Source: Pontibacterium sp.
Lineage (GTDB): Bacteria > Pseudomonadota > Gammaproteobacteria > Pseudomonadales > Balneatricaceae
Direction of reading: 5' to 3'
Assembly (NCBI GenBank): GCA_049599735.1
Contig: JBMYOX010000007.1
Location: 7,650 to 71,649 of the forward strand
Length of the DNA stretch: 64,000 bases
Part shown: positions 1 to 64,000 of the stretch, one piece after another
Layout: each line of letters opens with the position of its first letter
Position numbering within the stretch: position 1 is the stretch's first letter
Made by a program: the position numbers and the translations under genes
Notes under the pieces: generated by a model
Database searches by the model: none
Seen by the model: the letters and a program-made list of their open reading frames with translations, nothing else
Told to the model about the DNA's origin: nothing

Positions 1-465
1 GCCCATGAAATTGGCCATGTAGCAAACGGCGATATGGTGACCCTGTCGCTGGTGCAGGGCGTAGTAAATACCTTTGTTATGTTTTTTGCCCGTATCGCAG
101 CTTCAGTTGTGGATAATTTCCTGAGCGGAGACGATGAGGAAGAAAGCAGTGGCCAGGGTATTGGCTATTTTATTACCGTGATTGTGTTTGAAATTTTGTT
201 TGGCATTCTGGCGTCTGTTATCGTGGCCTGGTTCTCCCGTCACCGCGAATACCGCGCTGATGAAGCCGGAGCCCGCCTGTCCAGCAATCACGCCATGATT
301 GGTGCTCTGCAACGCCTGAAAGCTGAGTCTGAAATGCCCGATCAGATGCCTGACCAGATGCTGGCTTTTGGCATCAGCAGCCACCTGAAGCACGGCATTA
401 TGGGTCTGCTGGCCAGCCACCCGCCGCTGGATGACCGTATCGCAGCGTTACAGAAACTCGGCTAA
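1..465 (+). CDS. htpX: Protease HtpX (M48 zinc metalloprotease), 5'-partial
   Basis: Frame +1 is open from base 1 and reads [15 protein letters not shown] (HExxH), then [11 protein letters not shown] and [12 protein letters not shown], the HtpX C-terminal motifs. Confidence 0.92.
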
Positions 466-497
466 TCCACAAATGTAACAGGCTATCTGCAAACACT

Positions 498-528
498 AAA
501 AAGGGGCTTCAACTGAAGCCCCTTTTTT
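498..528. terminator. Bidirectional Rho-independent terminator
   Basis: AAAAAGGGGCTTC-aact-GAAGCCCCTTTTT between convergent htpX and helicase genes. Confidence 0.85.
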
Positions 529-557
529 ATTTAACCGTATGCCGCTGTTCACACAAT

Positions 558-1790
558 TTAACACCTGCGCCTGGCAGGTTTTTTACCTAATGCCCGATCC
601 CTGGCCCGCTTTTTCTGTGCACCAGCCGTATTTTTCCGGGACACCGGTGCCGTTTTGGTTAAATCCGGTTCATAACCGGGTAACCACTGTTGCGGCAAAC
701 GGGCATCCAGAATGGTTTCTATCTCTTCGACCAGGTAATTCTCGGCTTCACTGACCAGTGAAATAGCCAGACCTGCCCCCCCCGCCCTGCCCGTGCGACC
801 GATACGGTGGATATAATCTTCCGCGTTATAAGGCAGCTCATAGTTAATCACGTATTTCAGCTGATCAATATCCAGCCCGCGTGCTGCAACATCTGTAGCC
901 ACCAGCACCCGCGTTTTACCGTCCCTGAAAGACTCAAGTGCACGTTCCCGTGCCCCCTGGGATTTATCCCCATGAATGGACTCAGTCTTCAGGCCGTCTT
1001 TACACATTTCTTTGGCCAGCGCATCCGCACCTTGTTTAGTCCGTATAAAGATCAGCACCTGATGCCAGTTCCGGGCACCGATAAGATGAGAAACCAACTC
1101 ACGTTTACGATCGGCATCCACAGCATAAACCTGCTGTTCAACCTGCACCGCAGCAGTATTGCGGGCATCCACCTCAATCAGTTTGGGAGATTTTAGAAAG
1201 CTTTTACTTAACGTAAAAATGGCATCATCAAAGGTAGCCGAAAATAACAGTGTCTGACGATTGGCAGGCACCGGCTTCAGGATACGTTTAATTTCATCGA
1301 TAAAACCCATATCCAGCATACGGTCAGCTTCATCAAATACCAGACTTTGCACCTGACTGAGATCAACTTCACCTTTATACATCAAGTCGAGCAAACGGCC
1401 CGGCGTTGCCACCAGAATATGCACCCCGGCTCTTAACGCATCAATTTGTGTATTGATGCTCGCCCCGCCATAGACCAGTGCAGCAGACAACCCGCTCTGT
1501 TTGCCGTAAGACACAAAGCTGCTGTGAACCTGCTGCGCCAGTTCACGGGTGGGTGTTAATACCAGCGCACGAATGGCGATTTCAGCATGATTTTTCTGGC
1601 TTAACTGATGCAGAATGGGCAACGCAAACGCCGCCGTTTTGCCTGTGCCGGTTTGGGCACCTGCCATAATATCCTGACCATCCAGAATAACGGGGATAGC
1701 TTCAACCTGAATTGGCGTGGGTTGGCTATAGCCCAGTTCGGACACCACTTCGACTAAACCCTGATCAAGACCTAACGCAGCAAAACCCAT
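558..1790 (-). CDS. DEAD-box ATP-dependent RNA helicase (RhlE-like)
   Basis: Q motif, AQTGTGKT, PTRELA, TPGRL, DEAD, SAT, ARGLD, HRIGRTGRAG; short basic tail. Confidence 0.93.
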   Translation of the reverse strand: MGFAALGLDQGLVEVVSELGYSQPTPIQVEAIPVILDGQDIMAGAQTGTGKTAAFALPILHQLSQKNHAEIAIRALVLTPTRELAQQVHSSFVSYGKQSGLSAALVYGGASINTQIDALRAGVHILVATPGRLLDLMYKGEVDLSQVQSLVFDEADRMLDMGFIDEIKRILKPVPANRQTLLFSATFDDAIFTLSKSFLKSPKLIEVDARNTAAVQVEQQVYAVDADRKRELVSHLIGARNWHQVLIFIRTKQGADALAKEMCKDGLKTESIHGDKSQGARERALESFRDGKTRVLVATDVAARGLDIDQLKYVINYELPYNAEDYIHRIGRTGRAGGAGLAISLVSEAENYLVEEIETILDARLPQQWLPGYEPDLTKTAPVSRKNTAGAQKKRARDRALGKKPARRRC

Positions 1791-1872
1791 ATCAACCCAC
1801 CTGAAACTTATTTTCGCGCAGTGTAACAGCTTTACAGGCGTCTATGATTAACAAAATCCAGCGGCCGATAAA

Positions 1873-2355
1873 TCACAGCACGTCGCCTGGTCCTTCTTCC
1901 GGATCCTCAGTTTCATACAAACTTTCAGCGTCATCGTCGTAATCAAAGGCACCCAGAAACGTCAGGTACTGATCCTTTTCAACCCCGGAGATTTTCAGAC
2001 TGTATTCGTGCTCAAACAACAATACAATCCAGGTCACATCCAGCAGTTTCTTCTTTCTGGCTTTGCTCAGCAATACTTCCATATACGAGGAGGAAAAAGA
2101 GCACTCACCCGCTGCAACTTCGATGCTTAGCGTACCTTCATGGGCACCGTTGGTTTCCATATTTTCAGGCCGGAAGTAACAGAGGTTAAAATTATCTGAC
2201 CAACTATTCTTTGCCCGGGTATTGTTCTTACTGAAGCGTTCTTCAAAATATTCATCCGGGATTTCGGCATAAGGGTGCTGAGACGCCCAAACCGAAACTT
2301 TATATTTCTTTGTAAAATCATGCCCTTTGGCTGCCTTAGCAGGTACTGCTTTCAT
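1873..2355 (-). CDS. Acidic protein resembling Immunity protein 22 (Imm22) family
   Basis: VSVW..., EYFEE, SFSSSY, IVLLFEHEY, LTFLGAFDY pattern recalled for Imm22 proteins; acidic C-terminus. Not database-confirmed. Confidence 0.55.
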   Translation of the reverse strand: MKAVPAKAAKGHDFTKKYKVSVWASQHPYAEIPDEYFEERFSKNNTRAKNSWSDNFNLCYFRPENMETNGAHEGTLSIEVAAGECSFSSSYMEVLLSKARKKKLLDVTWIVLLFEHEYSLKISGVEKDQYLTFLGAFDYDDDAESLYETEDPEEGPGDVL

Positions 2356-2467
2356 TCGGTTCTCCTGTCGTGCCTGTACGTGTGATATCGGGTATTAGGG
2401 CCTGGGGCAAATTACTGCTAAAATCGCGCACAAATTTTTCAACAGGCTCAGGCCCCGGAATTGTGTC

Positions 2468-2800
2468 ATGTCTAAGTTTTTCTTCAAAGGTCGTAAAGAA
2501 GTCAGGGAAAATTACGGGAAAGCCGGTTATAACACAGACCGCACTCAAAAAGCCGGAACTGAAGATTTTCCGCTGACACTGACTGTTGCAAGCGATGAGC
2601 GTAAAGTTGAAATCGAGGCCATTCTGAAAGATCATTCATTATTTGCAACTATCGAGGTAAATGCCGACAAGCTCGAAAATATTACCGAGCTTGAGAGCTG
2701 CCTGCACAAACCAAAAACACAGGTGCTGGAAGCAACACCTGGCCGTAATGACCCTTGCGCCTGCGGCAGTGGTAAAAAGTATAAAAAATGCTGTGGTTAA
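2468..2800 (+). CDS. SEC-C motif metal-binding protein (PBPRA1643-like)
   Basis: C-terminal [22 protein letters not shown] motif; N-terminus MSKFFFKGR typical of the family. Confidence 0.85.
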
Positions 2801-2889
2801 TACCCCATACTTAAATACCCGTAAGCCGCTTATCGTTATCCCTTATTAAACCTGTTCAATTGTGTTCTTCGTGCTGCTGAGGCCCTTAA

Positions 2890-4497
2890 ATGATTCGTCT
2901 GTCCAATATAAAACTTCCCCTCGACCACAACGAAGACGCATTAAAAAATGCCATTATAAAGCAGCTGGAAATCACACCCGACCAGCTGGTTAACTACGAA
3001 TTATGCCGCCGGGGTTACGATGCGCGTAAGAAAAACACCATTTTTCTTATCTACACCCTGGATATTGAAACCACAATTAATGAACAACTGCTGGAAAAAT
3101 TTGCAGATAGCCAGCTAATCAGGCCCAGGCCAGATACCGGGTACAAGTTTGTTACTCAGGCCCCGGCCGATTTGCAGGAACGCCCGGTTGTGATCGGATT
3201 TGGCCCCTGTGGTTTACTCGCCGGTCTTGTGCTGGCACAAATGGGTTACAAACCACTGATTCTGGATCGCGGCAAAGAAGTGCGCGAGCGTACCAAAGAT
3301 ACCTTTGGTTTCTGGCGTAAAAAACAGCTGAACACTGAATCTAATGTGCAGTTTGGTGAAGGCGGTGCGGGCACTTTTTCTGATGGTAAATTATCCACGC
3401 AGATTAAAGACCCCAAACAATACGGTCGCAAAGTACTCACCGAATTTGTCACTGCAGGCGCACCTGAAGAAATCATGTACGTAAGCAAACCTCATATAGG
3501 CACCTTCCGACTGGTATCTATGGTGGAAAAAATGCGCGCAGAAATTATTCGCCTGGGTGGCGAGATTCGTTTCAGCGCTCGGGTGGATGATCTGCAGATT
3601 GAAGACGGTCAGGTAACCGGACTCACCCTTGCCAGCGGAGAAACAATACAGTCAAAACACATTGCTCTGGCAATTGGTCACAGCGCCCGTGATACCTTCC
3701 AGATGTTGTTCGATAAAAAGGTTTATATCGAAGCCAAGCCTTTCTCGGTGGGCTTTCGTATCGAACATGAACAGTCGTTAATTGATCAGGCGCGTTTTGG
3801 GCGTAATGCCGGTCATCCGATACTGGGGGCGGCTGACTATAAACTGGTGCACCACTGTAAAAATGGCCGTTCTGTTTACAGTTTCTGCATGTGTCCGGGT
3901 GGAACTGTGGTGGCAGCCACCTCGGAAGAACACCGGGTTGTTACCAATGGCATGAGCCAGTATTCGCGCAAAGAACGTAACGCCAACAGTGCTATCGTGG
4001 TTGGTATTGATCCTTCTGATTACCCGGGCAACCCGCTGGCCGGTATCGATTTCCAACGCCAGCTTGAGAGCTATGCTTATAAGCTGGGCGGTGAGAATTA
4101 CGATGCCCCGGCACAGAAAGTGGGTGATTTCCTGAAAGGACAATCCTCCGAAGCGCTGGGCTCAGTATCTCCTTCCTTTAAGCCGGGCATTAAGCTGACC
4201 GACCTATCCCAGGCATTACCTGACTTTTGCATCGAAGCGATCCGTGAAGCCATTCCTGCGTTTAACCGAAAAATCAAAGGCTTTGCATTGGAAGATGCCC
4301 TGCTAACCGGTGTGGAAACCCGCACCTCCTCGCCTGTTAATATTAAACGAGGGCAGGATTTCCAGAGCATCAACACCCGAGGTCTGTACCCTGCAGGTGA
4401 GGGAGCCGGTTACGCTGGTGGCATTATGTCAGCGGCCATTGATGGCATTAAAATCGCCGAGGCGATGGCCTTAAGCATTAACGAACACGCTGGTTAA
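2890..4497 (+). CDS. NAD(P)/FAD-dependent oxidoreductase (COG2509-like)
   Basis: VVIGFGPCG Rossmann motif, QFGEGGAGTFSDGKL, FCMCPGG, GVETRTSSP, GEGAGYAGGIMSAA. Confidence 0.85.
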   Translation: MIRLSNIKLPLDHNEDALKNAIIKQLEITPDQLVNYELCRRGYDARKKNTIFLIYTLDIETTINEQLLEKFADSQLIRPRPDTGYKFVTQAPADLQERPVVIGFGPCGLLAGLVLAQMGYKPLILDRGKEVRERTKDTFGFWRKKQLNTESNVQFGEGGAGTFSDGKLSTQIKDPKQYGRKVLTEFVTAGAPEEIMYVSKPHIGTFRLVSMVEKMRAEIIRLGGEIRFSARVDDLQIEDGQVTGLTLASGETIQSKHIALAIGHSARDTFQMLFDKKVYIEAKPFSVGFRIEHEQSLIDQARFGRNAGHPILGAADYKLVHHCKNGRSVYSFCMCPGGTVVAATSEEHRVVTNGMSQYSRKERNANSAIVVGIDPSDYPGNPLAGIDFQRQLESYAYKLGGENYDAPAQKVGDFLKGQSSEALGSVSPSFKPGIKLTDLSQALPDFCIEAIREAIPAFNRKIKGFALEDALLTGVETRTSSPVNIKRGQDFQSINTRGLYPAGEGAGYAGGIMSAAIDGIKIAEAMALSINEHAG

Positions 4498-4555
4498 AAT
4501 TCATCTATAATATGCGCCCCTTTTTTGGCTGTGGCATTGTTCACGAGGATAGAGC

Positions 4556-5827
4556 ATGAAATTTTCATCATTAGACCTGGCACCCGAGATTCAGCAAGCC
4601 CTGGATGCCTGTGGCTACAGCCAGATGACACCGGTTCAGCAGCAAGCCATTGTGCCTGCACGCCGTGGTAAAGATCTGCTGGCCAACGCCCAAACCGGTA
4701 CGGGTAAAACCGCTGCGTTCAGTGTGCCAATTTTGCAGCAAATGTGTGACCGTCCGGCCCCTGCACAACCGGGTAATGCCCGTGCACTGATTCTGACACC
4801 TACCCGTGAACTGGCGGAACAGCTGGCGGAAACCATTAAAGCTTACGCGCAGTTTTTGCCTTTAAAAGTGGTTGCTCTTTATGGCGGTGTTAACATGGAC
4901 GCCCAGCAGAAAAAGCTCAAAGCCGGTGTTGATATCCTGATATCCACCCCCGGACGCCTGTTGGAGCATGTGGTGCAATGTAATGTCAGCCTGTCCAAAG
5001 TAGAGTTTGTCGTACTCGATGAAGCCGACCGTATGCTGGATATGGGTTTTATTGCGGATGTTCAGGCACTGCTGAAGCAAGTGCCTGATAAACGTCAGAC
5101 CCTGCTGTTTTCTGCAACCGTGACACCTAACGTTAACGACCTGGCCCGCCATATTCTGACCCGCCACGACACTATCCGTGTTTCTAAACAAAACGCGATC
5201 GCAGATACCGTTGAGCACGTTGTCTACCCGGTGGAAGAGCGTCGCAAACCCGAACTCTTTGCCGATTTGATCAAAGCACAAAACTGGTTTCAGGTGTTGG
5301 TTTTTACCAGCACCAAAGCCCAGGCTGACGAGCTGGTTAAAGAACTAAAATTCGATAAAATCCAGGCCGCACTTTGTCACGGCGATAAAAGCCAGGGTTC
5401 ACGCCGTCGTGCACTGGCTGATTTTAAAGCCGGTAAGGTGCAGGTATTAATTGCAACCGAAGTGGCTGCACGCGGTCTGGATATTCAGGGGCTGGAGTAC
5501 GTGGTTAACTACAACCTGCCTTACCTGGCAGAAGACTATGTTCACCGTGTGGGTCGCACCGGTCGGGCGGGCGCTTTGGGTCATGCCATTTCTTTTGTCA
5601 GCCGTGAAGAAGAGCGTGCACTGGATGATATCGAACGTCTGATCGGCAACCGTATCAAGCGTGTTTATGCACCCGGTTACGAAGTTGGCAGCCGTGATAA
5701 TTTACGTAAAAACCTGGCACAAAAAGCCCACGCACCCCGCTCAAACAAAGCCAGCCGGACAAAAATCATCCGCGATAAAGTCACCAGTGCTAAAGCGACT
5801 AAGGGCAAAAGCAGCCGGAAGAAATAA
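4556..5827 (+). CDS. DEAD-box ATP-dependent RNA helicase (RhlE-like paralog)
   Basis: AQTGTGKT, PTRELA, TPGRL, DEAD, SAT, ARGLD, HRVGRTGRAG; basic tail. Confidence 0.93.
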   Translation: MKFSSLDLAPEIQQALDACGYSQMTPVQQQAIVPARRGKDLLANAQTGTGKTAAFSVPILQQMCDRPAPAQPGNARALILTPTRELAEQLAETIKAYAQFLPLKVVALYGGVNMDAQQKKLKAGVDILISTPGRLLEHVVQCNVSLSKVEFVVLDEADRMLDMGFIADVQALLKQVPDKRQTLLFSATVTPNVNDLARHILTRHDTIRVSKQNAIADTVEHVVYPVEERRKPELFADLIKAQNWFQVLVFTSTKAQADELVKELKFDKIQAALCHGDKSQGSRRRALADFKAGKVQVLIATEVAARGLDIQGLEYVVNYNLPYLAEDYVHRVGRTGRAGALGHAISFVSREEERALDDIERLIGNRIKRVYAPGYEVGSRDNLRKNLAQKAHAPRSNKASRTKIIRDKVTSAKATKGKSSRKK

Positions 5828-5836
5828 GACCGCAGC

Positions 5837-5888
5837 GGCAGGGGTTTTGATTAAAAATCATCATATTTAAGAACCCCTGCCTCTTTTC
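5837..5888 (+). terminator. Probable terminator hairpin
   Basis: GGCAGGGGTT (5837-5846) pairs with AACCCCTGCC (5872-5881), followed by TCTTTTC. Confidence 0.55.
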
Positions 5889-5971
5889 TATCACTGAAAT
5901 ATCGTTGCATCCAGAGCCGTAATCACCGAGCATAGGGCCGTTTACTCACCCAAATGGACGGACTATCTGAT

Positions 5972-7612
5972 ATGGCAATTCACCCTGGCGCAGGCAAACC
6001 AGCTTCACCGCACTCACTCGTTAATCTTCCAGCACTGATGGCCGCTTACTATCGCCAGCAGCCGGATACTCAGGCAAGTCCTGCCCAGAAAGTCAGCTTT
6101 GGCACATCAGGCCATCGCGGTTCGGCCTTAAATACAACCTTTAACGAACACCATATCATCGCAATCTGCCAGGCCATTGCAGAACAGCGCACCGCTGCGG
6201 GCATCACCGGGCCTTTGTATTTAGGCAAAGATACCCATGCATTATCTGAAAGTGCCTTTCACACCGCGCTGGAAGTGCTGGTTGCAAACGGTATCCGCGT
6301 TCGGGTACAAGACGGCGGCGGTTATACCCCCACACCCGTTATTTCCCATGCCATTCTGACTCATAATAACCGTGAAGCAGACACCGCTGACGGTATTGTG
6401 ATTACCCCTTCACACAATCCCTCGGAAGATGGCGGCATTAAATACAACCCCGCCAAAGGAGGCCCTGCTGATCAGGACATCACTCACCAGATCGCAAAAC
6501 GTGCCAACGAGTTGCTGGCCAATCAACTGGCGGGCGTACAACGTCTGAGTGCCGCTGACCTGAACAATCACAACCTGATTGAGCCTTTTGATTACATCAG
6601 CCATTATGTGAATGACCTGGATGCAGTTATCGATATGGCCGCAATTAAAAAAGCCGGTATTCGTATCGGTGTGGATCCTATGGGCGGCTCTGGTCTGCAT
6701 TTCTGGCAACCCATCGCTGACAAATACGGCCTGAATATCAGTGTGGTTAACCAGACCCTTGATGCCACCTTCCGCTTTATGCCGCTGGATAAAGACGGCC
6801 GGATTCGTATGGACTGCTCCTCCCCTTATGCCATGCAGAATCTGATTACCTTAAAAGACCAGTTTGATATCGCCGTGGGTAATGACCCGGATTATGACCG
6901 TCACGGCATCGTCTGTGCTTCATCCGGCCTGATGAATCCCAATGCCTACCTGGCTGTTGCCATTGAATACCTGGCCACACACCGTCCACAATGGTCAGAT
7001 CAGATTCAGTTTGGTAAAACCCTGGTGTCCAGCGCCATGATAGACCGTGTGGTTAAAGGGCTGGATAAAAAACTCTGTGAAGTGCCGGTCGGCTTTAAAT
7101 GGTACGTAGAAGGTCTGTTTAGCGGTGAAATGGCCTTTGGTGGCGAAGAAAGTGCCGGTGCCTCATTCTTAAGAAAAGACGGTACGGTCTGGACAACAGA
7201 TAAAGACGGCATCACCCTCGCCCTGCTGGCAGCGGAAATTCTGGCAGTCACTGGCAAAGACCCACAGCAGCTTTACAATGAACAAGTAGCCCGTTACGGA
7301 CAGCCTTATTACAAACGTCTGGATGTGCCTTGCAGCGCCGCACAAAAAAGTCTGCTGTCCTCCCTGAGCGCCGCATCCGTTACCGGTGACACACTGGCCG
7401 GAGATGCTATTACCGGCATACTGACTCACGCCCCCGGTAACGGAGCCGCAATTGGCGGCTTAAAGGTAGAAACAGAAAATGGCTGGTTTGCTGCCCGCCC
7501 GTCCGGCACAGAAAATGTGTACAAGATTTATCTGGAGAGTTTTGTATCAGAAGCACATCTCGCTCAACTGGAAGCGGATGCAAAAGCCCTGGTCGATAAA
7601 GTGCTGCTTTAA
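5972..7612 (+). CDS. pgm: Phosphoglucomutase (alpha-D-glucose-1,6-bisphosphate-dependent)
   Basis: [14 protein letters not shown] phosphoserine motif, [24 protein letters not shown]; start taken at MAIHPGAGK. Confidence 0.95.
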
Positions 7613-7638
7613 AGCTCTAAGCCCTGAACGCTGGCAAC

Positions 7639-7672
7639 AAAAAAGGCTGATAATCACTTATCAGCCTTTTTT
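7639..7672. terminator. Bidirectional Rho-independent terminator
   Basis: AAAAAAGGCTGATAA-tcac-TTATCAGCCTTTTTT perfect 15-bp inverted repeat between convergent genes. Confidence 0.88.
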
Positions 7673-7706
7673 ATTTAAAGACCGGGGCTTATTAAAACCC
7701 TACTGT

Positions 7707-9008
7707 TTACTGGCTTAGCTCATCCATCAATGCCTGATTTTTTACCCTGACACTGCTGTTCTCGTACTCAACAAGGTTGTCATAGATAAAGGCTTTTTCC
7801 AGCGTGCTCAGCTCTATATTAAGCATTTTAAGGGCTTTATAACCTTTGATTGTTTTTGTGTATATCCAGGCACGGTTCCCAAGCAGATCTGTCTGCTGAA
7901 AATCTCCGCCCATTGTTTTATAAGCCTCCATAATCACCCGGAATTGTTTTAAAGAACCTTTGGATTGGTTCAGGTCAATGACTAATTTTGAAAGCGTATT
8001 GCGGGATACATAACCACTTTGTAACCAGTCCCGGCGATGCATAGTGCCGCCATCAATCAGATCCAGCAGGTAGTTAGCCGCATAACCCGGCACAAAGATA
8101 TAACTCAGGCCACCGTAATTGGCATTGATATTAAAATCATGCAGCTCAAAACTCTCCTGAACAGACTGCACAATCGCCTGCTTATTCTCGTAGAGATAAA
8201 AATCATCGGCAAAAAACCGAAATTTTTCGAGCCTTTCGTTTGAATACGTTTGAAAAGCCAGATGCCCTCCCGCCAAAGCGATGATACAAACCAGGGAAAG
8301 TATAGCGAGCTTAACACTCGAAAAGGCCCAACTGATAACCCGGCGAAAAGGTGCAATGCAGATAAAGTAAACAAATCGGTACGGCATAGACGCTGCCAGC
8401 ACCCACTTATTACTAACAGCGTTGATTAGCTTTTCTGTGGCCAGTTCATTAGCACAGAAAAAGGCACCAAAGACTAACGGGTAGCCAATAATCACAGGCC
8501 AGAGAACTTCATAAACCTCAAAGATCCTGTTGATGAAATTGTCATCATGGATATTATTAATGAAGTAAAAACCTAAAGCATCGGCAAACAGTTCCAACTC
8601 ACCCGTCAGAATAATGTATTCAGTCACAGCCGTGAGAAGACCACCGCCTAACAACCAAAAAAACAGCTTTGTCGTTGTGGAGGCCTGGAGTCCGGCGATA
8701 CTTTTAAAGCCTGTTTTGTTTAAAACTGAATTTTCAAGGGCCGTAAAATTGTTATCTTCTGCATGCAGATCCCTAAACTGCTTCACCGTTTTACGCACCT
8801 GAAACATACGCCATAACAGGAACAGATAAGCCGCAACGGGGAAAACCGCCATTAAGATAACCGCAACCAATACAACAACGATCAGCGGCCCCATCGCTCC
8901 CCCGGCCACCTTTGCGGGATCGATTTGTCCTTTCGCAGTATATTGATTAGTGATTTGTCCGCTATTATTTCTAACGGTTACATTATGATCAGAAGTAAAT
9001 CGCCCCAT
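7707..9008 (-). CDS. Hypothetical multi-pass membrane protein (orphan-like, AT-rich)
   Basis: 433-codon ORF with several hydrophobic segments and a soluble C-terminal part; visibly more AT-rich than flanks; no family recognised. Confidence 0.7.
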   Translation of the reverse strand: MGRFTSDHNVTVRNNSGQITNQYTAKGQIDPAKVAGGAMGPLIVVVLVAVILMAVFPVAAYLFLLWRMFQVRKTVKQFRDLHAEDNNFTALENSVLNKTGFKSIAGLQASTTTKLFFWLLGGGLLTAVTEYIILTGELELFADALGFYFINNIHDDNFINRIFEVYEVLWPVIIGYPLVFGAFFCANELATEKLINAVSNKWVLAASMPYRFVYFICIAPFRRVISWAFSSVKLAILSLVCIIALAGGHLAFQTYSNERLEKFRFFADDFYLYENKQAIVQSVQESFELHDFNINANYGGLSYIFVPGYAANYLLDLIDGGTMHRRDWLQSGYVSRNTLSKLVIDLNQSKGSLKQFRVIMEAYKTMGGDFQQTDLLGNRAWIYTKTIKGYKALKMLNIELSTLEKAFIYDNLVEYENSSVRVKNQALMDELSQ

Positions 9009-9330
9009 GTTACACTTATCCTTGTATCTTACTGATAATGGGTTAATTTTAACTTAAATTTTGTTTGAAAAAATAAAAAACCAGACCAGTTTAATCCTAA
9101 AAAACGATAATTTGATAAGGCGCAGGACAAACCGGGCTGGCATAGAAATTGGTTAGGTTTTCGAACCTGAGATCTCAGGCACTGAGTTTGGCAGTTAAGC
9201 TACGCGGGTAAAAATGCTTTTCATCAGGCGTGTGGCTCTGCATCCCTCCAGCACCTCATATAGAAAATAATCAAATACCGGCAGATTTGTCCTCTGCGCT
9301 ACAGATCATCCCTGTAGCTTAACGGTCAGA

Positions 9331-10443
9331 TCAGAGATCTGCCACACGATAGAGTACCGAATCATGGTAGCCGGTAATGACAGGTATCACACCGGATAAT
9401 AGCTGGTTAGTGACACTGTCGCCGCTGTCTACAATCAGTGGCCGTCCGTCTAAAGCCTGCAGTTTGCTCTTAGTGGCAATTACCATGATATTGCCTTTAC
9501 CCAGACGCTGAAGCAGTTCGGGGCTCAGTTGCTGATTGCCCCGCCCGATAATATGACCCTGGCCGCCGATCACGGTAATCACCAGGCGTGTCTCATGACC
9601 TTCGGTTAACGCCAGCAACTGAGCCGCTGTGCAATCTGAAGCCACCAGCTCGCCGTTTTCAATCAGGTCAACCCCCAAGAGGGTATTCTTTAACCCCAGT
9701 TCATCCATCACCGCCTGTACGGTGGTGCCGGAGCCCATAATGTAACGCACGCCGTCTTCCATTCGTTCGACTAAATCAGCGGCAATATCATCCAGTACCA
9801 GCTCTTCACTTTCTTTCGCGCCGTTCTTTACATGTTGCAGATAGCGATGCTCCTGGGGCACTTGCAACTCGCCATAGTATTTAGCCCTTACCACTCCCGA
9901 ACGAAAAGCATCTTCGTCAATATCCCGCACTTCCTGATCACCCAGTGTGACCAGTTCCCCCCTGACCAGCATGGCAACAATTTCACCCGCGGCTTTTGGG
10001 GTTACGGCATAAACACCGGAATGTATTTTCACCCCTGCCGGAATACCCAGCACAGGAAAACCGTCATCCAGTGCGTTACAAATATTGCGGGCGGTGCCAT
10101 CTCCTCCGGCAAACAAAATCAGGTCAACCCCTTGCGACACCAGCAAGCGCGCAGCCGCCTCGGTATCTTCTGCCGTGGTAACACCCGGGCTGATCGCACC
10201 GACTACAACAGGCTCAAAACCTGCTTCACGTGCTACGTTTTCACCCATTTCACCGGGATAAGTGATCAGCTTAAGATCAAGCCCTGTTAGGACCTCAAGT
10301 GCCTGAAGCGTACGCAGGTTTGCTTTGGGCTGAGCACCCAGTGCCAGGGCTTTTTGGGCCGTATCAGCACCGTCACTGCCTTTTAAAGCCACACTGCCAC
10401 CTACACCGGCCAGCGGATTAACAATTAAACCCAGTTTAAACAA
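9331..10443 (-). CDS. ATP-NAD kinase family protein (AcoX-like)
   Basis: GLIVNPLAGVGG, FAGGDGTARNI, GIPAGVKIHSGVYA, GHIIGRGNQQLS. Confidence 0.85.
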   Translation of the reverse strand: MFKLGLIVNPLAGVGGSVALKGSDGADTAQKALALGAQPKANLRTLQALEVLTGLDLKLITYPGEMGENVAREAGFEPVVVGAISPGVTTAEDTEAAARLLVSQGVDLILFAGGDGTARNICNALDDGFPVLGIPAGVKIHSGVYAVTPKAAGEIVAMLVRGELVTLGDQEVRDIDEDAFRSGVVRAKYYGELQVPQEHRYLQHVKNGAKESEELVLDDIAADLVERMEDGVRYIMGSGTTVQAVMDELGLKNTLLGVDLIENGELVASDCTAAQLLALTEGHETRLVITVIGGQGHIIGRGNQQLSPELLQRLGKGNIMVIATKSKLQALDGRPLIVDSGDSVTNQLLSGVIPVITGYHDSVLYRVADL

Positions 10444-10454
10444 GCTGTTTTCCT

Positions 10455-11168
10455 CTATTCCAATTCGTCAATATGGCCGGTTTCCACCAGAAATTGCTGA
10501 TAGACAAAGCTGGCTAAAATCAGCCGGGTATCTTCATCCAGCTCAAGAAACTCAACCCCGTGACTGTACACGCTGGCAGGATCTCCTTCGCTCTGATAGA
10601 CATTACGAAGCATAACCGGGGCGAGTATGACCTGATCAATATTAGCAACCGATACACGCAGGGTCAGGTAAAGCTTATCACCCACAGAGCCCAGGGGTGA
10701 CAGAGCTTCAATGCATGCCCCTGACAGGCTTAAATTGCTGCAAAAACTGCTACACGGCCAGACCCCCATCGGCAGGCTGCCTTCTTCATATTCATCCAGT
10801 GAAACTTTCAGGCTAATCGGCACACGGGTATGTTTTCGAATACGCCGCACCTCCAGCCCCTGAGGGTATTCCAGGTGCCAGTAAGAAAAAGGCGTATCCT
10901 GAATTTTAATAATACGGGTCGAAAAAGCGGCGACATAATTGCCACTCATCAGCCTGGCTGTCAGCGCCTGGCCCTCGGCCGCTACGGGTGTATTGCCCGC
11001 AGGGGATACAGGGGAAACCATCAGGCTTTCTCCGTCCTGGTAGCCCAGCAACTGTGCGCTTAAGCGCAGGCGTGGCGAAACGGATTCCAGCTGGATACGA
11101 CCACCCACCTGAGGTTTAAGTTCTGCCAGTGTAAGTGCCGCAGGAAGCTTTTTTACTGCGTCTGTCAT
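10455..11168 (-). CDS. PilZ-domain c-di-GMP receptor (flagellar brake/YcgR-like)
   Basis: RKHTR (RxxxR) and NLSLSG (D/NxSxxG) c-di-GMP motifs; start at MTDAVKKL. Confidence 0.85.
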   Translation of the reverse strand: MTDAVKKLPAALTLAELKPQVGGRIQLESVSPRLRLSAQLLGYQDGESLMVSPVSPAGNTPVAAEGQALTARLMSGNYVAAFSTRIIKIQDTPFSYWHLEYPQGLEVRRIRKHTRVPISLKVSLDEYEEGSLPMGVWPCSSFCSNLSLSGACIEALSPLGSVGDKLYLTLRVSVANIDQVILAPVMLRNVYQSEGDPASVYSHGVEFLELDEDTRLILASFVYQQFLVETGHIDELE

Positions 11169-11252
11169 TGATGTACTTCTGATAATTAGAACCTGAATAA
11201 GCAGGTAAACCAGCCCAGGCCCGCCCACCGCCTGACAGCCATGAACGGCCTG

Positions 11253-12398
11253 CTAAATGATATCCACATCGCCGGCGATCTGAAACCCGATTGCCGATAA
11301 CTGCTGCTTCTGTGTGCCTGAAAGTGTGCCCCGAATGGTCAGGGAACGATACTCGCGACGCCGGGCATAATGCTTGCGCAACTGATCAAAAGCAACCGCG
11401 CGGGCTTCTGCTGATAAGTGTAGCCCGTGACGCAACGCCCGGTCATCTGAATAAGGGTCATACCGCAAACGTATCAGTGCCAGTGCAGAGACATCAGAGG
11501 TCACTCTGACTTCATTAATCTCGGGATCAGGCAAAAAATCATCCAGCCTCTGAGTCACCGGTAAGCCCAGCGCATGACAGCAGGCCTCATAGAGCATAAA
11601 CGTGCCGCGAATTTTACCGTCATAGCTATAACCTGCAATATGCGGGGTCGCAATTTCAGTGAGCGCTACCAGTGCCGGATCAACGACAGGTTCATGTTCC
11701 CAGACATCCAGCACCAGTGTCAGATCATCTCGCTGCTGCTTCACTTTCAGCAGTGCCCGGTTATCAATCACCGGGCCACGTCCGGCATTCAGCAAAATTA
11801 CACCCGGCTTCAGTTTCTCCAGCCGCGCCTCATCCAGCAAATGGTAACTTGGACTTACCCCCGATTTTGTCAGCGGTGTATGCAAACACACCACATCAGC
11901 CTCAGCCAGTAATTCATCCAGCTCAACAAAACCTTCCTCTCCAGCTGCAGCACGGAGTGGATCATTCAACAGTACCTGATAGCCCAAAGCCTTCAGTCGT
12001 TGATGCAATCGTGACCCCACATTACCGACACCCACGATGCCGTATGTACGTGTCCTTGGATCAAAACCCTGAGATTGGGCCAAATGAAACAGTGAGCTCA
12101 GCACATATTCAACCACCGCATCAGCATTACAGCCGGGCGCGCTGCTAAAGGGAATATGTTGCCGGGCTAAATATTCAGTATCCACATGGTCGGTTCCGAT
12201 AGTAGCCGTGCCCACAAAACGAAGATCAGTGCCTTTTAACAACGCCGGGTTAACCTGTGTCACCGACCGAACCAGTAACATATCAGCACCCGCCAGGTCG
12301 TCAGCACAGAGCGTGCGCCCCGGCACACGTTTTACAGTACCTGTCTCTGAAAAAATTTCCTCTGCCAGCGGCATATTTTCATCTGCAACTATATTCAA
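11253..12398 (-). CDS. pdxB: 4-phosphoerythronate dehydrogenase
   Basis: MNIVADENMP, LLVRSVT, GTATIGTDH, PGCNADAVVEY, GVGNVG, LHTPL, LDVWEHEP, TPHIAGYS. Confidence 0.95.
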   Translation of the reverse strand: MNIVADENMPLAEEIFSETGTVKRVPGRTLCADDLAGADMLLVRSVTQVNPALLKGTDLRFVGTATIGTDHVDTEYLARQHIPFSSAPGCNADAVVEYVLSSLFHLAQSQGFDPRTRTYGIVGVGNVGSRLHQRLKALGYQVLLNDPLRAAAGEEGFVELDELLAEADVVCLHTPLTKSGVSPSYHLLDEARLEKLKPGVILLNAGRGPVIDNRALLKVKQQRDDLTLVLDVWEHEPVVDPALVALTEIATPHIAGYSYDGKIRGTFMLYEACCHALGLPVTQRLDDFLPDPEINEVRVTSDVSALALIRLRYDPYSDDRALRHGLHLSAEARAVAFDQLRKHYARRREYRSLTIRGTLSGTQKQQLSAIGFQIAGDVDII

Positions 12399-12562
12399 TT
12401 CAAATTCCTCAGATTACACCCGTTATTTAGCGGGTATATCAAAAAAAGACCCGCTACAACACGCCTGGAAAGTGCTGCAGGCTTTACAAAACCTCAAAGT
12501 TCAGGCTCAATGCGCAAAATCAAAAAGCCCTCAAAAACTCATTATTAATCGGTAACTGGCAG

Positions 12563-12811
12563 TTGATCGTACGCTGGCGAAAAGAGCAAGAGTATTACGT
12601 CGTTCGCCTGTATCAGGACCTGGTTGGCGACTGGATCGTAACCCGGTGCTGGGGAAACTGCGCCCAGAAAATTAATTCTGTCTCTCATACTGTGACCCGC
12701 TCCCATCAGGAGGGTCGCCTCTTATTACGCCAGATAAACCGCGAACAAAAACTACGCGGATTTCGCCCGGCCAAAGACGATGAAATCCAGCTCGGGTTTG
12801 ATTTCAAATAA
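12563..12811 (+). CDS. Small WGR-domain-like protein
   Basis: YYVVRLYQDLVGDWIVTRCWGN...QKLRGF matches the stand-alone WGR pattern; TTG start. Confidence 0.6.
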   Translation: MIVRWRKEQEYYVVRLYQDLVGDWIVTRCWGNCAQKINSVSHTVTRSHQEGRLLLRQINREQKLRGFRPAKDDEIQLGFDFK

Positions 12812-12912
12812 AAGCCTCTCCCCCTATCTCTGGGTAAAGCTTGAATGGCATTATTTTATGTGGTGTTATTCTCAGGTAAGGTCACTCATAAAAATAATTC
12901 CGGGTATATTCG

Positions 12913-14565
12913 ATGAACGATTCTATGTCAGGTTATTACCTGAAGAGCTTTCTCATTGTGGCAGGCCTGTTATTCACCGGCGCTATCATAGCGTTTTTTC
13001 TGGGCATATCATTATACGTACTGGCCGGAGTTATTATCAGTGCACTTTTAACCAGCCTTGTTACCCAGTTAACCCTGCATCGTTCCGTTGTTTCTCCTCT
13101 TATTCAGCAAACATCCACGATTGCCCGGGATCGTACAAGCGGAAATAAACACTACCTGACAGGCTCCCTTGCTGTACTTGCAAAGCTCTGCGAACAGGGA
13201 CGTACCATCAGCACCCTGCTGAGCGACAAAACCAATGCCAATGCCATCGCCGCCGCCGAAGTTTCATTCTCAGCAGACAGCCTCAAATCCAAACTGGATA
13301 TTCAGGTCAGTGAAATCGCCCGAATTGCTGATAACTCAGAGAATATGACACAAACCGTTCAGCAATCCGCAGAGCAAGCCTCCCGGGCCGCCAGACTGGC
13401 TATGCAGGCAAAAGATACCTGCGAAGAAGGGCAACAGTCACTTGAACTGGCACTGCAAAAAATTGAACAGCTCAATGAACAGAGCAGTGAAACCCTGGTG
13501 CTTATTGAGCAACTCAACGAAAAATCCGCCAAAATTCACACCGTCACAAAAGTTATCGAAGAAATTGCAGAACAAACTAACCTGCTCGCACTGAATGCCG
13601 CCATTGAAGCCGCACGGGCGGGTGATCACGGGCGGGGGTTTGCCGTAGTGGCCGATGAAGTACGCCAGCTAGCCGCACGCACAGCCGGAGCAACCGGCGA
13701 AGTGGAAACCATTGTTGATGAAATACAGGCCGAAACCCACCAGGTTGTTTCCCGCATCACCGCGCTGTCGGGCAATGTGGAAGAAGGCAGTGCAATCATG
13801 TCCACGGTCAGTGAGCAACTGGGGGGAATTTCCACACAATCCTCAACCGTTGAAGAACAAGTTTCGATCATCGCTGCCGGTGCAACCAATAATCAGGACA
13901 ATCTGGCACTTATTTCCAGCTCGATTCAAAAGATCCGCACTGAAATCATTGCCAGTGATGAAGAAGTCAGCCAATTGGCCACCCAGGCATCATCCCTTAT
14001 GGAAATTGCCGAAGTCTCAAATGCCGTATTAGCTGAACATACTGACACCAACTATCACACATTCTTTTACGAAACCGCACGCACCTGTGCCGATCACATC
14101 GGTACCATTTTCGAACAGGCCATCGAGTCAGGAGCGCTATCAGAAGCCGATCTGTTTGACCGGGACTACCAGCCAATTCAGGGGACAAACCCGCTAAAAT
14201 ATTCAACCCGCTACGACCAGTTTACAGACCGTGCCCTGCCCTCTGTACAGGAAGCGGCATTACTTGAGCATGACAGCCTGGTCTATGCCATTATCACAGA
14301 CCCCAATGGTTATGTGCCTACCCATAACAATCAGTTTGCCCACCCCCCCACCGGCGATCACAACACAGACCTGGTAAAAAGCCGCAGCAAACGCCTCTTT
14401 AACGACAGAACGGGTATTCGCTGTGGTGCCCACACCAATTCTATGCTGCTACAGACGTATAAACGCGATACCGGTGAGATTATGCACGACCTTTCAGTAC
14501 CGGTTTATGTAAGCAGGCGTCACTGGGGCGGCTTCAGAATTGGCTACTGGCCTGACAAAAGCTGA
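12913..14565 (+). CDS. Methyl-accepting chemotaxis protein with extra C-terminal domain
   Basis: Two N-terminal TM helices; [37 protein letters not shown] signalling hairpin; ~170-aa C-terminal extension. Confidence 0.93.
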
Positions 14566-14670
14566 GTTAAACAACAATAAAGTAAGACCTGCGGTTGGCA
14601 GCAACAGCCAACCCCTTTATATTTCAACGTAGTGATACACAAAATAAGTTTAGGTTTACAGCGAGGTAAC

Positions 14671-15873
14671 ATGAGCAAGTTTGATTTTTCAGCAATGCCC
14701 GATAAAGAAGGTTATTTTGGTGAGTACGGCGGCCAGATTATCCCGCCTCAACTGAAAGAAATAATGGATCAGATTGACCGGGCGTATGAGGAGATTCGCC
14801 AGACGCCTGAATTTCAACAGGAACTGGCGACACTTTTTGCTGATTATGTAGGCCGCCCGAGCCCGGTTTACCATGCACAGCGTCTGAGTGATAAACTCGG
14901 CGGTGCACAGATTTTCCTGAAACGTGAAGACCTTAACCACACCGGTGCGCATAAAATCAATCACTGCCTGGGTGAAGCCCTGCTTGCCAAATATATGGGG
15001 AAAACCAAGGTACTGGCGGAAACCGGTGCCGGTCAGCACGGTGTTGCACTGGCAACGGCCTGTGCCCTGGTCGGTATCCCCTGTGAAATTCACATGGGCC
15101 AGATAGATATTGAGAAAGAACACCCCAACGTCACTAAAATGAAGATTCTGGGTTGCAAGCTGGTGCCTGTAACACGTGGTACAGCAACCCTGAAAGATGC
15201 TGTTGACAGTGCGTTTGATGAATACCTGAAAGACCCGGTTAACTACCTCTATGCCATCGGTTCTGTGGTTGGCCCCCACCCCTTCCCCAAGATGGTACGT
15301 GACTTCCAAAGCATCATTGGTACTGAAGCCCGTCAGCAATTCCTGGATAAGTTCGGCAAACTGCCAAACTATGTCACAGCCTGTGTTGGCGGTGGTTCCA
15401 ATGCGATGGGTACTTTTACAGCATTCCTTGAGGATACGGACGTCAGCCTCGTGGGTGTTGAGCCCTCTGGTAAGGGTCTGGAAACCGAAGAGCATTCCGC
15501 AACCCTGACACTGGGTAAACCCGGTCAGATTCATGGCATGAAATGTTATGTACTGGAAACCGAAGACGGTGAGCCTATGCCGGTACATTCCATTGCATCC
15601 GGCCTGGATTATCCGGGCGTTGGCCCGCAGCACAGCTATCTGAAAGATTTAGGCCGGGTACAATACGAATCTGTCACTGATACTGAATGCCTGGATGCCT
15701 TTATGACCCTGTCCCGTGTGGAAGGTATTATTCCTGCTCTGGAAAGTGCCCATGCCGTTGCCTGGGCGATGCGTGCCGCGCCAACCCTGGGCAAAGACCA
15801 GACCATTCTGGTTAACCTGTCAGGCCGTGGCGATAAAGATGCGGACTATGTCGCAGAGAAGCTAGATTTATAG
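14671..15873 (+). CDS. trpB: Tryptophan synthase beta chain (stand-alone paralog, no trpA adjacent)
   Basis: [13 protein letters not shown] (PLP Lys), [41 protein letters not shown]; GAGG RBS before ATG 14671. Confidence 0.9.
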
Positions 15874-16021
15874 CCTTAGAACAAAATAGAAAGAATTAGT
15901 TAGGTATTTTCAGTGGGTTAGCCCTGCCGCATGTTTCTAGTTCTTTCTACCCTCCTCTAAACCTCTCCAAAAATTCGCACGTTAATCGCACGCGGAGTTT
16001 GTACCGGTACGGTATTGATGC

Positions 16022-16207
16022 CTGAGCCTCAGCGATGTACTGCAGCTGGATGTTACCGCCCTGCATAAACTGCTGCCTCGTATCACCACCCCGGCCATGA
16101 CAGAGCAAGAAGTTTCACAGCTCGATCTGGCTGACCTGGTTGAGTTAGGTGCCGGTGTTGCCGGTTTTTTTATTCGCAAGGACAAACAAGATTCCCTGAC
16201 TGCGTAG
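16022..16207 (+). pseudogene. P2 gpE-like tail assembly chaperone, 5'-truncated
   Basis: Hand translation LSLSDVLQLDVTALHKLLPRITTPAMTEQEVSQLDLADLVELGAGVAGFF...* resembles P2 gpE C-half; in-frame TGA at 16016-16018 and no start codon. Confidence 0.8.
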
Positions 16208-16332
16208 ACGATGCCATGGCAGATATTGCCGTGGTATTCCACTGGGGGCCAGATGTTATGGCCCCCATGAGCATCGAAGAGCTGATGGACTGGCGAGAAC
16301 GCGCACGAGTGCGCTTTAGCTCGGACAATTAA
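16171..16332 (+). pseudogene. P2 gpE' (E+E' -1 frameshift extension)
   Basis: The -1 frame after T-TTT-TTT (16165-16171) is open: YSQGQTRFPDCVDDAMADIAVVFHWGPDVMAPMSIEELMDWRERARVRFSSDN*, with the MADIAxxFHW/ELxxWRE gpE' signature. Confidence 0.82.
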
Positions 16333-16375
16333 ACCCTGATATAGTTAGAGGACCATAACCCAATGAGACCGACAC

Positions 16376-16489
16376 ATGGATACTGTCATCGCCTGGACAC
16401 TCTTAGGACTGGTCGCCCTTATCGGGCTGGGTCTGGTCTACGGTCTGGGCTCCGCCATCGCCTCTCTACTGACCTCACAGGACAAGTAA
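16376..16489 (+). CDS. Putative 37-aa single-TM small protein inside the prophage relic
   Basis: Hand translation MDTVIAWTLLGLVALIGLGLVYGLGSAIASLLTSQDK*; strongly hydrophobic; absent from the ORF track. Confidence 0.45.
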   Translation: MDTVIAWTLLGLVALIGLGLVYGLGSAIASLLTSQDK

Positions 16490-17289
16490 CCCCGAGCGCC
16501 GCCAGCAACAAGACAGCTGACGCTCTGAAAGAATCTCGCGCCCGGTTAAAGCAGCTGCAGGCACAGCAACGTGATGTAAAAAGCTACCATTCATCTCGTC
16601 TGCAAATTATAAAAAGTACCAAGGCGCTCAACACGCAAAACCAAACATTAAACGAATCGAATGCACTGCTTGAAGACCAGCAAAAACGGCACGTAATAGC
16701 AAAAGCCAACATGCGTAACGCAGAGAAACAGTATCGTCGATTAACAACAGCGATGTTTGATGGCAAAGGGGGTACAGAAGAGTTTAATCACGAGCTGCAA
16801 AGAGCGCAGATCAGCCTCATGGCAAACCAACAAACATTTGAGAAATCGACAAATGCAATCAAAAAATATAAAGGCCGCATCTGGCAAGCAAGAAATCAAA
16901 TCAAGCACTTAAACGAGACACAAGGTAAAGCTCGGCAAAACATGTCTATCTACGGTGACAAACTGGATAAAGCGGGTATTAGCACTCAGAAGCCAGCACT
17001 CAAGTCCCGTGACCTTCGCCGTGAAGAACAACGCACCACCCAGGCGTTTAAAGAGCAAAAGACCCAGTTAGAGAACATCACCCGCCTGCAATCTAAACTA
17101 ACCAAACTGCGCAACAGCGGCATGATGGTGGGTGCTCATGGCGCCGCTGCAACCTTCGCCGGTCAACAGTCACTGCGCGGTATATTTGGCATGCTGCAAC
17201 CCGGTATCTCTTTTGGCGAGCAGATGAGTGCCGTGCAGGCCATAACACGGCTGGATAAAAACGACTCCCAGTTCGAAATGCTAACCAGA
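16490..17289 (+). pseudogene. Phage tail tape-measure protein fragment
   Basis: Coiled-coil ALKESRARLKQLQAQQ... leading to FGEQMSAVQAITRLDKND (start of the TP901-type core), then homology is lost; N-terminus missing. Confidence 0.75.
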
Positions 17290-17334
17290 TGGCAGAGAAG
17301 CCAGGACTCTGATTCTGTAACCCTGGCGATGCAT

Positions 17335-17364
17335 AAACCCGGACATGTTCCGGGTTTTCTTTTT
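17335..17364 (+). terminator. Rho-independent terminator
   Basis: AAACCCGGA-catgt-TCCGGGTTT followed by TCTTTTT. Confidence 0.7.
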
Positions 17365-17468
17365 ATACAGCCCTGCTCCCCAAAAATTCCATACATTCGA
17401 GCCCTCAAACGCTGGTTTATTAAATGAATACTGGTTAGGGTAACGCCTCAAATTTAAGGATTCAGGCC

Positions 17469-18380
17469 ATGCATGTACGCAGTACCCGCGCAGATATTTT
17501 ATTAATTATAGTTGCTACTATCTGGGGGCTCGCCTTTGTCGCTCAGCGTATGGGCATGGAAAACCTCGGACCGCTGGGCTTTAATGCTGCCCGTTTTCTG
17601 CTTGGCGCACTTTCGTTACTGCCTCTGCTGCTTATTTTTAAACAAAAAACAAAACCTGAAACCTTTAATTCATTGTTAAAAGCCGGTGGGCTGGCCGGGC
17701 TGGTGCTGTTTGTAGGTGCCACACTTCAGCAGGCGGGGCTTGTTTATACAACCGCATCTAATGCGGGTTTTATTACCGGGCTCTATATTGTGCTGGTGCC
17801 GTTATTCGGCCTGACCATCGGCGAAAAAACCAGCGGCAATACCTGGGCCGGTGCAATTTTAGGTGCATTGGGCCTGTATTTACTCAGTGTCAGTGAGGCA
17901 TTCAGCATTAACCCGGGTGATTTGCTGGTACTGGCAAGTGCAACTGCCTGGGCTGCCCATGTATTGCTCATCAGCCGACTGGCCCCTAAACACGATAACC
18001 TGCGCCTGGCGATTGCTCAGTTTTTTGTCTGCGCTCTGCTTAGTGCTATCGCCGCATTATTTTTAGAAACAAACACCCTGGTGCTGGAGAATTTCATAGC
18101 GGCCTTCTGGCCAATCGTCTACGCTGGCCTGTTTTCGGTTGGCATTGCCTATACCCTGCAGGTGGTAGCACAGAAAGACGCCCCCCCCTCCCATGCCGCC
18201 ATTATTATGAGCCTGGAAACGGTCTTTGCAGCAATCGGCGGCTGGTATGTACTGAACGAGCAACTAAATAGCCGTGAACTACTGGGCTGCGGACTGATGT
18301 TAACAGGCATGTTGCTGTCCCAGCTGCCTCTGAAAAAATTGTTCAGGACTGATAAAAAATCCACAGCCGATCTTATATAA
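17469..18380 (+). CDS. EamA/DMT family transporter
   Basis: ~10 TM helices, duplicated EamA halves, IWGLAFVAQR, ASNAGFITGLY, IMSLETVFA. Confidence 0.9.
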   Translation: MHVRSTRADILLIIVATIWGLAFVAQRMGMENLGPLGFNAARFLLGALSLLPLLLIFKQKTKPETFNSLLKAGGLAGLVLFVGATLQQAGLVYTTASNAGFITGLYIVLVPLFGLTIGEKTSGNTWAGAILGALGLYLLSVSEAFSINPGDLLVLASATAWAAHVLLISRLAPKHDNLRLAIAQFFVCALLSAIAALFLETNTLVLENFIAAFWPIVYAGLFSVGIAYTLQVVAQKDAPPSHAAIIMSLETVFAAIGGWYVLNEQLNSRELLGCGLMLTGMLLSQLPLKKLFRTDKKSTADLI

Positions 18381-18419
18381 AAACCACACATCTATAACAA
18401 GCTATAAAAGTATTCACTC

Positions 18420-19451
18420 ATGACCCAATACAACGCCATACCTACCAATATTATTACCGGCTTCCTGGGCGTGGGGAAAACCACCGCCCTGAACCAGCTG
18501 TTAAAACAAAAACCCGACAATGAAGTCTGGGCGGTACTGGTCAATGAGTTTGGTCAGATAGGGGTTGATCAAACCATGTTGCCTGCTGAAGAAGGGCTGC
18601 ATATCCGTGAGCTGGCCGGGGGTTGTATCTGCTGCGCCTTAGGCCCTTCTCTGCCGATTACCCTGACCATGCTGATTCGGCGCAGCAATCCTGACCGGCT
18701 GATTATAGAACCCACCGGATTAGGGCACCCCGAAGGCATTATTGATGTATTGCAGGGCATCAGCTTTAAAGACGTGCTGGATCTGCGGGCAACGGTCTGT
18801 CTGCTGGATCCACGGGCCTTTGAGCAACCAGAAGTAATGGCCAGCGAAACCTTCCAGGATCAGATCAACCTGGCCGATGTGGTGGTAATCAATAAATGTG
18901 ATCTGGCAGAACCAGGCCTGATTGATAAAGCCGATAAGCTGCTGTCGGGCCTTTTCCCCCCCAAGCAGCAGATACTGCGCGCAGAACAGGCTAAGATTCC
19001 CCTGGAGGTGTTGGATCTTGTACGCGATGGCCAGTTAAACGCACAGTTTCCGCAGGCTCATGCAACACAAAACGCAACAATCCCACCTGTCCATCAGGCC
19101 GCTCCATCCCGTCTGCCACAGCCCGTTCCTCTTCCTAATAAACCCATCAGAAAATTAGGAGAAGGCCAGGGCATGATCAGTTGCGGCTGGATTTTTCATC
19201 GCGATGACACTTTTAACTATGATGCCCTTTGCGAAATGCTCAACAGCATAAACGACGTGCAGCGTATTAAAGGCGCTTTTTGCATTGGCTACGCCTGGGT
19301 TGCCTATAACCGCGTCCTTGAGGACCACAATATAAGTAAGCTGGCCTATCGCCGTGACTCACGCCTAGAGATTATCACCTCCCAGCCACTGAACTGGACT
19401 CAGGTCGAACAGCAGCTTCTGGCCTGCCTACAAGTGGATCAATCAGAATAA
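18420..19451 (+). CDS. COG0523/CobW family G3E GTPase metallochaperone
   Basis: TGFLGVGKTT P-loop, NEFGQIG, GCICC metal motif, IEPTGLGHP, INKCD. Confidence 0.92.
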   Translation: MTQYNAIPTNIITGFLGVGKTTALNQLLKQKPDNEVWAVLVNEFGQIGVDQTMLPAEEGLHIRELAGGCICCALGPSLPITLTMLIRRSNPDRLIIEPTGLGHPEGIIDVLQGISFKDVLDLRATVCLLDPRAFEQPEVMASETFQDQINLADVVVINKCDLAEPGLIDKADKLLSGLFPPKQQILRAEQAKIPLEVLDLVRDGQLNAQFPQAHATQNATIPPVHQAAPSRLPQPVPLPNKPIRKLGEGQGMISCGWIFHRDDTFNYDALCEMLNSINDVQRIKGAFCIGYAWVAYNRVLEDHNISKLAYRRDSRLEIITSQPLNWTQVEQQLLACLQVDQSE

Positions 19452-19534
19452 GGATGCGACAATCAGTCACATTCCCGCACCCCCGGCCAACCCACTAGAA
19501 TAGGGGTCAGTCGCGGGTTATACCGATTTATAAA

Positions 19535-20020
19535 ATGACGGATTCTCTTTTGCCTAAGCGCCTGTTACCCCTTTTAAGTATTGGCCTGCTGGCCGTATCA
19601 CTGATCTTTGCCGTACTCTGGCTGCCTGAACTGTTAAAACCTTCAGCGGCACAGAACCTGATCCTGACAACGGATAACAACTGCAGCATTAAAGAATCGG
19701 CTTGCACCGCCCGCTCAGGCAAGCATTCCGTCACACTCAGGGTTGCACCCCGGGAAATAAAAAGTGCCATTCCCCTGGATTTTCAGGTGCAACTTGAAGG
19801 CATTGATGCCAGTGCAATCAGTTTAAACCTGGAAGGCAGGGATATGTTTATGGGAATAAATCAGGTTGCACTTCAGCCAACTCCCAATCAAGAAGGACAC
19901 TGGCAAGGTGTCAACGAACTGGGGGCCTGCACAACCGGCGAAATGGTCTGGCGCGCCCGCCTGAATATCCAGACTAAAAAAGATACTTTTGAAGCCCACT
20001 TTGACTTTAGTGCCCGATGA
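19535..20020 (+). CDS. Membrane-anchored hypothetical protein co-oriented with SCO
   Basis: N-terminal TM anchor, conserved-looking Cys residues and GRDMFMG motif; stop overlaps the SCO start (ATGA). Confidence 0.75.
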   Translation: MTDSLLPKRLLPLLSIGLLAVSLIFAVLWLPELLKPSAAQNLILTTDNNCSIKESACTARSGKHSVTLRVAPREIKSAIPLDFQVQLEGIDASAISLNLEGRDMFMGINQVALQPTPNQEGHWQGVNELGACTTGEMVWRARLNIQTKKDTFEAHFDFSAR

Positions 20021-20631
20021 AAAAATCTAAATTAACGACCCTGCGTGCCTTATTAATCCTGACTGCCTTTTTGCTGATTGGCATGAGCCTGGCCTTTTAT
20101 TTTCGCCCCCAGCCTGTTGAGCAGCGCATTGCGCAGGGCGAAGAACTGGGCGGCGATTTTTATCTGCAAACTGCGGACGGTGATATACGACTGGCCGATT
20201 TTGAAGGCAAAGCACTGGTCTTTTACCTGGGTTATACCTCCTGTCCGGACGTATGCCCGACAGGACTGGCGATACTTTCACAAGGTTTGTATGGCCTTTC
20301 GCCTGAAGAGCAATCTCAGGTTAGTGGTCTCTTTATGAGTGTTGATCCCGACCGGGATAACCTTGAAAAACTGAAGCAGTATGCCGGCTTTTTCCACCCC
20401 AATATTATCGGGGCTACCGGCAGCCGCAAAGAAATTGATCGTGTTGTGAAACAATATGGTGGTTTTTACCGTATCGGCGAAAAAACTGATTCAGCCTCAG
20501 GGTATGCGGTTGATCACTCCTCCCGGTTTTACCTGATCGACCGTCACGGAAAGCTGTCATCCACGATGATGCATACCAGCCCACCGGAACATTTATCTGC
20601 AGCACTGCGGCAGATTTTAAGCCAGGAATAA
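20017..20631 (+). CDS. SCO1/SenC family copper chaperone
   Basis: GYTSCPDVC (CxxxC), SVDPDRD, AVDHSSRFYLID with conserved His. Confidence 0.93.
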   Translation: MKKSKLTTLRALLILTAFLLIGMSLAFYFRPQPVEQRIAQGEELGGDFYLQTADGDIRLADFEGKALVFYLGYTSCPDVCPTGLAILSQGLYGLSPEEQSQVSGLFMSVDPDRDNLEKLKQYAGFFHPNIIGATGSRKEIDRVVKQYGGFYRIGEKTDSASGYAVDHSSRFYLIDRHGKLSSTMMHTSPPEHLSAALRQILSQE

Positions 20632-20636
20632 CGAGG

Positions 20637-21173
20637 CTATCTGCCGTCCAATACAAACTGATCAGGATGCAGGGCGGGCTGTTCATACAGGCTCAACATG
20701 CTTTCCACCAGTTGTTTATGGCGATCAGGCAAACCAACTTCCAGATAATGTAAAACCCGTGCTTGTACCTTCGCCATAAATGCCGGACTGGCACCTATAC
20801 CGGCACTCAGGTTATCAGCTGAAAAATTAAACTTCTGACCACAAGCCTGGGTCATAATCCATTCCAGCGCCTGGGGTGCCACTTCCACTTGTTCAAAAAG
20901 TGATTGTTCCTGAACCGTGCGTCCGTCCGGTTTATACCAGTAACCAAAATCTTCCAGTTGGCGGCGTGCTTCGCCTGCTACACACCAGTGAGCGATTTCA
21001 TGTAATGCACTGGCAAAAAAACCATGGGCAAATATCACCCGGTGATGCGGTGACACGTCATCTGCGGGTAGATAAACAGGCTCGTCTTCACCCCGGACAA
21101 GCATCGTATTATGGGATTCTAAAAAAAGTGTATTAAACAGTTTAATCAGTTGTTCTGCGTTTGCTTCGCTCAT
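20637..21173 (-). CDS. epmC: Elongation factor P hydroxylase
   Basis: FAHGFFASALHEIAHWCVAG, DFGYWYKPDGR, FEQVEVAPQALEW; start MSEAN overlaps the upstream stop (ATGA). Confidence 0.9.
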   Translation of the reverse strand: MSEANAEQLIKLFNTLFLESHNTMLVRGEDEPVYLPADDVSPHHRVIFAHGFFASALHEIAHWCVAGEARRQLEDFGYWYKPDGRTVQEQSLFEQVEVAPQALEWIMTQACGQKFNFSADNLSAGIGASPAFMAKVQARVLHYLEVGLPDRHKQLVESMLSLYEQPALHPDQFVLDGR

Positions 21174-21910
21174 GGTTCCAACGGTTGCCAGATATTCTGT
21201 TTTAACCACCAGGTTTTTCCACTCTGGCGATCCATACGTGCGGCAACAAAGCCTTTAGTATCTTTATCTGCACGCTCAAGTTTCACCTCATAGAGCGAAG
21301 CAGATGGACCCGCCTGCTCTTCCAGTGCAATCCAGCGCCCTTCATCAGCCAGCCAGCTTTCCCCGCTGAAGCGGTTATACCGAATTAAAATCCATTGCCC
21401 GGTTTGTGTATAGCAGGACTCAAACTGGTAGTTGCCATCCTGTAACTGCAAAGCCACATCATTTGCCAGCCGGGCCATCTGATCCAGAAGTAATGAAAAT
21501 TCCTGCTGAGACGGTTGCGCTTGTGCCGCGCCTTCCGTTGATAACGGCTTCAGCCCCGTACCTTTTAAATCCTGAACCATCGCATGCAGCTGTACCTGAA
21601 CTGACTGAAGCTGTTCCAGCTGGATAGCATTTTGTGAGCGTATATTTAACAGCTGTTCCTGTACGGCGGTAATACGATTGCCAATAACATCGATTGATTG
21701 GGCTACATTTTCAGTTTCAGCCTTATCTTCGGCCTTAGCTTCGACAACAGGCGCGACTATTGGCTTCACTCCCGGTTTAGCAGGTGCAATATCTAACTGA
21801 GATACCGCCGGTTCGGGCGGCACAGATTGTACCTGAGTCGCGTTGCAGCCTGATAAAACTAACAACACAAAAATATAACTTACTGATCGCAGTTTCACTA
21901 CGACCTCCAT
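21170..21910 (-). CDS. Hypothetical lipoprotein
   Basis: Lipobox LSGC after a hydrophobic signal; coiled-coil middle; two related C-terminal Trp-rich repeats. Confidence 0.75.
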   Translation of the reverse strand: MEVVVKLRSVSYIFVLLVLSGCNATQVQSVPPEPAVSQLDIAPAKPGVKPIVAPVVEAKAEDKAETENVAQSIDVIGNRITAVQEQLLNIRSQNAIQLEQLQSVQVQLHAMVQDLKGTGLKPLSTEGAAQAQPSQQEFSLLLDQMARLANDVALQLQDGNYQFESCYTQTGQWILIRYNRFSGESWLADEGRWIALEEQAGPSASLYEVKLERADKDTKGFVAARMDRQSGKTWWLKQNIWQPLEP

Positions 21911-21941
21911 AAACGGATAAAGAAGCGGTTATTGTAAACAA

Positions 21942-21968
21942 AAAAAGAGGCTATCAAAGCCTCTTTTT
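21942..21968. terminator. Terminator downstream of soxB
   Basis: AAAAAGAGGCT-atcaa-AGCCTCTTTTT. Confidence 0.8.
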
Positions 21969-21989
21969 AATAAACGAATAACCTGTAGA

Positions 21990-23762
21990 TTACATTTTAG
22001 CGTAAGCCGCAATGCCCGGGTTATCAGCTACGTTTTTCAACACAGGGGTATTCAGCTTATCAATACGTGCCACTTTTTTGTCACGCAGATAATCGGCCAC
22101 AACATCCCAGATATCCGGCCCTTCAGAGCGCGCACCCACTGTTGCCCAACCGGCAACTTTGTAGCCTTTGTTCATATCGATCTTTTCACCGTTATCCAGC
22201 GTCATTTCAGAAATACGCTGACCAACCGGTTTCATCGGATCACACACATAATCAAAACCTCCCACACGCACCATATCACCACCCGACTGCAGATAAGGCT
22301 CGGGATTAAAGATATTATCGGCCACGTCTTCAAGGATAAGTTTTAACTCAGCACCTTGCATCTCCCGAGCATAAGTTTCGGGATAAGTCAGACAGGTCTG
22401 ATCAAGCACATGTTCCATTTTAACCATCTGCCCTTCCAGCACCGTAGTGCCCCAGCGGAAACCTGGCGACAGAGAAATTTGTGTGTCCAGCTGCTCACAA
22501 AGCGCATCACAAATCACCTGATCGAAGGTGCCGTTAAAGTTACCCCGGCGGAACATCACCTCATCGGCCGTTGCCAACTCTTCATTCATCCAGCTGTTAT
22601 AAGGTGCACGTATATCGGTAATTAACTTAGCCATGGCAGGGTCTGGAGTCAGCAATTCCGAGAATACCGGCATTAAGCGATAATTAAAGCCCTGGACTTT
22701 TCCTTTGCGGATATCCAGATCCATCACCCCGACAAACTTACCGTTGGAGCCCACGTTACAAACCAGCGTCTGACCAAGGGCATTCTTCACCGGCGTAGGT
22801 TGTGGAATACCGTCATGGGTGTGTCCGCCCAAAATAACATCGATTCCGGTTACCCGACCCGCCATGGCCAGATCCACATCCATACCATTATGGGAGATCA
22901 CTATTACCGCATCGGCTTTCTCTTCACTGCGTACATGATCAACCAATTCCTGCAATTCCCGGTCGAAAATATCAAATGTCCAGTCAGGAATAAAACGTGC
23001 CGGGTTGGCAATCTTAGTACGCGGGAAGGCCTGGCCTATTACAGCAATTCGGGCACCGCCCATTTCACGCATGCTGTAGGGTTTGAATACACGACCACTG
23101 TCTTCGTCGTGAATATACTCATCCGCACCTTCAAACAAGGCATCTTCAGTAATTAAAACGTTATGGGCCAGAAATTCACCATTAAACGCTTTAATATTAT
23201 TCAGAATTTCTTCCTGATGGTAAGTAAACTCCCAATGGCCGGTCATGATATCCACGCCGAGTTCATTGGTTGCTTTTACCATGTCCATACCCCGGGTTTT
23301 ATAAGAGGTACCCGAGCCCTGCCAGGTATCACCACCATCCAGCAACAAGGTATTTTCCTTACCGTAACTCTGACGTAATCGATCTACTAACGTCTTAATA
23401 TGGGCAAAACCACCCACTTTGCCGTACTTCTGCGCCGCTTCATCAAAATTCAGATAAGTAAATGCATGGGCTTCCAGCGAATTCGGAGCAATACCGAAAT
23501 GATTAAGCAGCTTATCACCTACCAAGTGAGGCGCTTTACCAAACGCCGACCCCAGGCCAAGGTTTACATTAGGCTCACGGAAATAAACCGGTAACAACTG
23601 AGCATGACAATCGGTCATGTGCAATAAACGCACATTACCGAAGTTAGGGACTTCATAAAGTTCAGCTGGCTGTTTTTGGGCCGCAAAACCGGCTGTTGGC
23701 AACAGGCCTGCTGCTCCCGCCAAACCCATTAACTGGGCAAATTCACGGCGTGACATAGACAT
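21990..23762 (-). CDS. soxB: Thiosulfohydrolase SoxB
   Basis: Tat signal SRREF; LLHMTDCHAQL, DGGDTWQGS, MTGHWEF, SHNGMDVD, GGHTHD 5'-nucleotidase-type di-Mn motifs. Confidence 0.96.
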   Translation of the reverse strand: MSMSRREFAQLMGLAGAAGLLPTAGFAAQKQPAELYEVPNFGNVRLLHMTDCHAQLLPVYFREPNVNLGLGSAFGKAPHLVGDKLLNHFGIAPNSLEAHAFTYLNFDEAAQKYGKVGGFAHIKTLVDRLRQSYGKENTLLLDGGDTWQGSGTSYKTRGMDMVKATNELGVDIMTGHWEFTYHQEEILNNIKAFNGEFLAHNVLITEDALFEGADEYIHDEDSGRVFKPYSMREMGGARIAVIGQAFPRTKIANPARFIPDWTFDIFDRELQELVDHVRSEEKADAVIVISHNGMDVDLAMAGRVTGIDVILGGHTHDGIPQPTPVKNALGQTLVCNVGSNGKFVGVMDLDIRKGKVQGFNYRLMPVFSELLTPDPAMAKLITDIRAPYNSWMNEELATADEVMFRRGNFNGTFDQVICDALCEQLDTQISLSPGFRWGTTVLEGQMVKMEHVLDQTCLTYPETYAREMQGAELKLILEDVADNIFNPEPYLQSGGDMVRVGGFDYVCDPMKPVGQRISEMTLDNGEKIDMNKGYKVAGWATVGARSEGPDIWDVVADYLRDKKVARIDKLNTPVLKNVADNPGIAAYAKM

Positions 23763-23840
23763 AAGAATGACCCTCTTAGAGCAATCGAAGAAGAAAATAC
23801 CTACGGCAAGAGATACCGCAGGTATTTTTATTTGCAGAGT

Positions 23841-24263
23841 TTACTGAGGAACCGACAAGTGCCAGTGGTTCTGAGCATAAGCGTGCTGCTGAATACCTAT
23901 GCGTGCGTGATACTTAGCCTGAGCAGCAAGATTCATCGCCTTTTGGTAGTCTCCGGCATCTGCGGCTTTTTGCGCGTCCATCAAAATGCCACCGGTTAGC
24001 TTCCACTCAAAGCCCAGTGCTGCGACTTCTTTGTTCTTAGCGACCGCTTTTGCAATCAAATCCAGCGCATTAGCCTGAGTTGCTTTCACTGAGGCCTCAA
24101 CCTCTTCTTCATGATTGGTGCTGAACTTGCCACCATTCCACTCAAAAGTATGACCAGGACCGTACATTGCACGGTTCATTTCAAAGACTTCCTGAAAGCT
24201 CTCGGCAGAGGCAAATGCAGGAGTCAGTGCCAGAGCGGCAACCATCGTGATAACTTTTTTCAT
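23841..24263 (-). CDS. soxK: SoxAX-binding protein SoxK-like, with extra N-terminal module
   Basis: Lies between soxA and soxB; signal peptide; C-terminal GFEW...AQKAADAGDY..A..LA helical pattern of SoxK. Confidence 0.7.
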   Translation of the reverse strand: MKKVITMVAALALTPAFASAESFQEVFEMNRAMYGPGHTFEWNGGKFSTNHEEEVEASVKATQANALDLIAKAVAKNKEVAALGFEWKLTGGILMDAQKAADAGDYQKAMNLAAQAKYHARIGIQQHAYAQNHWHLSVPQ

Positions 24264-24278
24264 AGTGCTATCCTCTCC

Positions 24279-25145
24279 TTATTTACGTGCGCCAGGGCCG
24301 TTTACAACCAGACCGTTGTTCATATAAGACTGGAAGTATTCCAGGTTACGGAAAGCGGTTGTCTGAACATCGGCAGGTTTAGAACGGGAATCCTTGTGAC
24401 AGCCTTTATAACGACGGTGTAAAGTTCCCAGTTCACCCCATTTAGAACGGAACACCGGAAAGTGTGTCGTATGACCTAACTGAGGACTCGGAAGATCGGC
24501 ACGGATCCGTATATTGGTACCCTGCACGTGGCAGTTAGCGCAGGACAGATTCAGCTGACCTCGTTTGGTATAAAAGAACTTTTTACCATCAAGATAAGCG
24601 GCCATCGCCCGTGGATCATCCTGAGGAATCTCAATGTTGATCACTTTATCCCGCGAGGTCCAGGCCATATATGCCGAAATCTTAGCAATGGGGCCTTTGC
24701 TCCATTTTAATGGTGTTTCACCATTTGCTTCGCGACATTCATTGATTTCCTGCTCAAGCGTTTTTACAGCGCCTGTAGCTTTATCCCAATAAGGAAAGTT
24801 CTGACGAATGCCTATGCCACCATTGTCAAAACAGTCTGCATAACCTTTACCGTTCGCGAAGGGCGTATTAAACAGCGTTTCACCTTCTTCAACCGCAAAC
24901 TCATAAGGAGGAAACTCTTCCAGTTCTTCCCATTGTGCGCGGGAGTCCGCATCAACGGCATAGATACCGTTAACATAGTCGGCAATTTCTGCCTGCGGAA
25001 AACGCGATTTAAAATAGTTCTGTAGTGCCATACGATCAGCTTCAGGATTTACTGTTTCCAGATTAAAACCTGAATCCGCAGCCATCGTCACCTGAGTTGT
25101 GGCCACTACGCACAAACCCAATGCCAGTTTTCTTATTATTTTCAT
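24279..25145 (-). CDS. soxA: Sulfur oxidation c-type cytochrome SoxA (mono-heme type)
   Basis: Single CxxCH (CANCH); RGQLNLSC, WGELGTLHRRYKGC with the active-site Cys; N-terminal C..F/INEC pair in place of a first heme site. Confidence 0.95.
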   Translation of the reverse strand: MKIIRKLALGLCVVATTQVTMAADSGFNLETVNPEADRMALQNYFKSRFPQAEIADYVNGIYAVDADSRAQWEELEEFPPYEFAVEEGETLFNTPFANGKGYADCFDNGGIGIRQNFPYWDKATGAVKTLEQEINECREANGETPLKWSKGPIAKISAYMAWTSRDKVINIEIPQDDPRAMAAYLDGKKFFYTKRGQLNLSCANCHVQGTNIRIRADLPSPQLGHTTHFPVFRSKWGELGTLHRRYKGCHKDSRSKPADVQTTAFRNLEYFQSYMNNGLVVNGPGARK

Positions 25146-25196
25146 AAGTCATCCCCACAGCTTCAACCGGAAGCAGAATCCGGCCTCAGACCGGAT

Positions 25197-25511
25197 TTAC
25201 TTGATTTTTGCTTTCTCAGTTGCTGATGTACCGGTATTTTCTGTCCAGGTCATCACTAGCTCTTCGCCTTTAGCACCGCCTGCAAAGTTGAATGCAATGT
25301 AAGGGTTTTTAGATACCGCTGTACCCATATTCGCGACAAACACCACTTTTCCTGCGTATTCAACTTTAATTTCCTGCAGAAATTTTGCAGGAATCAACTG
25401 ACCGGTTTTTTTATCTTTGCGCTGACCACTTTCCATGATGTGCTTCGCCATCATTTTTACTTTAGTCTTGCTACCGGACGCTTTTGCTTTAACTTTGAGA
25501 ATCTTAGCCAT
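25197..25511 (-). CDS. soxZ: Sulfur carrier subunit SoxZ
   Basis: HIMESGQRKD, AVSKNPYIAF, position after soxY. Confidence 0.93.
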   Translation of the reverse strand: MAKILKVKAKASGSKTKVKMMAKHIMESGQRKDKKTGQLIPAKFLQEIKVEYAGKVVFVANMGTAVSKNPYIAFNFAGGAKGEELVMTWTENTGTSATEKAKIK

Positions 25512-25535
25512 CTTTCTTTCCTCGTTTCTGTCCGA

Positions 25536-25997
25536 TTAACCGCCACAACCACCGATAGTGACTTTTACTTCTTTAGCCGCGCTGTAAAGCTTACCGTTTG
25601 CCTTCACAACCGCTGTCACTTTAGATGTTTTACCCATACGCAGACGGGTCGAAACATCGGCATCAGTGCCTTCAGGGATAATAAACTCAGCAACCAGCGG
25701 ATTCGGATTGTTCTCTACGAAGATACTGATCGTTTCAACACCTGCCATCTTTGAACGAACAGTCACAGGAACAACCGCACCGTTTTCAGCAATATCCGGT
25801 GCCTTCAGTGTTACTTCAGCACTTTCTTCAACACCGGCATCACCCAACAGGGCTTTCATTGCCATATCTTGTTTTTCTGCTTTAAAAGCAGACTCAGTCC
25901 ATGCAGCCATAGCTACACGTGGCATCATTACGCCGGCACCCAGCAATACACCACAAGCCGAAATCGCTTTAACGACCGTACGACGATTCATACTCAT
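25536..25997 (-). CDS. soxY: Sulfur carrier subunit SoxY
   Basis: Tat motif NRR; APDIAENGAVVPV; C-terminal VKVTIGGCGG swinging arm. Confidence 0.97.
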   Translation of the reverse strand: MSMNRRTVVKAISACGVLLGAGVMMPRVAMAAWTESAFKAEKQDMAMKALLGDAGVEESAEVTLKAPDIAENGAVVPVTVRSKMAGVETISIFVENNPNPLVAEFIIPEGTDADVSTRLRMGKTSKVTAVVKANGKLYSAAKEVKVTIGGCGG

Positions 25998-26033
25998 CCT
26001 AATATTCCTCTCTTGCATCACCCAAAACGGGCA

Positions 26034-26396
26034 TCAGAACTGATAAACGTATTCGACAACAGCGTCGATTTCTTGTTCAGAAATAATCCAGTGCTTACCC
26101 AATGGCGGCATAATAGTCAGCGGATTATTTTTGGTTGCATCCCAAATTTGAGCGCGCAACATGCGCTTATCGGGGAATCGCATTTTCATGCTCAGAAGCG
26201 GCGGCCCCTGATTACCCGCCTGGGTTGCATCGGGATCACTGATTGCATGACATGAAATGCAATTACCCCGGGATTTATTGAGATACACCGCTTTACCCAG
26301 CGCCAACTGATCTGCTTTGGCATCAGCTACAGCGGGAACCGCCGTAAACATGGCCAACAGACCTGCAGCACATATAGAGGTGGTCAGCTTACGCAT
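26034..26396 (-). CDS. soxX: Cytochrome c SoxX
   Basis: GNCISCH, GNQGPPL, MPPLG. Confidence 0.93.
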   Translation of the reverse strand: MRKLTTSICAAGLLAMFTAVPAVADAKADQLALGKAVYLNKSRGNCISCHAISDPDATQAGNQGPPLLSMKMRFPDKRMLRAQIWDATKNNPLTIMPPLGKHWIISEQEIDAVVEYVYQF

Positions 26397-26481
26397 TGTT
26401 ACTCCTCCGGAACTGTCTTTCTGACAGGATTTATTATTTTTATAAGAAAGGCCCTTATAACAGGGCCTTATTTACTTATGC

Positions 26482-27507
26482 TTACTGACTAGATTCAACC
26501 ATGTAAGCGACTGCTTGTTCAACCTGTTTATCACTCAGATCAACTCGACCACCTTTTGGTGGCATTACACCTGTATCACCACTAAAGCCGTTGATCGCAT
26601 GTGACAACATAGTTTCCATGCCCTGTTTAATACGAGGCTGCCACGCCTCTGCATCACCGACTTTAGGCGAACCCGTCAGGCCAGAACCATGACAAACTTT
26701 ACAAGCACCTTCATAGGTTGCTTTGCCTGCCAGCGCGGTTTCTGACAAAGTCACAACCCCATGTTCTGAGGTTTCTCCAGAATCACCACGCAATGTAGAT
26801 TTACGCGCTTTTTCTTTACTGTGTTCCTGCTCCATCTGCGCTTCATGAGATGCCGCAGGTGCATCAGCACCTTCAATGAAATGCCCAACAGGCGTAATAC
26901 CTGTCAGTGTGCCGGCGATATTCATTGTTTTAGGATCATCGCAGTCTTTCATGCAACGGGCATTCTTAACATCAGGACGTGGGTCAACAAAAAATCCATC
27001 CCGGTTGGGCATTTCGATTTTTGCCAGATTATCCTGTGTCAGTACAAACTCTTCATCAACAATCTCATTCAGATAAAGCACATAAGCGGTGATGTTATAC
27101 ACCTGCTCATCTGAAAGTGACCGTGGGGCTGTGAAGGGCATAGCACGGCGAATATAATCATAAAGCGTGGACGCATAAGGCCAGTAGGAGCCAACCGTTT
27201 TTGTCGGGCGCTCTTCCGTCAGTGTGCCTTCTCCGCCAGCAAGTACCGGCCAGCGACCTTCACCTTCACCAAAAAGTCCGTGACAGGTTGCACAGAACTG
27301 CTCATAAAGGGCTTCACCCTCTTCAACCGTGCCCTGCCCTTTTGGCAAACCCATGCCATCAGGGCGAATATCGATATCCCAGCCCGCAATTTCCTCTGTA
27401 CTGGCCGCAGAACCGATACCATAAGTTTCAGCCTGTGCCGTTCCGCTCATTGCCAGCACAGCACCCAGAGTAGTAACCAACAGACTTTTCTTAAGTGATC
27501 TGAACAT
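26482..27507 (-). CDS. soxD: Sulfane dehydrogenase cytochrome subunit SoxD (di-heme, C-terminal c5-like domain)
   Basis: WDIDIRPDG, CATCH, TVGSYWPYASTLYDYIRRAMP, second CKVCH domain ending MPPKGG; start MFRSLKK overlaps the soxC end. Confidence 0.92.
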   Translation of the reverse strand: MFRSLKKSLLVTTLGAVLAMSGTAQAETYGIGSAASTEEIAGWDIDIRPDGMGLPKGQGTVEEGEALYEQFCATCHGLFGEGEGRWPVLAGGEGTLTEERPTKTVGSYWPYASTLYDYIRRAMPFTAPRSLSDEQVYNITAYVLYLNEIVDEEFVLTQDNLAKIEMPNRDGFFVDPRPDVKNARCMKDCDDPKTMNIAGTLTGITPVGHFIEGADAPAASHEAQMEQEHSKEKARKSTLRGDSGETSEHGVVTLSETALAGKATYEGACKVCHGSGLTGSPKVGDAEAWQPRIKQGMETMLSHAINGFSGDTGVMPPKGGRVDLSDKQVEQAVAYMVESSQ

Positions 27508-28819
27508 TGGTAATGCCTCCGTTGGGTGCCACTTTCCAGGTATGGATGGAGTTCTTATGATAGATAGAGTTTCCGCCACGCACTTCACGCAACTGTTTCA
27601 GCGTAGGCTGCACATAGCCGGTTTCATCAATAGCACGAGACTGCAACAACCACGGCTGACCATCCCACTTAGTCACCAGACTAAAGCGGGTCAGTGATTT
27701 ATCCAGCACCAAACCTTTCAGTTTTGCATTTACCCAGCTCACGCCGCCGTCAAATGACACATCAACCTGCTTGATCTTACCGCGACCAGACCAGGCAATA
27801 CCTTCAATCTCAATAAAACCACTTTTGACAATCGGATTTTCAGGACAAGGGCTGGTAATAACCGAGTTGGTTTCCTGTACAAACGTAAACTTACGTGCGC
27901 GCCCGTCTGGCATCAGGTCAGTATACTTGGATGTTTCTTCGCGGTGATACCAGGGTTTATCACCTACTTCCAGGCGACGTAACCACTTAATTGAGGTATT
28001 ACCTTCCCAACCCGGATTCAGCAAGCGCAGCGGATAACCCTGCTCAGGACGCAGGCGCTCACCATTTTGTGCATAAACAACCAGGGTATCGTCCAGTGCT
28101 TTTTCCAGCGGGATAGAACGGCTCATATGAGCACCGTCTGCGCCTTCTGCCAGAATCCATTTACCTTCAGGTTTCACACCTGCTTCTTCAAGCAGTACCC
28201 GAAGTGGAACACCCGTCCATTCACAGCAGCTCAGCATACCGTGAGTGAACTGCAGTGCTTCCATCTGTGCACCTTTCCACTCCATGCCGCCGTTTGCAGG
28301 ACATTCAATAAATTTAATTTCTGATACCGATGGAAAACGCATCAGGTCTTCCATCGTGAAGATCAGCGGTCGCTCAACCAGACCGTGAATAATCAGGCGA
28401 TGCTCTTCCATCGGAATCTGAGGTACACCACCGTGATAGCGCTCAAAGACCAGGCCATTTGGGGTAATAATGCCTTTCAGATCCTGAAGAGGTGTCATTG
28501 AGATTGACGCAATGGAATCTGCGGTCAACCAGGGTACGGTTCGGCGAACAACATCTTTTTCAAACTGTGACGGCCGACCATAAGGGTACTCAACCACACC
28601 ATGGCCCAACTGTTTACCCCAGGCAGGTTCATTCGGCGGTAAGTTAGCAGAACCGGCTGCCACCGCATTACCTGCCATCGCTGTCGCTGCAATTCCACCC
28701 GTTGCAGCTATCCCCTTACGCAGGAAATCACGACGATCCCTGACGGACAGACTTTCGGCTTCAGAAGCCAGTTGTTCCATCAGCTCTCGCGTGCCGGGCC
28801 CCTTTATAATATTGGACAT
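27491..28819 (-). CDS. soxC: Sulfane dehydrogenase molybdopterin subunit SoxC
   Basis: Tat RRDFL; TPLQDLKGIITPNGLVFERYH, FIECPANG, RPEQGYPLRL, KWLRRLEV. Confidence 0.95.
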   Translation of the reverse strand: MSNIIKGPGTRELMEQLASEAESLSVRDRRDFLRKGIAATGGIAATAMAGNAVAAGSANLPPNEPAWGKQLGHGVVEYPYGRPSQFEKDVVRRTVPWLTADSIASISMTPLQDLKGIITPNGLVFERYHGGVPQIPMEEHRLIIHGLVERPLIFTMEDLMRFPSVSEIKFIECPANGGMEWKGAQMEALQFTHGMLSCCEWTGVPLRVLLEEAGVKPEGKWILAEGADGAHMSRSIPLEKALDDTLVVYAQNGERLRPEQGYPLRLLNPGWEGNTSIKWLRRLEVGDKPWYHREETSKYTDLMPDGRARKFTFVQETNSVITSPCPENPIVKSGFIEIEGIAWSGRGKIKQVDVSFDGGVSWVNAKLKGLVLDKSLTRFSLVTKWDGQPWLLQSRAIDETGYVQPTLKQLREVRGGNSIYHKNSIHTWKVAPNGGITNVQIT

Positions 28820-29344
28820 TTAAGCCTCCAAACGCTTAGTACCAAGCAATCGCTGTATTATTATAGTATTTATGGAATAACGTTATATCATCAAGACATA
28901 TAGAAATATTCGACCATTGTATAGCGCTTGAGCTAATTCAAACTTCAAGGCCTTTTTAGGTGCAAATTAAAAGAGTCTTTGATATTCCTCAAGGATATAA
29001 GCTTATTACATATAAATAATAGTAACAGCTAATTTAGTATTTGTGCATACCTTTGTACCAGCATAGGCACAGGAATGCGCAGAGACAAGCATTCCACAAT
29101 ATGAAATTCGGAGCATAGATCGCACCGGGAAGTACAAAATTAAGACTGATTTATGTGATCATTTCAAAAAGATCCGCCCACGAATGTGCGCGGTTTTAAC
29201 CCGCTAATATGACCCCAGCGCGGGACACTGAGGCATAACCAGCCCACTTCTAACACCTTGGCGGCAACCCGCCACCCGGCTGTTAATAACCGTTATATAA
29301 CGGGGCTCAGCTTTCAAGCCCGACCTCGTGCCAATGCGGGCTTC

Positions 29345-30124
29345 TTACTGATGCACCCAGGTCGGTTTACGTTTATTGATAAAGGCATCTATACCTTCCT
29401 GAGCATCAGGAGTCAGCATATTTTCTGTCATCACTTTACTGCAATTGGCATAAGCCTCAGAAAGCATCTGCTCACGCTGTTTATAAAAGGCCTGCTTTCC
29501 AATTGACAGAGTCTTACGTGATTTACTGGCTATTTTCGCGGCAACCGAAGCCACATAACTTTCCAGCTCTTCCGCATCAACAGCCCAGTTAACCAGCCCT
29601 ATTTCACACGCACGCGCGGCACTGATCAAGTCACCCAGAAGTAAAAGCTCCATCGCATGCTTAGGCGCGACAGCACGTGTCAGTGCAACCATTGGCGTAG
29701 AACAAAACAGACCAATATTAACCCCGGGAGTTGCAAAACGTGCATTATCAGCCGCTACCGCAAGGTCACAGCTCGCAACCAACTGGCAACCGGCCGCAGT
29801 GGCTACACCATGTACCTGGGCAATCACAGGCACTGGTAAATTAACCACTTTTTGCATCAGGGCTGCACAGGTATCAAACGTCTGCTGGTAATAAGCCTCA
29901 TGACCCTCACCCAGCATTTGCTTTAAGTCATGCCCTGCACAAAAACCCTTACCACCACCACGTATAACCACTACGCGCACAGAAAGGTCATCTGAAATAC
30001 TATCCAACGCATCAGACAACGTCTGCATCATTTCCATCGAAAGTGCGTTGTAGGCATCCGGACGATTCAGTGTGAGCGTACAGACACCGTCTGCATCCTG
30101 CCGTAGTAACAAATCATTACTCAT
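29345..30124 (-). CDS. Enoyl-CoA hydratase/isomerase family protein
   Basis: FCAGHDLK, ATAAGCQLVASCDLA, TPGVNIGLFCSTP. Confidence 0.92.
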   Translation of the reverse strand: MSNDLLLRQDADGVCTLTLNRPDAYNALSMEMMQTLSDALDSISDDLSVRVVVIRGGGKGFCAGHDLKQMLGEGHEAYYQQTFDTCAALMQKVVNLPVPVIAQVHGVATAAGCQLVASCDLAVAADNARFATPGVNIGLFCSTPMVALTRAVAPKHAMELLLLGDLISAARACEIGLVNWAVDAEELESYVASVAAKIASKSRKTLSIGKQAFYKQREQMLSEAYANCSKVMTENMLTPDAQEGIDAFINKRKPTWVHQ

Positions 30125-30349
30125 CGCGTATTCCTCCAGCCTGATTATTTTTCTGGTAACAGACTAACTGTTTGCCGGGCATTCAGGAATAGTCACTGCC
30201 TTATTAAAGGTGCTGCGGCGCAACCCGGTGTATGCGTGAACCGTGAAATAAAAGACTAACAACAAGCAGCCCTGATTGAAGGCTCTCCCGAGCCGACATG
30301 CCGATTTACGATCGGATCGGAAATTGATAATAACTCAAAGAAAACAAAG

Positions 30350-31141
30350 CTATTCTTTATTCGACATCACACCAGACTGGTAAAGCATGGCAATAAGCTG
30401 TGTTTTATTTCTGGCCTTAAAAATTTTCTTTGCACGGGTAATATGATACGTAACCCCTTCTTCTGTCAGTGCCAGATGATAAGCAATCATTTTTACCGAC
30501 ATCCCATCCGCCGTCATTTTCAAAACTTGCCTACAAGTTTCAGAAAATATTGAATGCCTGATATAAGGGTTTGTCTCTCTTTCACCACCCAGTTGCAGTA
30601 ATTTATGGCAACGCTCTAATAACGGTAATAAAACACCCGATATTCGATGATAAATTTCCATAAACTGCTCACGGGGCAATCCGTGATAAAGACCAAAATA
30701 ATTAAACCAATACTTATCCTGACGCCCGCCAACCGGCACATAGGCACGGGAATACACATCATACCTTTCCCAGAACTGGTCAACCTGTGGCGAGGTACTA
30801 TTACGCTCAGCCTGTACAATTAAAGGCTGAGATGCCCCGGGTAAAACCTGCCATAAAGGATCAGCTAAAGCGATTTCCTTATAATAACGACTCACCACCT
30901 GTTCCGGCATTGATCCCTGAGTATCAACGCCATAACTGCGCTTTGACAGCGAAAACTGAGACTCAGGGGCACCCAGGCTACGTGGCACTGATGAATAAGT
31001 GAAGTAAATAAAATCCAGTTGCTTTAAAATGATTTGCAGCTCAGCAAAAAGTTTTTCCCAACTGCACTCGCTCACCAGTACATTAGCGCTAGAAGCTACC
31101 GATGATGTTCCCTGCCTGAGAATATGCGATTGATCATTCAT
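30350..31141 (-). CDS. LuxR-family regulator with autoinducer-binding-like N-domain (LuxR solo)
   Basis: C-terminal LuxR HTH (TADGMSVKMIAYHLALTEEGVTYH...ARNKTQLIA); N-domain keeps Y..DP; no luxI nearby. Confidence 0.85.
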   Translation of the reverse strand: MNDQSHILRQGTSSVASSANVLVSECSWEKLFAELQIILKQLDFIYFTYSSVPRSLGAPESQFSLSKRSYGVDTQGSMPEQVVSRYYKEIALADPLWQVLPGASQPLIVQAERNSTSPQVDQFWERYDVYSRAYVPVGGRQDKYWFNYFGLYHGLPREQFMEIYHRISGVLLPLLERCHKLLQLGGERETNPYIRHSIFSETCRQVLKMTADGMSVKMIAYHLALTEEGVTYHITRAKKIFKARNKTQLIAMLYQSGVMSNKE

Positions 31142-31640
31142 CACAGGCATACCTCGCAACAGAAAGACCTGGTGCTATATATCTTGAGGATTTCCACCCA
31201 ACATTCCACTGTTTAAAACTCTCCAATAATAGAATACCAGCTCACCATATACCCCGGCGATGCAAACCCGGCTACTAATCTCTGTCAGGTGTTATGCCAG
31301 CATTTGCCAAGCAATAATCGCACCATTAACAGGCTATTACCAGGCAATAAAAACAAATAAAAATTTAATTCATAAAATAATTCTTAACAACATACTTTTC
31401 AATATTTCAAATAAAAATCAAATCAAAAAACAAATCCCCCCTTAAACACTGCGTCTTATTGATATAAAACAAAGAATATAAAACATGGTTTCCAACACCC
31501 GTACTCCGGACACTGCAAAAAAGTCCGGGGATTTATCAAAGAACCGGTAATCTACAATTCAAAGATGTAATACGGTGATGACATAAGCATTTAGCACCAC
31601 CGTAACCTTTTATCGCCACCTCAACATCAGGGCTTATCCG

Positions 31641-34600
31641 TCAGACGTTGTTCAATTCCTCCAGTTCAGCGGTCCAGCTTCCATCGACATCTCCCAACAA
31701 GATACCCACGTAGTCATATGCGGTCTGGCCTTCATTAAATACCACATCCGGGGCCGGGGCCGGAAACACCTCATTCGAAGCACGAGACGGATCATCAGCA
31801 AGCTGCGCCTGCTCAGTCTCTGTCAGTGCAGAAACAAACTGCCAGCCATCCAGCTGTATCAGACCAACGGCCTGGCGCGCAATCATACTGGCATCTGCAG
31901 CACTGATAACTCCGTTCCCATCAACATCTGCTGCCATTTTTTGATATTCATTGCTGCCTTCGATCAGACCTACTGCGAGGCGAGCGGCAGTTGAGGCATC
32001 AGCAGCGGATACTGCAGCCACATAATCCTCACTTACCGGCGACGGGTGTTCCATTTCCAGCTCATAGGCCGCCTCGCTATTAAGCCCGCTAAAATTAAAA
32101 CTCCCGTCTTCTTCTGATACCAGAACAGACACTGGCTCACCATTTTCCCGCAGAGTAATATCCGTTGCGCTGATTTTCTGTGAATTATCACTCCAGTACG
32201 CAATAGAACCCGCAAGATCAAACGTAACAGAGGTATCCGTCATATCCTTCTGCACATCAATATTCAGCGTATCCCGGATCAGACCACCCTTCCCGTCACT
32301 AACTTCGTAGACGAAGCTATCCATACCCACAAAATCCTGCTCAGGGGTATAAGTAAAGCCCCCCTCTGAGTTAAGTTCCAGAGCACCATGAACGGGGGCA
32401 CCTCCGTCGGACAACCCATATATCAGGCTGTCACCATCAGCGTCTGTCGCGGTTAGCTGACCTGTCAGCGTCTCACCTTCGGTGATTTTGCCGCCCTGAG
32501 TAATATCCAGGTTAAAGAGCTGACCCCGTATTGCCGACTCACTGGTATCATCTCCGGTCTGGCTTCTGTCTTCCCAAAGCACAACGATACGACCACCCGA
32601 TAACTCTGTCACTACCGGCTCAAGCTGAGCACCGGTTGTTGTGCTGTTAGCCAGGAATTCTTCACCCGCCTTGCTGCCATCAGACATAAACCGCTGGCCA
32701 CGTACCGCATAGCTGCTGGTGTCCTCACCAGTAAAGCTGAGGTCCTGCCAGAACGCGATAAAACTGCCATCGGATAAGGCGGTTACTGACGGGTCTGACT
32801 GACTGCCTGAAAGGGTGGTGTTAACCAAAAATTCACCACCTGATTCACTGCCATCAGCGTTAAATACCTGGCCACGTACTGCGTGGCCATGAGGATCATC
32901 ATCACTGGTGCTATAGTCTGTCCAGAGCGCCACAAAACCACCATCCGCCAGTGACGTGACTACCGGGTCATTCTGGAGATAAGTGACTGTATTGTTTACC
33001 TGGAAGGCTTCATTGATTTTGCTGCCACCGGCACTAAATAACTGCCCCATTATCTCGAATTCGCCCACTGCACCACCGCTTTGACTGTTATCAGCCCAAA
33101 GCACCACAAAATTACCATTTGTCAGTGCGGTTACCGCAGGCACAGATTGCTGATCAGCGGTGATGCTGTTAACCAGTATCTCCCCACCTGTCAGACTGCC
33201 ATCTGCCGCAAACACCTGAGCACGCACATCGGCAATACCCAGCTCTTCGCCCACTTCAGACCAGACAGCCACAAAGCCACCATCAGACAGCCCGGCTACC
33301 TCAGGCTGACCCTGACCATTTGAAAGACTCTCGTTAACAATAAACTCACCATTAACAGGAGTGGCATTCTCGGTAAAGCGCTGAGCAACCACATAGCCAC
33401 TGGAAGCGTCCGACCACATAGCAATAAAGCCGCCATCTTCAAGCGCGCTCACTGCCGGAGCGGACTGGTTACCAGTGGTCGTGGTGTTGACCATAAATTC
33501 ACTGTCAACCGCGCTGCCATCTGCCGCAAAACGCTGACCACGCACCGCATAAACACTGGTATCTTCACCGCTCTGACTGTAATCAGACCAAAGTACAACA
33601 AATCCCCCACCGGTCAGAGCGGTGACCGCCGCAGAATGCTGATAGCTTTCCGTGGTACTGTTTACCAGGAATTCAGCACCCGTTTTGGACAGCGTTTCAG
33701 TGCGTAAGTACTCTATTTCAGGCGCATCGTTAACAGGATTAACCAACAGACTTGCGGTGGTAGCCACGGTGTCAGTGCCATCAGTGACCTGGTAGTTAAA
33801 CTGCACGTCACCGTTAAAGTCAGCCGTCGGGCTGAAGCTGTAGGTGCCATCGCCCTGATTGGTTAAAGCCCCCTGAGCAGTATCCGCCAGCGTAAGCCCT
33901 GTTACATTCAGCACATCACCGTCAGTATCACGGGCATTGATCAGCAGATCAGCCGTGCTGAAGGACAGGCTGCTGTCCTCAGCAATCGCAGACAACGTAA
34001 CAGGTGCGCTGACAACCGGGGCGTCGTTCGCCGGATTAACCAACAGACTTGCGGTGGTATCCACGGTGTCAGTGCCATCGCTTATCCGGTAGTTAAACTG
34101 CACGTCACCGTTAAAATCAGCCGTCGGGCTGAAGCTATAGGTGCCGTCGCCCTGATCCGTTAAAACACCCCGCGTGGCATCGGCCAGCCTTACCTGTGAC
34201 ACGTTCAGGTTATCGCCGTCTGCATCATGGCTATTGGCCAGCAGATCAGACGCACTAAAGAACGCCGTACTCTCCTCAGTAATCGCAGACAACGTAACAG
34301 GTGCGCTGACAACCGGGGCGTCATTAATCGGATTAACCAACAGACTTGCGGTGGTAGCCACGGTGTCAGTGCCATCAGTGACCTGGTAGTTAAACTGCAC
34401 GTCACCGTTAAAGTCAGCCGTCGGGCTGAAGCTGTAGGTGCCATCGCCCTGATTGGTTAAAGCCCCCTGAGCAGTATCCGCCAGCGTAAGCCCTGTTACA
34501 TTCAGCACATCACCGTCAGTATCACGGGCATTGATCAGCAGATCAGCCGTGCTGAAGGACAGGCTGCTGTCCTCAGCAATCGCAGACAACGTAACAGGTG

Positions 34601-37600
34601 CGCTGACAACCGGGGCGTCATTAACCGAGCTTATGATCAGAGGAAGAGAGCCCTGAACAACACCCTGTCCGTCGCTCACCGTATAACTAAAACTGTCGCT
34701 GCCAAAATAGTTCGCCGCCGGGGTATAAGTAAAACTGCCATCTGTATTTAAGACCAAAGTCCCATGGGCCGGTTCGCCCCCTGCTACCAGAGAATAGGTC
34801 AGGCTGTCATCATCAGCGTCTGTAGCAGTCAACTGACCTGCAAGCACTCCGTCTTCAAAGGTTATCAGTCCCTCAGTCACTTCCGTTTCAAAAAGCTGAG
34901 CGCGAATTGCAGAAGCACCCTGATCAGCATCTTTCCAAAACGCAACCAAACCACCATCATTCAGGGCAGCCACGGCTGGCAGAAGCTGGTTGCCGGTGGT
35001 TGTGCTGTTGATAAGAAGTTCCGGCCCGTTCAGACTGCCATCGGCCGAAAACCGCTGACCACGTACTGCATAACCACTGACATCCTCTCCGCTTTGACTA
35101 TTATCATGCCAGAGTGTCATAAAACCACCATCTGTCAGGGCTGTTACCGACGGCCCTGACTGGTTACCAGCAGTGGTTGTATTCACCTGAAATTCATTGT
35201 TTATTTTTGCACCATCAGCACTGAACAACTGCCCGCGCACCACAAGACCGCTTCCGTCATCGCCATCAGCCTTGTGATTATTATCCCGCCAGGTCACCAC
35301 GAAGCCATCGTCCGCCAGGGTGGTTACAACCAGATCTGAGTGACTAACCCCGGCAGCAATGCTGCTTACCAGAAACTCCTCTCCCAGGCGGCTACCGTCT
35401 GCCTCATACAACTGGCCACGTACCGCAGTCATCATGGAAGTGCTATCACCGGGACTCCAGTCCCACCAAACTGCTACAAAACCACCTCCGGACAACGAAT
35501 CAACAGAGGGCTGAGCCTGGTGGCTATAAATGGTACTGTTCACCAGGAACTCAGTCCCGGACGGGCTACCGTCCGCTGCAAAACGCTGACCACGTACGGC
35601 ATCATATGAGGTATCTTCGCCACTTTGACTCGTATCACGCCAAAGAGCGACAAAACCACCATCAGATAAGCCGGTTACAGCAGGTTCATACTGGAAGTTA
35701 CTGGTTGTACTGTTAATCAGAAATTCTTCACCTGAGCGAGTGGCATCCGCCGTAAACCGCTGACCCCGCACAGCCGCGCCGCTGCTATCCCCGTTACTCT
35801 CGCTGTCATCCTGCCAAACTGCGACAAACCCGCCATCAGATAAAGCCGAGATCGCGGGATCCTGCTGACTATTAACCGTGGTACTGTTTACCAAAAACTC
35901 TTCACCCGATAAGCTGCCATCAGCCATAAACAACTGACCACGAATCGAATAACCACTGTTATCATCGCTTGTATTTTTATAATCCATCCAGATGGAAACA
36001 AAGCTGCCATCTGCCAGGGCTGTTACCTGAGGGTGAGCCAACCACTCTCCCCTTAAATTACTGCTTACCAGCAACTCGTCGCCCGTTTTAAAAAATGCCT
36101 CCGTCTGAAGGGGCTGTATTTCAGGCGCATCGTTAACCGGATTAACCAACAGACTTACGGTGCTATCAACGGTGTCAGTGCCGTCAGTGACCTGGTAGTT
36201 AAACTGCACTTCACCGTTAAAGTCAGCCGCCGGGCTGAAGCTGTAGGTGCCGTCGCCCTGATTGGTTAAAACCCCCTGATCAGTATCCGCCAGCGTAAGC
36301 CCTGTTACACTAAGCACATCACCGTCTGCATCACTGGCATTGACTAACAAATCAGCCGTACTGAAGGACAGGCTGCTGTCCTCATCAATGGCAGGCAAAG
36401 TCACAGGGGCACTGATTTGTGGTACTTCGTTATCAATATTGACGGTGATATAAAGCGTGTTTTGAATTACACCATTGCCGCTTTCACGCACTTCGTAGGT
36501 AAAGCTGTCAACGCCGTTGTAGTCCGGATCAGGGGTATAGGTAAAACCACCCTCTGCATTGAGCTCCAGGGTACCGTTCTCAGGCTGGCCATCGGCACTT
36601 AGTTGGTAGATCAGGCTGTCACTGCGGGCACCCGTATCGTTGAGGTGACCAGTCAGTACGCTGTTTTCGGTGGTTTCCAGGGCGTTTGCTGCGACAAAGA
36701 GCTGCCCGCGAACGGCCAGGCCTTCTGTATCGCCGCCACTGGCACTGCTGTCTTCCCAAAGCGCAAGTACACGGCCGTCATTCAGCGCTGACAGAACGGG
36801 GGTCTGCTGGTCATCGCTGGTTGTGGTGCTCAGGATAAATTCGCCACCGGTTTTAGTGCCGTCTGTATCAAAAGCCTGTGCACGCACTAATTTGCCTTGT
36901 CCGCCAATACCGGCCGCATTCAGATCCATCCAGGCAACCACAAAACCACCGCCAGGCTGTGCTACAACTGAGGGGGTAAACTGGAAGCTGGCAGTGGTGC
37001 TGTTGACCAGCAGTTCTTCACCCACTTTTATGCCTTGCGCATCGAACTGCTGACCGCGTATTGCCGTGCCCTCTGTATCACCGCCGGTAGCACTCCAGTC
37101 TTCCCAGACAGCAATAAAGCCACCGGTATCGAGTGCTGCAACGGTGGGTTCGGACTGATAACCGGCAGTACTGGTATTGATCTGAAGCTCAGCGCCCGAT
37201 TTGTTGCCCATGCTATCAAACAGCTGACCGCGTACGGCGCTGCTATCCTGATCCGGACCTGTCAGGCTGTAATCCTGCCACAAGGCGACAAAACTACCGT
37301 TTGCCAGCGCAGTGATCGCGGGACCTTCCTGGTTACCGGCGCTCAGGTTGCTGATGATAAATTCGTCACCGGTTTTACTGCCATCAGCCGCGAAGCGCTG
37401 ACCCATAACATTTGTACCCAGGGTAGCGTTCTCACTCCAGTCCATCCACAGGGCGACAAAGCCACCATCGGCCTGCGCGGTGACGGTGGCGGTGCTCTGG
37501 TAGCCGGCTGTAGTGGTATTTACCAGGAATTCGCTACCCTGCCGGGTGCCGTCTGCGGTAAATAGCTGCCCTCTCACAGCAGTGCTATCGGCATCCTCAC

Positions 37601-40600
37601 CCGTCTGGCTCCAGTCGGTCCAGAGCGCCACAAAACCACCCTCTGCCAGGGCAGTAACGGTGGGGGCTTCCTGATTACTGGCACTGCTGCTGTTAACCTG
37701 AAAAGCTTCACCCAGTAAGGTGCCGTCATCTGCAAACAGCTGACCTGTAATAGCACTGCCCTCACCGTCGCCGGAGGCCGGGTTAGCATCGGTCCAGAGG
37801 GCCACAAAACCCCCGCCCGATAATGCCGTGACTGTCGGCGCTGTCTGATCACCCGCCGTGTCTGTGTTCACCAGGAACTCAGCGCCTTCCTTGATCAGGT
37901 AACCCGGCTGCAGTTCGGCCAATGCTTCGCTGCGGGCCTGAATATTGATCACACTGGATGCGGTTGTCGTCTGTGCGCCGGTGCCATCCGTATCGGCATC
38001 GGTCACACTGAAACTCAGGGTTCTGCTGTCGCTGAGTGCCGTCGGATTCTGGCCACCCTGATAAGTCACGCTCTGCAGTAACTGTTGATACTGCGCCAGG
38101 CTGCCCGGCCCACTCAGGGTAAGGACGCCGCTTGTTGCATCGTACCGGGCACTGATACCCGTATCCGCAGTATCCACCGCCAGCACATCCCCTGCGGTAA
38201 AACCCTCACTAATGGTGATGCTGGCACTCGCCATCTGTGCATCATCGATATCATTCAGGCTCAGCACGACCACCGCCGACACAGCTTCACTGCCTTCGGT
38301 ATAGATTAAGGGCTGCTGGGCTACAAAATAATTAAAATCAAAATTATTCGGGTCAGTCGGAAAGTCATTGGGGTCAATCGGCGAGCTACCCGACGGGCTT
38401 AAATCCGAGACCTGAGTTAATGCCCCGGTCACAGGATCATAAGACCAGAGTTCATTACTCTCTCCGTTACCCCACCAGGTTGTGGCGGTAAAGTAAACAA
38501 TACCGTTCTGATCGGTTATAAATCGCGTGTTGGCGTCGCCGCTACCGGGAATATCTCCCAGCATCTGCAGTGTATTAACCTCGGGATCATAAACCCAGGG
38601 CTCCTCACCGCTGCCACCATTGGCACCAAAATAGAGACGGTTGTCCAGTACAAATGAAGAGAACTCACCGGGGTTTGAGCTGCCGCTGCCTGGGTTAATA
38701 TCTCCCACGAACAACACGCTGTTCTGGGCAGAGTCATAGGCCCAGAGCTCAATACCCGCGCTGCCGTTATCGGCACTGAAATAGAGCGTATTGTCGATCA
38801 CACCTAAAATTCGACTCAGGGAATCTCCGGCCCCCGCGTTCAGGTCAGTCAGCAGCTGAATCGAAGGGGCTGAGGGATCATAAGCCCAGAGTTCCTTACC
38901 GACCACAGCATGATCGGCCATAAAATAAATGATGCCGTTCATCCCGGTCAGGGAGACTGGCGTTGAGTCCGGGCTACCGGGATTAAGGTCAACCACCATC
39001 TGCAGACTGTTATTGGCCGGATCATATGACCAGAGCTCGTTACCGGCCGCATCGCTGCTGTCCTGGAAGTAAAGCTTGCCATTAAAAACGGACAGTGAAT
39101 GAGCACTCTCATTACCTGATTGAAAATCAAGCACTTTCTGGGCCTGATCGGTCGCGGAGTCAAGCCGCCACAGGCTGCTGCTGTGATCTTCATCGCGAGC
39201 CGTAAAATAAAGCTGGCCTGCCAGTTCGGTAAAATTACCCGGGTTGGCATCCCCTTCACCAACAACCAGGTCAGCAACCTGCTGACTTTCCTGCGTGAAC
39301 GGATCATAAGACCAGAGTTCGTTACCGGTCACCGCGTCATCACCTGGAAAGTAGAGTTTTCCGGCAAACTCCGTGTAACCACGGGCCATGGAAAATGCGC
39401 CGCCCTCATTGGGTGTCGCAATTTTCCAGGCACGGTTAGCCGCCGGTGAATAGGCCCAGAATGAGGTGCTTTCGCTGCCGTCTTCAGTCGGCTCACGCAT
39501 CCGGAAGATAAACGCCGTATCACCCACAATTAACGCCGGGGCATCGTTAACACCACTGACCGTCAGTGATACCGAGGCCAGAGTGACACCACCCTGTCCA
39601 TCGCTGACCTGGTAGGTAAAACTGTCATTGCCAACAAAATCCGGCTCAGGGTTATAGGTATAACTGCCGTCTGCATTAAGTAATAAAGTACCGTGCGCGG
39701 GCTCGCCATCCTGCGCCAGGGCATAAGACAGGCTATCACCATCCATATCGGAGGCAACCAGCTGGCCGGTAAGGGGCGTATCTTCAACCGCTTCCGCATC
39801 AGCCGGAAGCGTCAGCTGGAGTAACTGACCACGGATTGATGATTCACTGGTGTCCCCGCCCGTCTGACTTCTGTCTTCCCAGAGCGCCACCACACTGCCA
39901 TCAGCCAGCTCCGCAACCACCGGAGCACCCTGATAACCCTTTGTGGTCGAGTTCACCAGAAACTCTTCACCCACCGGTGTGCCATCAGCGGCAAACTGTT
40001 GAGCGCGTACTGCCTGATTACTGTTATCTGCACCGGTAAAACTGGAATCCTGCCAGAGTGCAATAAAGCCCCCATCAGATAATCCCGCCACAGCCGGTTT
40101 ATACTGGCTGCTTGTAACCGTAGTGTTTACCAGAAACTCATCCGCGACTTTGCTACCGTCCGCCGCAAACAGCTGACCGTGTACCGCTTGGGCATGAGGG
40201 TCATCACCACTCTGACTATAATCGGTCCAGACTGCAACAAAACCGCCATTGGCCAACGCACTGACCGATGGCTCAGTCTGACCACCCGGGGTCGTACTGT
40301 TTACCAGGAACTCATCACCTGTCTGGCTACCATCCGCGGCGAACGTCTGGCCACGCACGGCATAACTACTGGTGTCATCCTCACTCTGACTCCAGTCCGT
40401 CCACAGCACAGCAAAACCGCCTGTGGTCAGGGCCGTCACAGCAGGTTCGGTCTGATTATTGGTGACGATACTGTTTACCTGAAATGCCTCACCCAGCGGC
40501 GTGGCATCCGCTGCAAAGACCTGCCCATGAATGTCAGCAGCGCCATCCTCTTCGTTCACCTGGGCCCAGGTCGCCACAAAACCGCCCCCGGACAACGTGG

Positions 40601-43600
40601 TTAGTTTCGGAATACCCAGAATATCGAGTACAAACTCCTCATTCACCGGGCGAGCATCAGCATCAAATAACTGCCCCCGTATGCTCGGGACATCCGGGTT
40701 AGCGGGGTCATTGATCCAAAGCGCGACAAAACCACCATTGTCCAGGGCCGTCACAGACGGGCTAGACTGATTATTCGCTGTGGTACTGTTAACGAGAAAC
40801 TCATCATTCACCGCACTGCCATCAGCTGCAAATAACTGGCCACGCACTGCGTAAAAACTGGTATCTCCCCCTGTCTGACTGTTATCCGACCAGAGCACCA
40901 CAAAATTACCATCGCTGAGAACTGTCACAACCGGGCTATGCTGATAACTGTTTGTGCTGCTGTTAACCAGGAATTCATCACCCGCTTTTACAAACAGTTC
41001 CGTTTGATGGCGGATAACCTCAGGAGCATCATTCACCGGATTAACCGTCAGGGTCGCGGTTGCCGCCACGGCAGCCGTGCCATCAGATACCTGATAGTTA
41101 AACGTCAGCTCTCCATTAAAATCTGCCACAGGAGTAAAGCTGTAGGTGCCGTCCGTATGCTCAATCAGGGTGCCCTGACTGTTATCTGTCAGGGTCAGTT
41201 GGGTCACGTTTAATGCATCACCATTTGCATCGCTGGCGTTGGCCAGTAACGCATCGGAACTGAAGCTGATGCTGCCCTCTTCGTCAATCGCAGGCAGTAC
41301 AACCGGCCCGCTTATCTCCGGCAACGCATTCGGCACAATGAAGGCATTAACCGTCAGGAAGACTGTATGCTCAAGCACACCGTTACCACTTTCCCGTACC
41401 TCGTAGGTAAAGCTGTCTTCACCCTCAAAACCCTGGGTCGGGGTGTAGGTAAAAGCACCGTCCTGCGCCAACACCAGTGTCCCGTTATCGGGCTGACCAT
41501 CGGCCGTGAGCTGATAAACCAAACTGTTGATGCCTGCCCCTGTCGCGTTGAGGTGACCGCTTAAGACCTCATCCTGTGTCACCTCAAGCGCCGCAGCCGG
41601 CATAAACATCTGGGCCCGTACGGCGCTACCATCAGTGTCGCCACCTGTGCCACTCTCATCCTGCCAGAGCGCGATAACACCGCCATTATCAAGCGCCGAT
41701 AAGCTGGGCATCTGCTGATCCCCGGCAACGGTGGTGCTCAGAACAAACTCACCACCGGTCATGCTGCCATCAGCACCGAATGCCTGCGCCCGCAGCGCAC
41801 TGCCAACGCCGTCCACACCGGACGGATTCAAATCCTTCCAGGACACGACAAAACCGCCATCGGATAAGCCCACAACAGCCGGCGTAAACTGATAACCGGC
41901 GGTACTGCTGTTGATCAGTAACTCACTACCGAGTTGACCGCCCGCCGCATCAAAGATCTGGCCTCGGATGGCGCTACCTTCAGTGTCACCGCCTGATGCG
42001 CTCCAGTCTTCCCAAACCGCGACAAAACCACCCTCACTCAGGGCTGTCACAACCGGCTCTGACTGATAACCCGCCGTACTGGTGTTCACCTGAAATACGT
42101 CACCCAGAAGGCTGCCATCCGCCATAAACATCTGAGCCCGTACGGCACTGCCTTCGGTATCCTGACCCGCCAGGCTATAATCCTGCCAAAGCGCGACAAA
42201 ACCACCATCAGACAAGCCCGTCACCGTCGGGCCGTCCTGATTACCTTCGCTTGCGTTATCGATCAGGAATTCGTCACCGGTTTTACTGCCATCAGCCGTG
42301 AAGCGCTGACCCATAACATTTGTACCCAGGGTAGCGTTCTCACTCCAGTCCATCCACAGGGCGACAAAGCCACCATCGGCCTGCGCGGTGACGGTGGCGG
42401 TGCTCTGGTAGCCGGCTGTAGTGGTATTTACCAGGAATTCGCTACCCTGCCGGGTGCCGTCTGCGGTAAATAGCTGCCCTCTCACAGCAGTGCTATCGGC
42501 ATCCTCACCCGTCTGGCTCCAGTCGGTCCAGAGCGCCACAAAACCACCCTCTGCCAGGGCAGTAACGGTGGGGGCTTCCTGATTACTGGCACTGCTGCTG
42601 TTAACCTGAAAAGCTTCACCCAGTAAGGTGCCGTCATCTGCAAACAGCTGACCTGTAATAGCACTGCCCTCACCGTCGCCGGAGGCCGGGTTAGCATCGG
42701 TCCAGAGGGCCACAAAACCCCCGCCCGATAATGCCGTGACTGTCGGCGCTGTCTGATCACCCGCCGTGTCTGTGTTCACCAGGAACTCAGCGCCTTCCTT
42801 GATCAGGTAACCCGGCTGCAGTTCGGCCAATGCTTCGCTGCGGGCCTGAATATTGATCACACTGGATGCGGTTGTCGTCTGTGCGCCGGTGCCATCCGTA
42901 TCGGCATCGGTCACACTGAAACTCAGGGTTCTGCTGTCGCTGAGTGCCGTCGGATTCTGGCCACCCTGATAAGTCACGCTCTGCAGTAACTGTTGATACT
43001 GCGCCAGGCTGCCCGGCCCACTCAGGGTAAGGACGCCGCTTGTTGCATCGTACCGGGCACTGATACCCGTATCCGCAGTATCCACCGCCAGCACATCCCC
43101 TGCGGTAAAACCCTCACTAATGGTGATGCTGGCACTCGCCATCTGTGCATCATCGATATCATTCAGGCTCAGCACGACCACCGCCGACACAGCTTCACTG
43201 CCTTCGGTATAGATTAAGGGCTGCTGGGCTACAAAATAATTAAAATCAAAATTATTCGGGTCAGTCGGAAAGTCATTGGGGTCAATCGGCGAGCTACCCG
43301 ACGGGCTTAAATCCGAGACCTGAGTTAATGCCCCGGTCACAGGATCATAAGACCAGAGTTCATTACTCTCTCCGTTACCCCACCAGGTTGTGGCGGTAAA
43401 GTAAACAATACCGTTCTGATCGGTTATAAATCGCGTGTTGGCGTCGCCGCTACCGGGAATATCTCCCAGCATCTGCAGTGTATTAACCTCGGGATCATAA
43501 ACCCAGGGCTCCTCACCGCTGCCACCATTGGCACCAAAATAGAGACGGTTGTCCAGTACAAATGAAGAGAACTCACCGGGGTTTGAGCTGCCGCTGCCTG

Positions 43601-46310
43601 GGTTAATATCTCCCACGAACAACACGCTGTTCTGGGCAGAGTCATAGGCCCAGAGCTCAATACCCGCGCTGCCGTTATCGGCACTGAAATAGAGCGTATT
43701 GTCGATCACACCTAAAATTCGACTCAGGGAATCTCCGGCCCCCGCGTTCAGGTCAGTCAGCAGCTGAATCGAAGGGGCTGAGGGATCATAAGCCCAGAGT
43801 TCCTTACCGACCACAGCATGATCGGCCATAAAATAAATGATGCCGTTCATCCCGGTCAGGGAGACTGGCGTTGAGTCCGGGCTACCGGGATTAAGGTCAA
43901 CCACCATCTGCAGACTGTTATTGGCCGGATCATATGACCAGAGCTCGTTACCGGCCGCATCGCTGCTGTCCTGGAAGTAAAGCTTGCCATTAAAAACGGA
44001 CAGTGAATGAGCACTCTCATTACCTGATTGAAAATCAAGCACTTTCTGGGCCTGATCGGTCGCGGAGTCAAGCCGCCACAGGCTGCTGCTGTGATCTTCA
44101 TCGCGAGCCGTAAAATAAAGCTGGCCTGCCAGTTCGGTAAAATTACCCGGGTTGGCATCCCCTTCACCAACAACCAGGTCAGCAACCTGCTGACTTTCCT
44201 GCGTGAACGGATCATAAGACCAGAGTTCGTTACCGGTCACCGCGTCATCACCTGGAAAGTAGAGTTTTCCGGCAAACTCCGTGTAACCACGGGCCATGGA
44301 AAATGCGCCGCCCTCATTGGGTGTCGCAATTTTCCAGGCACGGTTAGCCGCCGGTGAATAGGCCCAGAATGAGGTGCTTTCGCTGCCGTCTTCAGTCGGC
44401 TCACGCATCCGGAAGATAAACGCCGTATCACCCACAATTAACGCCGGGGCATCGTTAACCGGGTTAACCGGCAGACTTGCGGTGGCATCCACGGTTTCAG
44501 TGCCGTCAGAGACCTGGTAGTTAAACAGGACTTCTCCGTTAAAGTGCGCCGCCGGGCTGAAGCTGTAAGTACCATCGCCGTTATCCGTTAATACACCCTG
44601 CGTGACATCAGCCAGGCTCAGTTGTGTCACGCTCAGGTTATCGCCATCTGCATCACTGGCATTGATTAACAAATCAGCCGTACTGAAGGACAGGCTGCTG
44701 TCCTCATCAACAGGAGGCAAGCTTACAAACTCACTGACAACCGGTACATCATTAACCGGGCTGATGGTCAGAGAAAGAGAGCCCTGAACAACACCGCCCT
44801 GCCCGTCACTAACTGTATAACTAAAGCTGTCACTGCCAAAATAGTGCGCGGCCGGGGTATAAGTAAAACTGCCATCGGCATTTAAAACCAGGGTACCGTG
44901 AGCCGGAGCCCCCCCGTCCGCCAGGGAGTAGGTCAGGCTGTCACCATCAGCGTCTGTCGCGGTCAACTGGCCTGTCAGCACTGTGTCTTCCGTAATTTCC
45001 ACCTCTGACGTTGTGCCTAATTTAAACAACTGACCTCGCACAGCCTTACCACTGGTATCATCACCGCTGTTACTGCCATCCGTCCAAAGTGCCACGAACC
45101 CGCCATCGGATAACACTGTCACTGTGGCCTCAAACTGGTCTCCGGCACTCGTGCTATTCACTAAAAACTCATCATCGATGAAACGACCATCATCTCCAAA
45201 CCTCTGGCCACGCACTGCATAAGCGTCATTACCCGCTTCACTATGATCCTGCCAAAGTACAACAAAACCACCCTCATCCAACGCAGTAACGGCCGGTTTT
45301 CGCTGCGTAGAGGTTGTCGTGGTATTCACCAAAAATTCGCCCCCTACTTTAGTGCCATCTGCCAGAAATACCTGCCCCCGCACCGCAAAACCGCTGGTGT
45401 CACCCCCACTGCTACTTTCATCGGTCCAGATGGCTACAAAACCACCCTTGGTCAGTGCTGTAATCGAGGCTTCATGCTGCCTGCCTGCCGTTGTACTGTT
45501 CACCAGAAATTCTGTTCCCAGTGGGCTACCATCGTCCATGAACTGCTGCCCACGCACGGAAAAATACTCCGTATCACCACCTGTTTTACTTTCATCCGTC
45601 CAGAGTACAACAAAGCCACCCTCGACAAGGGCAGTCACTGACGAATCTCTTTGAATATTAGAGGTCGTGGAGTTCACCAAAAATTCATCACCTGATACCT
45701 GACCGTCAGATGAAAACAATTGGCCCCGCACAGCTTGTGCACTGCTATCTCCGCCGCTTCGGCTATTATCTGTCCAGACGATAACAAAGCCACCATCATT
45801 TAAAGCGGTGACTGCTGGCTCATTTTGAGCGCGCAACGTTGTGCTATTAACCAGAAATTCATCACCTAGCTTGTTCGCCTCAGCCCCGAACATCTGCGCA
45901 CGTACCGCACCTAAACTTCTGTCACCACCACTGCCACTTGTATCCGTCCAGGTTACAACGAACCCCCCCCCTGCCAATGCAGTAGCATCTGCGTCACTTT
46001 GATAACCTTGGGTAATAGTATTCACCAAAAATTCATCATCAAACGCAGAACCATCAGCCGTAAATAACTGCCCCCGAACGGCACTTGAGCTGCTATCAGG
46101 CTCGTTATGACTATAATCCGTCCAGATCGCAACAAAACCGCCACCCGCCAATGCCACCACAACCGGGTCAAACTGATCATTTGCTGTAGCACTGTTTACC
46201 AGAAACTCAGTACCGGCCTTTACAAAGACATCAGACTGGAGGCCCGTTGCCTCAGGCATGGTATTAGCGGTTTGTGAACTAGTATAGAGATCTGAGTTGA
46301 GGGTACTCAT
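31641..46310 (-). CDS. Giant (~4,890 aa) repetitive surface/adhesin-like protein
   Basis: One uninterrupted ORF; GGAGG RBS before MSTLNS (46310); 42 EFLVNST..Q..P.V.AL..GGFV..W.D repeats, two ELWxYDP domains, Big_9/cadherin-like spacers (DADGDxLT, VNPVNDAP), dockerin-like C-terminus. Confidence 0.92.
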   Translation of the reverse strand: MSTLNSDLYTSSQTANTMPEATGLQSDVFVKAGTEFLVNSATANDQFDPVVVALAGGGFVAIWTDYSHNEPDSSSSAVRGQLFTADGSAFDDEFLVNTITQGYQSDADATALAGGGFVVTWTDTSGSGGDRSLGAVRAQMFGAEANKLGDEFLVNSTTLRAQNEPAVTALNDGGFVIVWTDNSRSGGDSSAQAVRGQLFSSDGQVSGDEFLVNSTTSNIQRDSSVTALVEGGFVVLWTDESKTGGDTEYFSVRGQQFMDDGSPLGTEFLVNSTTAGRQHEASITALTKGGFVAIWTDESSSGGDTSGFAVRGQVFLADGTKVGGEFLVNTTTTSTQRKPAVTALDEGGFVVLWQDHSEAGNDAYAVRGQRFGDDGRFIDDEFLVNSTSAGDQFEATVTVLSDGGFVALWTDGSNSGDDTSGKAVRGQLFKLGTTSEVEITEDTVLTGQLTATDADGDSLTYSLADGGAPAHGTLVLNADGSFTYTPAAHYFGSDSFSYTVSDGQGGVVQGSLSLTISPVNDVPVVSEFVSLPPVDEDSSLSFSTADLLINASDADGDNLSVTQLSLADVTQGVLTDNGDGTYSFSPAAHFNGEVLFNYQVSDGTETVDATASLPVNPVNDAPALIVGDTAFIFRMREPTEDGSESTSFWAYSPAANRAWKIATPNEGGAFSMARGYTEFAGKLYFPGDDAVTGNELWSYDPFTQESQQVADLVVGEGDANPGNFTELAGQLYFTARDEDHSSSLWRLDSATDQAQKVLDFQSGNESAHSLSVFNGKLYFQDSSDAAGNELWSYDPANNSLQMVVDLNPGSPDSTPVSLTGMNGIIYFMADHAVVGKELWAYDPSAPSIQLLTDLNAGAGDSLSRILGVIDNTLYFSADNGSAGIELWAYDSAQNSVLFVGDINPGSGSSNPGEFSSFVLDNRLYFGANGGSGEEPWVYDPEVNTLQMLGDIPGSGDANTRFITDQNGIVYFTATTWWGNGESNELWSYDPVTGALTQVSDLSPSGSSPIDPNDFPTDPNNFDFNYFVAQQPLIYTEGSEAVSAVVVLSLNDIDDAQMASASITISEGFTAGDVLAVDTADTGISARYDATSGVLTLSGPGSLAQYQQLLQSVTYQGGQNPTALSDSRTLSFSVTDADTDGTGAQTTTASSVINIQARSEALAELQPGYLIKEGAEFLVNTDTAGDQTAPTVTALSGGGFVALWTDANPASGDGEGSAITGQLFADDGTLLGEAFQVNSSSASNQEAPTVTALAEGGFVALWTDWSQTGEDADSTAVRGQLFTADGTRQGSEFLVNTTTAGYQSTATVTAQADGGFVALWMDWSENATLGTNVMGQRFTADGSKTGDEFLIDNASEGNQDGPTVTGLSDGGFVALWQDYSLAGQDTEGSAVRAQMFMADGSLLGDVFQVNTSTAGYQSEPVVTALSEGGFVAVWEDWSASGGDTEGSAIRGQIFDAAGGQLGSELLINSSTAGYQFTPAVVGLSDGGFVVSWKDLNPSGVDGVGSALRAQAFGADGSMTGGEFVLSTTVAGDQQMPSLSALDNGGVIALWQDESGTGGDTDGSAVRAQMFMPAAALEVTQDEVLSGHLNATGAGINSLVYQLTADGQPDNGTLVLAQDGAFTYTPTQGFEGEDSFTYEVRESGNGVLEHTVFLTVNAFIVPNALPEISGPVVLPAIDEEGSISFSSDALLANASDANGDALNVTQLTLTDNSQGTLIEHTDGTYSFTPVADFNGELTFNYQVSDGTAAVAATATLTVNPVNDAPEVIRHQTELFVKAGDEFLVNSSTNSYQHSPVVTVLSDGNFVVLWSDNSQTGGDTSFYAVRGQLFAADGSAVNDEFLVNSTTANNQSSPSVTALDNGGFVALWINDPANPDVPSIRGQLFDADARPVNEEFVLDILGIPKLTTLSGGGFVATWAQVNEEDGAADIHGQVFAADATPLGEAFQVNSIVTNNQTEPAVTALTTGGFAVLWTDWSQSEDDTSSYAVRGQTFAADGSQTGDEFLVNSTTPGGQTEPSVSALANGGFVAVWTDYSQSGDDPHAQAVHGQLFAADGSKVADEFLVNTTVTSSQYKPAVAGLSDGGFIALWQDSSFTGADNSNQAVRAQQFAADGTPVGEEFLVNSTTKGYQGAPVVAELADGSVVALWEDRSQTGGDTSESSIRGQLLQLTLPADAEAVEDTPLTGQLVASDMDGDSLSYALAQDGEPAHGTLLLNADGSYTYNPEPDFVGNDSFTYQVSDGQGGVTLASVSLTVSGVNDAPALIVGDTAFIFRMREPTEDGSESTSFWAYSPAANRAWKIATPNEGGAFSMARGYTEFAGKLYFPGDDAVTGNELWSYDPFTQESQQVADLVVGEGDANPGNFTELAGQLYFTARDEDHSSSLWRLDSATDQAQKVLDFQSGNESAHSLSVFNGKLYFQDSSDAAGNELWSYDPANNSLQMVVDLNPGSPDSTPVSLTGMNGIIYFMADHAVVGKELWAYDPSAPSIQLLTDLNAGAGDSLSRILGVIDNTLYFSADNGSAGIELWAYDSAQNSVLFVGDINPGSGSSNPGEFSSFVLDNRLYFGANGGSGEEPWVYDPEVNTLQMLGDIPGSGDANTRFITDQNGIVYFTATTWWGNGESNELWSYDPVTGALTQVSDLSPSGSSPIDPNDFPTDPNNFDFNYFVAQQPLIYTEGSEAVSAVVVLSLNDIDDAQMASASITISEGFTAGDVLAVDTADTGISARYDATSGVLTLSGPGSLAQYQQLLQSVTYQGGQNPTALSDSRTLSFSVTDADTDGTGAQTTTASSVINIQARSEALAELQPGYLIKEGAEFLVNTDTAGDQTAPTVTALSGGGFVALWTDANPASGDGEGSAITGQLFADDGTLLGEAFQVNSSSASNQEAPTVTALAEGGFVALWTDWSQTGEDADSTAVRGQLFTADGTRQGSEFLVNTTTAGYQSTATVTAQADGGFVALWMDWSENATLGTNVMGQRFAADGSKTGDEFIISNLSAGNQEGPAITALANGSFVALWQDYSLTGPDQDSSAVRGQLFDSMGNKSGAELQINTSTAGYQSEPTVAALDTGGFIAVWEDWSATGGDTEGTAIRGQQFDAQGIKVGEELLVNSTTASFQFTPSVVAQPGGGFVVAWMDLNAAGIGGQGKLVRAQAFDTDGTKTGGEFILSTTTSDDQQTPVLSALNDGRVLALWEDSSASGGDTEGLAVRGQLFVAANALETTENSVLTGHLNDTGARSDSLIYQLSADGQPENGTLELNAEGGFTYTPDPDYNGVDSFTYEVRESGNGVIQNTLYITVNIDNEVPQISAPVTLPAIDEDSSLSFSTADLLVNASDADGDVLSVTGLTLADTDQGVLTNQGDGTYSFSPAADFNGEVQFNYQVTDGTDTVDSTVSLLVNPVNDAPEIQPLQTEAFFKTGDELLVSSNLRGEWLAHPQVTALADGSFVSIWMDYKNTSDDNSGYSIRGQLFMADGSLSGEEFLVNSTTVNSQQDPAISALSDGGFVAVWQDDSESNGDSSGAAVRGQRFTADATRSGEEFLINSTTSNFQYEPAVTGLSDGGFVALWRDTSQSGEDTSYDAVRGQRFAADGSPSGTEFLVNSTIYSHQAQPSVDSLSGGGFVAVWWDWSPGDSTSMMTAVRGQLYEADGSRLGEEFLVSSIAAGVSHSDLVVTTLADDGFVVTWRDNNHKADGDDGSGLVVRGQLFSADGAKINNEFQVNTTTAGNQSGPSVTALTDGGFMTLWHDNSQSGEDVSGYAVRGQRFSADGSLNGPELLINSTTTGNQLLPAVAALNDGGLVAFWKDADQGASAIRAQLFETEVTEGLITFEDGVLAGQLTATDADDDSLTYSLVAGGEPAHGTLVLNTDGSFTYTPAANYFGSDSFSYTVSDGQGVVQGSLPLIISSVNDAPVVSAPVTLSAIAEDSSLSFSTADLLINARDTDGDVLNVTGLTLADTAQGALTNQGDGTYSFSPTADFNGDVQFNYQVTDGTDTVATTASLLVNPINDAPVVSAPVTLSAITEESTAFFSASDLLANSHDADGDNLNVSQVRLADATRGVLTDQGDGTYSFSPTADFNGDVQFNYRISDGTDTVDTTASLLVNPANDAPVVSAPVTLSAIAEDSSLSFSTADLLINARDTDGDVLNVTGLTLADTAQGALTNQGDGTYSFSPTADFNGDVQFNYQVTDGTDTVATTASLLVNPVNDAPEIEYLRTETLSKTGAEFLVNSTTESYQHSAAVTALTGGGFVVLWSDYSQSGEDTSVYAVRGQRFAADGSAVDSEFMVNTTTTGNQSAPAVSALEDGGFIAMWSDASSGYVVAQRFTENATPVNGEFIVNESLSNGQGQPEVAGLSDGGFVAVWSEVGEELGIADVRAQVFAADGSLTGGEILVNSITADQQSVPAVTALTNGNFVVLWADNSQSGGAVGEFEIMGQLFSAGGSKINEAFQVNNTVTYLQNDPVVTSLADGGFVALWTDYSTSDDDPHGHAVRGQVFNADGSESGGEFLVNTTLSGSQSDPSVTALSDGSFIAFWQDLSFTGEDTSSYAVRGQRFMSDGSKAGEEFLANSTTTGAQLEPVVTELSGGRIVVLWEDRSQTGDDTSESAIRGQLFNLDITQGGKITEGETLTGQLTATDADGDSLIYGLSDGGAPVHGALELNSEGGFTYTPEQDFVGMDSFVYEVSDGKGGLIRDTLNIDVQKDMTDTSVTFDLAGSIAYWSDNSQKISATDITLRENGEPVSVLVSEEDGSFNFSGLNSEAAYELEMEHPSPVSEDYVAAVSAADASTAARLAVGLIEGSNEYQKMAADVDGNGVISAADASMIARQAVGLIQLDGWQFVSALTETEQAQLADDPSRASNEVFPAPAPDVVFNEGQTAYDYVGILLGDVDGSWTAELEELNNV
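33736..34619. repeat. Three tandem 297-bp (99-aa) cadherin-like units; units 1 and 3 appear identical over 290 bp
   Basis: GGATTAACCAACAGACTTGCGG recurs at 33736, 34033 and 34330; 33736-34025 matches 34330-34619. Confidence 0.9.
37360..39551. repeat. 2,192-bp direct repeat, copy A
   Basis: Matches 42268-44459 at offset 4,908 bp; six shadow ORFs in the track are identical at this offset; one mismatch seen (37391 C vs 42299 T). Confidence 0.93.
42268..44459. repeat. 2,192-bp direct repeat, copy B
   Basis: Same as copy A; boundaries read by eye (AATTCGTCACC start, CATCGTTAAC end). Confidence 0.93.
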
Positions 46311-46641
46311 TAAAAATCCTCCCTGACTCACCGGGCAAATAGCCAGTAAAGCATCCCATATATTCACTGCAGGCAGTAAGCATATGCAGACACTTCAGCT
46401 TCGGGGGCTGACTGCATCGGTCTTTGATTAATAAAGTTGGTTGAAATTTTTATCAACACGGACTATGTGTCTAAATATGGCCGTAACTCTATTGGCAACC
46501 TGATTTTTGATCAAGATACCCTATTTACCGGATACGTTAATCTTGACTAAGGTTCTGATGTTTATTCAATTATTCATAAAGCACTACTGAAATTCGTAGT
46601 ATTCAGACCCAAAACGCTTAACCGGCCATCCTGAATCAGCC

Positions 46642-46675
46642 AAAAAAAAAGCGGCTACCCTTTCGGATAACCGCC
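46642..46675 (-). terminator. Rho-independent terminator of the gcvP transcript
   Basis: Minus strand GGCGGTTATCC-GAAA-GGGTAGCCGC followed by 9 T. Confidence 0.9.
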
Positions 46676-46794
46676 TGAACGTCTTTTGCTATGCAGATTA
46701 AAACCTGCGATGTTTCCATCACAAATGATTACGGTCTGCGGCCGTAAACGCAGAGCCCGGGAAGCCGGAATGGCTGTCCCGGTTCAGATTAAAA

Positions 46795-49680
46795 TTACTC
46801 GTCCTGGTAGGTTTCAATAGCCGGGCAGGAACAAATAAAGTTACGGTCACCGTAAACGTTATCGATACGGTTAGAAGTGGGCCAGAATTTGCTCTGACGG
46901 GTGTGTTCGGTTGGGAACACTGCTTCCTCACGGGAGTAAGCACGATCCCAGTCACCCGAGGTCAGATCATCCTGTGTATGAGGCGCGTGATGCAGCGGGT
47001 TGTTCTCAGCTGTCCACTCACCGCTTTGTACACGCTCAATTTCACCTTTGATTTTTACCATCGCTTCAATAAAACGATCCAGCTCAGCTTTAGATTCTGA
47101 TTCTGTTGGCTCGATCATCAGCGTACCTGCCACCGGGAATGACATAGTCGGTGCATGGAAGCCGTAGTCCATCAAACGCTTGGCGATATCTTCTTCAGTC
47201 ACACCAGAGGCTTCTTTGATTGGACGGATATCCACGATGCACTCATGGGCCACTTTATTGTTGCGGCCACGATATAAAATCGGGAAATCTGCCGCCAGCT
47301 TTTCTGTCAGGTAGTTAGCGTTCAGGATCGCTACTTCGGTTGAGCGTTTCAGCCCGTCTTTACCCAGCATACGGTTGTACATCCAGGTAATCGGCAGGAT
47401 AGAGGCAGAACCATAAGGGGTTGCAGCAACCGCACCGTTTTCCGGGTTCAGACCTTCAACCGGGCTAACCTTATGGCTGGCCAGGAAAGGCGCCAGATGG
47501 CTTTTAACACCAATCGGTCCCATGCCCGGGCCACCACCGCCATGCGGGATCGCAAAGGTTTTGTGCAGGTTTAAATGAGAGACATCAGAACCGATTGCAC
47601 CCGGCTTGGAAATACCCACCTGTGCATTCATGTTCGCGCCATCCATATACACCTGGCCACCAAACTTATGAATGATCTGGCAGATCTCGACGATATCTTC
47701 TTCGTAAATACCGTGGGTAGACGGATAAGTGATCATCAGGGTCGACAGGTTTTCAGCATGCTGCTCGGCTTTCTCAGCCAGATCAGCCACATCCACATTA
47801 CCTTTCTCATCACATTTAGTGACGATGATTTTCATATCCATCATCGCGGCAGTTGCCGGGTTTGTACCGTGCGCAGAAGATGGAATCAGGCAGACGTTAC
47901 GATGACCTTCACCAATAGACTCCTGATACTTACGAATCGCCAGCAGACCTGCGTATTCACCAGAGGCACCAGAGTTTGGCTGCAAGGAAACGGCATCATA
48001 ACCGGTAATTTCAACCAGCTGATCTTCCAGCTGGTGCAACATAGCATGATAACCTTTCACCTGATCAGCCGGTGCAAAAGGGTGCATGTTAGAGAATTCA
48101 GGCCAGGTCACAGGAATCATCTGTGCCGTAGCATTTAGCTTCATGGTGCAGGAACCCAACGGGATCATGCCGTGCACCAACGAGTAATCTTTGTTTTCCA
48201 GACGTTTCATATAACGCAGCATTTCAGTTTCAGACTGGTAGCTGTTGAACGTCGGGTGGCTCAGGATGGCATCTTCACGACGCATCGCCGCTTTAATACC
48301 GGTTTCTTCACCTGCCGTAATGCGCGCATCAATAGCCGCTACATCCAGACCATGGTCCGCACCCAGGATGATTGCAAACAACTCAGCCACATCGGCAGCG
48401 GTGGTTGTTTCATCCAGGCTGACACCCAGTTTTGTTGTATCAAACTGACGGAAGTTGCAGCCATTATCCAGTGCACGCTGATAAACCGTACTATCGGCAG
48501 TAAACGTCAGAGTGTCGAAGTAAGTCCCGTTAACGTCAAGGCCTTTCTCTTTCAGGCCGCTGGCCAGAATAGCCGTCAGACGGTGAACACGCTCAGCAAT
48601 GGTTTTCAGGCCATCAGGGCCGTGGTAAACTGCGTAGAAGCTTGCCATATTGGCCAGCAGCGCCTGAGCCGTACAGATGTTGGACGTCGCTTTCTCACGG
48701 CGGATATGCTGTTCACGGGTCTGCATTGCCATGCGCAATGCCTGGTTACCATTGACATCAATCGAAACACCGATAATACGGCCAGGCACCGAACGTTTCA
48801 GTTTTTCGCTGGCAGCAAAGAATGCCGCGTGTGGGCCACCAAAGCCCATAGGCACACCAAAACGCTGGGAAGAACCAAAGACAACATCAGCGCCCAGCTC
48901 ACCCGGTGCTTTTAACAAAACCAGTGCCAGAAGGTCAGCGGCAACCGCCACCATCGCTTTCTGCGCTTTGGCTTTAACAATCAGTGCTGCAATATCTGTA
49001 ATGTCACCGGTTGTGCCAGGGTACTGCAGCAACACACCAAAGGCATCGTAGTCAGACAGTTTTTCAGCAGCATCAACTACCACCTCAAAACCAAAGTATT
49101 CAGCGCGGGTTTTAACCACATCAAGCGTCTGTGGGTGTACATCATCAGCCACAAAGAACAGGTTGCTCTTTTTGCGGTTTGAACGCTTACAAAGTGTCAT
49201 GGCTTCAGCAGCAGCCGTGGCTTCATCCAGCAGAGAGGCATTTGCCAGATCCATACCGGTCAGGTCCATCACCATCTGCTGATAGTTCAGCAAAGCTTCC
49301 AGACGACCCTGAGCAATCTCAGGCTGATAAGGTGTATAGGCAGTATACCAGCCCGGATTTTCCATCACGTTACGAAGAATGACATTAGGCACGTGAGTAT
49401 TGTGATAACCCATGCCGATGTAAGACTTGTTCACCTTGTTCTGGTCAGCCAGTGCTTTAAGTTCAGCCAGTGCTTCAACTTCACTGATACCCAGATCCAT
49501 ATCGAGTGCATCATCCAGGCGGATGGAATCGGGTACGGTCTGTTCTATCAGTTCATCCAGGGTATTAACACCCAGTGTTTCCAGCATGGCTTGCTGCTCT
49601 GCAGCATCCGGTCCGACGTGCCGACGGGTAAATTCGTTACGCTGTTCCAGCTCGCTCAGTGTGCGCGTTTCAACTGCCAT
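46795..49680 (-). CDS. gcvP: Glycine dehydrogenase (decarboxylating), glycine cleavage P protein
   Basis: [56 protein letters not shown] (PLP Lys), IEPTESE. Confidence 0.97.
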
Positions 49681-49902
49681 TTTTATCAACCTGTTCCTGT
49701 CCTCTGCTTACAGCATAAACAGAGGGTATTTATCTTATAATAACCCCGGCCTGACGAGGTTTCCTCACCAGGCGAAGAGTACGCTATTTAGCATCAAAGC
49801 GCCTCTTAAAAAGGGTGCGGGGTGATTCTGCACAACCACCCCGCATTTGCATTGAAGAGTTGATCGGGGGACAAATAAGGCCGGGGCAACCCGACCAAAC
49901 AA

Positions 49903-50295
49903 TCAACCCTCTTCAGCAACCTTAGCTTCATAACCTGTGGCATCCAACAGGTTATCCAGCTCTGCACTGTCAGACAGCTTGATCTTTGCAATCCAGCCGC
50001 CGGTAAAGGCTTCATCGTTAACCGTCTCAGGTGCATCTTCCAGTGCTTCGTTAACGGCAACTACTTCACCGCTAACCGGCGCATAGATATCAGAGGCAGC
50101 TTTGACAGACTCTACCAGTGAAAACTCTTCACCAGCTTCAACTTCACGGCCTGTTTCAGGCAATTCAACAAAAACCACATCACCCAGAAGCTCCTGAGCA
50201 TGATCAGAAATACCTACGGTTACGGTGCCATCACCATTGTCCAGAACCCATTCGTGAGAGGGTGCAAACTTCAGATTAGCGGGTACATTGCTCAT
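49903..50295 (-). CDS. gcvH: Glycine cleavage H protein
   Basis: [34 protein letters not shown] lipoyl-Lys motif. Confidence 0.97.
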
Positions 50296-50383
50296 ATTTT
50301 TTTCCTCAAGCTGTTTGTAACGTCAGGCTCGGGTGCGAAGGTCATCACCACCTCACACCCGGCTGTTTGTTTAATGATTCAAA

Positions 50384-51688
50384 TTAGCGGTAAAGCGGGA
50401 AACGTTCACAAAGTGCCTTAACCTGCGCGCCTACTTTAGCTTCAACCGCACTGTTATCTTCAGGATTAGCCGCCAGGCCATCCAGAACATCACCGATCAG
50501 GTTACCGATCAGGCGGAACTCTTCTTCACCGAAACCACGGCTTGTACCCGCTGGCGTACCCAGACGCACACCGGAGGTCACCATTGGTTTCTCAGGATCG
50601 AACGGGATACCGTTCTTGTTGCAGGTAATGCCTGCACGTTCCAGAGATTCTTCGGTCGCGTTGCCTTTCAGACCTTTCGGGCGCAAATCAACCAGCATCA
50701 GGTGTGTATCAGTACCACCGGTGACGATGTCACAGCCACGCTCAACCAGCGTTTCAGCCAGTACAGATGCGTTTTTAACAACCTGTTTGATGTAATCAGT
50801 GAACTGCGGCTGCAGCGCTTCACCGAAAGCAACCGCTTTTGATGCGATCACGTGCATCAGTGGACCACCCTGCAAACCCGGGAATACGGCAGAGTTGATC
50901 TTCTTGCCCAGATCCGGATCGTTAGACAGCACCATACCACCACGAGGACCCCGCAGGGTTTTGTGGGTTGTGGTTGTTACAATGTGAGCGTGTGGCAGCG
51001 GGCTTGGGTGCTGACCTGTCGCGATCAAACCAGCGATGTGCGCCATATCAACCATCAGGTATGCGCCTACTTTATCAGCGATCGCGCGGAAACGAGCGAA
51101 GTCGATTTCACGAGGGATTGCAGAACCACCGGCGATAATCAGTTTTGGCTGGCACTCAACAGCCTGCGCTTCAACGGCATCGTAATCGATACGCTGAGTC
51201 TCTTTGTCTACGCCGTACTGTTCAGCGTTAAACCATTTACCAGACTGAGCAGGACGTGCACCGTGAGTCAGGTGACCACCCGCGTCCAGGGACATACCCA
51301 GAATGGTATCGCCTGGCTGCAGCAGTGCCATAAATACGGCACCGTTAGCCTGTGCACCGGAGTGAGGCTGTACGTTGACGTATTCACAGTTGAACAGCTG
51401 TTTAGCACGTGCGATTGCCAGCGCTTCCACTTCGTCCACATATTCACAACCGCCGTAATAACGACGACCAACGTAACCTTCCGCGTATTTATTGGTCAGG
51501 ACTGTGCCCTGGGCTTCCATCACCGCTTTAGATACGATGTTTTCAGAAGCTATCAGCTCAATGCCATCTTCCTGGCGGTGAAATTCGCGCTCAACCGCAG
51601 CCTTAACAGCAGCGTCGGCATCAGCCAGATCACAGGTGAAGAATGTTTCGCTCACAGCGTCGTTTCGATACAGATCACTTTTGCTCAT
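50384..51688 (-). CDS. glyA: Serine hydroxymethyltransferase
   Basis: [51 protein letters not shown]. Confidence 0.97.
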
Positions 51689-51758
51689 GGTATGGATCTC
51701 AGTTTGTTATTTTCAGAAAAATTCATCAGCGCAGCCGGGGCCGCCGTTCAGGTCTAAA

Positions 51759-53141
51759 TCAGCAGGCCACCACGTTTACTGCCAGCCCGCCCATTGAGGT
51801 TTCTTTATACTTATCCTGCATATCAACGCCGGTCTGGCGCATCGTCTCTATAACAGAATCCAGCGAGACATGGTGCTCACCGTCACCCCGCAGAGCCAGG
51901 CGGGCCGCATTAATGGCTTTCACCGCACCCATCGTATTACGTTCGATACAAGGCACCTGAACCAGACCGCCAATAGGGTCACAAGTCAGTCCCAGGTTAT
52001 GTTCCATGCCAATTTCGGCTGCATTTTCAATCTGCTTGTTGCTGCCACCCATCACTGCACAAAGCGCCCCGGCGGCCATAGAGCAAGCCACGCCAATTTC
52101 ACCCTGACAACCCACTTCGGCGGCAGAAATTGAGGCGTTCTTTTTGTACAACATGCCAATAGCAGCAGCTGTTGCGAGAAAAGTCTCAATGCCTTTATCG
52201 CTGGAGTTCGGTACAAAGCGGTCGTAGTAGGCTAAAACAGCCGGGATCACACCCGCCGCACCATTGGTCGGTGCCGTAACAACCCGCCCGCCTGCGGCAT
52301 TTTCTTCATTAACCGCGATGGCATACAGATTAACCCAGTCAATCACCGTCAACTGGTCCTGTAATCCCTTTTCAGGTTTATCAACCAGTTCACGGTATAA
52401 TTCGTTAGCGCGGCGCTTAACATCCAGTCCCCCCGGTAACTTACCGGTTTGCTGACAGCCACGGTGAATACAGTCATCCATCACTTTCCAAATAGCCATG
52501 ACAGATTCGTGGACCTGTGTTTCACTGATACCACGTGCACGCTCGTTTGCTAATACAATTTCCGCAATTGAAAGCCCTTCACGCTCACCAATCTCCAGCA
52601 ATTCAACGCCGTTATTAAACAGGAAAGGAATATCAGTTTTTGGCTTTGTTTTACCTTGGGCACCGGCTTCGGCATCACTTAATACAAAACCACCACCTAC
52701 TGAGTAATAAATACTTTCCAGGGCAATAATGCCCGCCGCATCATAAGCACGAAAGCACATACCATTAGGGTGTTTAGGCAGGGTTTCGCTGTAATTAAAT
52801 GGCAGATCCGTTTCGCGGTTAAAAGCAATCACGCGCTCACGGGCCAGATTTAATTCCCCGGTGTTATCAATAGTGGCGATATAGTCAGCCACCTGATCCG
52901 GATCCACCTGATCTGGCTGCTCGCCCAGCAATCCCAGCAGTACCGCCACATCTGTTGCATGGCCTTTACCTGTCAGTGCAAGGGAACCATAAAGATCAAC
53001 TTTTACCCGGCTGACGGATTGCAGCATGTTTTTATGGCGCAACTCATCCAAAAAACGATTCGCCGCAATCATAGGCCCAACCGTATGGGAGCTGGACGGG
53101 CCAATACCCACTTTAAACAGATCAGCAATTGTTAATGGCAT
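51759..53141 (-). CDS. sdaA: L-serine ammonia-lyase (Fe-S, single chain)
   Basis: [64 protein letters not shown]. Confidence 0.95.
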
Positions 53142-53267
53142 TTTCAGGCCTCCACCTTATTTTTATTTATCATTCAGGAGACATCCTGGCACCCAAACAT
53201 GCATACGGGCTTTACCCATTGTCCGGCGCCACAAACAGAGAAGTGCGCCAGATCACTCATGAAATTC

Positions 53268-53296
53268 AGATTATCAACAGTTCTATCGATTGGCAA
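53268..53296 (-). promoter_or_regulatory. Predicted sigma70 promoter of sdaA-glyA-gcvH-gcvP
   Basis: Minus strand TTGCCA-17 bp-TAATCT with TG immediately upstream of the -10. Confidence 0.55.
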
Positions 53297-53301
53297 CAAA
53301 A

Positions 53302-53317
53302 ATTTCCTATTGGAAAC
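53302..53317. promoter_or_regulatory. Palindromic operator candidate (A/G)TTTCC-TATT-GGAAAC
   Basis: 15 bp identical to the site at 54312-54326; degenerate copies 20 bp on either side. Confidence 0.7.
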
Positions 53318-53436
53318 TTTTGTTTCTATTATGCAAATAAAAGTGTGTGATGTTTCCTTTAAAAGAGAGCGGCGCTTGTGTAACATTTTTGGAAACAGCC
53401 CCCGACCAGACAGGTCAGGCGCAGGAGAAGCCTTAA

Positions 53437-54066
53437 ATGTCCGATGAACCATTTTTCCTTAAAGACGAGAAAGTTGACGTCACACGGGCCGATGCCTCAG
53501 AAGCCTCTGTAGAACCTTTGCAATTGGGCAAACGTGTTCGCGAAATTCGCCTGAGCCAGAATCTGACACTGGAAGAAGCCAGCAAACGTACCGGCCTGGC
53601 CCGCTCCACACTATCAAAGATTGAAAACGAACAGATTTCACCGACCTTTACGGCGGTCAGTAAACTGGTTAAAGGTTTGGGTATCGATATTCCCCAGTTG
53701 TTCAGCGAGCCAAAACGCAGCGCGGGAACAGGCGGAAGGCGTGACATTACACGCAGCGGCGCGGGCGCACCCCACCCCACACCGACTTATGAACATGAAT
53801 TACTGGCAACTCAGTTAACCAGTAAAAAGATGATTCCTTACCGCACCACGGTACGCGCCCGTACTTTTGATGAGTATGCAGAATGGATTCGCCATGACGG
53901 TGAAGAGTTTTTATATGTATTAAAAGGCTCACTACTGTTCTACACCGAGTTTTATGAACCAATCGAATTGTCTGAGGGTGATTCGGCCTATTACGACTGC
54001 GAAATGGGCCATGCGCTAATTTCAACCAGCGAAACCGATGCCGAGGTTATTTGGGTAACGGCCTGA
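53437..54066 (+). CDS. XRE-family HTH regulator with C-terminal cupin domain
   Basis: LGKRVREIR..LTLEEAS..TGLARSTLSKIENEQISPT HTH; HDGEEFLYVLKG...GDSAYYDCEMGH cupin. Confidence 0.93.
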   Translation: MSDEPFFLKDEKVDVTRADASEASVEPLQLGKRVREIRLSQNLTLEEASKRTGLARSTLSKIENEQISPTFTAVSKLVKGLGIDIPQLFSEPKRSAGTGGRRDITRSGAGAPHPTPTYEHELLATQLTSKKMIPYRTTVRARTFDEYAEWIRHDGEEFLYVLKGSLLFYTEFYEPIELSEGDSAYYDCEMGHALISTSETDAEVIWVTA

Positions 54067-54134
54067 TCGCTGTCACTGAAAACCTGCAGAAAATCAGCTT
54101 ACAAACTGTTTAATAATTGATATATCACTTCCTG

Positions 54135-54175
54135 AAATGCCATCGCAAAGCAAATTCTGCGCTGGCATTTTTTTT
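54135..54175 (+). terminator. Probable terminator after the regulator
   Basis: AAATGCCA...TGGCATTT stem followed by a T run. Confidence 0.6.
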
Positions 54176-54281
54176 GCCCGACCAGTGTCATCAGCTCCAC
54201 CACATCCTTTATGGTCTATTTTTTGACCACCTTATTTCATAACAGATACTTTATTAGCCTAATTGACCAGTAAAAAATCAC

Positions 54282-54310
54282 TTGCATGAAGTTTCCTCTT
54301 CGTCTAAGTT
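54282..54310 (+). promoter_or_regulatory. Predicted sigma70 promoter of gcvT
   Basis: TTGCAT-17 bp-TAAGTT. Confidence 0.45.
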
Positions 54311-54326
54311 GTTTCCTATTGGAAAC
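54311..54326. promoter_or_regulatory. Palindromic operator candidate GTTTCC-TATT-GGAAAC upstream of gcvT
   Basis: 6-4-6 inverted repeat (7-bp arms with flanking T/A); half-site copy GTTTCCT exactly 20 bp upstream. Confidence 0.7.
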
Positions 54327-54382
54327 ATTTGATCCTTTATGATCAAATCTATTCCTTAACCCAAGTTATCGGGTAACGGTTT

Positions 54383-54456
54383 TTGTGTCTTCGGTCAGTA
54401 CTCAATCGGCCTTTTGTCCTGACCGTACCAGTGGCCTTCGGGTCACTGAGACACAA
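54383..54456 (+). ncRNA. Candidate cis-regulatory three-way-junction RNA in the gcvT leader
   Basis: P1 54383-90/54449-56 (8 bp), P2 54392-98/54419-25 (7 bp), P3 54429-36/54441-48 closed by a C(UUCG)G loop. Confidence 0.5.
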
Positions 54457-54493
54457 CTTTATACCCACCAATAAGAATGAAAAGAGGTTCGAT

Positions 54494-55621
54494 ATGTCTG
54501 AGGTACAAGGTACTCTGAAGCAAACACCTTTGTTTGATCTTCATGTAGAGCTGGGCGCTAAAATGGTCCCTTTCGCAGGTTACGAAATGCCTGTGCAGTA
54601 CCCACTGGGTGTAAAAAAAGAGCACCTGCAGACACGTGATCAGGCAGGACTTTTTGATGTTTCTCATATGGGCCAGGTTAAGCTGACAGGCGCTAATGCA
54701 GCCAAAACCCTGGAAAAACTGGTTCCTGTCGACATTATCGACCTGCCTGCGGGCAAGCAGCGTTACGCTCTGTTCACTAACGAAGAAGGCGGCGTGATGG
54801 ATGACCTGATGGTCACCAATTTTGGCGATTGGGTCTACGTGGTTGTGAATGCGGCCTGTAAAGATCAGGATATTGCCCATATGCAGGCTAATCTGGACGA
54901 AGGTGTTGCACTGGAAGTTCTGGATGACCGTGCACTGGTTGCCGTTCAAGGCCCGGCGGCAGCGCAGGCCATTGCCCGCATTGCCCCTGAAGTGGCGGAA
55001 ATGGTCTTTATGGATGCCCGTCAGGTTCAGATTGATGGTGTTGACTGCTTTATCTCCCGTTCAGGTTATACCGGCGAAGACGGCTACGAAATCTCAATCC
55101 CTTCTGCCGATGCTGATCGCCTGTGCCGCCTGTTCCTGGCACAGCCTGAAATCGAAGCGATTGGTCTTGGTGCCCGTGACTCGCTCCGCCTGGAGTCTGG
55201 TCTTTGCCTTTACGGACACGATATCGACACCACCACCACTCCGCTGGAAGCCAGCCTGATCTGGGCAATCTCCAAGTGCCGCCGTGCAGACGGTGAGCGT
55301 GCCGGTGGTTTCCCGGGTGCTGAAAAAGTACTGGATCAGATCAGCAACAAAAACTGGAGCCGTAAGCGTATTGGTTTGCTGGGTGAAGGTCGCGCTCCTG
55401 TGCGCGAAGGTACTGAGCTGTTTGACGAAGAAGGCAACAAAATCGGTGTTGTAACCAGCGGTACTTATGGTCCAACCATCGGAAAACCGGTTGCTATGGC
55501 GTATGTCGAAACCGCTTTCAGCCCACTGGAAACCGTGGTTTATGCTGAAGTTCGCGGCAAAAAACTGCCCATGACCGTTTCGCGTATGCCGTTTATCGAA
55601 CAGCGCTACTACCGCGGTTAA
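54494..55621 (+). CDS. gcvT: Aminomethyltransferase, glycine cleavage T protein
   Basis: LKQTPLFDLH, GLFDVSHMGQ, SRSGYTGEDGYEI, GLGARDSLRLESGLCLYG; GAGG RBS before ATG 54494. Confidence 0.97.
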   Translation: MSEVQGTLKQTPLFDLHVELGAKMVPFAGYEMPVQYPLGVKKEHLQTRDQAGLFDVSHMGQVKLTGANAAKTLEKLVPVDIIDLPAGKQRYALFTNEEGGVMDDLMVTNFGDWVYVVVNAACKDQDIAHMQANLDEGVALEVLDDRALVAVQGPAAAQAIARIAPEVAEMVFMDARQVQIDGVDCFISRSGYTGEDGYEISIPSADADRLCRLFLAQPEIEAIGLGARDSLRLESGLCLYGHDIDTTTTPLEASLIWAISKCRRADGERAGGFPGAEKVLDQISNKNWSRKRIGLLGEGRAPVREGTELFDEEGNKIGVVTSGTYGPTIGKPVAMAYVETAFSPLETVVYAEVRGKKLPMTVSRMPFIEQRYYRG

Positions 55622-55639
55622 ACCCTGAAAACCCGGAAG

Positions 55640-55660
55640 AAAGGGCGCCTGCCCTTTTTT
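55640..55660 (+). terminator. Short terminator hairpin after gcvT
   Basis: AAAGGGC-gcct-GCCCTTT followed by TTT. Confidence 0.65.
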
Positions 55661-55694
55661 CCTGAAAATTCCTATCCACCCGGGAGCCCACGTA

Positions 55695-56639
55695 ATGGAC
55701 ATGATTCCTTTAACCGAGCTGAAAGGCGAATCTAAAATGGCGAAGCTTCGCCATAAACCTGACCCTGAACGCAAACGTTTACGTAAACCCGAGTGGATCC
55801 GCATTGATCCGCGCAGCAACGGTAATGTTCAGAAAGTTAAAAAACAACTCCGGGAATTAAAGCTGCATACCGTATGCGAAGAAGCCGCTTGCCCTAATCT
55901 GGCCGAGTGCTTCAGCAAACGCACCGCCACTTTTATGATTATGGGCGCAATCTGTACCCGTCGCTGCCCCTTCTGTGATGTGGCACATGGCCGCCCCATG
56001 GGGCTGGACGAAAATGAACCACGCCACGTAGCTGAATCTATTCAGACACTGAATTTACGCTACGCGGTTATCACCTCTGTGGATCGTGATGATCTGCGTG
56101 ATGGTGGCGCGGGCCATTTTGCGAATGTCATACGTGAAGCCCGCGCACTGAATAAAGGTTTAACACTGGAGATCCTGGTGCCGGATTTCAGGGGAAAAAT
56201 GGATGCTGCCCTGGACGCGCTGTCGGCACAAACACCGGATGTGTTTAACCACAATATGGAAACCGTACCGAGCCTTTACGATTCTGTACGCCCGGGTGCT
56301 GACTATTTCTGGTCGCTGAATTTGCTCTACCAGTTTAAACGCCGCCACCCGGAGATCCCAACAAAATCGGGCCTGATGGTGGGACTGGGTGAGACTAAAG
56401 ACGAGCTGATTCAGGTCATGAAAGACCTGCGTGCCAACGGGGTTGATATGCTGACAATTGGACAGTACCTGCAACCGAGCAAGCACCACCTGGCGGTTGA
56501 GCGTTACGTGACACCCGCAGAATTTAAAGAGTATGAAACCATCGGCCTGGCGCTGGGTTTCACAAACGTCGCCAGCGGCCCGATGGTTCGCTCCTCCTAT
56601 CACGCTGACCAGCAAGCAGACGGCCACTCGGTCGGATAA
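55695..56639 (+). CDS. lipA: Lipoyl synthase
   Basis: [12 protein letters not shown] auxiliary cluster motif, CTRRCPFC radical SAM motif, [12 protein letters not shown]; exact start uncertain. Confidence 0.96.
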
Positions 56640-56655
56640 ACCCGGGGATTTCACC

Positions 56656-57243
56656 ATGGCAATTGCAGAAACGATTAATAGCCGTTTGGTACATATCAAC
56701 CTGGCGATACAAGTCGACAGCCGGGAACAAATCACCCATATCAGGATGCGCGAGCGCCCGTTTATCGGCGAGCTCAATCTTGATACGGATCCGGATAACC
56801 TCTCTCTGCTGATCGCGGTGGGTGATGTGATGGGTGTTTCTCAACCCCTCACCGTCAGCCGTATTTCATGTATAGGTCAAGTGTCGATTCTTTGGCTTGA
56901 TTCGGGTCACTGGCTGGTTTTACCCGTTTCCGGCAGTCAACTGTCGGTTAAACAAGCCTTATCAGACAGCTTCGGGCAGCAGATTCAATTCCAGACTGAG
57001 GATAACCTGTTACAGGCCAGCCTCAGCGAGACAGCGATTAATCAGCTTCAGGCTAATGACAAAAACACTACACCGGCTGATCCTGGTAAAACAGCACATC
57101 AAAATCACCTGCTTCAGAACGGCATCAGCATCTTATCGCCTGCTGATCACCAGGAATATGACATTCTCGTGCGTGATCACTGCGCAGAGCGTCTGTGGCA
57201 ATGGCTGAGCCACTCGGAACAAACCCCGACTAACCGCGCCTAA
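56656..57243 (+). CDS. Divergent sarcosine oxidase gamma-subunit-like protein
   Basis: RERPFIGELNL, ILWLDSGHWLV and YDILVRDHCAERLWQWL echo the gamma-subunit motifs (E..F.G.LNL, LWLGPDEWL, VRRSFA.YLW.WL). Confidence 0.6.
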   Translation: MAIAETINSRLVHINLAIQVDSREQITHIRMRERPFIGELNLDTDPDNLSLLIAVGDVMGVSQPLTVSRISCIGQVSILWLDSGHWLVLPVSGSQLSVKQALSDSFGQQIQFQTEDNLLQASLSETAINQLQANDKNTTPADPGKTAHQNHLLQNGISILSPADHQEYDILVRDHCAERLWQWLSHSEQTPTNRA

Positions 57244-57263
57244 AAACAGAAAGAAGGATTCCC

Positions 57264-58193
57264 ATGTCTATTTACACAGTCATAAACCGCAGCCAACTTG
57301 AAGCCTACCTGACTGAATATGAAATAGGCACACTGATCAGTTTCCAAGGTATAGAAGCCGGTGTAGAGAACACCAACTACTTTGTGAGCACCAGCCAGGG
57401 TGAGTATGTGCTCACACTGGTTGAATCAGTGCCCGCTGAACAGTTGTCTTTTATTCTGGGTTTTGTGTCCCATCTTGGTCAGCATGATTTAGCCGTTGCA
57501 CAGCCTGTGCTTAATCGCGGCGGTGCCCTCTGTGGCACCCTGAATGACCGCCCGGCTGTTTTTATGAATCGCCTGGCCGGAAAGCCGCTCGACATACCAA
57601 ACCTGGCACAATGTGCAGTTATCGGAGAAACACTGGCCACCAGTCACCGTGCAGCCGATGCCCTGCAACCTGAGCACTACCAGCATTTGTACCAGTGGTG
57701 CAGCGAAGCCAGTGCCCGGGTACTGCCTCATATGGAAGCGCAGGACAAACATTTGTTGCAGGAAGCGGTAATGGCAGCAGGTTTGATACCCTGGACTCAG
57801 TTACCTCAGGGACCTGTTCATGCCGACTTGTTTCCGGACAATGCCCTATTCGATGGTGACAAGCTGGCAGGTTTGATTGATTTTTACCATGCCTGTACCG
57901 CGCCCTACCTTTATGATCTGGCCGTTACACTGAATGCCTGGTGTTATGACGAACAGAAGGCCGTTTACGATGCAAACAAAGCAAACGCCCTGCTGGCGGG
58001 TTATGAAACAGTACGATTGCTTAATGCAGAAGAAAAACGGTGGCTTACTGAAATGCAGAAAGTCGCCGCACTGCGCTTCTGGTTATCACGCCTGAGAGAT
58101 ACACTTTTTCCAAAAGCCGGTGAACTGATTACCGTTAAAGATCCAAACGGCAAGAAGCTGCTGTTACAGCAGTTAAATCGCGCAGGCCACTAA
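57264..58193 (+). CDS. thrB: Homoserine kinase type II (APH-like fold)
   Basis: MSIYT, GIEAGVENTNY, GPVHADLFPDN, IDFYHAC, AALRFWLSRL. Confidence 0.92.
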   Translation: MSIYTVINRSQLEAYLTEYEIGTLISFQGIEAGVENTNYFVSTSQGEYVLTLVESVPAEQLSFILGFVSHLGQHDLAVAQPVLNRGGALCGTLNDRPAVFMNRLAGKPLDIPNLAQCAVIGETLATSHRAADALQPEHYQHLYQWCSEASARVLPHMEAQDKHLLQEAVMAAGLIPWTQLPQGPVHADLFPDNALFDGDKLAGLIDFYHACTAPYLYDLAVTLNAWCYDEQKAVYDANKANALLAGYETVRLLNAEEKRWLTEMQKVAALRFWLSRLRDTLFPKAGELITVKDPNGKKLLLQQLNRAGH

Positions 58194-58229
58194 GCTTTAG
58201 TGGCCTGGCAGCCTGCCCGGGCATCATAC

Positions 58230-58985
58230 TTAACGCCCGATTATTTCGTAATTGCACTCAAACCAGATATTCATCGGGTCATAATCCCGGCCTTCGTCAC
58301 ACTCATCAACGATTGGTGAAGGCTCGGGTTCAGGTACAGGCGCGGGTTTTGGCACAACCGGGTCACCAATCGCCAGCATGGCCGGGCGCTCATCCAATAA
58401 GCTCAGTTCGTTAGCTCCTTTGGCCAGCTCAAAATATTTACCCGGTTTCAGATCCGCCTGACCTGCCAGGCTATCCACGGAGATACCGCCCTGGTCAACA
58501 CCACCGGCCATACCTTCAAAAGAGCCATTTTGTTCAGCACAGCAGCGGTCACAAACATAAAGTTCATATTCAGTTCCCCGAATGCCAATGGTTGCCAGCA
58601 CCGTCTGTAAACGCACATTTTCAGGATTAGCCTTGCCAATTTTACCGCTGATCGTACGCAAACCACCACGCAGTAGCTGAAATACTGCAGCGCCTTCTTC
58701 CGGGGCTGCTTCATCATAGTGATATTGCGCAATCTGAAAAGTGGACCCTGGCTTCAGGTTAACCGATGAACCGTCATTAAAACGGATATGCACACGCCCG
58801 CGGGGGCCTGTGACAATGCGTTCTTCAGAATAAATTTTTGTACCCCGCTTAAGCGGCCGTAATGTGCCGTACAAATTGTCGGCATGATTCTCACCGACAC
58901 TCAACACCACTGTGCCTGCGCTCCTGGCAAGTGCTTCACTGCTGAAAACGCCAACCATCAGCAGCACCATTAATATACGTAACAC
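58230..58985 (-). CDS. Secreted FecR-domain protein
   Basis: Signal peptide; IVTGPRGRVHIRFNDGSSVNL, LLRGGLRTISG, ATIGIRGTEY; Pro-rich linker and Cys-containing tail. Confidence 0.8.
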   Translation of the reverse strand: MLRILMVLLMVGVFSSEALARSAGTVVLSVGENHADNLYGTLRPLKRGTKIYSEERIVTGPRGRVHIRFNDGSSVNLKPGSTFQIAQYHYDEAAPEEGAAVFQLLRGGLRTISGKIGKANPENVRLQTVLATIGIRGTEYELYVCDRCCAEQNGSFEGMAGGVDQGGISVDSLAGQADLKPGKYFELAKGANELSLLDERPAMLAIGDPVVPKPAPVPEPEPSPIVDECDEGRDYDPMNIWFECNYEIIGR

Positions 58986-59063
58986 CCTGCATCTCCCTGT
59001 TTCAGATAATATAAAGGGTATAAAAAACCCACCTTATCAGTCTTTCAGATAGCCAACCAGCCA

Positions 59064-61079
59064 TCAGGCACCGTGTTTAAGTTTCTCCAGCTGATCGCGG
59101 TAGTGGGCAGCCACTTCAAATTCAAGATTTTTGGCGGCTTCATACATTTTATCCTCAAGCATCGTCATTGTTTTAGCCTGCTCTGCGGGGCTCATCAGGC
59201 GGCTGTCCAGCTCATAATTTCCGGCTTTATCGGCCACTTTTTTAGCTGCTTTTGCCGCTTTTCGACCCGGTATAGTCGAGGCCCCTTCCATAATATCGGC
59301 CACAGACTTGATAATACCTTTAGGCGTAATGCCGTGGGTTTGATTGTATTCAATCTGTTTTTGACGGCGGCGCTCTGTTTCATCCATCGCCCGCTGCATA
59401 GACCCCGTTATCCGGTCAGCATAAAGAATGGCACGCCCGTTAACATTACGCGCTGCACGGCCTATGGTCTGTATCATCGAGGTTTCAGAGCGCAAAAAAC
59501 CTTCTTTGTCCGCATCCAGTATAGTAACCAGCGATACCTCCGGCATATCAATGCCTTCACGCAACAGGTTAATACCCACCAGCACATCAAAAACGCCCAT
59601 ACGCAAGTCACGGATGATTTCCACCCGCTCCACCGTATCTATATCAGAGTGCAGGTAGCGTACCTTAACTCCGTGTTCATCCAGGTATTCCGTCAGGTCT
59701 TCTGCCATACGTTTGGTCAGCACGGTGACGATAATACGTTCTTTATTTGCCACAACTTTGTTTATCTCAGACAGCAGGTCATCCACCTGCGTCTGTGCAG
59801 GACGCACTTCAACCACCGGATCCAGCAGGCCGGTAGGACGTACAACCTGCTCGGCCACATGCTGCTGATTGGCCTGTTCATATTTACTGGGTGTGGCTGA
59901 AACAAAGATCATCTGAGGCGAGGCCTGCTCCCACTCTTCAAACTTCATAGGCCGGTTATCCAGTGCCGAAGGCAACCTGAAACCATACTGCACCAGGTTT
60001 TCTTTACGGCTGCGATCACCCCGGTACATAGCGCCTATCTGAGGAACAGTCACATGAGATTCATCAATCACCAGCAGGGCATTATCCGGCAAATAGTCAA
60101 ACAAGGTAGGGGGCGGTGCACCCGGGTCACGACCGGAAAGGTAACGGGAATAGTTCTCTATGCCTGAACAGTAACCGAGCTCCATGATCATTTCCATATC
60201 ATAGAGGGTGCGCTGCTCCAGACGCTGGGCTTCCACCAGATTATCGTGCTCACGTAACTGCTTCAGGCGATCATGTAACTCATCTTTGATTTTATCTACC
60301 GCGGCCACCAGGGTTTCCCGTGGGGTAACGTAGTGTGACTTGGGATAAATAGTCGCGCGCGGAACCCGACTCAGCACTTCGCCGGTTAAAGGATCAAAAT
60401 AACTAAGCTCTTCCACCTCATCATCAAACAACTGAATCCGTAAGGCTTCTTTTTCTGAGTCTGCCGGGAATACATCAATCACATCTCCCCGCACACGGTA
60501 AGTACCACGATGCAGTTCAATATCATTACGTTTGTATTGCAGCTCCGCCAGGCGTCGCAAAATCGCCCGCTGATCCATCACATCACCACGTCCCAGGTGC
60601 AGCATCATACCCAGATACTGTTTAGGATCACCCAAACCATAGATGGCAGAGACGGTCGCTACGATGATAGCATCCTCTCGCTCCAGCAACGCCTTGGTTG
60701 CTGAAAGCCTCATCTGCTCGATATGCTCATTAACAGAGGCGTCTTTTTCGATAAACGTATCAGAGGCGGCTACATAAGCTTCCGGCTGATAATAATCATA
60801 ATAAGAGACAAAATACTCGACGGCGTTATCCGGGAAAAATTCGCGAAACTCACCATACAATTGAGCGGCCAGGGTTTTGTTGTGGGCCATAACAATGGTG
60901 GGCCGTTGTACCTGCGCGATCACATTGGCAATGGTAAACGTCTTGCCCGACCCCGTAACACCCAGCAGTGTTTGTGCGGCCAAACCAGACTCTATGCCAT
61001 CCACCAGTTCTGCAATAGCGGTTGGCTGATCCCCGGCGGGTGCAAAACCGGAGTGAACCTTAAAACGCTCTTTCATCAT
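59064..61079 (-). CDS. uvrB: Excinuclease ABC subunit B
   Basis: [46 protein letters not shown]-terminal [14 protein letters not shown]. Confidence 0.98.
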
Positions 61080-61374
61080 ATAACCCACTGTAGATTAGCC
61101 CGCCATTATACTCCGGGAACTCACCCGATGGGTGGCAATTTCCCGTTCGATTACACAGCGCAAAATACCACCATAACAATAAAGTTTCGTTTAATAGACA
61201 GACCTTGATTTTATGCAACAAAGTATCACTTTTCTGTCGATAAAGGATTTTAGCGACAAAAGGAATCCTGTATTATTGGGCGGTTAACACAGGGGCGCTG
61301 ATTGCAGTTTTTTGTCATGTACGGATCAGTGGCTTCACAATCATAATGTGAGTACTCTTCAGAGGGACTTAAGC

Positions 61375-62562
61375 TTGAACGTTCAACTTTCAGACCGCGT
61401 TAATAACATCAAACCTTCTCCTACGCTGGCGGTCACCAACCGTGCAGCTGAACTGCGCGCGGCAGGTAAGAACATTATTGGCTTGGGTGCCGGCGAGCCG
61501 GATTTTGATACACCTGAGCACATCAAAGCGGCTGCTATTCAGGCACTTCAGAATGGCTTCACCAAATACACCGCTGTTGATGGTACTCCTGCGTTAAAAA
61601 CAGCCATTATTACCAAATTAAAAGTTGATAACGGCCTGGCATACGAAGCTAACCAGATTCTGGTTTCCTGTGGTGGCAAGCAGAGCTTTTTTAACCTGTC
61701 CCTGGCCTTGCTGAACGAAGGCGATGAGGTGGTTATCCCGGCCCCTTACTGGGTATCCTATCCGGACATGGTTAAAATTTCTGATGCGGTGCCTGTGATT
61801 GTTACTACAACACAAGCCCAGCGTTTCAAAATGACACCCGAGCAGCTGGACGGTGCCATTTCCGAAAAAACCAAACTGGTTGTTTTAAACAGCCCTTCCA
61901 ACCCAACCGGTGTTGCTTACAGCCGCGCGGAACTGGAAGCCCTGGGTGAAGTATTAAAAAAATACCCGAATGTGCTGATTGCGACCGATGATATGTACGA
62001 ACATATCCTCTTAAACGATCAGCCTTTCTGCAATATTCTGATGGCATGCCCGGATTTATATGATCGCACCATCGTCCTGAACGGTGTGTCTAAAGCGTAT
62101 TCTATGACCGGATGGCGTATCGGCTATGCAGCAGGTCCGCAGAAACTGATTGGTGCGATGAAAAAAATTCAGTCTCAGAGCACCTCGAACCCAACCTCTA
62201 TAGCCCAGGTTGCAGCTCAGGCAGCACTGGAAGGTTCTCAGGATTGTGTCGCTGAAATGGTTGTGGCGTTTAAAGAACGTCATAATTTTGTGGTTGAGAG
62301 CCTGAACAGCATCCAGGGCGTGGACTGCATCCCGGCTGACGGCACGTTTTATGCGTTCCCAAGCTTCCAGGCTATTATCGACAATGATGAGCGTTTTGAA
62401 GACGATATTGCCCTGGCCGAGTTTTTGCTGATCGAAGCCGGTGTTGCACTGGTTCCCGGTTCTGCCTTTGGCGCGCCTGGCAATATGCGCCTGTCATTTG
62501 CAACCAGCCTGGATATTTTGGCGGATGCTCTGAGTCGCATCAAAAAAGCGATCGAAGGCTAA
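61375..62562 (+). CDS. aspC: PLP-dependent aminotransferase class I/II (aspartate aminotransferase)
   Basis: GAGEPDFDTP, NSPSNPTG, DDMYEH, SKAYSMTGWRIGY; TTG start with GAGGGA RBS. Confidence 0.9.
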   Translation: MNVQLSDRVNNIKPSPTLAVTNRAAELRAAGKNIIGLGAGEPDFDTPEHIKAAAIQALQNGFTKYTAVDGTPALKTAIITKLKVDNGLAYEANQILVSCGGKQSFFNLSLALLNEGDEVVIPAPYWVSYPDMVKISDAVPVIVTTTQAQRFKMTPEQLDGAISEKTKLVVLNSPSNPTGVAYSRAELEALGEVLKKYPNVLIATDDMYEHILLNDQPFCNILMACPDLYDRTIVLNGVSKAYSMTGWRIGYAAGPQKLIGAMKKIQSQSTSNPTSIAQVAAQAALEGSQDCVAEMVVAFKERHNFVVESLNSIQGVDCIPADGTFYAFPSFQAIIDNDERFEDDIALAEFLLIEAGVALVPGSAFGAPGNMRLSFATSLDILADALSRIKKAIEG

Positions 62563-62598
62563 AAACGGGTTTATATAACACCCTGTTTGCCCGATGAT

Positions 62599-62632
62599 AA
62601 AAAGGCTGATGTGTTAAACATCAGCCTTTTTT
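62599..62632. terminator. Rho-independent terminator after aspC
   Basis: AAAAAGGCTGATGT-gttaa-ACATCAGCCTTTTT. Confidence 0.85.
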
Positions 62633-62791
62633 GTTTAAGTACTAAACACTTCAGAACGATGCCTGTTATCCGGCAGACACAGCACAGCTTTCGCTCCCCC
62701 AAAATCTCAGATCATTAGCCAGTATCCCTCTACTCTGATAGCCTTAAAAACTGAATCATTTGGAATAAAACTTTCTTTTTAAGAGAATCTT

Positions 62792-63622
62792 ATGGAAATT
62801 TTGACGCTGAAAACCTTTAAGGCAGTTGTTGATGAAGGTGGTATCAAAGGCGCGGCAGATAAGCTTCATACGGTTCAGTCCAACATCACTAACCGCATCA
62901 AAAAACTGGAAAGTGAACTGGATACAAAACTGTTTCACCTGGTTGGCAGAAAGCTACAGTTAACACCCGGTGGTCAGCAACTTTGTGAATATGCCAATCA
63001 GATTTTGCAGCTGGAATATCAGGCGACCGCTGCCATTTTACGCGATCAGGGCAGCTATGAATTAAGGGTTGGCATGCCGGAAACATTTGCAGCGGTTCAT
63101 ATGCCGCTGGCACTCAAACAGCTCAAGCAGAACCATTCTGAAATTCGCACAAAAATTTATACTGATACCAGTGACCGGTTGGTCTCTGCGGTCCTGAACA
63201 ATAAAGTGGATTGTGCCGCGCTGGGTAATGCTCCGCAACATGACAACCTTGTGGTCATCCCTATAGTGCAGGAAGAACTGGTCAGGGTGACACCGCTGGA
63301 CAGTGATCACGACCGCGTGCTCTTTGTACGAGAGGAAGGTTGTGGCTACAGGAAACACGCTCTACTCTGGCGACAGGAGGCTGGCCGGAGCAATGATGAG
63401 CTAATGGTAATGAGCAGTGCTGATGGTGTTTTAGGCTGTATCGCTGCCGGTTTGGGTTACACCGTTATTGGTAAAAACATGGTGATTGGCAGCCGTTATG
63501 AAGACGCGCTGGTTATGACCCCGGTGAACCACGGCCCAAAATATGTGCAGCTATCAATTGTCTACCGCAAAGGCAGCCCCTTAGAAGCAGGCACTCTGAC
63601 CCTTGCGAAACTTTTTAACTAA
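62792..63622 (+). CDS. LysR family transcriptional regulator
   Basis: LKTFKAVVDEGGIKGAADKLHTVQSNITNRIKKLESEL HTH. Confidence 0.93.
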   Translation: MEILTLKTFKAVVDEGGIKGAADKLHTVQSNITNRIKKLESELDTKLFHLVGRKLQLTPGGQQLCEYANQILQLEYQATAAILRDQGSYELRVGMPETFAAVHMPLALKQLKQNHSEIRTKIYTDTSDRLVSAVLNNKVDCAALGNAPQHDNLVVIPIVQEELVRVTPLDSDHDRVLFVREEGCGYRKHALLWRQEAGRSNDELMVMSSADGVLGCIAAGLGYTVIGKNMVIGSRYEDALVMTPVNHGPKYVQLSIVYRKGSPLEAGTLTLAKLFN

Positions 63623-63688
63623 ATAATCCGGGAGTGATTTAGTGTCACAGAAACTCTGATTAGCCTGTGGCCCCCTTAGAGGCTCTGA

Positions 63689-64000
63689 CTAATGCTCTGT
63701 CCCGGCATAAACCCACATCGGCTCTGTATTACCTGCCCTTTCAAAACCCAGTGCTTTGTAAAAATTAACCGCATCACCATCTGCCGTTAACATTTGCTGA
63801 TGAAAACCAGCGTACCGGGACTGCATTTTTTCCATCATTTTGCGGCCAATACCCAGTCCCTGATGCGTCGGATGCACCAGCATATGCGGGTAATAAACCA
63901 CCAAAAAACCGTCTGAAATGGCATTACCCATGCCAACCAGCTGCCCGTCTATTCGCGCAGTTACCAGGGTATCTGAGTTTTTTAAAGCTGACAGCAGCAG
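63689..64000 (-). CDS. GNAT family N-acetyltransferase, 5'-partial
   Basis: Frame open to the window end (LLLSALKNSDTLVTARIDGQLVGMGNA...); HPTHQGLGIG acetyl-CoA motif, FYKALGF. Confidence 0.88.
   Translation of the reverse strand: MLLSALKNSDTLVTARIDGQLVGMGNAISDGFLVVYYPHMLVHPTHQGLGIGRKMMEKMQSRYAGFHQQMLTADGDAVNFYKALGFERAGNTEPMWVYAGTEH

What the first reader, a model, noticed from the sequence alone, without database searches (positions are those of the whole stretch)
31641..46310. Giant protein built from six exact seven-repeat blocks plus two ELW propellers on an Ig-like stalk
Seen: I count 7 copies of the ~60-aa EFLVNST..Q..P.V.AL..GGFV..W.D....VRGQ.F repeat in each of six blocks (~45020-46215, 41600-42800, 39820-40990, 36700-37890, 34890-36085, 32520-33680). 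Two ELWSYDP-repeat domains (~43230-44440, 38320-39530) and 1-4 Ig/cadherin-like spacers lie between them. The protein is very acidic and I saw no Cys. Inference: eight beta-propeller heads strung along the whole length rather than one tip adhesin, i.e. a multivalent lectin-like or Ca-dependent surface fibre.
Basis: partly seen in the sequence, partly recalled or inferred. Interest (0 to 1): 0.78.

Follow-up and report, generated by a model that had tools for sequence, protein, structure and literature searches.

The report
Giant secreted protein with eight propellers
One 14.7-kb bacterial gene encodes a 510-kDa, extremely acidic, cysteine-free protein that strings eight ring-shaped "propeller" domains on short Ig-like spacers, and it probably leaves the cell through a type I secretion system; proteins of this build are common in public data, although the main propeller domain has no entry in the domain libraries searched.

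Summary
The minus-strand ORF is 4889 aa from ATG 46310, which has a GGGAGGA ribosome-binding site. It contains 42 repeats of about 58 aa in six blocks of exactly seven, two ELWxxDGT domains and 12 Big_9/Cadherin_5 spacers in runs of 1-4. It has no Cys and a net charge of -524.

AlphaFold2 folds block 1 as 7 x 4 strands (pLDDT 95.8, pTM 0.94). The best TM-score in the PDB is to the seven-bladed CylK propeller. The ELW domain models as eight four-stranded blades.

The 58-aa repeat matches no Pfam, NCBIfam or PDB sequence, yet its family has about 40,000 clusters. These are mostly single propellers fused to RTX repeats, but many are multi-propeller giants, so the architecture is not unique.

New here: the protein has no RTX repeats. 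Its last ~200 aa (CarboxypepD_reg-like, dockerin-like, GDVDGSW tail) recur in three other proteins of the genome. One of these lies directly behind TolC/LssB/HlyD genes and one carries RTX repeats, which points to type I secretion.

The gene fills a gcvP-luxR slot that is 1.8-3.7 kb in same-genus genomes.

Ligand binding, calcium dependence and surface retention remain inferred. A perfect 2160-bp internal repeat could not be checked against reads.

The parts
31641..46310 (-). Giant gene: 4889 aa, 510 kDa, pI about 4, no Cys, no signal peptide or TM segment
   Evidence: P0122 has the same length
46311..46326 (-). Ribosome-binding site GGGAGGA 6 nt before the ATG
   Evidence: sequence read
46649..46676 (-). 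Intrinsic terminator of the upstream gcvP gene (12-bp stem, T9); the giant gene is therefore its own transcription unit
45024..46232 (-). Propeller block P1, 7 blades of the EFLVN-type 58-aa repeat
   Evidence: AF2 pLDDT 95.8; Foldseek
44445..45023 (-). Two Ig-like spacers (Big_9 + Cadherin_5 / tandem-95)
43278..44444 (-). ELWxxDGT propeller 1, 8 repeats / 8 predicted blades
42813..43277 (-). Unassigned ~150-aa beta-rich module X1 (..LTLSGPGSLAQYQQLLQSVTYQGG..); no family match and a low-confidence model
   Evidence: similar modules in P0124 and P0129
41604..42812 (-). Propeller block P2, 7 blades
41001..41603 (-). Two Ig-like spacers
39819..41000 (-). Propeller block P3, 7 blades (blade 3 shortened to 50 aa)
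39537..39818 (-). One Ig-like spacer (Big_9)
38370..39536 (-). ELWxxDGT propeller 2, identical to propeller 1
37905..38369 (-). Module X2, identical to X1
36696..37904 (-). Propeller block P4, 7 blades; blades 1-3 identical to P2 and blades 4-7 59-69% identical
36099..36695 (-). Two Ig-like spacers
34890..36098 (-). Propeller block P5, 7 blades
33699..34889 (-). Four Ig-like spacers (Big_9 + 3 Cadherin_5), with an internal 290-nt exact repeat
32514..33698 (-). Propeller block P6, 7 blades
32244..32513 (-). One Ig-like spacer (Big_9)
31644..32243 (-). C-terminal module: small CarboxypepD_reg-like sandwich, dockerin-like helix-loop-helix (AADVDGNGVISAADASMIARQAVGL) and tail ending YVGILLGDVDGSW..LNNV; candidate type I secretion/attachment module
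42300..44459 (-). Copy 1 of the perfect 2160-bp direct repeat
37392..39551 (-). Copy 2 of the perfect 2160-bp direct repeat

Best explanation
The gene encodes a 510-kDa extracellular 'beads-on-a-string' protein. It has six seven-bladed beta-propellers of a very widespread domain family that none of the libraries searched models, and two eight-bladed ELWxxDGT propellers. These are separated by 12 Ig-like (Big_9/Cadherin_5) spacers. The protein ends in a ~200-aa C-terminal module that contains a dockerin-like Ca-loop/helix. There is no signal peptide, no Cys and no hydrophobic segment. The most likely export route is therefore C-terminus-first through a type I secretion system encoded elsewhere in the genome (contig C26), with the shared C-terminal module acting as the recognition/secretion element. 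Outside the cell, the strongly acidic chain is expected to fold and stiffen with Ca2+. The propellers would then act as many equivalent low-affinity binding heads, giving multivalent attachment to polysaccharide or particle surfaces. What is shown: the domain anatomy, the propeller folds (as predictions), the size of the family, the paralogous C-terminal modules and their link to T1SS genes, and the accessory nature of the locus. What is inferred: the secretion route, the Ca2+ dependence, ligand binding, and whether the protein stays on the cell.
For: Anatomy. Fold: AF2 of block 1 gives pLDDT 95.8 and pTM 0.94 with 7 x 4 strands. Foldseek gives CylK seven-bladed propeller TMq 0.75 and seven-bladed PLL lectins TMt 0.65-0.70; CylK is seven-bladed with Ca2+ at each blade junction (PMC8916777). 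The ELW part has pLDDT above 85 and 32 strands, and matches Kelch, TolB and DPP4 propellers. In 126 homologues every column conserved at 90% or more recurs with the blade period (E, N, Q, L, G, F, W, D). That means seven equivalent units and no single asymmetric active site. The listed short homologues are mostly propeller plus C-terminal RTX repeats, i.e. classical T1SS passengers. Secretion: there is no signal peptide or TM segment and no Cys. The last ~200 aa are 37-53% identical to the C-termini of three other proteins of the genome. One of these starts 71 nt after a TolC-like / LssB-type ABC (716 bits, cut-off 693) / HlyD (378 bits, cut-off 209) operon. Another carries RTX repeats. All also lack signal peptides, where the N-terminus is known. 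Ca2+: net charge is -524 and pI about 4. D[AT]DGD motifs occur in the spacers, and the dockerin loop DVDGNG is present. Accessory gene: the gcvP-luxR interval is 1.8-3.7 kb in six same-genus genomes against 15.6 kb here. GC is 53.9% against 48.7-49.8% in the flanks.
Against: No T1SS gene lies in the window. The protein has no RTX nonapeptides at all, which is unusual for a giant T1SS passenger. The C-terminal module is almost confined to this genome, so its role as a secretion signal rests on four paralogues only. No ligand, Ca2+ site or anchor was tested, and model coordinates could not be inspected for ring closure or pockets. The top Foldseek E-values go to enzymes (sialidases, GH43, lyases, CylK), so a catalytic role is not excluded.
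Confidence: 0.6

Rival explanations
1. The propellers are catalytic. The protein would be a tethered array of enzymes (glycosidase, lyase or CylK-like alkylating type) acting on extracellular polymers, not a binding fibre.
For: The best Foldseek E-values are to enzymes: sialidases, GH43/GH93 arabinofuranosidases, rhamnose-glucuronate lyase and CylK. One homologue sits beside a GH3/PA14 glycosidase and sugar-utilisation genes.
Against: There is no sequence similarity to any solved enzyme, even with a blade profile. All strongly conserved positions are blade-periodic, with no asymmetric catalytic set. The Asp-box motif is absent. CylK needs its RTX-like domain packed on the propeller face to form the active site, and that domain is missing here.
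Confidence: 0.12
2. The protein is retained on the cell by a cohesin-dockerin type interaction through its C-terminal dockerin-like module. It would be a cell-anchored fibre, and the four proteins sharing the module would dock to one scaffold.
For: Dockerin_1 scores above the Pfam cut-off when the tail is scanned alone (25.6 against 22.9 bits). The core is 37-40% identical to clostridial dockerins. The module is shared by four large secreted-type proteins.
Against: There is no Cohesin (PF00963) match anywhere in the genome at E<=0.1. Only one complete loop-helix is present, and the first helix lacks its loop. In the whole-protein scan the score is below cut-off (20.4).
Confidence: 0.12
3. The gene is real but the six-plus-two count is an assembly product. 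The perfect 2160-bp repeat lets a short-read assembler add or drop a 4.9-kb super-repeat unit (ELW-X-P-Ig-Ig-P-Ig).
For: The 2160 bp are 100% identical, with a knife-sharp 5' boundary and about 65% identity beyond the 3' boundary. The genome is a 136-contig draft.
Against: The sequence between the copies (P2 blades 4-7, P3) and after the second copy (P4 blades 4-7, P5) is clearly diverged. Both copies therefore have unique flanks, and the path A-R-B-R-C is the only one that uses every unique segment once. The frame stays open throughout.
Confidence: 0.12
4. The protein is a non-adhesive extracellular structural or protective polymer (matrix or S-layer-like scaffold, Ca2+ sink, or decoy for phages and grazers). 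Its repetitive propellers would serve self-association, not binding of foreign ligands.
For: The charge is extreme, the protein is very large, and the locus is accessory and species-specific. Cadherin-like domains of marine bacteria mediate homophilic contacts (cited in PMC12153261).
Against: Nothing is specific to this reading, and the same data fit adhesion. There is no anchor or lattice-forming domain.
Confidence: 0.14

Closest known systems
Multi-propeller giant proteins of the same (unmodelled) 58-aa repeat family, e.g. P0143 (4475 aa, 4 x 7 blades plus tandem-95 repeats) and P0123 (7213 aa, 12 matched stretches plus RTX) in public metagenomes and genomes
   Same: Same repeat in groups of about seven, separated by Ig-like or RTX spacers. 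Also Cys-poor, acidic and without a signal peptide.
   Different: The window protein adds two ELWxxDGT propellers, has no RTX repeats, and ends in a dockerin-like module. None of the 12 giants inspected has ELW motifs.
Single-propeller 'calcium-binding protein / Ca2+-binding RTX toxin-like protein' (N-terminal seven-repeat block + C-terminal HemolysinCabind), e.g. Tropicimonas marinistellae, Neogemmobacter tilapiae, Roseovarius amoyensis
   Same: The propeller block is 40-55% identical over 99% of its length.
   Different: These proteins are 430-700 aa with one propeller and RTX repeats. None has a known function.
CylK (PDB 7fh6/7RON), Friedel-Crafts alkylating enzyme of cylindrocyclophane biosynthesis
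   Same: Best TM-score (0.75) to a solved seven-bladed propeller. CylK binds Ca2+ at each blade junction and is fused to an RTX-like roll, much as most family members are fused to RTX repeats.
   Different: Only 11-12% identity, and no sequence-level match. The domain order is reversed, and the active site needs the RTX-like domain, which is absent here.
Photorhabdus PLL/PHL seven-bladed propeller lectins (PDB 8q82, 6rgg, 6t96)
   Same: Seven-bladed, pseudo-symmetric and multivalent sugar binders; TMt 0.61-0.70.
   Different: No sequence similarity. These are stand-alone ~340-aa proteins, and sugar binding is not shown for the window domain.
RTX adhesins exported by T1SS (LapA, MpIBP, SiiE, FrhA) and BapP of Pseudoalteromonas tunicata (PMC12153261)
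   Same: Giant, acidic and Cys-free, with Ca-binding Ig-like extender repeats and probable T1SS export. BapP also combines a propeller with Big_9/cadherin-like repeats.
   Different: No RTX repeats, no N-terminal retention module, no adjacent T1SS or LapG/LapD genes in the window, and propellers distributed along the chain instead of one distal ligand-binding region.
ELWxxDGT repeat proteins (NCBIfam TIGR04534)
   Same: The two ELW domains match at 322 bits. Homologues are 24-39% identical.
   Different: Many of the listed homologues are ~900-aa proteins carrying PF18962, and those with names are annotated as T9SS sorting-domain proteins. Here the domain is embedded in a probable T1SS passenger.

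Membership tests
Seven-bladed beta-propeller (fold class) | Seven tandem units, each a four-stranded antiparallel sheet | tested here: met
   7 repeats per block; the AF2 model has 28 strands in 7 groups of 4, pLDDT 95.8
Seven-bladed beta-propeller (fold class) | Closed toroid superposable on solved seven-bladed propellers | tested here: met
   TMq 0.75 to CylK and TMt 0.65-0.70 to PLL lectins. Ring closure itself could not be inspected because no coordinates were available.
CylK/BrtB-type alkylating enzymes | Detectable sequence homology to CylK | tested here: not met
   No PDB sequence hit with the block profile or the blade profile; 11-12% identity in the structural alignment
CylK/BrtB-type alkylating enzymes | RTX-like roll packed on the propeller face to form the active site | tested here: not met
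   No RTX or HemolysinCabind match in the protein
Asp-box (sialidase/sortilin) propellers | SxDxGxTW motif in the blades | tested here: not met
   The blade consensus is ..GGFVALWxDxSxxGxD..AVRGQxF, with no Asp-box
VCBS/FG-GAP (integrin-like) propellers | DxDxDG Ca2+ loop in the blades | tested here: not met
   Only 4 DxDxDG-like motifs in the protein, none inside a propeller block; no FG-GAP/VCBS Pfam hit on the blocks
ELWxxDGT repeat protein (TIGR04534) | Score above the curated cut-off; tandem ELWxxDG repeats | tested here: met
   322.3 bits against a cut-off of 65, 10 stretches; 8 repeats per domain
Tandem-95 repeat / Cadherin_5 / Big_9 extender domains | Score above the curated cut-offs | tested here: met
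   NF012211 804.6 bits (cut-off 90); PF17892 751.8; PF17963 506.9; 12 stretches each
RTX adhesin (LapA/MpIBP/SiiE type) | GGxGxD nonapeptide repeats before the C-terminal signal | tested here: not met
   0 GGxGxD motifs; no PF00353 match on contig C7 although 127 occur elsewhere in the genome
RTX adhesin (LapA/MpIBP/SiiE type) | N-terminal retention module / LapG-cleavable anchor | tested here: not met
   Only 26 residues precede the first propeller. LapG/LapD were not searched for.
RTX adhesin (LapA/MpIBP/SiiE type) | Dedicated T1SS genes next to the adhesin gene | tested here: not met
   The neighbours are gcvP, SHMT, luxR and enoyl-CoA hydratase; T1SS genes lie on contigs C26, C33 and C1
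Type I secretion substrate (general) | No N-terminal signal; C-terminal element shared with proteins linked to T1SS genes | tested here: met
   No signal peptide or TM segment. The C-terminal 200 aa are 42% identical to the protein encoded directly after the TolC/LssB/HlyD genes and 53% identical to an RTX protein. Actual export is not testable here.
Dockerin type I (PF00404) | Pfam score above the gathering cut-off | tested here: inconclusive
   25.6 bits against 22.9 when the last 200 aa are scanned alone, but 20.4 bits in the whole-protein scan
Dockerin type I (PF00404) | Two complete Ca-loop/helix segments and a cohesin partner | tested here: not met
   The first helix lacks its loop, and a lone GDVDGSW loop lies at the extreme C-terminus; no PF00963 match in the genome at E<=0.1

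The most novel reading that the evidence does not exclude
The 58-aa repeat defines a major, still uncatalogued family of Ca2+-dependent, seven-site lectin-like propellers, about 40,000 clusters in size. In this reading the organism has strung six of them, plus two ELW propellers, into an RTX-less fibre with more than 50 binding sites. The fibre would be exported and then re-attached to the cell by a lineage-specific C-terminal module (CarboxypepD_reg-like plus permuted dockerin) that serves as a common secretion-and-docking tag for at least four passengers of one LssB-type T1SS.
Probability: 0.2. Interest if true: 0.7.

Novelty: new variant of a known kind. Interest (0 to 1): 0.42.

Why it matters
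Two points go beyond this one gene. First, a propeller domain present in tens of thousands of bacterial protein clusters has no Pfam or NCBIfam model, no solved relative, and no paper that the motif searches could find. It usually sits on type I secreted proteins annotated only as 'calcium-binding'. Finding its ligand would give a function to a large block of secreted 'hypothetical' proteins in marine and soil bacteria. Second, this protein lacks RTX repeats, yet it shares a 200-aa C-terminal module with a protein encoded directly behind T1SS genes. It is therefore a convenient test case for whether large passengers can use type I secretion without RTX repeats, and for what a dockerin-like element does in a Gram-negative bacterium that has no cohesin. 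The gene itself is an ordinary example of the giant accessory adhesin-like proteins that vary between close relatives.

Tried and rejected
- Sequence searches of the propeller block and of a 39-blade profile against all PDB chains found nothing significant.
- Pfam and NCBIfam give no family for the 58-aa repeat.
- Full-text searches for the motif strings (EFLVNT, EFRVNT and others) and for ELWxxDGT found no relevant paper. The beta-propeller survey PMC9218822 does not mention RTX-linked families.
- I suspected cohesin-like segments in the C25 and C26 paralogues, but PF00963 finds nothing in the genome, so I dropped that idea.
- The search for related loci with the C-terminal tail found no relative. 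With the four-sequence profile it found only distant matches: two at the N-terminal end of small deltaproteobacterial proteins, a weak Saprospiraceae match, and ordinary clostridial dockerins.
- The search for homologous proteins on the module found mainly SdrD-B/CarboxypepD_reg repeats of planctomycetes and one weak RTX protein.
- The look-up of encoding contigs for the protein itself found no record.
- The neighbourhoods of two single-propeller homologues were uninformative.
- The organism's name could not be obtained. By kinship, only 6 of 9 genomes of the genus and 2 of 31 other related genera carry the domain.
Full report
**The gene.** Window 31641..46367 (minus strand) is one open frame of 4908 codons from a GTG. 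The codon for Met20 (ATG at 46310) is preceded at 6 nt by GGGAGGA. A 12-bp-stem terminator of the upstream gcvP gene lies at 46649-46676. The product is therefore most likely 4889 aa, transcribed on its own. That length equals P0122, the top hit of the representative search. The protein is 510 kDa with pI about 4. It has 670 D+E against 146 K+R, no Cys, no hydrophobic segment (best 19-residue Kyte-Doolittle mean 1.37) and no signal peptide.

An anchor scan on the ..VRGQxF motif finds 42 repeats, mostly 58 aa, in six blocks of exactly seven. The blocks lie at 45024-46232, 41604-42812, 39819-41000, 36696-37904, 34890-36098 and 32514-33698. Blocks are 43-79% identical to each other. Blades average 46-49% identity whether compared within or between blocks.

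Between the blocks lie 12 Big_9/Cadherin_5 (tandem-95) units, in runs of 2, 2, 1, 2, 4 and 1. There are also two ELWxxDGT domains (TIGR04534, 322 bits, cut-off 65). Each is followed by an unassigned ~150-aa module.

The chain reads: P1-Ig2-[ELW-X-P2-Ig2-P3]-Ig-[ELW-X-P4-Ig2-P5]-Ig4-P6-Ig-CT.

A perfect 2160-bp direct repeat (42300-44459 = 37392-39551) covers ELW, X and the first three blades of P2 and P4. Its 5' edge is abrupt. Beyond its 3' edge, identity falls to about 65% for another ~900 nt. This looks like an older duplication partly homogenised by a recent conversion or duplication.

**Fold of the repeat block.** I aligned block 1 with the other five blocks and 120 homologues. AlphaFold2 then gave pLDDT 95.8 and pTM 0.94, with 28 strands in seven groups of four. 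Foldseek against the PDB returns only propellers. The highest TM-score is to CylK (7fh6, TMq 0.75). CylK has a seven-bladed propeller with a Ca2+ site at each blade junction (PMC8916777). The seven-bladed PLL lectins reach TMt 0.65-0.70. The best E-values go to a protein of unknown function (5hx0), CylK and sialidases.

**Fold of the ELW construct.** The ELW construct (aa 642-1185) has pLDDT above 85 over its first ~380 residues, with 32 strands, i.e. eight blades. This matches eight sequence repeats: seven ELW motifs plus a degenerate SFWAYSP. It hits Kelch, TolB and DPP4 propellers. The X module is modelled poorly. I could not inspect coordinates for ring closure.

**What the 58-aa repeat is.**
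- It has no Pfam or NCBIfam match.
- It has no PDB sequence match, either with the block profile or with a 39-blade profile.
- It lacks the Asp-box motif and the DxDxDG motif.
- A profile of the six blocks finds 40,228 clusters (50% identity) at E<=1e-3 and 14,424 at E<=1e-30.

The listed short homologues (430-700 aa) are mostly one propeller followed by HemolysinCabind repeats. Where named, they are called 'calcium-binding protein' or 'Ca2+-binding RTX toxin-like protein'.

Many long homologues are multi-propeller giants. P0143 has 4 x 7 blades plus tandem-95 repeats and no RTX. P0123 has 12 matched stretches with RTX spacers. P0150 and P0154 have three or four blocks. I reached the same result independently.

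In the 126-sequence alignment, every column conserved at 90% or more recurs with the blade period. This argues for seven equivalent units, either structural or seven sites, and against one asymmetric catalytic centre.

**Export.** The window holds no secretion genes; the neighbours are gcvP, SHMT, serine dehydratase, a LuxR-type regulator and enoyl-CoA hydratase. The protein has no RTX repeats.

Its last ~200 aa consist of three parts:
- a small CarboxypepD_reg-like sandwich;
- a dockerin-like AADVDGNGVISAADASMIARQAVGL (Dockerin_1 at 25.6 bits, cut-off 22.9, when scanned alone);
- a tail ending YVGILLGDVDGSW..LNNV.

These 200 aa are 53, 42 and 37% identical to the C-termini of three other proteins of the genome. 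The C49 protein carries RTX repeats. The C25 protein carries the same propeller repeat. The C26 protein (23241-27815) starts 71 nt after a TolC-like gene, an LssB-type T1SS ABC gene (TIGR03375, 716.5 bits, cut-off 693) and a HlyD gene (TIGR01843, 378 bits, cut-off 209). None of those with a known N-terminus has a signal peptide.

The simplest reading is that this module marks a small set of passengers of that T1SS. The module is rare elsewhere, and no cohesin is encoded in the genome. A classical cohesin-dockerin anchor is therefore unsupported.

**Genomic setting.** In six same-genus genomes the gcvP and luxR orthologues are 1.8-3.7 kb apart. In the three intervals inspected, the gap holds an M48-like lipoprotein peptidase gene. 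Here the two genes are 15.6 kb apart and the giant gene fills the gap. The gene has 53.9% GC against 48.7-49.8% in the flanks. The propeller domain occurs in 6 of 9 genomes of the genus and in only 2 of 31 other related genera, and never as an equivalent six-block protein. It is an accessory, probably acquired, gene. The LuxR gene is a conserved neighbour of gcvP, not a dedicated partner of the giant gene.

**Mechanism.** This is inferred. The protein is exported C-terminus-first by the C26 T1SS. It folds with Ca2+ outside the cell; the evidence for that is the acidic chain, the D[AT]DGD motifs in the spacers and the CylK precedent for Ca2+ at blade junctions. Eight propellers on Ig-like spacers then offer many equivalent, probably weak, binding sites for multivalent attachment.

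Four rivals remain open: a catalytic array, a cohesin-independent docking role of the tail, a structural or protective polymer, and a mis-counted super-repeat. Each is listed with its odds in the rival explanations.

**Verdict.** However, the architecture belongs to a large, already visible class of giant multi-propeller secreted proteins. The new elements are the absence of RTX repeats, the mix of two propeller families, and the shared dockerin-like C-terminal module linked to a T1SS. Interest is moderate.

Noticed in passing
G000 contig C26:480-42416 (loci L007, L010): A type I secretion island. It holds RTX proteins of 565, 1262 and 4042 aa, then a TolC-like gene, an LssB-type ABC gene and a HlyD gene. 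These are followed by a 1524-aa protein with the shared C-terminal module, a 1331-aa RTX protein and an RTX frame open for more than 3481 aa that runs to the contig end.
   Followed up: partly
G000 contig C25:30073-34209 (locus L008): A 1378-aa paralogue with two arrays of the same 58-aa repeat separated by Ig-like units, ending in the same C-terminal module. It has no signal peptide.
   Followed up: partly
window 31160-31640 and 46368-46794; loci L016, L018, L019: In same-genus genomes the gcvP-luxR interval holds an M48-like (HExxH) lipoprotein peptidase gene on the opposite strand. G005 also has a small thioesterase-like gene there. Neither is present in this window, where the giant gene occupies the slot.
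   Followed up: partly
window 30350-31159 (-): The LuxR-family regulator downstream of the giant gene is a conserved neighbour of gcvP in 6 of 8 other genomes of the genus (62-69% identity), whether or not a giant gene is present. It is therefore unlikely to be a dedicated regulator of the giant gene.
   Followed up: partly
window 42813-43277 and 37905-38369 (-): A ~150-aa module after each ELW propeller (..LTLSGPGSLAQYQQLLQSVTYQGGQNP..RTLSFSVTD..) has no Pfam or NCBIfam match. Similar modules (..VEALVENLTYxNxSDDP..) recur between propellers in unrelated giants P0124 and P0129. AF2 confidence for it was low.
   Followed up: no
window 33699-34889 (-): A second exact internal repeat: 290 nt at an offset of 594 nt, within the run of three Cadherin_5 units. 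The first and third units are nearly identical.
   Followed up: no
window 21990-28819 (-): Downstream lie sulfur-oxidation-type genes: a SoxA/TsdA-like cytochrome, a molybdopterin oxidoreductase with a Mo-co dimerisation domain, a dihaem cytochrome c and a 5'-nucleotidase/SoxB-like metallophosphatase. This suggests a sulfur-oxidising marine bacterium.
   Followed up: no

Follow-up and report, generated by a model that had tools for sequence, protein, structure and literature searches.

A predicted palindromic operator for a probable XRE-cupin regulator of glycine uptake and catabolism in marine Gammaproteobacteria

We propose that a 209-aa protein of XRE-HTH/cupin architecture represses glycine uptake and catabolism in Pontibacterium sp. 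As a dimer, it would bind the 16-bp operator RTTTCC-WATW-GGAAAY, from which a ligand would release it. We consider this model as a whole probable. Its firmest part, which comes from sequence comparison, is that the regulator binds the palindrome, and we hold this to be highly likely. The glycine cleavage system (GCS) is central to one-carbon metabolism, and the textbook modes of its control are GcvA/GcvR in E. coli, a riboswitch in Bacillus and GcsR in Pseudomonas. The protein described here is very probably an undescribed one that belongs with the XRE-cupin local repressors.

A palindrome on both sides of an XRE-cupin gene

The window is the whole stretch of 64,000 nucleotides that was analyzed, and positions refer to it unless a contig is named. 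The regulator gene lies between two arms of a glycine/serine cluster.

46795-49689, minus strand: gcvP, glycine dehydrogenase, the sole P-protein gene found in the genome
49903-50295, minus strand: gcvH, glycine cleavage H protein (family model)
50384-51688, minus strand: glyA, serine hydroxymethyltransferase, a second copy (a 59% identical glyA is on contig C3)
51759-53141, minus strand: sdaA, L-serine ammonia-lyase (TIGR00720, 686 bits), which leads the divergent catabolic unit
53302-53317, no strand assigned: operator O1, ATTTCC-TATT-GGAAAC, in the sdaA/regulator divergent region
53437-54066, plus strand: regulator gene, 209 aa, XRE-HTH and cupin (Pfam domains)
54134-54179, plus strand: intrinsic terminator (hairpin and U8) 3' of the regulator gene, separating it from gcvT
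54311-54326, no strand assigned: operator O2, GTTTCC-TATT-GGAAAC, a perfect palindrome directly 3' of the gcvT promoter -10
54494-55621, plus strand: gcvT, aminomethyltransferase of the PRK13579 type, downstream of O2
55695-56639, plus strand: lipA, lipoyl synthase, a second copy 3' of gcvT (a 64% identical lipA is on contig C2)

A housekeeping-type gcvT, 37% identical to the cluster gcvT, is on contig C20. The terminator folds at -15.8 kcal/mol (z = -2.8), and its stem is kept in the genus via compensatory changes.

An earlier note on this DNA had reported identical 15-mers flanking the regulator gene. Both copies of TTTCCTATTGGAAAC are indeed found, at 53303-53317 and 54312-54326, one on either side of the HTH_3+Cupin_2 gene, and they are the only two in the whole 3.39-Mb genome, against 0.0065 expected (4e-6 expected within 2 kb). 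The pattern GTTTCC-N4-GGAAAC has one perfect match genome-wide and 12 with one mismatch. The PWM scan ranked O1 as the top site of the genome (score 32.3); O2 scored 28.4, and the third-best site, on another contig, precedes an AGCS (alanine/glycine:cation symporter) gene by 85 bp. Because these are the only three strong sites in the genome, the scan, which the earlier note had suggested, excludes a global factor.

The N-terminal XRE-type HTH of the regulator (residues 34-86) matches HTH_3 (PF01381, 51.7 bits vs a cut-off of 23), and its C-terminal cupin (residues 147-207) matches Cupin_2 (PF07883, 45.5 bits vs a cut-off of 27.2). The PuuR equivalog model NF007408 reached 50.3 bits, below its cut-off of 211, and covered the HTH alone. 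The HTH recognition region, TGLARSTLSKIENEQISPTF, shows no change among 18 orthologues and almost none among 40, in keeping with the invariant operator, and H153-x3-E157...H192 is invariant in the cupin. The AF2 monomer (pLDDT 71.6) has helices in residues 30-88 and beta strands in residues 112-208 (pLDDT 83-92). Its Foldseek matches were HppE (the best), 1Y9Q and TM1459 cupins; model and matches gave the architecture alone and no ligand information. A PDB sequence search with the regulator returned distant HTH matches only. 1Y9Q (V. cholerae HTH_3 family) and HppE (an Fe enzyme with an HTH-like domain plus cupin) share the HTH-plus-cupin arrangement, but at 17-19% identity and a TM-score of 0.33-0.46; the former is not the gcv-linked V. 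cholerae orthologue, and the latter is an enzyme. Three features of the XRE-cupin class are seen here, namely an HTH_3 domain, a cupin beta-barrel and a palindromic operator adjoining the protein's own gene. None of the family models or database names describes this regulator, and its orthologues in model organisms are annotated simply as "XRE family transcriptional regulator". A search of the full-text literature found no paper describing the regulator or the motif.

Distribution, regulon and candidate ligand

Of 80 orthologous loci, about 65 have RTTTCC-WATW-GGAAAY in matching positions, and these include loci from Oceanospirillales, Halomonadaceae, Endozoicomonas, Vibrionaceae, Psychromonas and one betaproteobacterium. 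The palindrome stands beside the regulator, in the divergent region, at almost all of the ~65 loci linked to gcv, which span no fewer than six families and include those of V. cholerae and A. fischeri; the regulator-linked locus of V. cholerae is on chromosome 2. The similar gene layout that the earlier note gave for Vibrionaceae is confirmed, and the motif is present at orthologous intergenic regions across several families. O1 is invariant in the genus and kept in ~58 orthologous loci. Oceanospirillales and Halomonadaceae keep O2 in front of gcvT, and its Vibrio counterpart, GTTTAYTATWGGAAAC, is weaker.

The motif also follows the regulator gene. Among relatives, 20 of the 23 that have the regulator carry the motif, vs 2 of the 18 that lack the gene (p = 1.2e-6), and the sites in these two lie away from gcv genes. 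In regulator-less genomes, the sole gcvT is of the housekeeping type (34-41% identity; 52% in G016) and lacks an operator. For the five genomes in which the regulator is unlinked (G012, G014, G018, G020 and G023), the motif is still at the catabolic promoters: each genome has one to three exact 14-mers, in the sdaA-gcvT or the sdaA-AGCS interval, and each 14-mer is paired with a second, slightly weaker site. The unlinked regulators do not form a separate paralogue clade, as the tree mixes them among the linked ones. G010, whose regulator is linked, has a further operator pair between gcvHP and lipA. Conservation at orthologous loci, persistence at the sdaA, gcvT, gcvHP, lipA and AGCS promoters with an unlinked regulator, and co-occurrence all uphold both the view that the palindrome belongs to the XRE-cupin protein and the predicted control of both arms of the cluster. 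G008, of the same genus, has kept the regulator and lacks both the catabolic cluster and the sites; a two-mismatch motif search of this genome gave chance-like matches only, away from gcv genes. Its lack of a site is likely due to the missing catabolic-type gcvT.

The symporter and its operator are located as follows.

C69:4584-5963: AGCS symporter gene
C69:6048-6063: operator upstream of the AGCS gene

This operator is kept before the orthologous gene in the genus, in G018 and in G021. The predicted regulon is thus broader than first proposed, adding the AGCS gene on another contig and the dedicated lipA. Three promoters would be controlled in this genome, those of sdaA-glyA-gcvH(-gcvP), gcvT-lipA and the AGCS gene, and the genes jointly would lead from glycine uptake to pyruvate.

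A small ligand in the cupin would release the protein from DNA. Glycine is the most probable candidate, one drawn solely from the content of the regulon, and we lean slightly towards it. There is a modest chance that the effector is instead L-serine, L-/D-alanine, a sarcosine/betaine product, a folate one-carbon species or a metal. The catabolic unit is headed by sdaA, the AGCS family carries alanine too, the symporter gene adjoins dsdA, and the invariant H153-x3-E157...H192 appears to resemble the 2-His-1-carboxylate triad of HppE. However, the sole step common to the regulon is glycine use (uptake, cleavage, conversion to serine and then to pyruvate), and the GcvA/GcvR pair, the riboswitch and GcsR, three independent systems that act on the same genes, all sense glycine.

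Promoter geometry and mode of action

All promoters given here are predictions from conservation, with transcription expected to start near 53261 on the minus strand (sdaA), 53393 (regulator) and 54317 (gcvT). They are listed with the additional copies of the motif.

53268-53296, minus strand: predicted sdaA promoter, -35 TTGCCA (53296-53291), 17-bp spacer, extended -10 TGaTAATCT (53276-53268)
53282-53297, no strand assigned: weak copy 20 bp from O1, whose GGCAAC half overlaps the sdaA promoter -35
53322-53337, no strand assigned: weak copy GTTTCT-ATTA-TGCAAA, 20 bp from O1 on the regulator side
53352-53357, plus strand: half-site GTTTCC, exact and genus-invariant, directly 5' of the putative regulator -35
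53358-53386, plus strand: putative regulator promoter, weak, -35 TTTAAA (53358-53363), 17 bp, -10 TAACAT (53381-53386), with genus-level conservation only
53391-53396, plus strand: half-site GGAAAC, exact and genus-invariant, at about +1 of the putative regulator promoter
54282-54310, plus strand: predicted gcvT promoter, -35 TTGCAT (54282-54287), 17-bp spacer, -10 TAAGTT (54305-54310)
54291-54296, plus strand: auxiliary half-site GTTTCC, 20 bp upstream of O2, within the gcvT promoter spacer

O2 begins one base after the predicted gcvT -10, and this arrangement (TTGCAW-17-TAnnTT-operator) recurs at ~12 loci in several genera. As at gcvT, the operator of the AGCS promoter starts directly after the -10. 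From the -10 onward, the operators at these two promoters would cover the transcription start and thereby repress. At the sdaA promoter the operator would abut the -35, with 5 bp between the end of O1, which lies upstream, and the predicted element. For promoters of the sdaA type, 57 unique contexts were compared: TAnnnT stands 28-29 bp past the operator in 43, TTG at +5/+6 in 41 and TGn in 24. The overlap of the operator with conserved core promoter elements suggests repression, and we think it likely that the regulator acts as a repressor. Neopusillimonas and Vreelandella have the centre of the operator just ~37 bp upstream of the regulator start codon. Activation is not possible from this position, which points to negative autoregulation. 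Counting against the repressor model, the operator centre at promoters of the sdaA/gcvH type falls at about -48.5, a typical activator position.

Two candidate promoters that would use the operator as their -35 were rejected. The -10 located 3' of O2 (TATGAT, 54337-54342) is conserved in the genus only, unlike the TAnnTT before O2, and that located 3' of O1 (TATTAT, 53327-53332) has no conservation past the genus.

It is improbable that the protein is an activator or a dual regulator, which in its liganded form would recruit RNA polymerase from about -48.5 to sdaA/gcvHP, with the other sites serving for tuning or autoregulation. Such a class-I-like arrangement would fit the operator 5-6 bp upstream of the catabolic -35, a distance fixed in 41-43 of 57 contexts, and the Vibrio promoters that lack the spacer half-site at the catabolic unit. 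GcsR and GcvA, known regulators of the same genes, are also both activators (PMC4894688). However, the predicted starts of gcvT and AGCS fall within the operator, and other lineages have the operator in the spacer or just 37 bp before the regulator ATG. The predicted catabolic promoters combine a good -35 with an extended -10 and should not need an activator. In addition, gcvT and gcvHP encode one enzyme complex, for which the same regulatory direction is expected, and the characterised XRE-cupin factors are all repressors (PMC7901475).

Under the preferred repressor model, a second, cooperative dimer on the spacer half-site 20-21 bp away (two helical turns) would block RNA polymerase. In this genome the gcvT promoter and the symporter promoter both carry this conserved half-site, which is degenerate at the sdaA promoter; relatives have it at their catabolic promoter. 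Of 236 symmetrised contexts, 28, in 24 loci from many genera, have an outer half-site 20-21 bp away from the main palindrome, vs <1 expected per position. The phased 20-bp copies described in the earlier note hold up in part: the spacing is enriched across genera and the copy at 54291 is clean, whereas those at 53282 and 53322 are degenerate. The 54291 copy has a perfect left half (GTTTCC; right half 1/6) and is conserved in the genus and beyond. The 53282 copy matches in 2/6 positions of its left half (TCTATC) and 5/6 of its right half (GGCAAC, 53292-53297), and the outer TTTCC of relatives is degenerate in it; the 53322 copy matches at 8/12 positions (GTTTCT 5/6, TGCAAA 3/6) and is poorly conserved. 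We put the chance that binding is cooperative and in tandem at about even. The additional half-sites at 53352 and 53391 that had been pointed out are exact and genus-invariant, but their conservation is confined to the genus; TTTCC at offset +50 and GGAAA at offset +79 from O1 each occur in 11 contexts. As an RNA stem these two half-sites are unconvincing, with pairing limited to 6-7 bp.

More speculatively, and with a rather low probability, the system may be a fourth independent glycine-sensing route in which glycine chelates a metal on H153/E157/H192, repression requires a dimer-of-dimers on the palindrome and the phased half-site, and, in this genus, a structured gcvT leader RNA (54383-54456) adds a second layer.

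Relation to known regulators

XRE-cupin local repressors include PauR, PsdR, ErfA, PA0535, PA1359, PA1884 and PA4987 of P. aeruginosa (Trouillon et al. 2021, PMC7901475), DbuR of P. putida (PMC12724383) and PuuR of E. coli. The eight such factors of P. aeruginosa, of which that study tested seven, are local repressors with palindromic sites adjoining their own gene (PMC7901475). The regulator shares with this group HTH_3 plus Cupin_2, a palindromic operator next to its own gene, a small catabolic/transport regulon and probable autoregulation; like PsdR, it has sites on both sides of its gene. It differs in its distant sequence (PuuR 50 bits vs 211, HTH only), in the operator RTTTCC-WATW-GGAAAY with a conserved outer half-site at 20-21 bp, and in its glycine cleavage/serine pathway. 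Unlike the others, it also appears to act in trans on unlinked genes in several genomes.

In P. aeruginosa, gcvH2-gcvP2-glyA2-sdaA-gcvT2 is glycine-induced through GcsR (Sarwar et al. 2016, PMC4894688). The gene set is the same, again with a second, dedicated catabolic glycine cleavage copy beside the housekeeping ones, but GcsR is of an unrelated family, a TyrR-like sigma-54 enhancer-binding activator with the site TGTAACG-N4-CGTTCCG. GcsR and the XRE-cupin regulator over the same gene set look like a case of non-orthologous displacement.

If the model holds, the protein family would be the missing regulator of a dedicated catabolic GCS-GlyA-SdaA module in many marine Gammaproteobacteria, a group that includes the model organisms V. 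cholerae and A. fischeri, Vibrio species and Halomonadaceae. It would give a clear example of regulators displaced non-orthologously over one conserved gene set and would connect glycine use with a second lipoyl synthase and with an AGCS symporter. A glycine biosensor could possibly be built on the compact operator/repressor pair.

Glycine-responsive control of gcvT(HP) is also exerted by the glycine riboswitch (RF00504) and, in E. coli, by GcvA/GcvR; in other bacteria, glycine riboswitches govern AGCS-family genes as well (PMC5829553). Here RF00504 is absent from the whole genome, and no Rfam family, riboswitches included, matched at E <= 1 within 45000-60000, which confirms the earlier note's statement that the cluster has no glycine riboswitch. 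Rfam families were likewise not found in 12 related loci or beside the GcvA-like gene, and the AGCS locus has no glycine riboswitch. The glycine riboswitch is lacking in 23 of 24 relatives; that of G013 precedes a small membrane-protein gene rather than gcv, and was rejected as a replacement for the regulator.

The cluster has no LysR gene (the earlier note had reported none of the GcvA type), but a GcvA-family LysR, the family of the E. coli activator, is encoded outside it.

C16:2852-3727: GcvA-family LysR gene (333.9 bits vs a cut-off of 288)

Although the genome thus encodes a GcvA-family gene, it is very improbable that the palindrome is the site of such a LysR or of a global factor and merely co-localised with the XRE-cupin gene, as the motif tracks the regulator across families and is missing from relatives without an XRE-cupin orthologue, the genome has only three strong sites, and the dyad, 16 bp long around a 4-bp centre, suits an XRE dimer and is unlike the T-N11-A box of LysR proteins. 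Separately, the GcvA-family LysR could co-regulate.

Regulator gene and operator copies

The 15-mer TTTCCTATTGGAAAC reported in the earlier note is present on either side of the regulator gene, at 53303-53317 and 54312-54326, and these are its only two sites in the whole genome, against 0.0065 expected. Direct reading of the region gave a 16-bp palindrome at each place, O1 and O2. For the genome-wide scan proposed in that note, we ran a PWM built from the operator sites of orthologous loci on this draft genome (3.39 Mb, 49.6% GC), in which the window corresponds to C7:7650-71649. Three sites stood well apart at the top, namely O1 (32.3), O2 (28.4) and C69:6045 on another contig (21.9); the fourth-ranked site, which lies within a coding region, scored 17.6.

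Features of the glycine/serine breakdown cluster (promoters predicted from alignment on the operator, except that of the regulator)
46795-49689, minus strand: gcvP
49903-50295, minus strand: gcvH
50384-51688, minus strand: glyA
51759-53141, minus strand: sdaA, neighbour of the regulator
53296-53291 (TTGCCA) and 53276-53268 (TGaTAATCT), minus strand: predicted sdaA promoter
53302-53317: O1, ATTTCC-TATT-GGAAAC
53352-53357 and 53391-53396: half-sites bracketing the putative regulator promoter, 40-bp spacing
53358-53363 (TTTAAA) and 53381-53386 (TAACAT), plus strand: putative regulator promoter, weakly predicted
53437-54066, plus strand: regulator gene
54282-54287 (TTGCAT) and 54305-54310 (TAAGTT), plus strand: predicted gcvT promoter
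54291-54296: GTTTCC, clean auxiliary half-site in the gcvT promoter
54311-54326: O2, perfect dyad GTTTCC-TATT-GGAAAC
54494-55621, plus strand: gcvT, neighbour of the regulator
55695-56639, plus strand: lipA, after gcvT

The regulator (209 amino acids) has HTH_3 (51.7 bits) and Cupin_2 (45.5 bits) domains and a palindrome adjoining its own gene, as XRE-cupin factors do. It is distinct from PuuR, an identity rejected at 50 bits against that model's cut-off of 211. NCBIfam holds no model specific to it, the V. cholerae and A. fischeri orthologues bear generic public names, and full-text literature searches returned no description of the protein or motif. The recognition region TGLARSTLSKIENEQISPTF is invariant across an 18-sequence alignment and almost so among 40 sequences, which fits the invariant operator. 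The best fold match is HppE, and because the invariant H153-x3-E157...H192 residues are spaced like its 2-His-1-carboxylate triad, they suggest a metal site in the cupin.

Conservation of the regulator and its motif

Orthologues with 61-91% identity occur in 23 of the 41 related genomes, and among species-representative genomes the regulator has at least 591 relatives. Hosts include Marinobacterium/Pontibacterium, Neptuniibacter, Amphritea, Oceanospirillum, Saccharospirillum, Halomonadaceae, Endozoicomonas, Vibrio (V. cholerae included), Aliivibrio fischeri, Photobacterium, Psychromonas and, outside the Gammaproteobacteria, the betaproteobacterium Neopusillimonas; M. jannaschii DSM 6295 belongs to the window's own GTDB genus. 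About 65 of the 80 fetched loci share the layout (sdaA-)(glyA-)gcvH-gcvP / regulator / gcvT with flanks on opposite strands, and RTTTCC-WATW-GGAAAY occupies the divergent region in almost all of them. A second operator lies upstream of gcvT in Oceanospirillales and Halomonadaceae; in Vibrio, gcvT is preceded by a weaker site, GTTTAYTATWGGAAAC.

In five genomes (G012, G014, G018, G020 and G023) the regulator gene is located elsewhere, with no adjoining site. Each carries one to three exact copies of TTTCCWWWWGGAAA in sdaA/gcvT or sdaA/AGCS divergent regions, and the PWM scan placed a slightly weaker second site next to every copy. G010, where the regulator is linked, has an additional pair of exact copies between gcvHP and lipA. 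Linked and unlinked regulators are intermixed in the tree, which argues for one family with several unlinking events. The WATW-spacer 14-mer was found in 20 of the 23 relatives with an orthologue versus 2 of the 18 without (Fisher p = 1.2e-6), and in those two exceptions the 14-mer lies away from any gcv, sdaA or AGCS gene. Genomes lacking the regulator have only a housekeeping-type gcvT-gcvH pair (34-41% identical; 52% in G016), with no operator there.

The motif is thus kept beside gcv genes across several families, and its assignment to the XRE-cupin protein draws support from locus conservation, the unlinked cases and co-occurrence. On these sequence comparisons, the regulator very probably binds the motif. 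The pair is taxonomically broad and directly testable, while the kind of finding is not surprising.

Two variants were observed. Vibrio loci L068, L072-L074, L083, L084 and L090 carry GGTTTCC-N5-7-GGAAAAC about 3 bp past the gcvT-side operator, with conserved arms and a loop of variable length; this is either a hairpin of the 5'-UTR or a second operator, spaced about 20 bp from the other one. G008, of the same genus, has an 80% identical regulator (C14:70109-70741), only the housekeeping-type gcvT and no operator-like site that we could find. Its regulator is an orphan for which no target is known.

Promoter geometry and putative repression

When all loci were aligned on the operator, conserved predicted sigma-70 promoters appeared at fixed distances from it. 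At gcvT, about 12 loci from several genera have TTGCAW-17 bp-TAnnTT with the operator at the next base; here O2 starts right after TAAGTT and therefore covers the predicted start, near 54317. The AGCS symporter promoter is built alike (TTGAAA, 18-bp spacer, TACTTT abutting the operator). Other lineages have TATAAT 5 bp past the operator, which then falls in the spacer. For the catabolic operon promoter there are 57 unique contexts: 41 have a TTG that begins 5-6 bp past the operator, and 43 have a TAnnnT that begins at 28-29 bp, with TGn ahead of it in 24. At sdaA this puts the centre of O1 near -48.5. The regulator transcript is terminated by a hairpin (-15.8 kcal/mol) followed by U8, which means that gcvT is transcribed from a promoter of its own. 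The centre of the operator in Neopusillimonas and Vreelandella lies about 37 bp before the regulator start codon, from where activation is impossible.

An extra TTTCC/GGAAA half-site, a direct repeat of the nearer half, lies 20-21 bp outside the palindrome in 28 of 236 symmetrised contexts (24 loci, many genera), against fewer than one expected per position. It sits in the -35/-10 spacer at both promoter types, and is clean at 54291 and in the C69 copy (GTTTCA). The phasing in the earlier note is thus supported in part; its 53322 copy is poorly conserved, the sdaA-promoter copy is degenerate in the window, and the half-sites at 53352 and 53391 are invariant within the genus only.

In P. aeruginosa all eight XRE-cupin factors, of which seven were tested, repress locally and have palindromic sites next to the genes that encode them (PMC7901475). 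By its site positions the regulator, too, probably acts as a repressor. A dimer on the strong palindrome would help a second onto the weak neighbouring site, blocking RNA polymerase, and the palindrome with its outer half-site is the arrangement expected for this; we give such cooperative tandem binding an even chance. Glycine is, by a small measure, our favoured inducer, judging from regulon content and analogous systems.

Regulon content and further features

Operators at the sdaA and gcvT promoters support the proposal that the XRE-cupin protein serves both arms of the cluster, and the regulon is wider, taking in an AGCS symporter, the dedicated lipA and trans-acting cases. From the C69 site it is 85 bp downstream to a gene for an AGCS-family amino acid:cation symporter of 459 aa (TIGR00835, 507 bits). 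We place this gene in the regulon because four genomes of the genus keep the site ahead of its orthologue, the symporter gene is directly 3' of the regulator gene in G021, and AGCS-family genes elsewhere are controlled by glycine riboswitches (PMC5829553). In G018 the symporter has two sites, scoring 33 and 30. At C69:4584-8422 a DsdC-like LysR gene, divergent dsdA (D-serine ammonia-lyase) and the symporter gene follow one another; the operator lies past the dsdA stop codon and ahead of the symporter gene, so the D-serine and glycine modules are adjacent.

Housekeeping-type second copies exist of gcvT and gcvH (C20:29042-30530; 37% and 65% identity to the cluster copies), glyA (C3) and lipA (C2), and the single gcvP found is that of the regulated cluster, on which both T/H sets would depend. 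This makes the cluster a dedicated catabolic module comparable to the gcs2 operon of P. aeruginosa, which is glycine-induced through GcsR, a protein unrelated to our regulator (PMC4894688). In function the regulator corresponds to GcsR, to GcvA/GcvR and to the glycine riboswitch. As the earlier note had stated, there is no riboswitch in the cluster region, nor in related loci or the whole genome. A GcvA-family LysR gene is present on C16 and could act on the cluster as well. The sole relative with a tandem glycine riboswitch (G013:C2:307914-308110; L154/L155) has no XRE-cupin orthologue, and the riboswitch stands not before gcv but before a gene whose 205-aa product is a multi-pass membrane protein.

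An ORF of up to 236 aa (56533-57243, plus strand) between lipA and thrB overlaps the lipA end; it has a weak SoxG-family match (E = 1e-4), no NCBIfam match and a patchy distribution among relatives. The gcvH/gcvP gap of about 210 bp contains no operator; a strong 12-bp hairpin there (49816-49845, minus strand), followed by CCCTTTTT, may act as an attenuator or stop part of the transcripts, yielding more H than P protein. Between O2 and the gcvT start codon lies a structured leader RNA (54383-54456), kept within the genus, with no Rfam match and an invariant loop, CAAUCGGCCUUUUG. Its consensus fold has 28 pairs, 7 with compensatory changes (from five sequences only), and the leader may add a second, post-transcriptional layer of control to gcvT. 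Right after O2, two genus-conserved TGATC (GATC) motifs 10 bp apart (54330-54344) can pair with each other as a 5-bp hairpin where the predicted gcvT mRNA begins.
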